In this document: positions 1-64,000 of the stretch, piece by piece
Layout of the letters: every line of letters begins with the position of its first letter
Position numbering within the stretch: position 1 is the stretch's first letter
Assembly (NCBI GenBank): GCA_002633005.1
Contig: NMRA01000013.1
Coordinates: 796,995 to 860,994, forward strand
Origin: Phoronis australis
Lineage: Eukaryota > Animalia > Phoronida
Direction of reading: 5' to 3'
DNA length: 64,000 nucleotides
Made by a program: the position numbers and the translations under genes
The notes under the pieces: generated by a model
What the model saw: the letters and a program-made list of their open reading frames with translations, nothing else
Told to the model about the DNA's origin: nothing
Database searches by the model: none

Positions 1-393
1 TAGACACGTTTTGTTGAAAATTTGGCAAGATGGGATGGGAAGAAACTTCAGTCGATTTTGAGTACTGAATGTAGCATTGCAGGGTCCAGTTTGTGACTTC
101 AGATGGCCGACGGTGAGTTCAGCTGGAACCTAACTCGTCAAATACAACTTAAAATCTCAGTTGCTCAATGGCTTGACCTTGAAATTCCACCGATCATTGC
201 TGCTTTCAAGGGTACTAGCATTTTCTTAAAGCATCCGATGCTACCTTATGGTGGAGAATTAATTCCCCACGCAAATGTATAATCGTCAAAGACTTTTCAA
301 ATGCAGCTACCCGTGATTGAATTTCCAAAGAACGTGCTTGAATGAAGGACTGTTACCAAACTAACCAAAGTATGAGACAATTACGCGACGAAC

Positions 394-525
394 CTTTGTA
401 GAAAATTCCCATGAAGCCTTTCTTTTCAGAGAGTAACCATTTCTTGAGTCTTGGTACTCTCTTGACATAAGCACATGTGCAGATCAAGAGTAAGCCAAAT
501 ACAAACAGTCCGTCGAAGGAGTACG
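394..525 (-). CDS. TMEM167B: Protein kish-B (TMEM167B-like), internal exon 2; final exon lies left of the window
   Basis: ttgcag|CG...AAA G|gttcgt, 132 nt, phase 1-1. Encodes [43 protein letters not shown], closely matching human TMEM167B as recalled ([43 protein letters not shown]). Confidence 0.93.
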
Positions 526-1352
526 CTGCAATACAACAATGAGTAAAAATCATACAAGGATCAACTGTACTGTACGCATTCCATTAGTCTGCACAAACTG
601 CCTCCTCCTGCAACTACAGGTTGGTAGATAACCTGTACACACAGTTTGTTTGCCCTACTGAGAGTTATCTGTGGAATTTAGAGAAGATATTTTAGTCAAA
701 GACTCAAAATACAAAAATTTTTGAAAAGAAAGAACCACAGCAAAATCAGACCAACATGCCAGCATTATTTACTTGGTTGCATGCAAAAAACAACAACTAC
801 CAGTCAAATTGTTCTTGTGACAATAAGTATGGCTTATTTACATGTCTATTATGACAAAATACTATAGTCTCAAATTAACAAACTCTTTAGTAGTTCGAGT
901 TACAGTGTAAGGGAAGCGATCATTTAAGTACTGTAGTTCAGTTGAACCAATTTATTTTTTTCTATTATGAACTCTCTTGTATGGATAAAGATTCACATTT
1001 AAGTTGAAGCGTTTGTAGTGAATCATTTTCGTACAGCAACACATCCATATCCTGCAGATTACACTGGTTTCAATGGAATAACAAAGTGTTCGTTCTTTAG
1101 CCGTAAGTGGTCGAAGTCACAAGTTTGCTTCTTGCATGTAATGTGGGTTTTGAAAGGACTGAAAGCTCGTTAATGCATGATACAATGCTAAGCACATACC
1201 ATGACACATAGTGACATGACAACTTGTAGACACTGATGGCTGAATAAAGGAACAATCCATTCTTTCAAAACTCAAAGCCTATCATCAGAGTAAGGTAAGG
1301 TAAGGAACAAGTCGAGACAATGCATTAAATGGGAACATGGGTTTTATTAGCC

Positions 1353-1394
1353 TTGGTACAAAGCTGTATACTAAATATACAGCCTTGCACCAAT
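1353..1394. repeat. Short imperfect palindrome/hairpin
   Basis: ttggtacaaagctgtata-ctaaa-tatacagccttgcaccaa; arms complementary with about 2 mismatches. Confidence 0.6.
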
Positions 1395-2239
1395 GTGGGT
1401 AAAAAAGTGGTAAGATAAAATATGACACAAAATTAGTTTCATTAAAAACTACAGTCTTCCTAGAACTAAATTATTTAACGGTGTAGGAAAAATGGTGGTC
1501 TACCGTTATTCCACTGCTAAATTTGTAGAGCGATCTTTAGCGACGGCTTTCAGCACCATGAAATGTTGCGTCACCTATTGACCAGTTTCTTGTTTGACCG
1601 ATTCAGTCTTCAATCAACTGTTGTTCTTTCACCAGGTTGCGTACACGTCTCAACAAATTATCGGCACTGGTTTCACTTCATTACAAGTTTTTAGAATTTT
1701 GATACCGAAAAAACGAATTTCAGAAGAAATTTTGCTTCTGCCAAGCTATCATCATCTCCCGAGAGATGTTGCAAAGATTTAAGAAATGGCGCGTGCGTGT
1801 GACATGAGCGTACTGTTTTCCAAACTACGACATATTAATCATTGTTAGAAAAGGCAGAGAGTGACGAAAGAAAATGACATTTATTGCATTGTTTTTCACT
1901 TGAATGGCTGTAATGGGCAAGGTGAGTATCGGTTGATTCCCAGATTTTGCATGCACCCCATCCGGTCTTTAGCTTTACATATTGATACAAGTTTCACGGC
2001 GAGGTGACGACCAGAACTACCCTGGCTATGTGTAATTTGGGGTCTACGGAAGAAGAACACACAGTGGTACCAAGCTGTATTTTGACGACAGTCTGCATAC
2101 AGCTAGCTCTAGCTGGCTGGCTACAACGCCAGAAATTTGTAACAAGCACTACTGCGCATGCGCTAAATCTTGCCAGCAGCCCTCCATAAGAAATACACAA
2201 GAACAGGCTATAATCAGGAATTTATAAGTGAGGGGAGAT

Positions 2240-2550
2240 AACTACACAATTTGCCGATAGTCTGTCGCATAGAGTATATGTTAAGACTTGTTACTGCCAA
2301 ATATCAGCGCCACTGGCGAAAATTTTTCCACGTCTCTTGAAGTTTGAAGTTTGCCCCGTTCAGGCCTATGTTAACGATCGTCCGGAAGCCAATATTTGAG
2401 CGCATAGCTCATTTTGAAGTCAAGTTTGTGGCTGAATTCATTTTGCCAGCGGATTTGCCGATAGCCTAGGTGACTACCAGGAGTACTCAGAGGTTGTTGA
2501 TCCAAATTTCATGCTGTTTTTCGAAAATTTTTCCACGTCTCTTGTGTTCA
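2240..2550. repeat. Degenerate ~205-bp direct repeat (probable TE remnant)
   Basis: atttgccgatag at ~2249 and ~2453; cgaaaattttt(t)ccacgtctcttg at ~2317 and ~2522. Confidence 0.5.
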
Positions 2551-3403
2551 GAAAATGGATCCACGTACAGTGCTCTGTGATGAAATGTTGCTGATCGCTT
2601 GGCTGTCTTGAAATGAAATTTGCATTCTGTAGATGAGAGATTGGCTCAGAATCGGTAAGAAACTGTTATGTTCATTTTATCATCTGTTAATGCAATATAG
2701 GTTTCGCCAGCTGTGAGTAGTTGATACTATAGTTATCTTCAAAATGCTGTTTCGTTTTTTGTGACCCTCAGTACGTTGTCCTTCGTCTGAATTCAATACT
2801 GTTACATTGGAGTGGATTCCGGACACAAATATGTATTGGTAAACACTTGAAAAATAATAAAAAGCGCTTTGGCAGCCCGCTTTAAGTCAATGCAAGCACA
2901 CGCGGCTGGCTGGCGTTCAGTTCACTTTTGTTGTGGTTATGTGTACAAGTTAACAGAGAGCTGTGACCCGGTGACCCAGCTAGCACTGTCATACTGTAGA
3001 CCGTGGGATTCCAGAAATTCCAAATACTGTTATTGTAAACTTGACAAGTAGTTGCTCTGCAGACTACATACTGACTTCGGCTCACTCTAATAGAGCCAGG
3101 CAAGCTTCCTGACCTTTAACCTTACTATGCGTTGTTATGATTGGTTAGGGACATTGCGCTAAGCGTCACCTAGCGTATCAAAAATGTTACAAATTTCTGG
3201 CGTTGAGGGTTTATACTGTTATTACTGCTTTAAATTCAAAAACACAATAGTCAATAACCAAAAAAGGCACAGGTCGGATATAGCAATCCCCAATTTAGAG
3301 GTCAGGTTCACTTGTTGAATAATGGGCCCATTCACATTATTCATTGTCAGAAACCAGCTTTCCCTGAACACCAGCAATTTGCCTGATTTTCTCTCGTCTG
3401 ACA

Positions 3404-3509
3404 CACAGGCGTTCTCAGCTTCTGACCGTCCCCAATACACTACATATAATACTAGTAGTAGTATTATATGTAGTGTATTGGGGATGATCAGAAGCTGAGG
3501 ACCCCTGTG
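3404..3509. repeat. 106-bp near-perfect palindrome (foldback/MITE-like or hairpin RNA)
   Basis: Perfect 26-bp arms 3429-3454 and 3459-3484 around a 4-nt loop, extending to ~51-bp arms with about 4 mismatches or wobbles. Confidence 0.85.
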
Positions 3510-3592
3510 GTCTGACACATTGACATACTCGGTGACCGGGACCGCTACATCCGATGTGCCCTTTAAGAGTGTTTAACAACATGAACATTCAC

Positions 3593-3599
3593 CGTTCAT
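3593..3599 (-). CDS. TMEM167B: Candidate TMEM167B-like coding exon 1 (ATG AAC G)
   Basis: aaaATG AAC G|gtgaat is a phase-1 donor that splices to exon 2 to give MNAYSFDG..., similar to MTNVYSLDG. It lies next to the putative promoter. Other ATG+donor candidates exist (e.g. ~1199). Confidence 0.5.
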
Positions 3600-3729
3600 T
3601 TTTATGAAGCAAATGGCAAAGAATCATCGGATCCCATAGAACAGTATCACGGTTACAAACACGAACAAGCACAGGCGTTTGCACAACAACGACAATAAAT
3701 ATTCCTTCTTTGCTTTTTCAAAGTTGTTG

Positions 3730-3930
3730 ATGTCGTGGAACGGAAATGAACATTCACTAAAAAAGTCTTCGACTATTTTGTATGTACCTAAGTTAAAAAA
3801 TCAAGTTATATTGGCATGAGTGTTTGTATATTTTGGAATTGAAATTCAAGACGCAGTTTTTACATAAAAATAAGACCACATATATTTCGAAAATTATTTT
3901 TCAACTCGCGGAAATTCAGTGCGCATGGTC
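3730..3930. promoter_or_regulatory. Putative bidirectional promoter between TMEM167B-like (-) and IARS1 (+)
   Basis: Head-to-head candidate first exons; ETS-like cggaaatg (~3741) and gcggaaat (~3908); NRF1-like tgcgcatg (~3920); local CpG enrichment. Confidence 0.45.
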
Positions 3931-3985
3931 AAAGGTCCGGCGTGAGAGTGATTTCCTGTGTTCGGCGATTGCCGTGGCGGGTAAG
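3930..3985 (+). other. IARS1: Candidate non-coding first exon of IARS1
   Basis: CpG-rich stretch ending in tandem donors G|gtaagg (3981) and AG|gtaata (3986). The ATG exon starts after an acceptor (tacag|6986), so an upstream UTR exon is required. Start coordinate is approximate. Confidence 0.45.
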
Positions 3986-4522
3986 GTAATATACATATTG
4001 CAAGAAAGATTGAAAAGTTGAATGATAGAATGTTGTAGACTCTAGTATATTGATTGTAATTTATGTAGAAAATATTTGAGTGCTCGCAAATTATAGATAA
4101 CCACAAGAAGTAACCCGACTTTTTTGTTTTCATTTTTGTTTTCATTTTTCGGAATGTCACTGTCTGGCAAAAGTTGGTGAAGTGTATAGTCCTATTGTGT
4201 TGCTCCATATTTCATCACCCTTCTAGTTTCACTTTATTGTTGGCAAATTTGCAGCAGCAGTTGATTTTAACGTAGTCTTGCCTCTGTCTCATTTTCTATT
4301 TTTTTTCATCCTGACGTTTCGAGAGCTTTATGCCATAAATTATGGCAATTATCCAAATTTTGTGCACTTTTTGGATATCGATCCGATATTGTCTCTGATT
4401 TAGCCCTTATCCTGCTGAACCTTTATTCAGACTACTTCCCTGTGTGCTGAGCTAGGTAGGTCACCACTATTTGTGTACACTAAGCTGTTATGAAGGTTAT
4501 TCAGACTAATGACCTAACAATA

Positions 4523-6268
4523 GGGACGTGACAAAGTCTTGTCTCAACGCTGATTGGCTTTTCCCAGATATTGCGTAATGGCGATTATCGATAAGACAGC
4601 CATTGTCTCACGGTGGCTATAGTATTTCAGCTCTCTCTCCTCCAGAAACCAAGAAAACAGGGAACCACATTATTGATGACGTAGACCGTAAATTCTTCTG
4701 GGCATACGTCATTTTCTTTGTTGAATTTTCATTCTTGTCAAAGCATGTCACTGGTGAGAAGTTGGGGGAATTTTTCGCTCCTGTTTGACTGCTTGTATTT
4801 TGAAAGGTAAGTTATTTTCTCTTATGAAATGTGTTCTTTATTCTTATTTTATATCTTTTGCAACTGCTCACCAAATTTCAATTCAATCAAATCACCGTAT
4901 CATGGTCTGCTAACTCCGTAAAAATTAAGACCCGAGGCAGGCATTCTCGCCAACCAGCCATAACGGACCAGTGTATCGGCATTGCCGTTTATGGTTAACA
5001 ATTGCTCTTAAATTAGGTAGATTGACTAGTTTATGTAAATTAATAGCAGAATTGATCAATTTGGATGAAGTTCCATACATTTTCATGTGTAGTTTTTGTA
5101 TATCAATGACTTTGTAAGGTGTAGTATAGGTAATCTTGGTCCGGCGAATTTTGGTCACGTGATCAAATCCCAGAGATTTGATTGGCTCAAAACCTGAATT
5201 CTTTGATTATGTTGAAGTGTGATTTTGGCTAGATTTTCTTCACAATATTGCCATGATTTNNNNNNNNNNNNNNNNNNNNNNNNNNNNNNNNNNNNNNNNN
5301 NNNNNNNNNNNNNNNNNNNNNNNNNNNNNNNNNNNNNNNNNNNNNNNNNNNNNNNNNNNNNNNNNNNNNNNNNNNNNNNNNNNNNNNNNNNNNNNNNNNN
5401 NNNNNNNNNNNNNNNNNNNNNNNNNNNNNNNNNNNNNNNNNNNNNNNNNNNNNNNNNNNNNGTCAAGCAAAAATTTGTTCTTAAAGTTGAACGAATCTCG
5501 TTTTGGTTTCATTTATCTTGTAAAATTGTATTACTACAACTACTTTTCTGTTATGGGTGGCAGCCATCTTGGCAGCCATTTTGTACAAAATAAACATGTA
5601 TGCATAACACAATTGTATGATATCCGTGCAGTTCATAAAAACACATTTAATATTCATTTATTACGTGTACATCATGGTTACATGGTTGCTGAATCAATCT
5701 CTTCTTGTGGTCGTTAATGCAGTAATGTTGGCAGCCATTTTGGCAACTATTGCGGAAATGTCGAAAATATTGCCTAAACATGTTTTTCTCCATTCTCTTC
5801 AAAAAAGCAATGAAAAGACCTATCATTTGGTATATCACACCATATAGTTTGTTAATGGTATATTACACCATATAGTTCATTAACGTAAAACAATAAGACG
5901 TTTTTGCAGTCATAATGGTGGCCATATTGTCCGCCATTTTGGAATTTGGAATTTTTTGTTTTCTTAAAAATGTTTCTCACCAAGTAAATGCTAGGATTGT
6001 CATATCCTGAAATTTTCATGTTGTTATTAAAAGTATTGAGGAAGTTATTGTGAAAAAACTAATTTTGGGTCACATGAATGCGCATTTACTCCCATGTATT
6101 CAGAGGACTAAAAAAAAGGGCTAATTATCGCTCTTCAAACGTTCATAAAAAGTCAACGGCTTAATGGATTTTGTTAATTTTTTTTTGTTTGACTCTGTTT
6201 TTGATGTTTTATTAAATCAATGCATTTTTAAATATTAAATAAGAATTTGAAATTTTTTGTCACGTCCC
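4523..6268. mobile_element. Non-autonomous DNA transposon with terminal inverted repeats (spans an N gap)
   Basis: atagggacgtgacaaa (4520-4535) is the exact reverse complement of tttgtcacgtccctat (6256-6271); TA on both flanks of the GGG/CCC termini; internal degenerate gcagccatcttggcagccattttg repeats. Confidence 0.7.
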
Positions 6269-6992
6269 TATCCTTTAACAATTTTAAATTGGAAATTTGA
6301 AGGGGAAATGTTAATTTCACAGAAAAGAAGACAACATAAAAGTTGTCCAGAATTTAAAGGAGATTTTCACCATATCGTAAATCTTCATCATAGCCTTAGT
6401 GAAAGTAAACTGATCCACTGTCATGCTCTCACTCTGGCTCCAGCCATATAACGATAAAATGAAACTATATGTTTTTTATTTTACATAAACCTGCCTATAT
6501 CTCCCAAACTAGTAATCACAGTGGCTTAAATCAGAGAAATGTAGAGGAAACTGTGAACTATGGAATGCGCATGCTCACATATCTAAACAATGTTCCAGGG
6601 CTCTTACAATTTCTGAATGAAAATCACAAGTGTCCTGGGGTGAGTGCACTGTCCTAGCGCAGCCCAGCTGCAGCATATTAGTCGATTGAGTACACCCAAT
6701 GCATTGTAATAGGATAATTGGCATGTTGGCTGAGCTTGCCTAGCGCAGGGTAAGAGTTAGAAAACCAGTTTCATCCACTAAGTATCTGCTTTAGCGGCGC
6801 AGCACTTCCTCATGGTGCACCGCCCGTGATCTGGCCCGTTACTCAGTGATTGCTTGGTTCTCTTAATCAGGGACTGCTATATCCGACCAGTGCCCCATTT
6901 TTCCTTAGTCACCTTCTTTGGCTTTGTTATTTTTGTATTTGTTTTCTTTTGCAGCTGAATCACAGTACTCTTCTATTATTTACAGATAAGAC

Positions 6993-7108
6993 ATGGCACA
7001 GTCCCATGAGCCTATTAACTTCCCGAAGACGGAGGAAGAAGTCTTGAGATTATGGAAGAATATTGATGCGTTTCAAACGTGTTTGAAACAGTCAAAGAAT
7101 AGACCACG
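6993..7108 (+). CDS. IARS1: IARS1 coding exon 1
   Basis: [38 protein letters not shown]; donor gtttgt. Confidence 0.95.
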
Positions 7109-10100
7109 GTTTGTTGATGTCTTTTCAACAGTTTGGGTCATCTATATTTTTTCGTAATGTCATTTATCTAAATTTTTATGTAAAATTTCCTTTTTCAATG
7201 CTGGTTCGGGAGTCGTGATCAAACTTCAGCTGATTCATCTGACAGCCTATTTTACTATACAGTGCTTGATTTGGCGACCTGCTTGTCGTCAGTGCAACCT
7301 CAGATTGTGTTTGGTGACCTGAGCAAAATTCCAAGTTGCCACAAAGTCGCCACTCCGAGTGTCAAAGTCTGACAATAATTCCCACTAAATTTGTTTCAAA
7401 GTTCGTGTTGACTTCCATACTTTATATTACTAACAGTTTTCCAATATTATTACCTTTGATTCACAATTGCACTGTGCAATCGACGCATTTACCACCGGGT
7501 TTAAATTACAGCCAGCAGTCGGAATTATGAAATGCAAGTTTTGATTCATCCAGGCATATCAATTGTGGAGTGAATTGATTCACTTCACTCCACAACAGAA
7601 GTCAGATTTGCTCGGCAAAAATCGGGCAAGATCGCCGAAATTCGCCCCTCTAGCCCATGCAGTAGTCTGTGTTTTATGTTTGTTCGCCAGCGGGAGGAAT
7701 TTAATTAGAGAATGAAGGTACGGCTACATTTTGGTATTCACAGGAAAAATGGGTGGAGGTATGACCGTCCCACCTTTTTTGGTCGACTAACTTTTCTGAT
7801 GATGCCTGAATAAGAATTTAGAAACCTGGGAATTGGTTTAGGCTCCAGCCTGGAGATTTTCAGTTTTGGCGACCCTGGATTTTTGCCAGGTCGCCAAATG
7901 CGACTTAGCGTTTAGCTAAGCGTTGAGCGCTGCTATATGATTAAACGTGTGCCTTCTGTCTAAAACCTTCTTTTTATTCAGGCCCTTTGCTGTTACAAAA
8001 TCTGCTGTGTCTTGTTCCTTATAATTTTAAAGCTTGACCGTGACCTTTAAGTTGTTTGTCTCTGCCGGTTAGTTTCAGTCATCCAGGCAGTATGGTCATC
8101 ACGGAAATTCCATATGTTGTTTATTTCATCTGATAACAATGCGATGATGATCCTTTGGAAGAGCAAAAATGTTCATTACGTTGATTTATACTTATGACAA
8201 CAGAACGTAGGTTATTGCCGCAAGTCATGCCATAAACCCTGCGCTTTCAAAATAAGACATTTATTTTATTATAAGGGTTTAGGTTTAGTTTTCTTATGAT
8301 ATTTACGTCCAGGGCCCACGGTCGAATCTCTGTACGAGAAGCTCGACTCAAAGAATTAAGCAATTGCATGGTGTGCTTCAAGTCAACTTACAAAGTTGTA
8401 CACAAATCCCGTGGTGTGATTGGTTGGGAATCGAGTCGGTCGAGTCTTGAGTTTTTAGATTAGAGTCCGGGTCCAGATGGCATGCCAAGTGAATTCTGGA
8501 CTTGGATGAAGTGAGACAGTTTTTAATTGCTTCTTACCAGGGTCGTCTTGTGTTTGACTGTAGGCTGAGCATAGTCTCCAGCTATAACCAACTGTCATTT
8601 CTTTCCCACACTGATTACAGAGCAACCCTACAGAAGCTTTATAGCAGGAGGTGGTCTGCTAAATAAAAAGTTTGTTTCTTTGGCAGAATTTAGGTTTTTC
8701 ACAAGACCTGCATCTTGTATAGTTGACATGGGTTGTTATCTGTAATGGTCAACCACGCCTCGGCTTTGGAGTGACTGAATAAGTCAAGATAAGAATTCCC
8801 ATTCATAAACCAAAACTTCATTTTACTTTCCTAACTTGTTCACCTGATCCACTGCAGTTACACGTTCTATGACGGTCCGCCTTTTGCCACCGGTCTGCCT
8901 CATTATGGCCACATCCTGGCCGGCACCATTAAGGACATCGTGACGCGCTGGGCGCATCAGAGTGGCTACCATGTGGAGAGGAGGTTTGGCTGGGACTGCC
9001 ATGGTCTGCCTGTGGTTAGTGGTACTTCTCAAATGTTTTAGCAAAAAACAAAAAAACAATGGAAGAAAAATGGAGATGTTGATCGTATATACACTTGCAG
9101 TTACTTAACACAAGCGATAAAAAAAAAACAAAAAAAAAAACAAGCGATAGTCATTTAATTTTGCTTGATTGTATGGTATGTAATGTTGCAATGATTTGAT
9201 GACTTGTCGCTAAAGAGAAACATCAAAGTGATTCCAAAACAGTAAAATCAGTTCAGTGATTTTGCCAAAACAAATGAATTGCAAAATTCTCGTACATGAG
9301 ATGATGTCGCCACAACCAGACGCAAATCTTCGCATGGAAATGAAGGACAGCGTCGTCTGATGATTGCTAAAGATAACGTCACTCAAAACCGATTCAGAAT
9401 CAAGCCCCTAATCAGCAGTGGTTTCCGAACAGTTGATTCTGAAAATTTTCCCGGAGTTTAATGAAAAATATGTCTTAAAGGAAAAGGAACGTGATTGTCA
9501 TCAATGTGATGTCACTGTTGTTATGGTAACATAGAGAACACAGAGTGCCTCAGAAAAAGGCTTAAAAACAATGCTACATGGAAAATAAAACATCCTCAGT
9601 CACCATCTTAATCAAACATGAAACCAAATACAATGAAAAAATGAAACGTCAAAATTTTTTAGACCATAAGTGCCAAAAAGTATAGCATGATGTGAGATAA
9701 TATTTTCTTTTGTGATCGTGTAGGAATACGAGATTGACAAGACACTTGGTATCCGTGGCCCTGATGACGTGGCAAAGCTTGGCATTGACAAATATAATGC
9801 TGAGTGTCGGAAAATTGTCATGAGATATTCTGCCGAATGGGAGGTAAGTATCCATGTTGATCAACTGTTGTCATGAGATGCTCTGGGGAACGTGGGGTAA
9901 TTGTTCATTTTGACGGTCTGTGGGTTTAGTGGGAGATAATCGAGCATTGTACTAGTTTGAATTGTCCCAGAACATTTTTATTATTATTCATCCAGAATAT
10001 TACTAATTTTCATCTCTGTCTAGCATTAGGTAGATTAGCCTCCATGGATTTGTGAGCAGTGCTCGTTATTAGTGGCGCCCAATAAGAATGACTCACCCCA

Positions 10101-13100
10101 CTGTGGCTATCTGTCATTGTAACCTTGTGTCTTGTTGAGCTTTGTGGTGCTGATAAACTTGTAATAGGCGCATGAAAATGGAATATCTTCTATTTTTTGT
10201 TTGGAGAAATTGTGTTCATTAATTGTTGAAGGAGGAGAACCATGTTGTCATATGTCAAAACGTGGTACTACAATATATGCTCACCAATTGCACTCTTAAC
10301 AGCAAACCAGTTATATTTCAATATTTTTCTCATAAATGATCAGTTGCATGAAACAAACATTTTATTCTGTACAATAACTACTATCAGATACTGTTTTAAG
10401 AAATTTTGGGCAGTGTCGGTATTGTTAGAAGCCTTTAAAAATGAAAAAGTGTTTGATTTTTGCCATTATTTTTGTGCTGTTAAGTTTAAAGTCTCATTTG
10501 TTTAAAAACCTCATTCATTGTTTCTCTATTTGCCTATAACTTTTTTATAATAGACTCATTCTCATTGCTAAAGAAGAGTGCACAAATTAGATAGTATGTA
10601 TCAGGGCTTAAAGATAAATGAATGCTGCTGAGATAATGCGACTATTTCCATGGGACATCTCGTGTCACAGAATGGCGAGTTTTGATCTAATTATGTGACG
10701 TGACTTAAAAAATCCAGTCCTGAAATAAGACAAGTTGACATATCTCGTTTTCAATGATTTGTAATTTGTGTTTTTGGTGTTTTATTGTGTTCCGATAGAT
10801 TTTTTGCAAGAAAAGGAGCACAGTGTGTTTTTGTCCCACTTTTTTGGCATCATGGTGCTAACCTTGTTCTGCATGAGCTATGTAAGACCTCATGCTGGTT
10901 TTCAATGGGCAGTTTTGTAGACTTTATGCAAGATTTCTTTCTCAACTAGATAACAATTTTCTCCATTTATCTTTTGCTAATGGCACATTCCATTTCTGTT
11001 TGCAGACTATAATCACCCGTCTCGGGCGATGGATAGATTTCAAAAATGACTACAAGACTATGTACCCCTGGTTCATGGAGTCCATCTGGTGGATCTTTAA
11101 ACAGCTGTATGACAGTGGACTGGTCTATAGGGGGTTTAAGGTAGACCGCCAGACACTGAACATGTTGTGCATTGATGGTTAAAGTTTTTCGCAACTTCAT
11201 TGAATTAAGCTTGCCGAATAAAATATGAGTCTAATACTGGAATAAAAACTTACAAAAATTAGCGACGTTGCGTCCGCATCTCATGGACTTCAGCTTGACC
11301 TGTGACGTTATCGTTATTCTGGCCAATTGGTGGCATTTTGACCAGATGGCGTGGCATTGATGTCAGAACACCATCCCATATGTGTGACAAATCTAATCTT
11401 AAACCGTCTCTTTTATTTAAAGAGGGACTCTCAATGCGCTCAAGCAGAAGTCCGTGAGATGCGGACGCAACGTTGCTAAGTTTTTATTCCAGTATTAGAC
11501 TCAAACTTTATTTGTTTTCTCAACTGGATGTCTCAAAATTTTCATGTTTTTATTAAGCTTGCCAACTACTTGGATGATTCAATTCTTTAGTGCAACAGAC
11601 GGTTGTGACAAATATTTCACGCTAAATGAGAGGAACTCTTCATCTTTTAAGGGTACTCTTTCCGCTTCATTTTGAAAGAATGACTTTAACAGAAAATTTC
11701 ATTCGAAACATAGTCACGATAAATGTCCTTTTAACATGAGTTAAATTTTATCTAAAACAAATAGAATTTAATTGAGAATTCGTATTAAGTTTAATTTGAG
11801 TTTCTGGTGGTAAAGTAGCAAGCCTTACGTGTTTTTTAAAAATTTTTAGTCAGTGAGCACAGGTCTCAAAATGAGTCCAAGTAAAGACCAGAACTAATGT
11901 TGCCTTGTTTGACCCAACCACATGACATTCCCACTCATGTCCATTCTGTTCCAAGGTGATGCCCTTCTCAACGGCGTGCAACACTCCTTTGTCAAACTTT
12001 GAAACTGGTCAAAACTACAAGGAAGTTGTGGACCCTGCTGGTAAGTGGTCACTTCAGATGGTTCACTTCGTTCGCATAATTATGTTAATCTAGCGCATTA
12101 ATTCTATGACAAAACTTGAACATCGTAAATACTACAGTGTGTTAATTACGCTGTTTTCCAGGTAAAGCTTCAAAAGTCTTCACTAACCTGGAAAATGAAA
12201 CTGATCTTTAACCCCCACTTTAAACTTGACCTCTGTTTGTTCTTTTCTAAGTTAACAGAGCTAAGTCTTAGTAACGTGCTGTTCTAGATGTGGTTGAGTT
12301 ACGACGTGAGGTCTGTTTTGCACACAGTCATTGTTATTTGCTACCGTCCACCACATTGTACCTGACTCCTTGAATGTGGGTACTTCTCATTTTGGGAAAG
12401 GACTATAGTAGTGGCTTGTGGTCATCGTTTGGCTTTCCCGTGGGTACAAATCCAAACATTGCGCAAATTGCATGTCATGTTTTCATGTCCTAATCTTCCT
12501 TTTGGCTAGCATCTCGTTATTTTAATTTGCTGAGCACGCCACTGTTATGGCTGCAGCAAAAGAAGGAAAATGGATAATGAAACTCTGCAGCACTATTTGA
12601 ATCATTTGTCTTGCCAGGCAGGATGAGAGATCAAAGTTGCCTTCCATAGACGGGAGAGGCTAGCAAAAATGCATGGTCACGCGATCATACTTAGCTTTTT
12701 TCACTAATGTCTTGGTTCTAGGGAATGAATGTAGCCCAGTTTTTCAATCATGGCTCACGATCTTAGGCACGACTCACAATTTTAAAAACACGGTTTAGGT
12801 TCGTAAATGAGAATTTAAATGTTTACACCGTGTGAGAAAACATGATGAAATCGTGGAAAACTGATGTTTCTTTGCGCCAACATCATTTGGGTATGTTAGC
12901 TTCTGGAGATTGTCATCAGCATCTATAAGTCACAGTGCACGTGTCGTTCTAGTCATCGTCAGTTTTCCTCTGGACAGTGACCCCACTGTGTCCATGATCG
13001 CCTGGACGACCACACCATGGACACTGCCCAGCAATCTGGCTCTGTGTGTTCACCCGGAACTGGACTACGTCAAAGTCAAAGGTCAGTACGATGCTGCTAA

Positions 13101-16100
13101 GTATCTTTTTTCTGATATTCCACCAATGAAAAAACAGGTTGAACTGTTTTATCGCCAAAAAACTATTCAGTTTTTCAGCACTCAGCATTGGCACGAAAGC
13201 AGTAGATTTCTTTCAAAGGCTTATGATTATGATATTGACACTGTTGATGCTAGTATTCATCTTAACCTCCGAGGAATGTTGAAGACTTTTAATGGGAGCC
13301 ACTGAGTTCACACCAGACATGCCAGATGTCCCACATTAGAATCTTTAGCCATGCATTATGTTTGCTGCTTGTACATTTCAAATTTCCATGTATTCAAGTT
13401 ACATGCACTGTGTAACGTTTTCACTCGCTTTTTGCTAAATTAGGATCATCAAAAGACACCAAATCTCCATTTTTCCTTAGTGAAGCAATGTTCTGTCTTA
13501 TTAAATTATGCTCGCAAACATAACTTACACAGATCAAAAATAGGATTAATAAATATTAAGGCCAAAAAATCCCACATGCACCAGTTTCAGCCAAGGTCAT
13601 GCAGTTGTTTTTGAAAAGCTGCACAGAGGCACTTAAGTAAGGTTTGAAACATTATTTCCCAAGCAATGAGTAAAAAATAGCTAAACGTACATCATTTTGC
13701 TTAACTCGAGTGGATTTTCTTTTTTGAAAAAATTGAGCAACTAAAACACGCGCCACCAACTCAACTTTAAAAGAACAGTGACCAGAACCAACGATCATGC
13801 TTTTTTGGCCTTACAAACCACGTGGTGAACCACTTTATGACATTTGGTTGCAATTGTATGACTTTTGTGCCGTTGAGTGACGCTTGTTTTGTTGTTGCAG
13901 ACAATTCCACTGAGAAAGTGTACATCATGATGGAGGCACGGCTTGAAGCGCTGTTCAAGACTGAGGATGAGTACACAGTGATGCAGAAATTGAAAGGGGC
14001 GGAGCTAAACGGACTTTGCTACACTCCACTTTTTCCTTATTTCGCCGAGGTGAGTACTAGCAACTACTGAGGTGGACAGAAGTCTAGAAGGTATTTTGTT
14101 TTCTCTAAAAAGAGAATCAATAAGTTATAGTATTAGTATTACCTTAAGAGCCCAAAATGAGTTCAGGACACTAAGTTTTCCAATAGATAGTGATTATGGA
14201 TTTTTTCTAGTTAGCTAGTGTTTTGAACTCATTTTGAACTCTTGGAGGTACTGTTTTAATATTTATCTATTTTAGAGACAAAACAAAATAATGTCTTCCA
14301 AAACTCCATTAAACGCAGTTTGGAGGAAGTTATCGGTTGTTTATCTTTTCAGCTGAAGGAAATTGGTAGCGCTTTTGAAATTGCGAAATTTTGACATTAA
14401 TAGAAATAGATTGAATGACTTGATGGACGTGGGTTCCACAGAGTTTGAATGAAATTCCACATCTTTTCAGCTGAAGAAAAGAGGCGCCTTCCGAGTGCTG
14501 AATGATACTTATGTGACGGAGGAGAGTGGTACGGGGGTGGTACATCAGGCCCCCTACTTTGGAGAGGTAACACTGTCTTCTAGTGGAACTACATTCTTGT
14601 TCACTACAGATATGGTAGTTGCAGATTATCTTATTATTAGCCTTCGGTTGTAATTCATTGTTCAGTCTTAATTTTTTTTAATATTAACTGCTGTACATGC
14701 AGGGTGGTTTATTCTTCGAAGCTGACTGGAAATTGAGGGAATTAATAAACGTATTTTGTCTAGTCATACCACTTCGATCTGGTTGGAACTTTCCCAGCTA
14801 AAATGAATTCTTGCCAAGATATGGCAGTAGTATTCCTATGTATGTGGGATAACCTATGTATCCCCTATATATGAACTTATTTGCATCATCGCGGCGATAT
14901 CTTGTAGTCGTGCGCTTCATCTTGTTGTTATATGACATCATATGTATGCCAAGCACGGTACCGTACCCATGCCGGTTAAGCGATAAGATTATCTGAGTGT
15001 GAAAGTGCTGAATAACCAGTCAAGTTTTATTTCGTAATGGAATTGTAAGAATTTTCAGTTTGTGAAATATACAAGATTAAACAATGAACCTTTCAGTAAT
15101 ATCAAAAGTTTATCGGAAACTTAGAACCAGCTCATCTGGGAATATAAAAATTGAAACATGAACTGAGCAGTTGTGCAACAGTGTGTCGTTTTAGCTTCGA
15201 TGAATTTCTTAGTTTTTTGTCCATTTTTGTATCTTAGCTTCTGGAATGTGTATTGTAAAAGAAACATTTTCCCTGTGTTGATCACAGCACTGGAAAATAA
15301 CGGTGGAAACTGTGCTGATTTGCAGAATTTGAGGTAGGGACTGTGTCGCAAAATGCAGATTTTACACCAGCAGGGAGGGAGAGAGGGGAAGTTGAGGAAC
15401 GCTACGAGCAAATGATTGACTGTGTCAGTAAAAAACACTTACTCTTTATTATGTTGCAACTTCCTGTAAACACCTTTATATTCTCAGTGTAGGTAGACTG
15501 TATTCAGCCATTACAAAACATTTTCGTTGGATTTGAATTAGATTTTTGGCTGATTTTATTGGCCGGGGACGCTATGTAGCTGGCAATTGACCTATTTATT
15601 ATGACTCAGATTGAAACTAGCGAGACCTAAAAATGGCCGCCTGATCACCACGCGTCGGAATTTTCATTGGTAAATCTTTACTGTTTTTAGAGCAGTACTA
15701 CTGCTTTTTCAGAAAAAACGCCTTGGGTCAATGTTTTAGGTAACACAAATGAACAAGCCTAATCAAATTTTGCATTGTACACACAATTTTACTCCACCAG
15801 GAGAATGCACACCAACCATGAAATACGGCTTCTACCATTGTATACGGACTGGCTCAACTTTCCCGTATTTCACGGTATATATCGTGGGTTATTCAATGCC
15901 AAAACATATGAGATAAAATGAATTATTCACTAAGTATATCCACATATCCATGCCAACCGTGTATGTGAGTGTTTAGAGTCAGGCACCTATATCTGAAGGT
16001 TTACCTTATTTTAGATGTTTTTGCATGCTATAGTACACACCAAAAGTATGTGGACAGAATTACCCAGAATTCCACGTCATGACAGCTGGGCAGAATAGAA

Positions 16101-19100
16101 ATTTATTTTCATAGTGATTCTCCCTCCTTACCAGAATGAAGGGAAAGTAGGTGGAAAGTTAGTAGTGTGGCGAAGACAGTCTGTAACTAGAATTTTGCCA
16201 TCCTCATGGCTATTATTTGTCATTTTTGCTGTTAACAAAATCATCTCTCATGGTGGGAAAAGGGTACTTTGTCTAATTACTTTTGTCTTGTACACGTACG
16301 CGTATGTGGCTAAGCTTCACTTATCGACAGACAGGTGTCACTTGTGCATGGCCATTTCTTAACGAAGATGTTTTGTGCGTCTGCTGTTGGTTGTTGATAT
16401 GTGTCAATTAATAGTTATCCTTGTTTTGAAATCAAATCACTATCTTTAGCTTTATAAGGAATCGGTTAACTGTTGTTTGTCTAATTTTGCGACATCTCTT
16501 TCTTGTACAACATATTTTGATATTTGTTTTCATTTGTGTAGGATGATTACAGAGTGTGTCTGGCTAACAACGTCATCACCAGGGATGGTAAAATGATTTG
16601 CCCTGTCGACGCTAGCGGAAAATTCACACAGGAGGTCACTGACTTCTATGGACAATATGTGAAGGTAAAACGCAGATGAATTCTTGTTGGAAAAAGGAAA
16701 AAGGAGCTAGAAAAAGGCATTGTATGGTTGACCTAATTTTTGAGAGCTTGGTCCACTAATTTACTTCTGAGCCGAGTCGGTCAAGTGAAGAATGATATAT
16801 TGTATTGCATGCACAGCAGCAGTGGGAGGAATGTGCTACTGATGCACAGCATTGTGGGTAAATACATTAGAGTCAGAGAGGGCACTGTTGTATTTTGAGA
16901 AGTTGCTATTGGCTCGGTTTTTATTTCACATTCTAGCAGTGCATAGGGATTGGTGCTTTTATGTCCGACGTATTTAACCAGTGTTTAACCAATGATTAAT
17001 GCCGTGTAAGATGGAACAAAATTCAGTGTGGTAGAAAAATTAAAATGAAGAGCTATAATATTAATGTGACCTCCAAATACAGCTGTCAATTGTTCTGGGC
17101 TCATTTGTGGGTTAACGAGAGCCCATTCTGACAGCTAGTTGGTAATTTGCATTTCATCTTTATCTTACACTGTCGTCAGTAAAACTATCCATTGATAATA
17201 CATTTGTGTCCCAACGTAATAGTCAAACAAGTTGTGAGCCTGGTATGTTTGTGCGCAATCTCACTTCAATCCATTTTGTTGTCCACAACAGGATGCCGAC
17301 AAGAACATTATGAAGAAACTAAAAGAAAATGGCCGCCTAGTTCACCAGAGCACGACTAAACACAGCTACCCATTTTGTTGGAGGTGAGGCTATGCAAAGT
17401 TCCTTCGATTTCAAGGACATACCTACTGCATGTGCTTGCTATAAAAGTTGGCACGGTAGTTTGCAAAATAGTTGACGTATATTGTCGAAATTCATCCAAC
17501 TTTGCTGAAGATGGACGAAAACCCAAAGTGAAATGTGTCGGAAACATTGGAAAGTTAGCTAAAAATTTTTTGCTGAGAAGAGATTTCGTTAATTTTTTTT
17601 GAAAACAACTGAGGAATTGAAACAATTGCAGCATGCCGAGACCAGCCTTGGATCTGTGACCTTTAAATATAGTACTAAAAATGAGTGTTGGCACGACGTC
17701 TACAGCATAGTCCAACAATTAAAACTCGACACATGTAGGCGTGATGCCATTTTCAACACCAAGCTTGTGATTTTCGTGAAATAATGACATTCTCTCCGTT
17801 GTGCAGGTCTGAGACCCCATTAATCTACAAGGCCGTGCCGAGTATCTTTGTACGTGTTGAGCCTATTGTAGAGAAACTGTTGGCCAACAACCAGAAGGCC
17901 TACTGGTGAGTCATTGTTTACTGCTCAGTTTTTGGTCCATAATAAAGTTGTATTTTTGTTATGAAGTGATAGGATTCGATATCGAGGTGATTAAAACATC
18001 CATGGCATTGGAGAAGGATGCTTTAGCCCGAAATTTTTGCCACTAAACCTTTGTACGGAAGCCAGTGTCTCTCTGAGGCCGTTTCACTGACCAGATGTGA
18101 TGGCTTTCTCTTTTAATAAAGCCACTTTCAACCCGCATTTGGTTAAAAAAATACTAACATTTGATCTAGACTACTTATCTTTATTAAGCTAGTCATAGAT
18201 TGCTCCTTAGAAGTGAATTTTGAACTTGGGTCGAACTGTCATTGTTGCTTGAGATCACGGGCTGTGCTAAACATGACCGCCATGACTGTTCTAGAGCAAT
18301 AACGAACTGTCCGATCTTTCCTAGCAGGAAATCGCATCTAATTTTGCAAAAGAAAAAGGTGAGACCAGTTTCATATCTGCAAGTGCTCTAAATCAAAAGG
18401 TCCTAGTTTTTTATGGAGGGGGCTTAGGGCAGTTTTAAGTTTGAATAGAATGGTCATAGATGAAGTATTATTAGGTTGAGCCTACTTTTTTCCAGGGTAC
18501 CAGAGTTTGTCCAGACTAAGCGGTTCCATAACTGGCTACGTGATGCCCACGACTGGGGTATCTCTAGGAACCGTTACTGGGGTACACCCATTCCATTGTG
18601 GGTCAGTGAGGATGGAGAGGAGGTTTGTTTTTTTCACATTTTGTTGAACAACAAATGACGCGAATTTCTATGTGAAAACGAAACGTTGAAAAATTAAAGG
18701 TAGTGGGACTTTCATTCATACGCACATGTTAATTCAACAAACAAAGAAGCCAGTTCCTAGGCATTAATTAGGCAAACACGATAAGCATATGCCCGGGCAA
18801 TAATTCAGCGAGCACGGTATTCAAATACCGGGGCATTAATTCAGTGAATACAGTGATCAAGTGCCTGGGCATCAATTCGGCAAACACTGTAGTTAGCCAT
18901 ACAGTACAATTATTCAATCTACAGCAATTACAATTTTAAAATATTTGGTAATGAAAACATTCTGCAAAAAATCTGTTTCATTTGAAGTGACTAAATATCA
19001 CGGCTACCTAAAGTAGACATGTATTGTTACTACAATTGTTATCAATTGATATTTGATATAAACTGTGGCAGGTTCTGTTGCATCACATGCTTTAACTGTC

Positions 19101-22100
19101 GTAGTGTGTGCATTGTTGTTGACTGATTGTACATCCCGTCTACAGATTGTTTGTGTGGGATCTATTGAAGAACTGCAGTCTTTAACTGGAGCTAAGGACA
19201 TAAAAGATCTGCACCGTGAACAGTGAGTCAGGCCAGTCGTTAGATGGAAGTAGTTGATTTCAGACTATTGCTTGATAGAGTTCAGTTTGTTACAACTATT
19301 TTGAGCAGTTTTCACATTATGTTGTCTTCTGCAACATGTTGTCTGTCTAATGAATCTTTTTTGCCTTTATTCCAAAATGCGTGTCAGACTTTCAAAGCAT
19401 TCCAATTGTAGCATTTTCTGCTAAAGACACTAAACACTGCAGTCAAGTCACAAACACCTTTTTCTCGAAGACGTCCATTGATAAGTTTAAACATCAATTG
19501 CACCCACTTTCAGGGATTTTCGATGTAAAGTCTTGAATTAAATCACTTCTGCTATGAATTTGATAGGAGGTTGGAAGGAACTAGACACTAGGTGGAGCTG
19601 TGGGTTGGTCCTTTGGGGCTTTAAATTGTCATGGCTGTTTGAACACAGAGGTCATTTCATGTAATCTCTAGATTTTGAGCTTTGATCTTTTTAAGTTAAA
19701 GATTATAAAAATCTGAAGCACATTTCAAAATTCTTGTTTCATTTTTATCAAAACTACTAAGCCGTTCTGGAGACTGATTCAAAAACGATGCTGTAGTTGC
19801 TGTGCACTTTTTTGGTAGAAGTGAAATGGCCTGTTCACAGAATTGTACAAAATATCCAAATTTGTGACAGCTTATTCACCATGGTGCATTTCTCCTACTG
19901 GAAATTGCCATTGTATGATTGTTGTATAGATATTGTTCAATTTTTGGCAACTTATTTACTTTTTATTTTCTCCGACAAGAAATTGCCCTCGTTATGGTGG
20001 AGGCATGCTTGTTTGTTGTATACTATGTCTTGTCACAATATTCTTCCTTCTTGTCAGTATTGACCAGTTGACCATCCCGTCCAAGACTGGCCGCGGTGTC
20101 CTGCGACGTGTCACGGAGGTCTTCGACTGCTGGTTTGAGAGCGGTAGCATGCCGTACGCCCAGGTGCACTACCCGTTTGAAAACAAGAGGGAGTTTGAGG
20201 ACTGCTTCCCGGCAGATTTCATCGCTGAAGGCATTGATCAGACAAGAGGCTGGTGTGTAGATCTTTCCTCTGCTCGTGTCTAGGTTTCTATTCCTTGTGA
20301 AAGTGTGCTGTCCTCAAATTGAACTCCTCTTTAATGAGGTAGGAAAATGCAGTAAATGATTGACAAAGTTTTTAAAATGTAAGTCAGTTATGAGCTTAGT
20401 CAAAGGATTGTAGGACGAACAAATCATTCCGCAGTCATGGATACTTGTCTTGCTGGGCAAGTTTTCAGGCATTGGCAGCGCAACTCGCTGTTCAGCAGTA
20501 AAACCATGCTGTCTTTAGAAGGATGAGGTGATAATTGACATTGTTATTCAATGCAGTAAAAATAGCTGGCAAATTTTTTGAAGTGCTGAATTCAAGTGGC
20601 GTTTTTGTATTTTGGTTCGGGGGTATTGCTTTAGTAAGATCCTGATATCAATGTGTTGTTTGCCACCTCCTTAAGTGTGGGAATGTAATAAAAGTTGTCA
20701 AATAACACACGATTTTTACGGGAACCTAAAGTAGCATTCCAGTCGCAAATTTCATATACTTATAAGTCTTGTTAACATGCCATTCTCTTATAAAGTAAAG
20801 GTTCCATAAATTATGCTAAATGGAAACTAAAGGGAAACGCTTTGTGGCTGTGCTTGTGTCATCCCATTTATTAACAAAACAGTTTTGGAGTTTTTGCTAA
20901 AACTTGTGGACATAGTACATGGTTTTTTGAGAAACTGGGACTTGAAAAAAGTTTATTAATTACCACCAGCTGTGGTACATAAGAGTTGGCGAAGCAGCAC
21001 AACCCTTCAGTTACAATCTATGGTTAGACTGCCATCAACGACGGAGTCAGTATTAACAGGCGTTGTCATTCTCTAACTCCTGGTTTCTCTTGCTCCCAAC
21101 AGGTTTTACACACTACTCGTCCTTTCGACGGCTCTCTTCGACCGACCGCCATTCAAGAATCTGATTGTAAATGGTCTTGTACTCGCCAGGTAATGTGGAC
21201 CGTGTTTGAGACTGTCACTGCATAAGTTTAACCTGTTTCATTCGGAATTAACTCACAGAAATGAAGATGGTTTGTTGTGAGGCATGCAATAACAACAACA
21301 ACAACTCTTAAGCCAATTAAAGCAACTTTTGTTCGACCAATTAAATTCAGGAATGGTTGTACAAAAACAGAAATCAAGTTTATTTTGAGGGTGCGAATTA
21401 GCATTAGAGCATAAAATTGAATAAAGATCGTGATTTTTCAATGTCGATGTTCTTATGTAGTATTGCATGCCCTCTTGCCTCACAAATGATTAAAGATTTT
21501 TTGAGCAATATTAAAACTTGTATTTTTTCTTTAAAAGGAATGAGGGTAATAGTTTCGGTCCCAATGCTAATTGTTTGCGTGATACCGTTTCCAGTGATGG
21601 TCAGAAAATGAGCAAAAGGAAGAAGAACTACCCCGACCCCATGGAGGTGGTTCATAAGTACGGTGCAGACGCCCTCAGGTGAGTGAAGCTGTTGNATTTA
21701 ACATAATACATAAAAACATTTCTGATACTGTAGGTAATCATTTCAATTCCAAAAACCATAATATTCAAGATCTTTCTGTACAAATAATAGAAAAACTCCA
21801 ACACCCCAGTACCCCTCACAGACTTGAAAGAGAACAATATTGGATAGAAAAACTGAATACAATAGAACCTCATGGATTGAACATAAAAACTTAAAATATG
21901 TCATTGAATTTTTTACGCAAAAATATATCATTTTCATTACACCATATCTTATATGTCAATTGTCATTTCGTGTTTGATTTTACTTTATTTCTGTTTTTGT
22001 TGATAAAGGAAGTTGTTACCTCCGAAAATTTCAAATTTCAGTTGATCCATTCTTGTTGTTTTATTTACCGATTTATATTCTTCATTTTTATAGAAATAAT

Positions 22101-25100
22101 GTTTTTACAAAAACTTGATTTCGTAACATTTTCTTCAAAATAAAGCATTCATATATATTTTCCCAGTATAAGCCTGTTCCAAAATTCCATTCCCACGCGG
22201 TGGTGGTTAGTTGCTCCCTTCAAATCATCACACAGGTCATTCCAGGTCCTCTGAATTATGCTTGTGCTCAGCTGTCATGTCGGGGAATTCCAGGTCATTG
22301 GCGCTCATTAGAAATTATATGTCAGGTGCCACAAAGAACGTGCAGTTTGCTATGATTTCAACTCATCCACACCCTAGTGCACTTTTTGTCAACTTACTCA
22401 TTCGCTGTCAACTGGGCCAATTTGTCAACTGAGTATGTCCCGTTCTTGACCTAGTTAATCTTAACTAAGTAAAAGCTGAATAAAACTTTTTATTGCCCCT
22501 TTCCAATCTCAGCAGAGTCTCTAGGCCCTCAATCTGAATGTTATAATACTGCTTTACATCCTGTTGCTTGGTCCTCTTTCTACGCGGTGTAAACTGAGAA
22601 GCTGGATACAATTCAAAAGATTTCTCCTTCCTGTTTCAGTGCTCCTTGTCTAGAAAACTGGTTCTTGTTCCTACACTACTTTGTTATCCTGGTTCGTGGC
22701 AAAAACTTGCTAAGATATTGAAGCACTTTTTCACAATTTTTCTATTTGTAGGCTATACTTGATCAATTCTCCCTGTGTTCGGGCTGAGAACCTGCGCTTC
22801 AAGGAGGAAGGTGTGCGCGACATACTGAAAGATGTCTTCTTACCGTGGTTCAACGCCTATAAGTTCTTGTTGCAGAACATTGAGAGATACGAAACGGTTA
22901 GTGAGTGGGCAATGCGGCTTAGTGGTTGAACCGCCACGTAGCGGGCTAATGATCGTGGGCTTCTGTCCCAATGGACCCCACTGGACCCCAATACTGGACG
23001 CTTGAATGAGTTTTCTGACCCCTTAATGCCCTGTTGTTCGTGTTGCTTTCTGAATTTATTTCAGTTATTATCGGAAAATTCTATAAACCATCTTGTGTGA
23101 TATGAGTCACTCGCTCAGTGAAATGTTCTAGCAAATATAATTGTTTGTGACGGTGGAAAAACAGCACCGTGTCTTATTGTGGTCAGACTCCCCGAGTCCA
23201 ACGTGGGTTCGGTTGGCATGTCGACCAGAGATCAAGTCCTACAGTGGAACCCAAAAAATGTTACCTCCTCAAATTTTTAAACCAACTATGATTTGTATAA
23301 CTAGACTAGAACAAGACCACTTGTCAGACATAGAATAGTGTTTGCAATAACATGATTACATAACACTGACATAGAATAGTGTTTGCAATTACATAATTAC
23401 ATAACACTGACCTTCCTCCAAAATGTTTTTGCTGTAAGCATAAGCCAGTCTCACCTAACATATAGTTAATGTGGAAAATTTTCCACGTAATATCACTAAA
23501 TTGTCTCCCCTGTTCCAGGAAGAAGAGCAGACGTTTGTGTACAATGAAGAGAAAGGGGAGATCTCGATCAATTACATGGACCAATGGATCTTGACGTTTA
23601 CGCAGACTCTCATCAAGTTTGTCAAGGTTGAGATGGCAGGTCAGATTTTGAGTGTTGCATTGTGGTCTTGCTTTTGTGGCTCAGTTCATTGCATGTGTCC
23701 ATGTGTGTATGTTGTCTTGTTATTGCAGTGATCATTGGACTGCGTTGTGTGCTATTACGAGAGCGTGTTTTATTTCGAACTTAGGAGAGGACTATGACTT
23801 GTCTGAAATGGGCTGAAGCCTGTGTTGTTTTCACTAGCCCTTGCAGTTTAACATAACCAGGAATTAGTTACAAGCTGTGATGGCAATTGTCTCCATTGTC
23901 ACACTTGCATTTGCAAACTTTTCCATGAGTGCTGAATTTTTTATGCATTTCTAAAAGCCTCATGAATTGATTCAAATTTTTATATGAATAATTACCAAAT
24001 TTTAATTATATTAAACTTTTCAGAGAAATTTTTGATAGTTCACTCCTCCCCTTTTTACGAGGGCCATTCTTTTGTTGCCATTTGACCTATGAGATCGTGT
24101 CGAGAAAAACATGTCGATTGTAGAGGTGAAGTCAATTTTTGTGTCCGTTTGCCAACAATTTTATTACCTGACACAGTGAAAGTCATTTTCTCCATCCTAA
24201 AAAGTGGCAAATATCTACAGGTTCATGGTTGACCTCTCGAGGGTGGATATAAACTCAGCACAACGTATAACAACATCCTGTGTACAGCGCCACCTTGTAT
24301 GCACTGAGGAAGACATTAGGAAGGGTAGCTGTCAAAAATTTCTGCTGGTATTTAAGACATTTTGGATGAAAAAATGAATTTCCCTCTGTCAATTGTAATT
24401 CACCATCCCGATGAAACTGTTTGAAAAAACTTTATTACCTAACTTAATTCTATAAGCAACCTAGTACAATAATGCTCCTTTGCTTCGCCGGTGTTTCGTG
24501 TCTCCCCCTATTGCTTAAATCTATTTTGTCTCTCCTTGTAGCCTATCGCCTGTACACTGTGGTGCCCAGACTAGTCAAGTTTGTCGATCAGTTAACCAAC
24601 TGGTATGTGAGAATGAACAGGAAGCGGCTAAAGGTGAGCATGCTCAGAGCATTGGCCTTATGGTTGGTTAAAGCCACAAAATGTGCAAAATAACATAGCA
24701 ATTGCACAGTATGGTGTTTAAGCATGGAACGAGCCTGTTACCTAAATATGTTGACAGCCATTTTGTTTTCAACACACCAGTGTGTTGACCTACTCAGATC
24801 ACCATATCGAGTTATCATTTCTGCAGTTATGAGTAATGTGAAGTGTTTTCAAAAATTGGAAATCCCTTGTGATGGTTCTGAGGAACCAGCTGAAACTGGT
24901 GTTACAAACATTTAATTCGATTTTTTTATGTTGAAAATGCAAGCAAGCCTACTGTTTTATGGCTTTTGGTGGCATCTGTTAATTTCTGTATTGGTTGCTG
25001 TTGTCAGTCATGAAACAATTAGTGAAGGTGGTCTGATACATGTTGCATTAAAGGTGTGCTAGCTGCTCACCTGGGCACAAAATGCACCAAACACCGGAAA

Positions 25101-28100
25101 CCATTTTTTCATTTCTATTTATGTACCGATATAATACATGTCACTATTTTAATTTCATAAGGTACGTTGAGTACAAATTGATTATTTCTTATTTTCACAA
25201 CCAGAAAAGTGTTAGTACTTTGACATTGTCGGCTATTCACAGCAGCTATCTTCGGAATCTATTGGACACTAGGTGGCGTGATGATGAGACTTACCTAAAT
25301 TTTGGAACAGTCTCATCACCACGCTGTCTAGTGTCCGTTAGTTTTCGAAGATGGCTGCTGAGAATAGCCGAAACTGTCAAGGTGCTAACACTTTTCTAGT
25401 TGTGAAAATAAGAAATAATTAATTTGTTATAATACATACAGACATATACACAAGTTAGGACCAATGTGAGGAGCTAGATACCTGTATCAAAGGTCTAGCA
25501 GTGGGTTTTAGTTAGATTCGAATCCACGACCTTGTAAATAGGAACCGGTAACTCCACTCTGCCTCCTCAGTCATAAAGACGTTTACTGAATATGTGTCCA
25601 GATTGAATTTTAGCCTCAGTTTATGACATGATATTAAATTGGTGCAAGACACTCTCGAGAAAATCTAGTGCCATTACACGTGAAAACTAGCTCAGATCCA
25701 TTTCGACAGTATTGACCACGCGGCAATGGTCACTTACGGGGTCTCTTATTTTGAGAACCAGTTTGGTTCTTGTTGTTCAGTTTAGAAAACTGCCGGGTTC
25801 TAAAAAAGCAGGACCCTGTAAGTGAGTGTTACGGACCCGGCTTGCTAAAGAGCTGAGTAGATGTCAGTCGTTTCCAATGGACAAAACTGTTGAGAAATGA
25901 AATACACAACTGACAATCTTAAATTATCAAGACCCCTATTTCTTAAAAAGCAATCTGTTTCTTAATTATTGACATTTTCATCTCCATTTGTCTTTGATTA
26001 GACTTGCGGAAGATACTTATCACTTTCTTGTCAATGTCTACCAGAACAAATTGAATAATGGGAAAAACTTCATACTTTCAGTTAATGCTAATTACATTAA
26101 TTTTTCTTGTAATTTCATCTTGTAGGGAGAAGGTGGCCCACATGACTGTAGGAATGCACTGGAGACCCTGTTTGGTGTGCTCTTCTCTATGATTAAAGTT
26201 ATGGTAAGTTGGAAGTTGTCAGCCATTCTTTTTGTTCCCCACCAAGCGTTAGCGCATAGCTGGGGACACAGTGTTCACGACTGTCCGTACGTACGTCTGT
26301 ACGTTTCGCAATTTTGTTGTCACGATATCTCAAGGAGATAGCTTTAGTTTTTGTTCACATTGTGTACTGTTTGAAGGGGCATCTCCAGGTTCCAGAGTCA
26401 ATTTTGGTGATTTTGACATTCTCCATGATAGCAAGTAACAGCATATGTTCACGAAAACAACAACGGATTTAAAACTTGACATGTTTCGGTGTCATTTATT
26501 AAACACCATCCTCAGAAGTCATAATACAGTGGCCACCTAGCTAGGCCCAGCAACAAGTAATGAAGCACAGATACAGTCAGTTACAGGGAGTGACAATGAA
26601 CTATACCAACAATGACAACCTGTGGTGTGTCANCCACATGACTGTAGGAATGCACTGGAGACCCTGTTTGGTGTGCTCTTCTCTATGATTAAAGTTATGG
26701 TAAGTTGGAAGTTGTCTGCCATTCTTTTTGTTCCCCACCAAGCGTTAGCGCATAGCTGGGGACACAGTGTTCACGACTGTCCGTACGTACGTCTGTACGT
26801 TTCGCAATTTTGTTGTCACGATATCTCAAGGAGATAGCTTTAGTTTTTGTTCACATTGTGTACTGTGTGAAGGGGCATCTCCAGGTTCCAGAGTCAATTT
26901 TGGTGATTTTGACATTGATTTTAAAGTCACAGCCAGAAAATCAGGTTTTTGGTTGTAAAATATTGTTGGAGCAATATTTCAAGACGGAAAGTTAAGTTTT
27001 GTTCATATTCTGTACTGAGATGTAGGTAGGGCATCCCCAGGTGCCAGTCAATTTTAGTGACCTTGGCGTCCTTTTCAAGGTCAAAGCGAGAAAATCAGAT
27101 CTTAACGAGAAAATGTTAGTGCAATACCTCAAGAAGGAAGCTTTAGATTCTGTTTACATGCTGTATCGGAGTAGGTGAGGCACCTCAAGGGACTAGTTGT
27201 CTTCAGTTGAAAGTCTGTATGAATCTGCCTTGGTCTGAATGTTTAAACGCTGTTTAGCGTGCAGTATGGTGGTTAAATGAAATTTATGTTGTCAAATTTC
27301 TCAGCGAGAACAAAGATTAGTAAACTGTTAGTCACTTAGCTTGGCTTGCACAAAACAGCATTTGACAAAGTTTCCAATATTTTGCTTCAAGGTAATTATC
27401 CTTTGAAAAATAAAAAATAACATTTTTGGCAATTGATTTGCTCAGATAAGTGAAGAATTGTCAAAGTGTTATGTCCCATGTCACAAACTGCATCAACTCT
27501 TTTAATACCTGTTTTTATGTTTGACATATCTCCTGCGATGACCTTAAAACACAGTGGGTGCCAACACTCCGTTATAAATTCTGTGAGGAATCCTATTTGA
27601 TGCATTCGATCAATATCTTACGCGCCAAAAAGTCTGACATATGGATGCGGGATTCCCTGTTATAAAGTCTGAGAGCAAGCGGCATTCACCACCAGATTGG
27701 CTAGATTGACCCGTCATCGTCCATCATGGCAAGTCCGTAATTGAAACAGGGCAACTGCATTTTGTCTGGTTTCTTTTGACATGTACTGTAGTTTTAGTAG
27801 TAGGGTGTAATGTTTTGTCTCTTTATTTGTTTGCTTGTTGATGTACGTAGGCCCCGTTCATCCCGTTCCTGACAGAGCACATGTACCAGGGTCTGAAGGA
27901 GAAGCTAGACTCTAAGTCATCGTCTGACCAAGAGGTGGACAGTGTCCACTTTCTGATGTTACCTTCACCCAGGTGAGATGTTCTGTAGGCTTGAGAGATA
28001 TCGGTCTTTTTTGGAGAGAGAAAACTCGCGTACTTCCCCAAGAGTAGAAAATTGTGACCAGGGTTCATATTTGTTGCGATAACAATACAAGGTTTTCACA

Positions 28101-29004
28101 CATGCACTCTTCATGTTAGATGGGAACTGTCATGAACAAGGAGGACATGCATGATTCCAAAGTATGCATTTTGTAAGCAATAACAAAATTCTAGCCTATT
28201 TTTTGTGGTCTTTGTATTTTCATCAAAACAAGTTCAAATTAGAACTTTGTGCGAGTTGTTCCCCCTGCACAACACCTAGTGACTGTGTTTTGTTTGCTTT
28301 GGTGGGACAGTTTGGCATGATCCACTGTGCATGCAATGTCTCCCTCTGTTGGAAAGTTGTATCAGTGTTTTTTGATTTTATGAAAGCAGGGCTTTTCAAC
28401 TAAGTGTTGCAAGGGGGGGTGGGAAATATTTTATTGAGAAGTGCTTGTCTTCAATGATGGAAACCGCCAGGTTTTTGTCAAATAGTCAAAACCACTTTCT
28501 GTTACTGAATGTGTCTCGACTAGTTCCTGATTCATATTAGAAGCAAATTCTGGACTTTGGAGAGACCAGCGCTTTCTCAAAAATGGATACTGAATTGCAA
28601 AATAACTTTATTCAGTGTGTGTAGGCATTTAGTTGGCAGGGGAATATTGGAGGCAAAAAAAAAATTGTAAGAAAATAATCATGATAACATGCATGTGTGT
28701 GTGAATTGTAGGCTGAGATAAACCCATTTGTTTGTATTTCAGGGAGGAGTTGATTTATCCCAAAATGGAGAAGGCTGTGTGCCGTATGCAGTCAGTGATT
28801 GAGCTGGGCCGTGTTATCAGGGATCGGAAGACCATGCCTGTCAAGGTGGGTGTTGACACGTTGTGGGTGGATGTCATATGTTTGTTGCTGAACCTGCACT
28901 TAATTACTATCTTCTGGTCATGAAAATGAAGCAGCATCAGTAACATTAGCAGCATCAGCAACAGCAGCATTGCTAGTTGTGAAGGCTGTAACAGCCAAGG
29001 CATT

Positions 29005-29043
<39 letters not shown>

Positions 29044-32000
29044 TGCTCCTGCTGCTGCTATTGCAGTTGCATGTGCTGCTGCTGCATTTGTTGCTACTGC
29101 ATCTGCTGCTGCTGCTGGTGGTGGTGGTGGTGGTGGTGGAGATGGTGCTGCTGCTGCTACTGCATTTACCAGTTATAGATTCTTTGTCTACAGGTGTGCT
29201 ATGGAACGGACTGCTGCAATGTGCCATTTCATCTGCTGTAAAGGTGTTAACGAGTTGTGTCTTGATAAACTTTTGCCTGATACCATAGATTGTTAACATT
29301 TGTTTAGAAATCCATTTAAACATCTGCTTATTTCGTCTTCCCCATCATGACGTTCATTGTTGTTTCTTTCTCAGTATCCTCTGAAAGAAGTCGTGGTCAT
29401 TCACCAGGACCAAGACTGTCTAGAAGATGTGAAGACACTGGAAAAGTATATCTTGGAGGTGAGTTGCAATACTGTTTTGTACTGTCATCTATAGATCAGT
29501 CTTGTGATTGGCTCTTGGTGTTTAAATTATGCACAGTGGACCAGGTACAATTCAGGAGAAATTTGTGGCAGCGAGGTAGTGGCTGGAAGTTTGAAGGATG
29601 ACTAGGGCCAACCAGTCGCCATGGGAGACAGGTCATAGATACATCAGCCATCCAGAGCAGTCCTCCCGATGTCTTGCATCTAGACCTGTCATTCAGCTAG
29701 TGTCCTATCGATGTCCGACGTCCCGACTTGTCAGCCAAGTTTACTCTCAATGTATAAACCCGTCCCCCAGTTGTCCTCTCCTCTCCATGTCCAAGCCCCT
29801 TCCCCAGCCATCCTCTCGAAGTTCACAGTCATCTCTCAGACATTTGTCATCCAGACCCATCCTGCAGCCCCATTTCACCGTCTGGTGTCCAGTGCCGTCC
29901 CCTAGCCGTACTCCCAACATCCGTCCACAAAAATTTCATGAACTCCACTGCTGTCGAAAATATGAGTGGACCAAGCTTTTATCACTGTTTCATTCATGAT
30001 GATTATGTACAGAAATGACCTCTGAAACAAGGTGTAAAAGACTGGTCGTCTGATTGGTCAAGTGTGAAAGAGATTTTTTTCATTAGAAATGCACACAGTT
30101 TGCATGATGCAGTTATATAATGCCAATTGTAGATAATGACATAAAACAGAAGGCTGAGTTGTAAGTAAATATTGCTTGATCTTTGCACCATTGACGGAGG
30201 ATTCTGCTCATTTAAAAATTGTAGAAAATGTACAATTATTATATTTTTCTGACTTTGTTGTAGAGGTTATTTCCGCAAAATAGAGTAGATCCTGTGTTCT
30301 GATTGGTCTAAGTGTATGCTCGGACTCTGTCAACAAACATACTTCAGCGTTCTCTCTTTCAATATTTTGTGCCTCATTTCTCTCCTGTTCCTTTCACTTA
30401 GGAACTAAATGTGCGTAAGCTGACGACTACCTCTAACAAAGAAAAATACAATGTTCGTCTTCGCGCCGAGCCTGATCACAGCACTCTTGGCGCTCGCCTC
30501 AAGGGGGAGTTCAAGAAGGTTACAGCCGCCATCAGGGACCTAACGAATGACCAACTCAAAGAATTCGTAGACAGCGGAGAGATAATGGTGGAAGGGTACA
30601 AGCTGGGATCTAAAGATCTTCGATTGATGTACACGTACGATAACACTAATGAAGAGTCTCCTAGTCATTACGAGGCTCACTCAGATAATGAGGTCAGCAT
30701 TTACTTCTTAAGCACGTTATCATACTCGGATCTTTTCAGATTATCGCCTCACATAACCACATGTGGTACGTTCAGACGAAAAAAACATCGCATTGTCTTG
30801 TAATAGCCAGACATCAAAAGCAACTGATCATTTTTGTTTTTGATAACTTCCTCTGTTTCCCTTTCTCGTAAGTTCCCCTTTTGCCGAACTAATTTTTGAG
30901 TGGTCTCACGAAATATCGATTTCCTCTGTATTGTTGTTCGGCAGTTCCAGGTGAGCCGACTCGTGGATTATATGGTCTCACCACCTAGTGACTGATGACG
31001 TCAGCGTAAAAAAGGGTGAACTGTGCTTTGTTTTTTGTGTAACTAAAGATAATCATTAATGAAATGCTTGCCCATCAATGATAATCCAAGCACTGTGTGT
31101 GATGTCTGGGATATTTGTGAAACTAGGATGTTTGTATTGGTAGTTAGCTAGTGCAAGTGGTGTGTCACCGAATCATTAAGTGTCTCAGGATTGTGATGGG
31201 GGTCAGTGGAGATGGGTTATGTTGGTGCGTGTTCCAATCTGAAAACACGCTTTTTGATAGAACTGTGGATCTTTTGAATGTTTTCTGTGAATAGAAACTT
31301 CACTGGTCTCGTACTTGTGACTTACAATTGCTACACAGAATTGATATTTGCGTGTCTGAATTTAAAGGAAGACTGCATGCTTATGCATGCTGAAAAATCT
31401 ACCATGTCAAAGAAACAAGCTTGTTTGCTGGTTACGCGCATAGTACAACACGGTAAAATTTGAGATAATTCGCTTTATTTCAAAACTTTAGTTATTCCTT
31501 ATGGCAAACTCGAAATTAATTAAAATGCGACCTCCCCAGCATAATTTATAGACACAAGTTGTAAGCCTGGGATTGATAGATCAATCTCACTCTAAAGAAG
31601 CTTTTTCTGCTTCATTTTATATTTCAAGACTTCGTAAAGCGCATTTTTCAGCTGAAAAGTATATCCATAAGCATTTATTCTCAAATTATACTCTGTCGAC
31701 ATGCCATCAAATTTTCTCAAAATGCTGTCTTTTGATTACTGAGACTTAAGCAAGAAAAGAGACAGAAGTAGTAAGACTAAGATCTTTGACAAAGTTGTTT
31801 CATTTTATGCAGGTGTTGATCCTACTAGACGTCACCCCTGACCAGAGTATGTTGGACGAGGGCGTGGCCCGTGAGGTCATAAACAGAGTGCAGAAGTTGC
31901 GTAAGAAGGTAGGGTGACTTGCTTCTAATAGGGGGCGTGCAGTGCTGACAACCACCGTGAACCATGAATGGTCTTTGGCTAAAGCGGGCAATGCCCATAA

Positions 32001-34238
32001 TTCAATTGTAATTTGTCAATCAAAAATATCGTATGAATTGCCCTTAGGAGAGTGAATACTAATATCTTAAGAAGGATTTGATGGGAGAAAATATCCTGTT
32101 GAAAATTTTGTTATTTATGCCAGTGTAATACTGGAATGAGATAAACATTTCAGTTTCATTTTTGTTTTCATTCCAGGCTCATCTTCAGCCAAAGGATGAC
32201 ATCACTATTTTCTACCAAGCCTCGGAAGACCTCGCGCGCATCATTGAGACCTTTTATCAGTTCATCTATTCAACCATCAAGCAGCCAATGAAGAGTTTCC
32301 CTGTGGCGCATGGCGAGGTTGTCATTGCCGAGAAAGCGAAGGTTAGTGTACCAGTCCAACACTGAAATGCTTGGCTTTGTAGAGATGTGAAGATGGCCTG
32401 TTTTATACTTGCACTTAAGTTATACTCTCTTGACTTTTTTCTACCCGATTTGCCTCCACAGAACACACATCGCAAAAGTCGAGAAAGTCTCTTCCTGTCG
32501 AAAAAAAGACATTTTGGGGCAGGCAGTTTCAATTAATTTTCAAATGATTGCCAAACCAATGCTATTTTTGTTGTGGTTTTCTTCGAAACCGTTTTTTGCC
32601 CATGACCTTGACTTGGTCAGAGCAAATTCAAATTTTGTTATCTTTGTGAAAACTCTTGTAGGATCTTGATACTAGAATAGGGTCAAAGAGCATTCCTTCA
32701 CATGGCGATGTCGTGACCCCGTTAAGCTAGGGGTCCTGTCGCTGACATCATTCCATGATAATGGATCTGCACAATCCCCGAATTTGCTGGATGATGAAAA
32801 TAATATGCCTGGTCTGCATTTCGTATACTTGAGCATTTTGTGAGTAATGCACAGATGGCGTGAGAAGTCATGAGAAATCTTGCATGTGTGTGAGTTTCTT
32901 GGGTCTGTTGAGTGCAGATGACGGTGTCTTCCTAGGCTGGGCTCAAAGTCGATGGGTGTTAGTCAAGGACGTTATGTTTTTGTAATGCATAGTTTATACA
33001 TACCTGTCATGTTAGTCCATGGAGGTTTGACTTTGAAGTCATTTTGAAGTCATTTTGAGCTTGAGACGTGTATACTTTAAGAAGAATAACTCAAACAAAT
33101 AGTTATGTGCTCTGTGTATTTATCGCTAGAATGGTATGTCAAAGATGTTGCAAAGCCATTGTTAGTGTTTACTTACTGAACATTTTTTATTTTATCGTCA
33201 ATTTTCAAAGCCGGAATTTATTATACCCCTGCCTCCAGACTAGTGAATTACTCCCAGTTATTGATGAATCATACTTTATTTTTCAAAACCCTCAAAATAG
33301 AGTTCATTATCCACAACTTGTAGGTGAAGGAACATACTCTGGAAATGGTCGTCATCTATGGTCACGTCGCTGACGTACCCACGCATGCCAAGATCTCGGC
33401 CAGCCCCTCAACCAGCAACAATGTGGGGCCCATCTGTCGTTTCATCAACGTGGAGTTGTGCGGCGTCAACCCAGGAAGTGGCGTTCACGGCAAACAAGGA
33501 ACAGTTCTGCTAGAGAATCCTAAGGGTGACTTCCCATTGTCGTTCACCCAGTTGTCCAATCAAGTGAGTTGTTCACCTTTTGACCCGAGAGTTTGACCTC
33601 TGAACCTTATCAACAGTCATAATGCTGGAGATGAATCAGAAACTACTGCATTCAGTAGTTCTGATGATGGTTGCAATATTCAGTTGTAAAACTTGAGTAA
33701 CGCATATAAAACTGAACTGTGCTATTTTGTCCAAGTTTACGGGAATCTGACGTGTCTGAAAGGCAGAATGCACAAACTAGGATAATTGTACTGCAGGAGT
33801 TTATCGGAGTTGAGGGCATTTAACTTGGGTACATTGTTTTTGTGTTTGCTGCGCTATTGCAAACGATTAAAATTTTCAAGGGTTGTTGAGATCATGATGG
33901 AGGAGCATTTGTTAACGTACCCATCGTCAGAAACACAAGTTTTCCATGCAGTTGCATCGCTTGAAGGTTTAATGCATTTTAATTTCTTATTTGAATTCTC
34001 AACTTTAATGAGTGTATTTCTGTAAGTGGCTGATACTGGCATTGGTGTCTTGTCATAAATTGTGTTCATGCACAGTACTTTAATTTTGTCTACCTCGTTT
34101 CAGGTTGACGGGATATTTGGACTGCATGGGAAAAAGTTTCATTACTACTTATCAAAAGATAAGAAAGGTGAGGTTACAGAAAGTACATGTAACCTCTTTG
34201 ATCTCCATGGAAAGACGTTGTACGTGCACGCAAAGTAA
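6993..34238 (+). CDS. IARS1: Isoleucine--tRNA ligase, cytoplasmic; complete 28-exon CDS, 3543 nt, 1180 aa
   Basis: All exons GT-AG and phase-compatible. Motifs: [14 protein letters not shown] (HIGH), [19 protein letters not shown] and [12 protein letters not shown] (CP1 editing), [32 protein letters not shown]-terminal UNE-I-like LLENPKG. Colinear with human IARS1 as recalled. Confidence 0.98.
7260..7932. mobile_element. Degenerate hAT-like MITE
   Basis: Termini cagtgcttga / ttgagcgctg, subterminal tttggcgacc / ggtcgccaaa motifs, ctata on both flanks. Confidence 0.5.
8858..9014 (+). CDS. IARS1: IARS1 coding exon 2 (HIGH motif)
   Basis: [52 protein letters not shown]. Confidence 0.97.
9724..9843 (+). 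CDS. IARS1: IARS1 coding exon 3
   Basis: [40 protein letters not shown]. Confidence 0.97.
11006..11140 (+). CDS. IARS1: IARS1 coding exon 4
   Basis: [45 protein letters not shown]. Confidence 0.97.
11217..11512. mobile_element. MITE with long (~75-80 bp) terminal inverted repeats
   Basis: gagtctaatactggaataaaaactt...ttagcgacgttgcgtccgcatctcatggacttcagcttga is mirrored by tcaagcagaagtccgtgagatgcggacgcaacgttgctaagtttttattccagtattagactc. Confidence 0.8.
11956..12040 (+). CDS. IARS1: IARS1 coding exon 5
   Basis: [28 protein letters not shown]. Confidence 0.97.
12953..13081 (+). CDS. IARS1: IARS1 coding exon 6 (editing-domain T-rich motif)
   Basis: [42 protein letters not shown]. Confidence 0.97.
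13901..14049 (+). CDS. IARS1: IARS1 coding exon 7
   Basis: [49 protein letters not shown]. Confidence 0.95.
14471..14566 (+). CDS. IARS1: IARS1 coding exon 8
   Basis: [32 protein letters not shown]. Confidence 0.96.
16542..16664 (+). CDS. IARS1: IARS1 coding exon 9
   Basis: [41 protein letters not shown]. Confidence 0.96.
17292..17383 (+). CDS. IARS1: IARS1 coding exon 10
   Basis: [30 protein letters not shown]. Confidence 0.96.
17807..17905 (+). CDS. IARS1: IARS1 coding exon 11
   Basis: [32 protein letters not shown]. Confidence 0.96.
18496..18622 (+). CDS. IARS1: IARS1 coding exon 12
   Basis: [42 protein letters not shown]. Confidence 0.97.
18754..18892. repeat. Degenerate 36-bp minisatellite, about 4 copies
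   Basis: Units start at 18754, 18790, 18826 and 18862; consensus approximately tgccygggcattaattcrgcaaacacrgta. Confidence 0.75.
19146..19222 (+). CDS. IARS1: IARS1 coding exon 13
   Basis: [25 protein letters not shown]. Confidence 0.96.
20058..20252 (+). CDS. IARS1: IARS1 coding exon 14
   Basis: [64 protein letters not shown]. Confidence 0.97.
21103..21189 (+). CDS. IARS1: IARS1 coding exon 15
   Basis: [28 protein letters not shown]. Confidence 0.97.
21595..21678 (+). CDS. IARS1: IARS1 coding exon 16 (KMSKS-type motif)
   Basis: [27 protein letters not shown]. Confidence 0.97.
21696..22150 (+). mobile_element. 3' end of a Penelope-like retroelement (GIY-YIG endonuclease C-terminus plus AT-rich tail)
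   Basis: [22 protein letters not shown]...[21 protein letters not shown] fits the PLE GIY-YIG C-terminal pattern (HFN..H...R..RE.YWI..L.T..P.GLN). It begins at a contig break (N at 21695); the end coordinate is approximate. Confidence 0.85.
21996..22035 (+). ncRNA. Minimal type-I hammerhead ribozyme-like motif of the PLE (U3/A8 core variant)
   Basis: TTTG-TTGATAA-A-GGAAGT(tgtt)ACCTCC-GAA-AATT-T-CAAA: stem I TTTG/CAAA, stem II with one mismatch, palindromic stem III AATT. It lies ~100 nt after the PLE stop, where PLE hammerheads are usually found. Confidence 0.6.
22752..22896 (+). CDS. IARS1: IARS1 coding exon 17
   Basis: [48 protein letters not shown]. Confidence 0.97.
22908..23030 (+). mobile_element. 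Possible degenerate tRNA-derived SINE
   Basis: A-box-like cggcttagtgg followed by a degenerate B-box-like gtgggcttctgtccc; weak support. Confidence 0.3.
23327..23411. repeat. 41-bp tandem duplication
   Basis: gacatagaatagtgtttgcaat(a/t)acat(g/a)attacataacact x2. Confidence 0.9.
23519..23639 (+). CDS. IARS1: IARS1 coding exon 18
   Basis: [40 protein letters not shown]. Confidence 0.95.
24542..24633 (+). CDS. IARS1: IARS1 coding exon 19
   Basis: [30 protein letters not shown]. Confidence 0.97.
25173..25427. mobile_element. Foldback palindromic element, ~118-bp arms with 17-nt loop, containing hammerhead-like motifs
   Basis: 25173-25291 is an imperfect reverse complement of 25309-25427; the right arm contains tcgaaga-tggct...agcc-gaaac-t-gtc. 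Confidence 0.85.
25430..25570 (-). mobile_element. Degenerate tRNA-derived SINE
   Basis: Minus strand reads gaggcagagtgg (A box)...aaggtcgtggattcgaatct (B box), then a body ending in a tgtatg-like tail. Confidence 0.45.
25730..25824. repeat. Degenerate inverted repeat (old MITE)
   Basis: tcacttacggggtctcttattttgagaacc versus ggttctaaaaaagcaggaccctgtaagtga. Confidence 0.6.
26126..26203 (+). CDS. IARS1: IARS1 coding exon 20
   Basis: [26 protein letters not shown]. Confidence 0.96.
26634..26916 (+). repeat. Near-identical second copy of 26138-26420 (partial exon 20 plus intron); probably an allelic assembly overlap
   Basis: 283 bp with 2 visible mismatches, starting immediately after the single N at 26633; lacks the exon acceptor. 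Confidence 0.85.
26722..27195 (+). mobile_element. Helentron-associated/DINE-1-like (HINE) non-autonomous element with internal ~150-bp repeats
   Basis: T-rich start, short inverted repeat (cccca...tgggg), tetranucleotide stretch (ccgtacgtacgtctgt), then 3 degenerate units starting at ~26821, ~26973 and ~27124 with gacctt...aaggtca motifs. Confidence 0.6.
27851..27972 (+). CDS. IARS1: IARS1 coding exon 21
   Basis: [40 protein letters not shown]. Confidence 0.96.
28743..28845 (+). CDS. IARS1: IARS1 coding exon 22
   Basis: [34 protein letters not shown]. Confidence 0.97.
28931..29163. repeat. Intronic trinucleotide microsatellite complex: (CAG)n-like, then (GCT)n/(GGT)n
   Basis: Directly visible; explains the poly-A/L/S spurious ORFs in the track. 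Confidence 0.9.
29375..29458 (+). CDS. IARS1: IARS1 coding exon 23
   Basis: [28 protein letters not shown]. Confidence 0.97.
30402..30692 (+). CDS. IARS1: IARS1 coding exon 24
   Basis: [26 protein letters not shown]...RLMYTYD...YEAHSDNE. Confidence 0.97.
31813..31908 (+). CDS. IARS1: IARS1 coding exon 25
   Basis: [32 protein letters not shown]. Confidence 0.97.
32177..32341 (+). CDS. IARS1: IARS1 coding exon 26
   Basis: [55 protein letters not shown]. Confidence 0.94.
33324..33563 (+). CDS. IARS1: IARS1 coding exon 27 (start of UNE-I-like domain)
   Basis: VKEHTLEMV...[12 protein letters not shown]...[22 protein letters not shown]. Confidence 0.94.
34104..34238 (+). CDS. IARS1: IARS1 last coding exon 28
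   Basis: [44 protein letters not shown] then TAA. Confidence 0.93.
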   Translation, partial: VDGIFGLHGKKFHYYLSKDKKGEVTESTCNLFDLHGKTLYVHAK

Positions 34239-34279
34239 TCTGATGCAACCTAGTGTGGTGACATGCCAAAATTTAAGCC

Positions 34280-34321
34280 CAGGTGAAGTTGTTCAGGCAG
34301 GTGAAGTTGTTCAGGCAGGTG
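34280..34321. repeat. 18-bp tandem repeat in IARS1 3' UTR
   Basis: caggtgaagttgttcagg x2 plus caggtg. Confidence 0.85.
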
Positions 34322-34641
34322 TTTATTATGTGGAGAAGTGACGCGATGTGGATGCTGAAAGCTGAATTCAGAAAATAGCATGTCAGAAGTGAAAATGACC
34401 TGTCGTTCACGATTGTGACATTGTCGAAATCCATGAAAAGATTTTGTCAGAATAGCAATCTGTTTGTGCTCATGACACGACTCCATTAATAAGTTAGAAA
34501 GCGAGGCTGTCATTTGATGACGATTGAGAGCTCACTTGCATCTTCTTAATTCCTAGTTTATTAATCCAAATGTATGTTACAAAATTGTATATTGTAAAAT
34601 AACAGGCCTTGGATGGAATAATTATCAAGACCTATTATCAA

Positions 34642-34647
34642 AATAAA
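34642..34647 (+). terminator. Candidate IARS1 polyadenylation signal
   Basis: AATAAA about 400 nt after the stop codon; an ATTAAA also occurs near 34989. Confidence 0.45.
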
Positions 34648-37545
34648 TAAGCTATTGGTGATCATCACTCCGTAAAAATGCAGTTATCGTTTAAGTATAG
34701 ACTTACCTGGTAATTCAATTTGTGTAAAATTGTTCAATTCCATGCACAATATGGTGGAATTTTACTGCATTTAGGAGCAGAAGTAATATGTTGATGTTTA
34801 CTTCAATCCTAACATGGATTGTTAGTGTGGCAAGTTTTTAAAAAAAGTTTCAGTTTTGGCCAACTCTTAAAAATTGGACACCGTTGGTGATTTAACCTGG
34901 ATGGAGTATAGTGTTTAGTGTTATTTAATTTGAATTTCACTCATTATTGTTATTTATCATAACCTTGGGTGCTCAGTAAGCAAGAATCATTAAAAAAAAT
35001 CTCAAAAACAAATCTGTGTTGTTCGAACCTCCAATCAAGAGTGGAACTGGCGATTCATGGCCAATCAGAAAGAATTTAGACTATACTCGTCCAATCAGCG
35101 TGTGGCTTGCAAAATATAGGACCAGTTGGCGAAAGAAGTAACTAGTGGTATTCACTAATCAACCAATCCTATCCACTTTGCTGCTTTGAAACAATTTTTC
35201 CTTGCGTTTAACGAGCAACAGACTGTGTGGGCCAGAAATAAACAATCCCCCCAGAATGGGGAAACTCATCTAGGATTTGAAGAGTGGGGGATCCAAATTA
35301 GCAAGACTGACACTTGGGTGTGCTGGGACTCTGTACCATTCACCTTGACAAAGAAATCCTCCCAATAATAGTTGGCAGTAGTTGTCGATCTTCTGTAAAA
35401 AATAGACTGTGATAGTCTGTGGTCTTGACTTAGGTCTGAATATTTATTGAACTAAAACAATGAATCAGAAGATTTCAATAAAATTTCTTAATAATCAGAA
35501 ATGTTAAAATTCTTTGTTTTTACGCCCTTTTTGCCAAGGTCGTCTCGAAGCCGTCTCTTTTCTTTTGGTCCTGCTGTCCAAGCCGTCATTCTTTTTAAAA
35601 CTGTCCCTGTCAGTGAAGGAGTGTCTGTCCCATTGAAGGCCACCGGAGGCTTCTCCATGTGGAATTACCAGATGTTCAACTGCAGCCAGAGTTCACCATC
35701 TGACCCGGAAAACAAGAATTTTATCCAATTTCGTTTACCCTATACTGTCCTCAATTTGAATTCTGACTTAGAAACATTATGTACGTGNNNNNNNNNNNNN
35801 NNNNNNNNNNNNNNNNNNNNNNNNNNNNNNNNNNNNNNNNNNNNNNNNNNNNNNNNNNNNNNNNNNNNNNNNNNNNNNNNNNNNNNNNNNNNNNNNNNNN
35901 NNNNNNNNNNNNNNNNNNNNNNNNNNNNNNNNNNNNNNNNNNNNNNNNNNNNNNNNNNNNNNNNNNNNNNNNNNNNNNNNNNNNNNNNNNNNNNNNNNNN
36001 NNNNNNNNNNNNNNNNNNNNNNNNNNNNNNNNNNNNNNNNNNNNNNNNNNNNNNNNNNNAGGGGAGGGGGGCTTCGGGGAAAGGGTCCAGTTCCAACATA
36101 TCCGTTTAAGATACTTTTATATAAGGATATTGGTGGACATGAATAAAAAAATATTGCATCTACTGGCACTACTTACTACAGTGATAACAGAGTTTTATTA
36201 GTAATTATTTTGAAATTGCTTCCGATTCAAAGCGCTTCACATGGCATCCGGCTGCACCCGGCCAACTTCGCCCGAGTGGTGTCCCAGAGATCGTGCAGAC
36301 GATAAAAGGAGGCTTTGTCAGCATTGAACGCGCATGGTGGCAACAGCAAAGGGTAATGGGAATCCAAAAGTGAATGTCTATACCTAGGCCTACCTTAGAC
36401 ATAGATATCTAACCTAAGTAAGCTAAATAGCAAGGAGAGAGCTCCCAAAAAGTAGTGCGATGTGAATGCTTTAAAATCGGCCAAGAAACAAAACGGACGT
36501 AATTTGTTATTCTGCTATTTTGGTTTAGTTTCTAGCTTAGTACTGAAAAGTGCAGGCATTTTCAAATTTTGAATTGAAAGTGATCGTCAAATATGCAAAT
36601 ATGTTTTTTCATCCAGTGTCCACTCTGATTGTGGATTGGTGGATTGTTGTGCATGCGTGTACACGTGTGTGCGTTTCCGTTCTTTAAAATTCAGTACACG
36701 CCCACTGTAAGTTCACTAAAAGCAGTTCTCCGCCGTGCTAAAAAATCAGACATTCAACTACGGTGTTTTCTTGCACTGGGAAAACACCGTCAAGCATTTT
36801 CACTTCTTTAGGGAAAAGAAGGCCACGACCTCAACTTTGGTCAATAAAGAAAGTCTTCTCTTGTCAATCAGTGTCCATGGTGTACAGTCCCGCAGAATTC
36901 ATACAAGTAACAAACTTGATGGAAAAGATTTCCAAGGTTACATGTCACTACATGTATGCCATGTAGGTTCACTACTCCGAAGGTGCGCTACCACCGAAAA
37001 TTCACTAGGCCTACTTCGAATTTCCCCAATTACAAAATCTGAACTCCAACAATTCACTGCTATGATTGTCTGCTCACGACTCATTCTAAAGCATGCAGGG
37101 ACAACATCTGGGGCCTGGGCACGTCCATGGGCGACGCACCATAGGGGGCTGGAGGGCTTTAGCCTCCACTTATTTCAGTGCTGCACTTCCCATGGGCATG
37201 GATGACGCGCACCCGGCCACTTATTTAATTGCTGCACCGTCCCTAGGGTCAGGCTGCGGCGACCAACGACGGTTTTAAATTTAAGAAGGCTGGCAGGGAC
37301 AGGTTGCCCTACCAATTTGTTTCAACTCGGTCGTGCGTGAGATTACTGGGCTGAGGCTGAGGCGCAACGGCCCTAAACTTTTCAGTCATGCTGCCATCCG
37401 ATCTTGACATGGATTTGATGAATGTATCGTGGTTGATAATTCATCAATATACCTACTTTATAATGTTTTAAAAATGCAAATACCGATTCGTTTTTCCGTG
37501 TTAAGACATGCCGGCAATTTCGCTTGCACGTTGAAAATGAATCTA

Positions 37546-37598
37546 GACAGTGGCCACCATCTCTAGTTGTACTGGCCAGCTAGATGGTGGTCACTGTC
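37546..37598. repeat. Short hairpin/palindrome (TE remnant)
   Basis: gacagtggccaccatct...agatggtggtcactgtc, 17-bp arms with 1 mismatch. Confidence 0.7.
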
Positions 37599-38485
37599 AG
37601 CATGAAATCCAAACAAAGTGGTTTAGTATTCGGGCGTTGTTTTCGGTATAGGTGTATCTAATAAGCAAAAAATCGTTTATTTTTGCACCCGAGTCTGAAA
37701 GTTCAGACATTTTCGGAGCAGTGAACCTTCGGAGTAAAGAATCTTCGAAGTAGTAAACCTTCCAAATAGTGGGCTGTTCCCATTTCCAGCGATGTAAGAA
37801 ACTCCAGTAACGCGCAAAAATACAAGATAGAGTATCGTCAAAACACTCTCCGACTACGGTACGAGCATGTAATAAGGTGAAATAACTCATTTCAGCATTA
37901 CTGATTTCAAATTTTGGCAGGAGGTAACGAGAATACGTTCTCTTGCTGGACCACATAACATCCGAATTTGTGTTCCGTTCTTTGCAAGCAACCGCCATAG
38001 ACATCCTCATTGGCTGGTATTACATCGACCAGTTCCGTCTCGTCTCAGAAACAGAGCCGAGAGTCATCGTCGTCTATACAGATTTCCCTTACCCCCCAAG
38101 TTAAGTTGCTACAAGGGCCTTACTGAAAGCTCTGCAGTGTCGACGTTTGAAAAATACCAAAGGTCCAACGGTCTAGAAATTCGAACCACACCGCCGCTCA
38201 TGTTGGCTGCGGGCCTTCGAGGTACGTTCAGAGCTGTGAATTGTGCGTTCGCCGAATTTCGGTAGTTCCTGCCTTTTCAGAGGACTTTTTTGTCTCGTTT
38301 TCGCGGACTTTTCGTTTCTCGTTGCCCACTTTGCCAAATGGGGTGCGCGCATGATATGTAGATCAGTTGTTTAGACTGGCTGCCATTACTGAGTATTGGG
38401 AACATTTTACAGCACAAGTCCATGTTTGGTTTATGTTTGTAGGCTGAAAATGATCAAAAGCGGATTTACTAGAAAATGATGCGTT

Positions 38486-38491
38486 TTTATT
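38486..38491 (-). terminator. Candidate distal polyadenylation signal of the SLMAP-like gene
   Basis: AATAAA on the minus strand at the end of a long stretch that is U-rich on the minus strand and resembles a 3' UTR. Confidence 0.35.
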
Positions 38492-41260
38492 GAGTGTATA
38501 ATACAAAGCTAATATGGTAATAATAACAATACGCAGTAACAAAATATTAATTAAATTAACAAACAAGTAACAAAATAGTTGTCTAAAATTGAATTTGGAT
38601 AGTTTCCTTGGTGTCCAACAGGGTGCTCTGTGAAATGTTATCTGACAACAAATGTTCGGCAACACAAGGTCCTTTTGAAACCACACAGACATCTGCCAGC
38701 ATCATGTTCCAGACGCGAAGCACATGATCTCATTGGCTTTCCCCTGTGAGTACCCAGCACTGGTAACATAGTAAATTAAATGTTTCAAAGGACTTGGTAG
38801 TTGCGCCACCAAGTGGAATTCAAGAAAACTACTTATACCAAGGTCAAAATGTACTGACACAATACACGCACAGCATGATGCAATACTTTGAGGTAATAGT
38901 CTCACACTTGGTCACCCTCAAAACAAAATGACTGCTGCTTCAACAGCGCAATAACCGAGAAAAACCAAAAACTTAAGAAAAGAAAATATTTGAAACGCTG
39001 ACACAAGATACCATGGTATACTAATTAGGACTCTCCCTCATGAAAGATGAAGTTGAGAAAACCAGTTATGTGAAAATTCTATGTGGTGCTGTGCCAAATC
39101 TAAACATCCGAAATATGGTACAGTAATTCAAACAAGGAATGTAGCTTTTAGATAACAGATACTGGCAATGAACAGCTATCTTCTATAAGCCAATCGCAGG
39201 AAATATACTCAAGAAAGGTACGTTCTTTTTCGAAATAGGTTTCTCACAAACGTGCTGTGTTAAAAATATGAGGCTTCACTGCCAAGTTGCCTTCTTCCAC
39301 AAGAACATATTTGATATCTATTAAAAGAAACACCAATCACACAAAATTCTGCTGCTACAGCTCATACAATGCACTGTGCTAGCAAAAACGCCAGTAATGA
39401 GAACAACTGCAAGGCCCCCTTTTCAAGCGCTTTGCTGGAGGTTAGAGATACCTCAACTCCTGGAGTTTCGCCACTTTTATAGCCAGACCATTTACTTCGA
39501 AGGACACCCATATGCAGTAGGAAGCAGACTTTGTTTATTGCCACCATGGCAGAGAGGGAGAGTGTTTAGAATCAATTTTAACTTAAGTGATTCGGGAGGT
39601 GAGGAAACACTAACTACTGTCGAAAATCATCCCTTCGCAGACAGCTTGTCTGTCGGGCTAAAATTGCCGTTCTTCGCTACCGCCTTAGCCACTCATGTGA
39701 ACCCAGTATAAATCACTCCAAGAATGACTCGTGCATAATTAATTACGACCAGGGGACAGCAATCAAATCTAGAATGCCAGAATGCCAATGTATTTTAGTA
39801 AAACTAATGGCAAAAATGTGGGATCACTCTCTCATCGAGCGGCACACATAAACATCCTCAGCGACCATCGTTTTGGTTCATATTTTTGGTTGGAACAGTT
39901 AGCTTCATTTTTCTATTACCGTGAGTTAGCATTCCTAATTACAAAACAGCCACAGTTGAGCTCATTATACTTAAACAGGAGGATACATCACCACCAACTT
40001 CGACTTATTTGCATTTAAAGTATGTCACTTCAACTTGACCTTATTAGCATAGCACGGGGCTTCAGTCAACGGGTTGAAATCTTTTAAAGCCTTCCTTAAA
40101 TGGATTTTATTGTTATTCTAGATATTTTAGACTAACCACTAGTCCTGGCTATGCTTTAGCAACACAAGAAAACACAATTTTAACACTCAAATGCAGTTAA
40201 CCTTTTCGCGCCACATTGTGTTACAATTAGAAAACTGTTGATAGCAGAAATTTTGAAGATTCGCCAGTAACTTGCAGCAGAAGATCTACTTAAAGCGGAT
40301 ACCAGAGTATACTGAATAAAACACCATTATCTCCTGGTTTTACTTGGACCTGTTTGTATTAATTGTGGATTCTGTTGGTCATGGTAGACTAAAGTCAGGC
40401 AATGAGTCTAACTGTTACTCACATTTGGTAAGTTATGCCTTTAAAACAGTGAAGGAAGTAAATATACATGTGTTGCTAATTTTAGTGTTTCTTCAACAAT
40501 GAAATGCATGTCAAGCAATGTCCAACAGATTAAATTCCAACTGAACGATCAAATTCCAATGCCTGACACAAATGAACACTAATCTTAAGTACTTAGAAAT
40601 GATAACACCAATTTGTCCTGCCTCATCAGCTACACTTAACAAAATACAGACAGGAACTTGCAATGTGAACTCCAACTTACATCATAATAACAAAATGCTT
40701 AATGTTAGAAAACAATTATTTTTTCCATACAAATACACCTTAATTTACACAAGAAACACTTAATATAAACATCCTTTCACTTCAATTTACAAAACTACTA
40801 TTTACAGTTTTATGGTACAAGACATCTGATTAAATCTGTTGGACTTATCAAACGCATTTGACAACATTCACCGAATTTTCCCTTTCTCGTTCTCTGGCAG
40901 GCTTCTATTTCTTAGCAATACAACATGCCGACAACACTGATTAAATTGGAAAATAAAATCATAGCGAACAGACGACAAACTGCCATGCAGATTTCCTGAG
41001 AATAATACTGCCCGTTTCTTATTACTATCAAATACCAGCTAAATTTTCTGGCACAACGAAAAGGAAACCAACCAGAGCTGAGTTCCGTAGACGCAAGACA
41101 CTGGCGCTGTACTTGTGACAATAAATCTCCAGTTACAGAATGAAAACGAAATTCTGACCATAATTCATCATTCCTATCTCACCGAGCAATCAATTCAGTG
41201 GCTGTCATGTTTTGTAAGGGTACAATAGTAAGCCCTCGAGACTACTTGTGAAACACTCAC

Positions 41261-41323
41261 CTTCCACTTGCATGATTTTGCGTGGTCTTGGGAGATTTTG
41301 CCTTTTTTGCAAAATCCTTACAT
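41261..41323 (-). other. SLMAP: Candidate exon downstream of the tail-anchor exon (alternative C-terminus or spliced 3' UTR)
   Basis: gttgtgttctgtag|ATG TAA...AAG|gtgagt, 63 nt, with strong splice sites. Confidence 0.5.
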
Positions 41324-41470
41324 CTACAGAACACAACCCAGACTTGCTTCATCTTAGGAATAAAGTCTTAAGTAACAGTAAAAATCCTCAGTTTAGGGCA
41401 TGCTACGAATTTCCCTTTTCAACAAAAATTCTCAAGAAGAATATTTGACTTCCTTGTTCGCATGGTTTGT

Positions 41471-41546
41471 ACAGTACAGCAGAGCACAGCACAGCACGGT
41501 ATAGTACGGCGATGCAGTACAGTGCAGCGGTACTCTACAGTACAGC
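41471..41546. repeat. Degenerate pentanucleotide microsatellite (acagy)n
   Basis: acagtacagcagagcacagcacagcacgg... Confidence 0.75.
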
Positions 41547-41802
41547 GATCACTTAAACTAGATTTGATACAAATCCGACTTCTCCAATCAATGTTGTAAA
41601 CCACTGGAAACTTGAGAAATGGAAATTCTTTATTATATAAAGTTTAAGAATTCTTACTGTACTTCAAACGGACAACATCAACTTAATTCACAGCTGGACA
41701 AACACTAACAATTTAACTAACTCCAAGAGGAGCTACCAATACCATGCCGTAACGCTGACAGACTGAACTTCCTGACATGTTTATTCAAACGGACATCCCC
41801 GA

Positions 41803-41965
41803 GGGTTTGTTTCATGAAATTTTTTTCTGAAGTTACAAAACTGAAAATTTGTTAAGAATCAACAAAGTTATGGCCTATTTAAGATCAAATTCAGACAAAG
41901 TTTCCATTTTACAACTTTGATGAAACAATTTCGAATAAAGACCATCAAATTCCATGAAACAGGCC
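41803..41965. mobile_element. Short Harbinger-like MITE remnant
   Basis: gggtttgtttcatgaaatt versus aattccatgaaacaggcc as inverted termini. Confidence 0.4.
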
Positions 41966-42917
41966 ATTATTTAAAGATATGTAGGACCTTATCCACAGTT
42001 AACCAAATGTTTACAAAAATATTGATTTTAACTCGGTAAAAGACTTAGAGTACACAATTTGTTGAAGTAAAAATAAAATTCTACAAGCTTTCTTTCTACT
42101 TAAAGAAATTGTATACCGAGTTAAAATCAATTTTTTGTAATTAATTGGGTCACATGACCACATCTTTTTAGTACAATTTAGCAAAACAGAAAGTGACATC
42201 TATTGGCAAAACAACGGCATCAGCAACATGATCAAATTTCATTTCATTTCATAAAAATATTTAAGGTGAAATCTAAAAAATGCTATTACAGTTTTTTAAA
42301 TAAATATCGTTTTGTTTTCGTTTTATGCAACATTAATTATTTTTGCATAAAAACCAAGAGTCTTGTATAAGAAAACCCCTCGTGCACAGGAGAAACATTT
42401 ATAAACAATTCCAAACAGCAGTTGGAGAACAGTGCGTAAAGCATAGTACCTGAAAGTTTTACAAGAATCCAGTCTGCCATTTCTGAGACACGTTGTTCTG
42501 AAGTTGGACATTATTGTCAACTTCTACATAACCATTAGTATCAATCACCAGAATGTCTTTTGAAAGTAACTTGAAGACACAGATACATTGTGTGACTAGC
42601 CAAACTCACACGATGATTTGCTGAATAACTTCATGGTGTTACGCAATACGTTAAAATCTATACATCAGTAGAGACACGTGTACTCAATCTACAAGCTATT
42701 GACTTAGTGGTGACCACACAGGACTCAACAAAGCACCAGATATTCAGCAACCTTACACAAACGTCAGTAGACGGCGACATAAGGCTATGTACCAAAGTTC
42801 AAAAAGAGGAATAAAAAATAACCCGACAAGTATTTCATTCATTTTGAAGGAATGGCGAATTTGTTGTCTTCAACGAAAAAGAGGACGTTCCCTCTTATTA
42901 ATTGGGTTAATAACCTG

Positions 42918-43016
42918 TCAGTCCACGGTGGCCGTCAACTCTGACAGGGCTGGATAGAAAGCCAGAAGTAGGGCAAACATCAGCGCCACCAATGGGACCA
43001 TGGAGCAGATGGTTAT
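42918..43016 (-). CDS. SLMAP: SLMAP-like last coding exon: transmembrane tail anchor
   Basis: tttcag|ITICSMVPLVALMFALLLAFYPALSELTATVD TGA. Confidence 0.9.
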   Translation of the reverse strand: MTICSMVPLVALMFALLLAFYPALSELTATVD

Positions 43017-46000
43017 CTGAAATGCAAACAACAGACACGTTCAAACAAGAAGAGACACATTGGGAATTAAAGAGGAACAAAATATCCAGAACTCTATACT
43101 TAGTTGTTTGTCAATTGCGTCAATATTTAACTGTCTCTGAATGATTACAGCATATTGGACAACGAATCAACATTATTGCAAACAACTGAACACTGTCAGT
43201 TTCAATTAAAATGTCCATTTTTGAAATCTATAAAGGTGGAAATGCTTAATACTTGATTAGCACTAACTGAGAGACATCACATGATTGTACACACTTCATT
43301 AGGTCACCAGTTTAAAATCTTACAAAGAAATACCCACAAGCATTTCAATATTTTTCCACTTACTCAGCAACAAAATATTGTTTTTACTGTTCAAAATACG
43401 AAAAATAAATACCAACCGAAACAATTTCTACTCCTTTGTTCCAAGAAATGCTCTTAGTGAATCAAGTTACGGACCAACACAAGGTCATACCACTAAACTA
43501 CCACAAACACACTCATTCCCCAAACGAAGATCACGTGACTGTCCCAAGTCCACCCACCGTCCGACTCCTATCCGCCAGCACTGTATACTCCATGCCCATC
43601 TCGTCCAGGTCAGACTTAAGCAGCGTTATCTCCTCCTTACATTCGGCACATTTCTCTCGCCACGTCGTGATATCTTGGTTGGCGGTTTGCAGCTGTCAAA
43701 AATCAGTAAAAATTAATAATTAGTATATACACTAACCTTATATTCTGCAATGCATTCACCGATGATTTTCACTAGTTCGTTAAAGCTGATTTAGTCATGT
43801 ACTTTATTTGTAGTACACGGCAATATCTTACCAAGACTTGTGAGAAAGTGGTTATGTCACGCTCATAGTAACTACTCCATATTGGAGATGAATAATATGG
43901 CGGTGGTCTACTCCCTTGCACTAGCATGCTTTTCAAACACACAAAATTCAAAAACTTAATTTATTACAATCTAAAGCTCATGCCACGGCATCTGAAAACC
44001 ATACGTTATATTACATTCACAACATGCATTCTAAAACAGAGTTCAACTGCTGATTCTCCAGTTACAAATTTGACCTATCGTAATTTCCCCCACAAAGAAG
44101 TGGCAGAATCTTCTAGACTACCCCTCTGCCCAGTAAGGTGACGTCGCAGTTTATGTCCCTAATAGCGACCAGGCCTTCATCAATAAGCTATGTTCAAAAC
44201 AACAGCATTACAGCAGCACGTACATGCACATTCAGGCTTACACCCCCGTAAGCAACGCTACCCGGCTGTAAATAAGTGTAAACTTTGGCAGCACAATGTG
44301 GCTCTAATTTTACAAAACAGTACCTGTGGCAATGGCAATGGTTAGTGAAGTAAGACACTGCGCAACATGCTTTATGAAATGGATCAACTGGCATAAACCG
44401 ACAATTCTGTATTCTCAACAATCACTCTTGCAATTTTTTTATTTTTACAAATTATATTCAACATGCTGAGATGACCTTTTGCTTTCGGAACCCATGGAGT
44501 GTCTGGATTAAATGGGACAGTTGAATGGAACTTATTTGCATATGATTCTTTTTCATCCAGGACTGTTATAGTTGCCGGAGTAAAAAACAGCCAGCGTCCC
44601 TTTTAATTTTCCAACCTGCTGCTTGGTAATATCAGCTTCTTTCTGAGCGTCCGTCAAGTTGAGCCGCCACGCCTCTTCTTGACTCTCCAGCCTCTCTTTC
44701 AGTGCCTCCAGCTCATTGTACGACTCCTGCAGCCGACTGTAGTCAGAGGTCAACTGTGCATTCTCCTTCCGTGTCCTACAATTGACATACAGCTAAGTGC
44801 ATAACATACAGCACAGTGCATAACACACAGTACAGTGCATAACATACAGCACAGTGCATAACATACAGCACAGTGCATAACATACAGCACATAGCATAAC
44901 ATAAACCTTGAGGTAATTGGCCAAACTTTTTTCCATGGAATTTTTTTCAAAAACGTAACCCAACGATTATATTGTGACTTTTGACCAACCCTGACCAGCT
45001 CTTTTAATACATTATTCAACACGCATCAATATGTAAGTAGCCGGGGACACCTTCACGAGACTGTAACCATGGAGGCAAATTTTCAACTTTTTTGGCAGTT
45101 TTGAACATTAATTTATCTTTTACACAAAGGTCAATTCACACTAAAGTTAACTCGATTATTTTATAACCCACTGACTAGAGAAGCGAGTCTCAGATTTTTA
45201 ATTTACCTTAAAACAACAGAGTCTTTCAATGTTGTACAAAAAGAAATTTGATTGCTCATATCTATGTAGTTTGATGGAATATCGGGGCATTCCAATACAG
45301 GATAGATTAATGTTTCAAAATATCAAAGAAATTCTTTTTAAGAACACTCATTAAGGTTCGTGACTACTCACGTTTTCATATCAGCTTCCAAGTTTTGTAT
45401 TCGTCTCCTGAGTCCAGCACATTCATTCTTTAATGCTACGAACTCGGCTGAAAAATGGAATGCGACAAAACTGAATGCTATGCAAAACTCAACAGCCGTG
45501 CTAAGTACATGATCAATCAACTCTTTAGAGACATTTTTTCACGTGGCATTACATGCACGAGTGACCTCTTTTGGTTCCCAAGTAGTCTCTAGCGATTGGG
45601 AACCATCGTTACCAGAACTACAGCAAAAATTCTTCAATTTTGGACACAATTACTAAAATAACCACGAGATTTTCTACATCGTAACAAATGCTGAAAAATT
45701 TACCATATCTTGTTCAGTGAAGCTACACAGTATACACACCATGCTCAAAACAATAGTTCTTTTCGTTCAAAATTTTGATGAAATAAAAACTCACTTAATA
45801 TATGCCGTATCATGCCCCAAAATGAAGAATTTGCACCGTAATGTCCATGAACAAGCAAAATTAGTACATACATCACAAGGAAAGGCCACATACGCTAAAG
45901 GGACAAACCGATTGCCAGCTATCCAAACACATCTTACATATTTATGAACACGGCTCACAGACATGGTAATTTAGTTCAACGACTCACACACTTGTGCAGC

Positions 46001-49000
46001 ACATACAAAACAAAGCTTATACACCCAAAAAGCATTGTTCAATGACTACCATCCCCTCACAAACAAGTGAGTAAGCAGGGAAGAGTCTATAAGTTGGGTT
46101 TGTGAGTGGACTTCATTTCGTGAGCCAAGTATTATGAGTGCCGGCACTAGCTTGAGTCAGTGAACTCAGTTTATAGGTCTATCAGCCGAGTTCATAGTTA
46201 AGGAACCATTTTCACTAGTGCATGAGCTGTGTTGTTTGGGTAGTCTGGATCAGACAACATTCAATTTTTATTAAGTAAATCGGGGATCACAAATATTTAA
46301 AATAATTTCTCTTCACATTTTTAGTTGCGCAAAACAGTAAATAGCAAAAACCACAAATAACAAAAATCGCAACAAAATTAGCATCAAAAACAACAGAACA
46401 AGCTGGAAAAGAAAGACAATTTTTGTCATTTAACTCCATTCCAATAGGAGGCTTACAGTCAGTCTTTAATAGTTTATTGCGAGTCCACTCGTGGGCACAG
46501 ACCTCCTGTGAGAGAATGCCTGCAAGAAACAGATACTTTACACTGTTAAGATACAAAAAGAAATAGATACTTTGCAATGTTAAGATATATACAGTAATAT
46601 CAGACATTTTGCAATGTTAAGCACATAAAGAAATATCAGATACTTTACAATGTTAATACTTTGCATAGAGACAAGGACTTCAATGTAATAACAGAAATAT
46701 ATAAATGCCAGCAACTGACAACGACAATGGAATATGTAAAACATCTGAATGAACAAAGTAGTACAGATAAGATATAATTTCTCCGACAATGATAAATTAA
46801 CATTATGCACAGGTTAAATATAACACCATCCAATAACCATTTAACGTATCTATAACAAAATATTACTTTAAACACAAGCCAACAAAATCCTGAAGCAAGT
46901 AATAATAATAAAAACCAACAGCACATGACACATTACGCTCAATTTCATCCAACTTATTGTTGAGGTTTCCACAGTGACATCGCTCATCCTCGAGCTCAGC
47001 CGTTACCGAAACGAGCTGTTCTTTTGTTTGTTCGATACAACTGCTCTTTTGTTGAATTTCTTTGAGTGCTTGATCCAGTTCCAACTGTACATTATGGAGG
47101 GCAGCTGAAATGCCAATGGAAAATGGAAAAAAGTCAAGACATCTTTAATTCCCATGAAAGTAATTCCTTAAGACCAACAACAACACTAACTTCTAATTCT
47201 GAGATAACAGTGAATTATTTCTTGAAGGCAATCATGTAGAATCATAGCAATTAGCGTCCCATTTTATAAAAGGTCATAGATAAGATCTTATCCTACATTT
47301 TTTCCAACACAAAGTTTATGAAGATAATCGGTGAGTGACAACATGGTTTATGTTAGACTTTACCTTTGTTCTAATTTTGTTGTAGTTCAAAGAGCATAGT
47401 GAGATAGTATTCTTGTTCCAGCTTAACACAAATGATGCATTGATACACTACAACAATACACCAGAGAGTGAACAGTTTGTTTGCCCCTAAATATGATTGA
47501 ACACCAATGTCTATCCAAACACTTACACTCCTGGTGGATAGACAAGAAACAAACCAGGTGTGAATTGGCATGCAGTGTATCTCTTAAAAGTTGGCGAATG
47601 CTTGTTTTCTTTTTAGGGCTGTTCCAGCAAAATCTGTATGGGAGGGGGGGGAAGGCACTTTTATTTCGTACCCACCGCCCATATTTTTCATTTATTTCTC
47701 CAACCCATGACCCATAATTTTTTAATTATTTTTAATAGGTTAAAATATAAAATCCAACACTTGCAAACAAATTGCCTCCAGGAGGACCTGTTGAGAACTT
47801 AAATGATTGACAGACAAGAACTAGTTGTCTTGTCCAATATTGTCAAAAACTAAAGTAGCCTGTGAGCAATACTTTTGGCAGCCACCAGGTGTCTCTGTTC
47901 ACCATGTGTCTAAAATTTCAATGAACATTTTTTCAATTATAAGGATCTATGAATCTCAAACTGTCTCCACGAACTCTTTTATACTTCTATCTCAAGTGAA
48001 TATTGGAACTTGTTTAGCTTACTCCTCATACTTTTTATTTAAAAATCATCAATTTTCTTATATGTGTTAAAACCAGTTTTGTGTTGCATAACTTCAATTC
48101 AATAGGACTGCAGACAAACAGTTGACTCAAATCAAGTTGCCCATGACTTGTTTAATGGCTTAGTGAACATATAGCACTCTGTTCACTGGCAATATGGGCT
48201 CTTTTTTTATTGGGATCAACATTAACAGGTCAAAAAATACCATCTATTTTTAATGCATCACTTCTTACAGGAACGACCACCCATAATTTGAGTTTTTTTC
48301 TGAAGACCACCACCCATGAATTTTTATTTCTGCTGCCGTCCCCCCCCTCCCACACGGATTTTACTGGAACAGCCCTTACACTTTTTCATTGGCTTTGGTT
48401 TGGAATTGAAACTTGACAAGACAGAAGAGAGCACCGTTTCCATGTAAAACATACACAAAATTCAGTTTAATTGGAATTTTATCTGTGTCATATTCGCCAA
48501 ACTCGGGTCCAACAACCTAAATAAATTTCACAACTCCCTCCTGCATTGCTCAGTACGTTCAATAAGCAATCTGCTGACATTGGGTTAAGTACTGTACATT
48601 GTGTCTGTGCCAGCTTGGCTAGGGTCGACTGCAGCTCCATCTTTCTTTCCTCCAGAGAGTTCTCAGTCAGTAATAAACTCTTAGCTGTGGTAGAGTGACT
48701 ATCTCCTTCGGCCTCAAGATCCACTGCAAATAACACAACATAACCTGACAATACATTACAACACCGCCTAATTTTTACTGGAAACACTAACCAAGCAAAA
48801 GGGTACCCAACCATATTCAAGCTTGGTCAATGTTTTTCAATTATTTTATAACCTACCTCATTCAAGTTTGCACACTAAGCTCAAATGATCTTGCAAATTT
48901 TTCCAATTCGAACGGAGACGTCACTTCTCCAGCATAGAGGATATCACTCAGAAATGTCAGTGAACGATATGTTCAATCGGGAATAAGAAACTTATGATAT

Positions 49001-52000
49001 CAATATTCAAGTTTTATACAACATACCGGTTTCAATCTTTACGTGCTACGAAAAAAAATGAGATATACAAAACATAAGAATTAAACTTTGATATCTTTGA
49101 AGGAATTTCTTTAAGAATCAAAATTTCCTTCTAAACTGGTGAGTATTAAAATCCTAGAATATTAAAACCGTGCTTAATATCAAGGCCAAAACTCGTTCTT
49201 ACGTTCCAATTGGTTAATTTGTCTGAGCAAGGCATCGTTCTTACGTTCCAATTGGTTAATTTGTCTGAGCAAGGCATCGTTCTTACGTTCCAATTGGTTA
49301 ATTTGTCTGAGCAAGGCATCGTTCTTACGTTCCAATTGGTTAATTTGTCTGAGCAAGGCATCGTTCTTACGTTCCAATTGGTTAATTTGTCTGAGCAAGG
49401 CATCGTTCTTACGTTCCAATTGGTTAATTTGTCTGAGCAAGGCATCGTTCTTACGTTCCAATTGGTTAATTTGTCTGAGCAAGGCATCGTTCTTACGTTC
49501 CAATTGGTTAATTTGTCTGAGCAAGGCATCGTTCTTACGTTCCAATTGGTTAATTTGTCTGAGCAAGGCATCGTTCTTACGTTCCAATTGGTTAATTTGT
49601 CTGAGCAAGGCATCGTTCTTACGTTCCAATTGGTTAATTTGTCTGAGCAAGGCATCGTTCTTACGTTCCAATTGGTTAATTTGTCTGAGCAAGGCATCGT
49701 TCTTACGTTCCAATTGGTTAATTTGTCTGAGCAAGGCATCGTTCTTACGTTCCAATTGGTTAATTTGTCTGAGNGTCTCATTCACTGCTGCTGATTCTGC
49801 TCTAGCGTTGGACAGACACTCTTTAGTTTCACTATGAGCAGACTTCTCAACTTCCAGTCGTTCTGCAGTAAGAGAACAAACACGATCACTACTAATGGCG
49901 TCAGGTCAAATGATCACTGACAACCACGGTTGTTATATGCAAAAAACTGAAAGGCAAACATGACCAAAACCAGAGGCTGCACAATGACAACAAAATAGCA
50001 TTTGACCATCATGACACCTTATTTTGCAACAGCAAAAATGACTGAAAATTACTATTATGATGCCAAAACTCTAATTACCGAAAGGCTTAAGCCAACCTAT
50101 AAACTTTCCAGTTAATTTCCCATAATTCTCGGTCATGAGGGAGGCCACTTTAGTTATGAATTCGACTTTCGCCTAGCAGTCATGACTGGGAATTCCAAGT
50201 AATCTTGTCTTTCAACTTTAAGCATACAATGTACAATAAACCATTTGTTTGATCTCCTAATGGACTCGACAGTTTTCCAATTTCCAGACTTCCTACTTAT
50301 TAACCAAAAGTTCAAGAAAAATTATTACTGTTCTGGAATGCCATCTATTGTATAATTAGCTATTGAGATACCTCTGATCTGTCACAAGCACACCTGGAGT
50401 TTGTTTATAAAAAGTGACTGAAGACTTCAATACTAATTTGTTCTTACACTCCCACTTCCCAGGTACAGATTACAGAATAAAGATATAGCAACGTAATTAT
50501 TAGTACCATCAGTCTAGAAATAATGTGTAGAAATCATCTTAGTAACTAGTCATTATGAATATACTCTACGAGACTACATTAAGAGAGATTCTATTATTTT
50601 TCAGAAATAGTTGTGTGGAGCGTAAGATCAAATTTCTTACTCAAGTCTCAAGTCACCTTTCATAGAACAGATCATAGAACAGCAGAAGGAATGGAAACTG
50701 TAGTCCAGATTACATTCACTTGTTTATCATTTGTGACTGTTAAAGTTTCATGTACCGCAATTTCACAAAAACACCATTAAAAACACTGCCACTAACTATG
50801 AAAAATCCCAGACACAATTTTAAAGCATTTTTATCAAAGTTTTGATACAGAAAACTTGGTGAATGCTGTTGTAAGGACTTGACAGTGGCTAGAAACTTAG
50901 ATATTTCAAGTAAAAGACATCATTTTAATTAGGGGTACACGTAACCTTAATGACATATGAGGGATTTCACTATCTAATGATGCAACAGATGGCATTAGAG
51001 ACCTGTCAGACAACTGTCAAACATCTTACTTTCAAACAGAGACAGTTTTGTAACCGCTATTTCATGATCCTCGGTGGCTCTCTCCACTTCCTTGGTAGAC
51101 AACTCCAGTCGTTCCTTAGTCCTGGCATGGCAGGTTTGTTCTTCAGATAAAAGGGCTGAAAGTGGAACGCAAACTGAACAGAGAAACTTGACTCAAGATT
51201 GAACAGAGTATAATCTAAGTTGATAGATAAATCTGAATTTTGATGACAGAAAATGGCGCAAACACTTAGCAGAAACAAAATTTATTTGAAAATTCTGTTT
51301 GCACACATATTAAGTTGATGCCCTTGTCCCAGGAAATGCCATTTCACAGTATTTTTCTAGTTACAGAGGCTATCATTTTACATTATCATATTCATTCAAT
51401 CTAATTGTAAATCTAATCCAGCTAGAATGAACCAGTTTCAAGGGGTACTTCAAGAGAATTACATCCTCAAAATATACAGTAACTAAACTGTGGATGGTTA
51501 ACTTCAATCACAACAACCAACAGACGTGCTAATCTCTATCAACCAGGGCTTGGAATGACCAATGGCGAAAAACGCAGAAATTTTTACGGCCCGTAACATG
51601 CGTGCAACCAGCCTTGAAAAAGTCGGTGTGGACCTTTTGCCGACCAAAATCAAGGACTAAAAAAAAAGAAAAAGAAAAGAAAAAAAAACGGTACCACCTC
51701 CGGAAGCGTGCGTCTGCCTGTCTTAGCTCGTCTGCCACTCCCACCTCCAAACATTTTTTGGCTACAGAGTCGTAGTATTTGTCACCGCGGTTTACAGTCA
51801 CACGAGCCGCCATGCCGCCATTGAGGAAATCCACCATGCTATCCCAGATGCCCCGGCAATGTTGACAATTTACGTTCCTCCGAAACATTAAGAGCAACTT
51901 CCGCTTTTCGAGGTGAAAGTCGGCGGCAACGCGGCGGTAAGAAAGACATTTGCCGCGGAAATTTTGTATCAAATCCGATTTTTTTTACGCGGAAATATAA

Positions 52001-55000
52001 TAAAATACGCGGAAAGAACACTTGAAAAAAGTGGAAATCCGCGTTTCCGCGGAAAATTCCAAGCCCTGATCAACCCATCCCAGACTTTGGTTCTACTTCG
52101 ATTCGCTCCTGTCAACCACTTGAAGCCCATTCCTAACAGGAATTGGGTGCACATCGAGGATCATATCATGGCCACAAAGAGTCTCACAAAATGAGAAAAA
52201 CATAAAGGGGAAATTGGTACATTACAAAAATATTTAAGTGAACAGACAGGGGGAGGGGGGGAACCGGGACTCCTTTGGATCCGCACCTGGGGGTGGCCCC
52301 CATGATGAAAATTAATGATGAATGCATTTGTGACATTTAATTCTTTAAAGCAGGAACATTACCCAGAGACTAGCAAATGATATATGAACATAAATGGACT
52401 AATTAACACACAACCCCCCAAAACATTTAACTGACACCAATTAAAAAGATTAGCCACAGATGGGACTTAAAAATAGATAAGTTTTCCACCCCAGTCATTG
52501 ACTGCATTCCATACATTGGGTAGCCATGACAATGCAAATCTGCCAAGTTCAAACTGTGCGGTGTTTACCTTTGATGAACAACTCTCAAACTCCTTACCTT
52601 GAGCGGTAGCCAGATTAGTCATGGCCGCCACCAGTTCATCATTCAAGTCGTCAACAACAGCAGAGACATTCTTCAGTTGGATCTGAGTGTCACAGTGACT
52701 TGATGTCTCCTCTTCCAACAGAGCTGTTGATACAAACAGCCACAAGTTCAGTCAATAGGGGTACACTAACATTGAGAAATCTAGTCTATTACACAATGGT
52801 AATGGTGATTATTTTGGGCATTTACTTACCTGCAGTTTTCCTTCAAAAATCAATATTCTGGTATAGCTGTGGACACGTTCAGCAGCAGTCATTTCACTAG
52901 TGCATGCTAGCTAGACAGGTCATGTGATCTTGTATCGCTTTCGTAAGATTTTGTGAGATCTCGCCTAACTCAATTCATAAGATACTAGACTTACTAATTA
53001 AAAGAATTATACAGCTGCGATATCTTCACACTTCTCAAATGCTTTTCAATTTGTTTCCAAGACATCAAACAGCAGCTAAAGTAGTGCTTATGCAGGACAC
53101 ACACTAGAGAGATTTGCTCAGCAATCCAATTCCCTAAATCCGTAACTGAGGTGTGCACAGAGTACTCCCTCGAAGTGTTGAGGAGAATAACCAATGCGCC
53201 AATACCAAATATAGGTTCACAGGCCCAACACGTGGAAAATTTATGTATATCTGCCCATGAGCCTACTTTTGGAGTATTAATTATCATTTAACAAGGTTTG
53301 CTGGGCTTCCCAAACTGAACGGCATAATAGGAAAGTAATAGACAAGTCTACTCTGTTGCACTATTTCATAAGATCAGTACTATGTACCTGAAAACAAATG
53401 GTTCAGTCCAACACCCCAATTTCACTAATAAGCGAGGAAGGCACATACACAAAAAATTGCAGAATCCGACAGTTGTCCTAAAGCAGAATTTTGACAAACC
53501 CACTTACTTTCCGAGTCAGACAGTTGAATGTTCAAATTATCCAATTCAGCTTTTACTCTTTCATATTCCGCTCTGACACAGCTTAACTGGAGCTGCGAGT
53601 TGTTGTTGGCAGTTCTTTCATCTTGCAACAAAGCTGAAACAACCACAGACAAAGCTGGCAGTCAAAGACTCAACATGCAAACTTTAATCATGGGTAAAAA
53701 AGATTATCAAACACAGTGATTTTCCAAACAATTGTTGGAATATCACATTTTTAATTATAGGTAAATTCACTGCTGGTGAAAGGCAGAGACTGGAATGCTG
53801 TCTAAGGTGTTAATACGACTTCAGCATCTAGTCAGGTGTAGATGTACAAACATGCTACATTTAAACGGGCACTTGACTATTGAGTATTTTAACGTATATT
53901 AGTGAGAAGTAGCAAAAAATCTGACAGGAACTTTTGTATTGAAAAAGTTCAAGAAAAAGGCCCAGAATGGCATTTCAAATTATGAATGCAGTAAGCATGC
54001 AAGATACGGACAAACTGCAAATAAAAACACATAAAAGTGACAAAATTGGTAAAGGTATAAAACATTTTAAAAACACCATATATTTCAGGCCCAAAACCCT
54101 CTACAGTGGTGGGTAAAACCACTGTGGAAGGGATGGAGCCTAAAACGTATGGTGTTTTTTAAAGGGTTTTAATTTATACCATTATGTAGCAGATTTATTG
54201 TATGTGCGTGTTTTTATTCTCATTTCGTCTGAAATTTGTGTATAATCTCAGTGTACTATGATTGCCAAGCAAACTATTCACTGTAATAAACATATTTCCA
54301 AAATATGTCAACGAACAAAACTTGAAGAGTTTTAAAGGTAAACAATAATTGAAACACAAAGTTATCCAAAACCATTACTTTCCAACTCCAGAATTCTTTT
54401 CCTGGTCATGTCTAGTTGGGCTCTCACATCGTAAAGCCAAGCTATTAGAATACAAAAATCACGGCTTGTAACACATTGATACCATTACAGATGTCTATGT
54501 TTCTCATTGTATCATTATGATACAGGCAGGGAGACTTTTGCTTTACAGTTGGCTTTTGCCCAAATCATTACCAGGACGGCAAACAAAAACAAGAAAGTAG
54601 GTTCAAATTTGAACAAAAAACAAAGTGTTGTTTGATAATGAAGATTCCCGAAAATCACACAAACTGTGTTGTTGTTTTTTTCAAAAAATCAATGATGCCC
54701 AAAGACAAAAAACACCCCGATTCTGAAAGAGAGGAGCTCATATCAACATAGTATGAATCAGATTTCCTGATATACCCTACCAAATATTTTTCATTTAGCC
54801 TTAATAAACGCCCACCTTCAACTTAAAAGCCCACATGGAATTTTCAACAGGTTACACACATTCTATTGTACTCAGCTTCGTGCCCACCACCAAATTTTCG
54901 TGTTCTCCAATTTACGTGCCCAGGGCTTTTCAACGGACTAGTTTGGTAAACAAGCCAAACAAAACTAGACTCGTAAGTTTCTTTGTCACGACAGCATACT

Positions 55001-58000
55001 CATTAACATTCAGTTGATAATAACAAACAATCTGGGATGGAACAGAAGGGCCGGCTTGCCAGCCAAATGACTTAACTCTGAAACAGTTTTCACTCATAAA
55101 TGCTCTGAATGCTTTGCATGACAACAAAATGAATTTGTGTGAAGGTGCAAAAAATTGCAAAACCAACTTTGTAGGAGCAAATGGACTACTTTTGTGTTTT
55201 CAAACTGTTCAACTGATGAAAATACAGTCATAAGATACAAATAGTAGTTTCTTATCACACCTTAGCTAAATATTGAAGTGAAAACTGTCACCTAATTTCC
55301 ATTAATTTAGCTTTGTAAAATTTCCTTCTTACGTCAATACGTCGATGAAGCCGAACAAATTTCGACAAAATTAATAAACTTTTTGTTATTTTTGTTTGAA
55401 AACAACCACACTAGCTCTTCAATTTCCACTTGTCTAAAAAGCATACTCACTCTCCATTTCCTTTAGGTTGTTGACAGCCAGGTCATGAGCGGTTTCTTCC
55501 ACCTTGAGTTTGTCTTCAAATAGCACACCAATAAACAAGTGGTCAAGTCCCAAATGCATCGCCCGCTTTAGTATGTAACATTCAGAACAAAACAAAACAA
55601 AAAACAAAACAAGACGTTTTGCAAGATAAGATGACGCTGAAAGGAAACAATCGTTTGAAACTCTGAAATTATTAAAAGCAGTAACTTTGTGAATTAACAA
55701 AACTGAAAACAACAGGAAGTCTTTGCAAAATTGCATGTACATATACAAGAAGGGATTGAGTTGTGGCATCGTAAAGTCAACCAAACAACACACAAGGTCC
55801 CCTGATGGTTATATTTCTGTAGACATTCATTCATTTACTTTCACCAGTAGATTTTCATCAATTCAGAGAAGTTCAATGTTGTTCAACTGCGGCGGCCATT
55901 TTGATGGTGCCCACCAGACATTTGAAAATTATTTTGAAAATTCCATAACTTATCAGTTAAAACAGCATCAAACGGAAATAACTTTCAACTAGATTGGTTT
56001 GAGGGCAACTTCGTTTCAAGAAGTTTTTAACTGAAAAGAAGTGCCTTTAAGATAATATACTTAATATGTGACAACATGTTCAGTACTTCACAGAAAAAAC
56101 AGGAAATTCCTCCATGTTCATACAATTTTGCTAAAACCCCGGATAACAAAATGTTAAAACAATATGATTCCATTTGAAGAAAACATGTGGTTACAATAAA
56201 TGTACCTGTTTGTGTAACGTCAGAAAAAACTTTCATTTGCTGCAGCATGCTGCGATATATTGAGGTGTATTCAATACAACTTGTGATGGCAAACAGCAGC
56301 ATGCAAAAACAACATTATTCAATCTGCTTCCATAGTTTAATACACTTCTCAAAAGCAAAATAAAACCAATCAAACGATGTGAAATTCATTGACATGAATT
56401 TGTATAAAGTATGAAGAAGAAATCAAGTTGACGTTTTCTTCAAATGGAAACAAACATTACGGAAACTGGAAGAAGCGTCCTACTTTCAGCCTCGTACATC
56501 CTCTTGACCGCGTCATCCAAAGAGACCTGCATGTCTTCCAGCTGTTCTGAAAGTTCTGAAAAACCCATGTTGAGATTGCCAGAGCAAAGGATAACAAAAA
56601 TGCATCGGGATGCCAACTACACAGGCTGCGCATAATGAGGGAATTTGCAGAGGTCAAAGGGCACAGAATCTCACCTTGGTTCTTGGCCACCTGATGTTCC
56701 ATTTCTTTCCGAGCACTCGACAGTTCTTCGGACTTTTTCGTTTCTGTATTTTTGAGTTGTGTCTGGATATTGCCGAGTTCAACTGAAAAACAAAAACCTT
56801 TAATATCAAAACTGCAATCAAATGTAAGTTTAAGCTAGTTTATGTAAACTGTAAAATACACCAATAAGAAAGTGCAGGCAATCAATACATAAAATTAAGA
56901 TAGATGGCAGCACTTCAGAATATGCAAAAGAGGGACAAATGAAAAAAAAATCGCATCAGATACTTAATACAAGAAAAGAAGTACTCTTCACGGAGTGAAC
57001 AATTCTGATTTAAAAATTTGTGAACAGCCACGAACAGAGATTTCAAAACAAGCTAAAGTTGTCAGTTCTATATGGATACTACAATCATTTACTCAGTGAG
57101 AAAGAACGAGTCAGTTGAAGATATAACGTCGAAAACATCCCAAACACAAACTGTGTTCAAATAGAATACAAGAAACAGCAAATGTTTAATGTGAGCGTAT
57201 ACAGCTGTACATTGTGACAGGTTCTAATAAGCAATTAAAGTTACAACACAAACCTTGCAGTTTACTATTCTCATTCTGAGCCTGGTCTAGCAAATCTTCA
57301 GTAATGGACATTTGAGCTTTAAATAGACAACATGCAGATATCATGCATCAGGAACAACAGCAACAATGACAACGACGACAACAACCTGACAACATGGTCA
57401 AAAGGCATATTAACAACATCCAATTAAAACTACAAACATCCAAGTCAAAAAGGATGACGTAATAACCTGAACATTCATACAGTCAAAATCATATTAAATT
57501 ACGGGTTCAACTACAAAAGAATTGCATAATATAATGCATCACTAATACAAGACAGGGTAAAAACCTACAACAGTCAGGGCAAAATTATATCCAAGAACTT
57601 TTCAGTTACAAGTTTTCAGAAGAATTTAAATGGAGAAGTCTAAAAAATCCCAAATCACAAAACACTAAAGAGCTCTTAATTGATCTGGGAAGATAACCAT
57701 ATCACCACAGTTCTGTCTAGCCTGCCATCAACAAACTTGACTATAATTAGACCTGTGCTTTTTGAATTTTCTTCCTGTTGTACCTTGCATGAAGTGCAAA
57801 TAAGTGAAAAGCTCAATGTTACAAGAAAACAACAAGAATTTGTAAGAAACGAAAATGTTATGAACCCACGATATAACACTAAAAAGGAGTTGAGCAACTG
57901 CCTTCTGTAAAAACATAGCAATGTAAAATTGGTCTCAATTTGTTCACAATTCCACTTAGAAGTGATTTCTGAGATTGGTAAGAAGTGACAGATTGCTGTT

Positions 58001-61000
58001 TCTTAACACAAGACTCAACGAATCTGGTGGACAAGCTCACCACATTATGCACTGCCTAAAAGCAGCAAGACTGATGCACCAACTAACTCCATCTAGTGTG
58101 CAAACATTAAACACGCCGACATTAAGCAGTATCAGAAATTGCTTCCAATGCGAGAATGGAATAAATTGAGATCAACTTCATAATTACAACTGGTGTTTGT
58201 CAAAAAGTAGAAGCATAATGGCTTGATAAATGTCAGATTCAATCGTTTGTGACGTTGGAAAGAAAGGTTTAGTCAAATTGTGAAACGACATGACAGCATG
58301 CACGTGAAACATGCAGTAACAAAAATGTGAAAGGCGCTAATGAGCAATTTATTCTCAATGGGTAGTTACATTGATTCAGAATTCATGCAGACCTAACAGT
58401 GTGTTCGATACCTTTTCCATTGCGCGGGGGAACTGTGGGTTGCAAGATAACGCATTAGAAGAAGAGAGAGAAATGAGAGCAAATGAGAGAAATCAGTGAA
58501 CAACATGGAGTTCACTAGGTGGCGCTAGTGGAAAAACGAGCCCACATGAAGAAATGCATGGATTTAGGTAGTCTCGTCTAACCCCTATTGTACGAATCTT
58601 TTAGTGCTGGCGACTAACTTTCTGTTCTAAATCTGCTCATGTGAGAAGAAATGTACTTTCTTCACTAGCATCAACCAGTGAATATTGAGTTGCTCATAGG
58701 ACCACCAGATTGTTTTATTATATTACAGGCTTCATCAATTTGTTATAACATACTTTATCATAAAAACCATGACATTTGAATCAATACAAGATGTCGGAAC
58801 AAACAAAGGAAAAACAAAACTAACATAGGACTTTTAATCAAAGCCACAGTCAGCGCCATCTTTTGGTTCACATTTTGGATTGGAACCCCTCGTTTAGGTT
58901 CTACAAGATGGTGACTCACCGGTCCTAACATCATGGACCGAACAGAGGCCCATGATGTTCAAAGAGGAAGTAGCATTTTTGCCAACGCATTTGAACTTTT
59001 CAATTTCGTATTGACCCAATTAGCACTGTCGGGCACTTTAAAGCAACAACTTGGAAACGTGTTAGTGTTAAACAGTAACCGTTTTTGTAATATCTTACAG
59101 CTCATGTTGGACAGCTTAGCTATAGTTTCCTGATGTGAGATGATCTCGAGTTTCAGTATCTCTGTAGAATGAAATACCTTAGTCCATGAATGACAGTCAA
59201 TCGTATCAAGGAGGGCAATTTACGAAACAAAATCGAGGTCGAGGGAAAAAAAACTTCTGCCAAAACAGCACAAAACAGGAACTTCTTTGACAAAAGAATA
59301 ACAATTGAGATTCCAGCTAGCATTTAAAGTAACAGCTTCACAGTTTTCGATAACATCTGAAACGTGACTTTCCACCAATTCTAAGGGGAGATCTTAAGTA
59401 AGGTAGCTGTCAACACAGCCTTCTTCAAAGGGAAATAGTCCACAGATGTGATCCGATTGGTTAAACAGGCCCATCGGAATTGTAATGCATCGTGATAAAA
59501 ACTTTGAAGAATAAAAAATATAACTTGTGAGGAAAGAATCATGTCTCTAACAAAAAGAATGGTAAACGACTGAGAAAGTCCAAACAGTTTCAGCAGGAAG
59601 AAAACTGCCTAACAATGTATTTGATAGACACCCAGTAATATACTGCATTCTGTCCACAAAGCAAGAGTATCGGTTTCATAACTCTGAAATGAGTAAACAA
59701 AATCCAAGTGATTTAAATTTTACATTCTCCAATCCTGGTGAAGGTAATCAGAGATGCGTTTCATTGACCTGTCCAAAATTTATGCTCGAAAATTCCCGAT
59801 AAGCAAAATGACGGACATTTTCAGTGACTCCAATGCAGAAACTTCATAAAATAAAATGAAACCAATAACGCCTTTCACAAAAGATTTTTATTTTTTATAT
59901 CCCATGATAGGATGACAAAATACCTCAGTGCTAAACAGGATAGACGTCCAACAAAAAGAACATTCTCAGACTTTTACCATGGATTCAGGGCACAAGCTGG
60001 GATAGGCAGAAAGCACATCGCGTGTAGGAAAACAGACGCAAACGTGAGCTAGACTTTAGTAATCGTAGGGCTAGTTTCATACCTTGATGTTTTTCTGTCT
60101 GTTTGTCCATGTCTCCCTGAAGGCGTTGCGACGACTCTCGTTCTCGTTCTTTCGCCGTGATCTCGTTTTCGAGCTCCTGTTTGACTTTGAGCAGTTCCGC
60201 TGCAATAAAAATTTTCACTTGACAATGCCAACTTGCTTTGTGCATACAAATCACTATCTCTCTACCTCTCTGTGTCACAGACAACAATATTGCTCCCAAC
60301 TTTACATTATACAGAACTTCTGCATTCAGGTAAGTTTAAGAAAAGTACTTAGAAAGTAAAAGATAAAGCTACATGCAGTGCCACCTTTGGGACGTATTGC
60401 GAGGTGAAACCTTTTGTTTTGGTACTTTACTACGACGCGATAGCGTTCGTGATTACACATAACACCACAGGCAGAATGGAGTTTATTGATTGCTTCAACA
60501 AGATTCACTGGCACTAACACGATTAATTCAAGTGTGAACTTCAACTTGACCTAATTAGCATCGTATGGGACTTTAAGGTATAGAAAAGATACACAAAAAA
60601 AATAAAAGATACTAGACAGAAGTCTTTAGAATTGTGAGAGCACAAAAGCCACTTCACTTTGACCTAATTTCTAATTTTGGTGATAAAGACGGGCAGAGTT
60701 AGCAAAGACTAAATGCAGTTACATTCATTCATGAACACGTAATGGCGTCGGACTTCTTGAACATCCCGCCATACAAAATGGAGATTTGGCAGTATGTGAA
60801 TAGCAATGAATTTAAAAAATGTGAAATTGTACTGCCTCAGAATCTTCGTCCAAGTTAATGCAAATTGCACAATGACATTGCCCGTTTGGACACAAAATAC
60901 TCTACTGCCATCTAGCGGTAAAACAAATTTTAACATGTTGGTGCTATATCAGAAAATGACCATTAACGGAAGATTTTACAATGTGTTAAATGTTGAAATG

Positions 61001-63970
61001 TTGCCAAGTAACCTCTCCATCCATTTTCCATCACAGAAGTAGTTCCATTAAGCACAAAATAACCAACTACATCAAATTAAAAGATTCACAATAATCCAAA
61101 AATTAGTCATGTTTCACGAAAATTAAATCAAAATCCGTTCTACACCAGGCATAACTACTAAACAAAGCAACTTAAGATTATCACCATAAAGTTCTTCAGG
61201 TGGTTAAAGTTAACAATTCAAAGCGGCCAGAAACCTGCCTTCTATCAAAAACACAAACTTTTAATGTAGCCCACTGGTCTCAACTTGTTCCTTACTTACG
61301 ACAGACAAAAAGCCATTTTTAGGCATCGTAATAACAAATTGTTCTGAAAACCAGACATCCCCTTTAACTTCAATAAGGACCAGCTGAGAAAAGTTTCATA
61401 ATATCAAGTAATTTAAACAAAAGACAATTTTTGGACATAAGGCAGGTTTACAGCATCTTTAATCTTCTCGTTGCTTAACCGACATCATAATGGTTATGAA
61501 CAAGCAGCTCTCTCCTCCCTTCTTTACTAGCCTTAAATGAAATTACCTGACAGCGTTTGCACCTGAGTTTCGCTATTGTGCAAGAGGTCCCGCGTCTTCT
61601 CGAGTTCGGCTAGGAACAGAAGCAGACAGAGACATGCACTAGCAGCTAGGTACAACATGCAACACAGTGTGGCGTCGACGTGCAAAGTACAAGTCCGAGG
61701 TACGGTACTCCAAGCATGGGAGACACATAACATAGAGTACACGCCAAAAATAATAAGACAAAATTCCATTTCACCACATCATGGTGGACGAGACTCGGTC
61801 AAAACTCAGCTACTCTGATGGTCAATTCTGCTTGCACTCGGCTGCATTGACAGGGAATTCCCCTTGAGCTTGGCAGTCCTGACAAGGAACTCCGCTTGCA
61901 CGATGGGGGATTCCATGGCCATATTGTCCCATTATTTGTGGCGAATACAGTACAATAGGGGGAATCTCGAGTTGGATCAAATTCTGAGCTATCCTATGAT
62001 GTACAGTCAACTATTTCAGTCTTACATACTCATGAAAACATATAACAAGTGAGCGTGTATAAATTTGCTTAGCTCACAAATTCACTTTCATTTTGTTTTT
62101 AAATACAGCAAGATAGAGTTCATAGTAATTAAACATGATAATATCAAACTGAACGACTCACAACCAGAAGATTTGCCGTCGCTAACTGGATATATTCCAT
62201 TTTGAAGTTACAGATTTCCCTTCGACCAACTTAGTGCTGTGTGCGACTTAAGAAATATATGTAACTTTGTAAACATTGAGAATTTATGTACTTTCTAAAT
62301 GGGATTGTACAGACATTCATCAGGATGAGATACTCCAAAATACTCCAGAATTTGATCCAACAAACTAGACAGTGAAAACAATCAGTGAAGCAAACCGCTA
62401 GGAAAGAAACGGATGATTACATATCTTGAGACTGTATATTTTATGTCAACATTAATAACAAATAACATACATTCCACCTTCATGTAATGCAGTAAAGGGT
62501 AGTGCGGTATATCACAGACAACAAAAATCAAAGCACAGTCAATACACAACAAAAGCTCACCAACTTCAGAGAAAAATAAATGACCTTTTTTCATTTTTCA
62601 AAGCATTCTTACGTCATTTCGAATACGCACAATTCCCTAAAACATTGTGTAGTGGTAGCTATGATATGGAACCAAAAGTTGAAAAAGTATTTAATTTGAA
62701 GTAACATGCCTTTGATGAAAATTTGAAATATATAATTTCATGTCTGCCATATTGAGCAATAAATTGGTGACATGTTAATGTATCTATTAATATTGCCATA
62801 AACCGGGCTTATGTGAAAAACTACCCAAGACCACTTACCACTTTAGAACCAGGCTTGGGAGAAACTAACAGTTTGTCACTGCTTGAGACTAGGCTTAAGA
62901 ATTTGACTTGACGTGCCCAGCCTGATTTAAGCGTGACTTATACAAGCTGTCAGTTGTTCCAGAGCCCAGAAATCAATTCTCATCTTTGTAAAAACAAGTT
63001 GAGACCAGTTCTATGATGGTAGGTAGGCTCATTAGTAATTTGACAAACGACGGATGTATACCATTATCAAGCAGCGAAGAAAAACAGAACAAAATGCAAC
63101 GAGTGAATGAACAAACAGTATGTCTCACAGTCTCTTTCCCGCCAATTCTTTACTGCCACCTGTTGGGCTTCGTTCATTTGGTCAAGCAGCTCTTAAAGCA
63201 AGACAAACACAGACATGCATAAACGAATTGAAGGAAGGGGCTTTACTAATCTGGACCCATTATTCCTCACACCAAAGTTTGGACTCGGGCAGATATTCTA
63301 AGTTCACCAACTCCTATCCATATAATGGAGTCAGTTGTAAGCACACGCACAGTGGTTTTCAAACAAAAGCAACAAAAATCTTAACGTCAAAGTAATCCAA
63401 TATTGTCAGTTACAGCACACAGAAGAAAAGTGATGGCAATTAACAAAATTTAATAGCTTAATCTTCTGTTCCGATATTGGAAAATTTATGACAACAAGAA
63501 ATTTTTGTCATTTTTTGAAAATTGCTTTACATGGTACTTAGCACTGCTCAAAAAGCAGTTCCTATGATTTCGAAACTAATCTAAGGATCTCACACTTAGA
63601 TAAATGAACAAAACTGTACAAAGAAACTATTAGTTGATTTTGATACTTAGCTTTTATCAAGACTTGTCGTCTTACACCTGACTTGGGAGGATGAACAGAA
63701 AATCAATTTTTACTAACACGAGTCCAAACTTCAGTAGAAGTCATAAAATTTGAAAAGGAACATATATGTACACCAAACAGGCAACGACTACAAAAGACAG
63801 AAACTTTTGGCAATGGCACTGAAGCAAGGTCATGACCTCTGACCTACCTCTGAAACACTGAATCAGATTGAGCCTGAATTTGAAAAACAACTTACCTTTG
63901 TTCTCTGTCGCTTCTCGCACTCTCGCCTCCGAAACATCTTCTAATTTTTTCTTCACCTGAGCTAATTGGT
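42918..63970 (-). CDS. SLMAP: SLMAP-like tail-anchored coiled-coil protein, 3' portion; N-terminus (expected FHA domain) lies right of the window
   Basis: 20 phase-compatible GT-AG exons encoding heptad-rich helix. The final exons EFVALKNECAGLRRRIQNLEADMK / NAQLTSDYSRLQESYNELE / C-terminal TM ICSMVPLVALMFALLLAFYPALSELTATVD* resemble the human SLMAP C-terminus as recalled (EWNALETECHSLKREN..., LELTSDLSILQ..., tail anchor). Gene name is by recalled similarity only. Confidence 0.8.
43558..43692 (-). CDS. SLMAP: SLMAP-like exon (135 nt, phase 0-0)
   Basis: LQTANQDITTWREKCAECKEEITLLKSDLDEMGMEYTVLADRSRT. Confidence 0.9.
44616..44775 (-). CDS. SLMAP: SLMAP-like exon (160 nt, phase 2-0)
   Basis: TRKENAQLTSDYSRLQESYNELEALKERLESQEEAWRLNLTDAQKEADITKQQ. 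Confidence 0.9.
44785..44903. repeat. 19-bp minisatellite, about 6 copies
   Basis: Unit acatacagcacagtgcata. Confidence 0.9.
45372..45447 (-). CDS. SLMAP: SLMAP-like exon (76 nt, phase 1-2)
   Basis: EFVALKNECAGLRRRIQNLEADMK. Confidence 0.9.
46524..46690. repeat. Degenerate ~34-36-bp minisatellite, 4-5 copies
   Basis: Unit approximately aagaaa(ta)cagatactttrcaatgttaagatacata. Confidence 0.7.
46937..47104 (-). CDS. SLMAP: SLMAP-like rod exon, 168 nt, phase 1-1
   Basis: ALHNVQLELDQALKEIQQKSSCIEQTKEQLVSVTAELEDERCHCGNLNNKLDEIE; donor C|gtaatg. Confidence 0.8.
47616..48375. mobile_element. MITE with GGG termini and TTA target-site duplication (PIF/Harbinger- or Zator-like)
   Basis: tta|gggctgttccagcaaaatctgtatgggaggggggg ... 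ccccccctcccacacggatttttactggaacagccc|tta. Confidence 0.85.
48598..48723 (-). CDS. SLMAP: SLMAP-like rod exon, 126 nt, phase 1-1
   Basis: DLEAEGDSHSTTAKSLLLTENSLEERKMELQSTLAKLAQTQ; weak donor T|gtacag. Confidence 0.75.
49193..49773 (-). repeat. Perfect 42-bp tandem array (~13.8 units), each unit containing the exon end and a 5' splice site
   Basis: Minus-strand unit CTC AGA CAA ATT AAC CAA TTG GAA C|GT AAG AAC GAT GCC TTG; 14 donors with exon ends at 49203+42k (k=0-13). Confidence 0.95.
49749..49862 (-). CDS. SLMAP: SLMAP-like rod exon with variable 3' end (shortest visible form; extendable in frame to 49203)
   Basis: ttactgcag|AA RLEVEKSAHSETKECLSNARAESAAVNET [N at 49774] LRQINQLE C|gtaaga; same family as the 126-nt exons. 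Confidence 0.8.
51030..51155 (-). CDS. SLMAP: SLMAP-like rod exon, 126 nt, phase 1-1
   Basis: LLSEEQTCHARTKERLELSTKEVERATEDHEIAVTKLSLFE; donor A|gtaaga. Confidence 0.85.
51544..52068. mobile_element. hAT-like MITE
   Basis: 13-bp TIRs cagggcttggaat / attccaagccctg; atcaac on both flanks; repeated subterminal cgcggaaa motifs. Confidence 0.8.
52598..52723 (-). CDS. SLMAP: SLMAP-like rod exon, 126 nt, phase 1-1
   Basis: LLEEETSSHCDTQIQLKNVSAVVDDLNDELVAAMTNLATAQ; donor G|gtaagg. Confidence 0.85.
53508..53633 (-). CDS. SLMAP: SLMAP-like rod exon, 126 nt, phase 1-1
   Basis: LLQDERTANNNSQLQLSCVRAEYERVKAELDNLNIQLSDSE; donor A|gtaagt. Confidence 0.85.
54054..54180. repeat. Degenerate palindromic element
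   Basis: aaaaacaccata...ctacagtggt-gggtaaa-accactgtgg...tatggtgttttt arms. Confidence 0.7.
54379..54441 (-). CDS. SLMAP: SLMAP-like rod exon, 63 nt, phase 1-1
   Basis: WLYDVRAQLDMTRKRILELE; donor A|gtaatg. Confidence 0.8.
55451..55513 (-). CDS. SLMAP: SLMAP-like rod exon, 63 nt, phase 1-1
   Basis: KLKVEETAHDLAVNNLKEME; donor A|gtgagt. Confidence 0.8.
56484..56546 (-). CDS. SLMAP: SLMAP-like rod exon, 63 nt, phase 1-1
   Basis: QLEDMQVSLDDAVKRMYEAE; donor A|gtagga. Confidence 0.8.
56675..56782 (-). CDS. SLMAP: SLMAP-like rod exon, 108 nt, phase 1-1
   Basis: ELGNIQTQLKNTETKKSEELSSARKEMEHQVAKNQ; donor G|gtgaga. Confidence 0.85.
57254..57316 (-). CDS. SLMAP: SLMAP-like rod exon, 63 nt, phase 1-1
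   Basis: QMSITEDLLDQAQNENSKLQ; donor G|gtttgt. Confidence 0.75.
58412..58432 (-). CDS. SLMAP: Candidate 21-nt microexon of the SLMAP-like gene
   Basis: Long pyrimidine tract, ctaat branch-like motif, TGC motifs, cacag|TT CCC CCG CGC AAT GGA AAA G|gtatcg; phase 1-1. Confidence 0.55.
59099..59161 (-). CDS. SLMAP: SLMAP-like rod exon, 63 nt, phase 1-1
   Basis: ILKLEIISHQETIAKLSNMS; donor T|gtaaga. Confidence 0.8.
60083..60199 (-). CDS. SLMAP: SLMAP-like rod exon, 117 nt, phase 1-1
   Basis: ELLKVKQELENEITAKERERESSQRLQGDMDKQTEKHQ; donor G|gtatga. Confidence 0.88.
61547..61609 (-). CDS. SLMAP: SLMAP-like rod exon, 63 nt, phase 1-1
   Basis: ELEKTRDLLHNSETQVQTLS; donor G|gtaatt. Confidence 0.83.
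63129..63191 (-). CDS. SLMAP: SLMAP-like rod exon, 63 nt, phase 1-1
   Basis: LLDQMNEAQQVAVKNWRERD; donor T|gtgaga. Confidence 0.75.
63896..63970 (-). CDS. SLMAP: SLMAP-like rod exon, 75 nt, phase 1-1
   Basis: QLAQVKKKLEDVSEARVREATENK; donor G|gtaagt. Confidence 0.87.
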
Positions 63971-64000
63971 CTGTAACGGAACAGAACAAAATATAATTGT

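Follow-up and report, generated by a model that had tools for sequence, protein, structure and literature searches.

An expanded array of heptad-register exons in the coiled-coil rod of a Phoronis australis SLMAP gene

The window, a 64,000-nucleotide stretch of Phoronis australis DNA, carries on its minus strand the 3' part of an SLMAP gene, in which the coiled-coil rod is drawn out over a long array of phase-1 exons (Table 1). The heptad-length exons of this array all begin at one coiled-coil position. By comparison with the proteins of relatives, the array is an expansion of a feature common to three phyla (molluscs, a nemertean and a brachiopod), and the rod is far longer here. The explanation that we favour, with modest confidence, is an SLMAP rod of 17 phase-1, in-register exons that arose as tandem duplicates and whose splicing proceeds in blocks that differ between samples; the protein would then hold its head at varying distances from its membrane anchor.

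The identification of the gene depends on its conserved 3' end. C1, C2 and C4 are matched in order by all ten lophotrochozoan SLMAPs compared and C3 by nine of them, with identities of 72-75% to C2 for the Tubulanus and Solemya proteins and of 43-57% to C4 across the ten relatives. The tail anchor, a feature of SLMAP, is present in C4 ahead of the stop (best 19-residue hydropathy 2.5), as is the long central coiled-coil rod, seen as a heptad pattern over E1-E18. The SLMAPs of relatives carry an N-terminal FHA domain and a SIKE1-binding CC1 segment; we assume that this gene has the same N-terminus and that it sits past the end of the window. The upstream conserved anchor sequence was not found within the window, where the best match upstream of C1 reached only E 0.11. 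Mammalian SLMAP is described in the available parts of four papers as a tail-anchored coiled-coil protein with many isoforms, whose FHA domain binds MST kinases and whose residues 167-226 bind SIKE1 (PMC2712456, PMC10932035, PMC9343278, PMC6323126). Since these binding sites are N-terminal and the anchor is C-terminal, the head and the anchor lie on either side of the variable rod.

Two further observations concern the 3' end. A 63-nt AG/GT candidate exon with a strong donor (AAG/gtgagt) lies downstream of the tail-anchor exon C4, at 41261-41323 on the minus strand; in a Mya isoform the anchor exon is swapped for three residues, so alternative last exons exist in relatives. Facing the SLMAP gene tail to tail are ORF pieces of a plus-strand gene at about 12900-30800, which we take from their motifs to resemble cytoplasmic isoleucyl-tRNA synthetase, and about 52 copies of TGC (76% matches) lie inside that gene region, at 29008-29163.

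Table 1. Rod exons, conserved 3' exons and associated features, with positions counted from the first letter of the window.
Feature	Position	Strand	Description	Basis
E1	63896..63970	-	75 nt, phase 1-1; 25 codons = 2 heptads + 11	RNA depth in E1 bin
E2	63129..63191	-	63 nt	AG/GT, open phase 1-1 frame
Transcribed stretch	61650..63550	-	continuously transcribed around and after E2; ends at bin resolution	mean RNA depth
E3	61547..61609	-	63 nt	AG/GT, phase 1-1, register
E4	60083..60199	-	117 nt; 39 codons = 4 heptads + 11	AG/GT, phase 1-1
E5	59099..59161	-	63 nt, His-core (u6-like) unit	AG/GT, unit scoring
E6	58412..58432	-	21-nt candidate encoding PPRNGK, unsupported	AG/GT, phase 1-1 only
E7	57254..57316	-	63 nt	AG/GT, phase 1-1, RNA depth
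E8	56675..56782	-	108 nt; 36 codons = 2 heptads + 22	AG/GT, phase 1-1
E9	56484..56546	-	63 nt; second acceptor at 56555 would make 72 nt	AG/GT
E10	55451..55513	-	63 nt, u6-like	AG/GT, unit scoring
E11	54379..54441	-	63 nt	AG/GT, phase 1-1, RNA depth
E12	53508..53633	-	126 nt	AG/GT, phase 1-1
E13	52598..52723	-	126 nt, first half u6-like	AG/GT, unit scoring
E14	51030..51155	-	126 nt, first half u6-like	AG/GT, unit scoring
E15	49203..49862	-	88 unique nt and an N at 49774, followed by copies of the 42-nt unit, each with a donor; likely 126 nt in the real genome	sequence
42-nt repeat	49193..49773	.	42-nt unit, 13.8 perfect copies, begins at the single N	tandem-repeat analysis
E16	48598..48723	-	126 nt, weak donor AAT/gtacag	AG/GT, phase 1-1
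E17	46937..47104	-	168 nt	AG/GT, phase 1-1, register
E18	46457..46519	-	63 nt, u6-like; lies beyond the originally predicted array	AG/GT, unit scoring
C1	45372..45447	-	conserved SLMAP exon, 76 nt, phase 1-2	relatives' matches
C2	44616..44775	-	conserved SLMAP exon, 160 nt	relatives' matches
C3	43558..43692	-	SLMAP exon, 135 nt	relatives' matches
C4	42918..43016	-	last coding exon: tail anchor and stop	matches and hydropathy

All 18 exons E1-E18 have AG before, GT after, an open frame and phase 1 at both ends, and the introns among them measure 0.1-1.5 kb, the repeat-filled E15 region excepted. The 17 exons of the original prediction (16 and a bracketed one of 21 nt) were recovered on the minus strand with their lengths, splice sites and open phase 1-1 frames, apart from E15. 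Without E6 and E15, 15 exons remain, of which 12 have a length divisible by 21 nt (p = 2e-8 in a binomial test against 1/7, for exons picked by hand). In a blind exon scan, which used generic, untrained splice weights and recovered part of the exons, multiples of 21 were weakly enriched, at 6/19 candidates in the gene versus 1/5, 0/7 and 3/12 in three controls. The register is stronger evidence than either the length counts or the blind scan. Apart from E6, every exon (17 of 17) has Leu or Met as its second residue; across the 14 heptad exons the heptad position of residue 2 is hydrophobic in 48 of 60 cases, and none of 20000 random rotations reached the observed register score. Each of the non-heptad exons E1, E4 and E8 consists of whole heptads with one or two additional steps of 11 residues, an irregularity that coiled coils tolerate, and the exon after each of them is back in register.

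Splice-site composition is less informative. All three non-heptad exons end AAG/gt, and 10 of 13 heptad exons have a base other than G at donor position -1, as originally predicted, but this base cannot be read as a sign of skipping, since the conserved exon C1 itself ends AAC/gt and duplicates inherit the base. An argument from RBFOX sites was dropped, TGCATG occurring 14 times versus 12.3 per 18.5 kb in the neighbouring gene. The introns hold a 19-mer repeated 6.3 times just upstream of C2 (44785-44903), a 36-mer repeated 3.5 times just upstream of E18 (46530-46656) and, between E13 and E14, an element at 51544-52068 with terminal inverted repeats CAGGGCTTGGAA and a 6-bp direct repeat, ATCAAC, at its flanks. 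This element has very high DNA depth and has RNA depth in all three RNA runs, and looks like a high-copy MITE.

E15 was originally given an open-ended length of 126+42n nt, an extension that we could not confirm. In the assembly the exon runs for 114 nt to its first donor, across the single N at 49774. A 497-nt DNA contig aligns through its positions 1-419 to 49775-50193, and the next DNA contig begins at 50164; given this 30-base overlap, the 497-nt contig starts at 50193 and 78 of its letters run past the N. We would expect a genuine 42-nt array to break that contig within about 30 letters in a graph assembly built on 31-letter words. The count of records running over an end was one, whereas the artefact reading needs two, and the contig letters beyond the N were not displayed. 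Taken as 126 nt, the exon brings its last residues into register by inspection. On this indirect argument, E15 is likely to be 126 nt in the real genome and the 42-nt array an assembly artefact.

The length of the rod stands out against that of relatives. A search with the Tubulanus protein gave 120 lophotrochozoan or unassigned SLMAPs among the matches listed, to which a cluster look-up added isoforms. Both conserved anchor sequences were present in 96 of 121 proteins, the 25 without a pattern match being left out, and the distance between them was 194-339 residues in 95 of the 96; E1-E18 alone encode 534-541 residues. The remaining protein, P0027, has 62. P0027 and P0183 (ENA proteins of 686 aa) are SLMAPs from which the variable rod is entirely missing, either because this is the shortest natural version of the protein or because the gene models are incomplete. 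Relatives have about seven tandem 21-residue units directly upstream of their match to C1, in a number that varies among species down to none in P0027; here the 14 heptad-multiple exons make up 62 heptads, and the rod comprises about 25 unit-lengths against zero to about seven elsewhere. Comparing exon numbers with related species, as proposed with the original prediction, gave over twice as many units in Phoronis australis as relatives appear to have, and the design proved to be an older lophotrochozoan feature, expanded in this species, and not a new one. None of 22 SLMAP-like proteins longer than 1201 residues was lophotrochozoan, although a blank in such a search is weak evidence.

The likely source of the added units can be named. 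When the window units were scored against the unit classes of relatives, E5, E10, E18, the first halves of E13-E16 and the second halves of E14 and E16 scored best with the class u6, making nine u6-like units with His at a core position; in relatives u6 sits just upstream of C1. The His-core motif is also present in unrelated, apparently prokaryotic repeat proteins, so the case for a common origin draws on position, phase, length and motif taken together. Aligned in register, 126-nt exons are identical at 8-12 of 41 residues (20-29%) and at 37-64 of 126 bases (29-51%), low identities which indicate that the duplications are old. BLASTP of the single exons E1-E18 against 121 relatives gave no strong match (best E 7e-4), and a profile of E12-E15 had six matches among 1.84 billion representatives, none of them SLMAP. 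Within E12-E18, His at core position 9 recurs with a nearby Cys across several units, and could confer metal, pH or redox sensitivity.

Skipping of such units is visible in the database isoforms of relatives. Isoforms that differ by the loss of 21n-residue units occur in 16 of the 21 species for which at least two isoforms were compared (14 molluscs, Lineus and Lingula), and were not found in those of Ylistrum, Physella, Octopus vulgaris, Mya and Tubulanus. The nine isoforms of Haliotis rufescens cover six of the eight possible combinations of u4-u6. Where junctions share the same upstream context, the first base of the junction codon is shared in 37 of 39 contexts and the first two bases in 6 of 39, which fits a codon split in phase 1; a test on junctions with the same downstream context was noisy (28/42, many contexts one residue off), and the upstream test was used instead. 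Examples among the RefSeq models are the Haliotis rufescens P0040 set, Lineus XP_064631870-80, Lingula XP_013404757/60 and Liolophura XP_064607249-57. These isoforms are automatic gene models, whose combinations were perhaps enumerated from short reads, and their exon boundaries were deduced from the protein sequences.

For Phoronis australis, three RNA runs (X7, X8 and X9; 18-19% of each) and one DNA run were placed on 49775-64000. Over the 20 bins between 52150 and 61649, RNA depth follows exon bases in X7 (Spearman 0.70, p = 0.0006) and in X8 (0.59, p = 0.006), and X9 has nearly no depth. X7 has depth in every exon-bearing bin from E1 to E15 except that of E6, mostly implying 5-16x per exon. 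This result, with depth tracking E1-E15 without E6 in two of three runs, speaks against the possibility raised with the original prediction that most of the exons are not transcribed. The E6 bin has no RNA depth in any of the three runs, 21 nt being possibly too short for read placement. A bin without a listed exon, 55950-56424, has a depth of 1.31 in X7, which may come from transcripts running on past the E9 donor or from an exon not yet recognised.

Inclusion may differ between samples. The X8/X7 depth ratio is 0.30 in the bins of E4 and E7-E12 versus 1.15 in those of E13-E15, with a library ratio of 0.89; E4 is covered at 60131 by 10 reads in X7 and 2 in X8, and E8 at 56712-56730 by 13-14 and 6. 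The Fisher p for this shift is 0.0001, 0.003 or 0.06, depending on whether 75, 150 or 300 bases are counted per independent fragment. The RNA differs from the window sequence at several exon positions, and allele differences could bias the placement of reads on short exons. The 15 joint alignments that are listed (31 more are not), in a set dominated by DNA-contig and dispersed-repeat rows, contain no junction between exons. We take the E4/E7-E12 depth shift, based on few reads, as a hint of block skipping in this species. The combinatorial rod of the original prediction thus gains support from unit skipping in the database isoforms of relatives, but in Phoronis australis itself from a depth hint only.

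That skipping preserves both frame and register, as originally claimed, follows from the symmetric phase and the shared register, but with exceptions: a stop (TAA or TAG) arises at the split codon in five of 171 forward joins (E2-E5, E2-E9, E2-E15, E5-E9 and E5-E15), leaving 118,720 of 131,072 exon subsets with an open frame. In the mechanism that we propose, an ancestral 63-nt cassette exon would have been tandemly duplicated, with duplication of the His-core unit u6, and pairs of units would have fused into the 126-nt exons; the exons of the array would then be spliced in sample-dependent blocks. With a coiled-coil rise of 0.1485 nm per residue, each 63-nt exon would lengthen a parallel dimer by about 3.1 nm and the whole array by up to about 80 nm, providing a variable spacer that would separate the tail anchor from the head that binds kinases and SIKE1, with rod length as the putative regulated function. 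SLMAP CC1, in the available account of its structure, crystallises as a parallel homodimer (PMC6323126). If the rod pairs in the same way, two chains of different length made in one cell would not fit each other, and coordinated block splicing per cell type is therefore likelier than free combination.

Several other explanations must be weighed against sample-dependent block splicing. Symmetric, in-register duplicates are harmless, and might nearly always be included, giving simply a longer rod. Such constitutive elongation agrees with the X7 depth over all exon bins of E1-E15 but that of E6, with the lack of a skipping junction among the joint alignments listed and with the five of 21 relatives without a unit skip, and the duplication mechanism alone would explain symmetry and register; we nonetheless consider it unlikely, given that 16 of 21 relatives, belonging to three phyla, skip the homologous units and that the E4, E7-E12 block shifts about fourfold against E13-E15 between runs. 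The skipped units might instead matter through the surface that they show to partners or to the second chain, with length as a side effect. The age and divergence of the units (29-51% base identity) and the differing residues of their a/d core (His, Thr, Cys, Asn) would suit a code for binding or pairing, and the V2 exon of kinectin is described in the available part of one paper as recruiting a specific partner (PMC12768868). Strict length and register, little sequence conservation and free change in unit number fit a spacer better, and the accessible portions of the literature consulted name no partner for the rod region, so that we judge this second explanation quite unlikely.

A further alternative concerns the transcribed stretch around and after E2, which is about 1.5-1.9 kb long, lies on the strand of the exons and has a mean depth of 4.9-11.9 in X7 and X8 and of 0-0.12 in X9. 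Its depth equals or exceeds that of the rod exons, and the main regulated event might be an alternative 3' end after E2: most of the array would then be dropped together, and the full-length rod would be the minority form. A transcript continuing past the E2 donor would gain 20 mostly hydrophobic residues (17-residue hydropathy mean 1.86) before a double stop, the stop ending at about 63067, and mammalian SLMAP has two alternative tail anchors according to the available text (PMC2712456). We find hints here of a short SLMAP isoform with its own tail. Of 336 open stretches in this part of the window, however, 23 have ends as hydrophobic as this tail by chance, AATAAA is absent from 61600-63900, where ATTAAA occurs solely at 62690 and 63449, and no sharp start or end is listed for the stretch. 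The alternative 3' end is a candidate alongside a retained intron or a nested RNA, which fit equally, as does an internal promoter of the kind reported in the accessible part of PMC9343278, and as the main event it seems very improbable to us.

Sample-dependent block splicing of the rod could also be read more boldly. Blocks of the 17 modules, or a short E2 form with its own anchor, might act as a splice-programmed ruler that sets the distance of a STRIPAK/Hippo head from a few to about 80 nm, in an extreme case of an overlooked, lophotrochozoan-wide mechanism; we regard this version as rather doubtful. Because most deletions upset the register, it is difficult to test whether the length of a coiled-coil scaffold is regulated as such. 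The SLMAP family offers a natural in-register length series, with zero to about seven units in molluscs, nemerteans and brachiopods and about 25 here. Should skipping be absent in Phoronis australis, the array would still be a neat example of a rod lengthened through the duplication of exons.

Comparison with known systems places the array within a wider set of variable coiled coils. A paper on an invertebrate SLMAP exon array was not found in the literature searched, which excludes most subscription papers, while the array itself is visible in public gene models. CD23, for which a paper search found nothing, and tropomyosin were set aside as precedents. In mammalian SLMAP, as far as the available texts describe it, variation comes from alternative tail anchors and internal promoters, and a heptad-exon array is not described there. 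Chicken BG genes resemble the present gene in building a coiled-coil tail from numerous exons of heptad size, in which the first codon is split; copy number varies, and the tail is truncated by intron read-through (PMC5938342, accessible part). They differ in having 21-nt exons and in encoding Ig-V type I membrane proteins of an unrelated family, whereas the protein here is tail-anchored and built from 63/126-nt exons. Membership of the BG/butyrophilin family, with its 21-nt exons behind an internal transmembrane segment, was rejected, exons of 63-168 nt here preceding a C-terminal anchor, and the likeness is one of analogy. Kinectin (KTN1), a long coiled-coil protein anchored in the ER, also has alternative exons, V1-V5, whose use depends on cell type and stage (PMC12768868, available part). 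In that account its anchor is N-terminal, its variable exons number five, partner switching is shown and the exons are not described as in-register duplicates; kinectin identity was rejected for the present gene, with its C-terminal anchor and SLMAP sequence, leaving again an analogy.

The SLMAP-like proteins P0135-P0139 of the ctenophore Bolinopsis microptera, which are named myosin-2 heavy chain-like, are long as well (1547-1643 aa), and their isoforms differ by repeat-like rod segments. Those segments, of 50, 96 and 49 residues, are mostly not heptad multiples, pointing to a separate ctenophore expansion. The closest counterparts are the SLMAPs of molluscs, a nemertean and a brachiopod, which share with Phoronis australis the gene end, the position of the array, the 21-residue phase-1 units and the single register, and in which units u4-u7 are present or absent between isoforms. 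Their rods hold about seven units in 194-339 residues, whereas the rod of Phoronis australis extends over at least 534 residues and includes compound exons of 126 and 168 nt.
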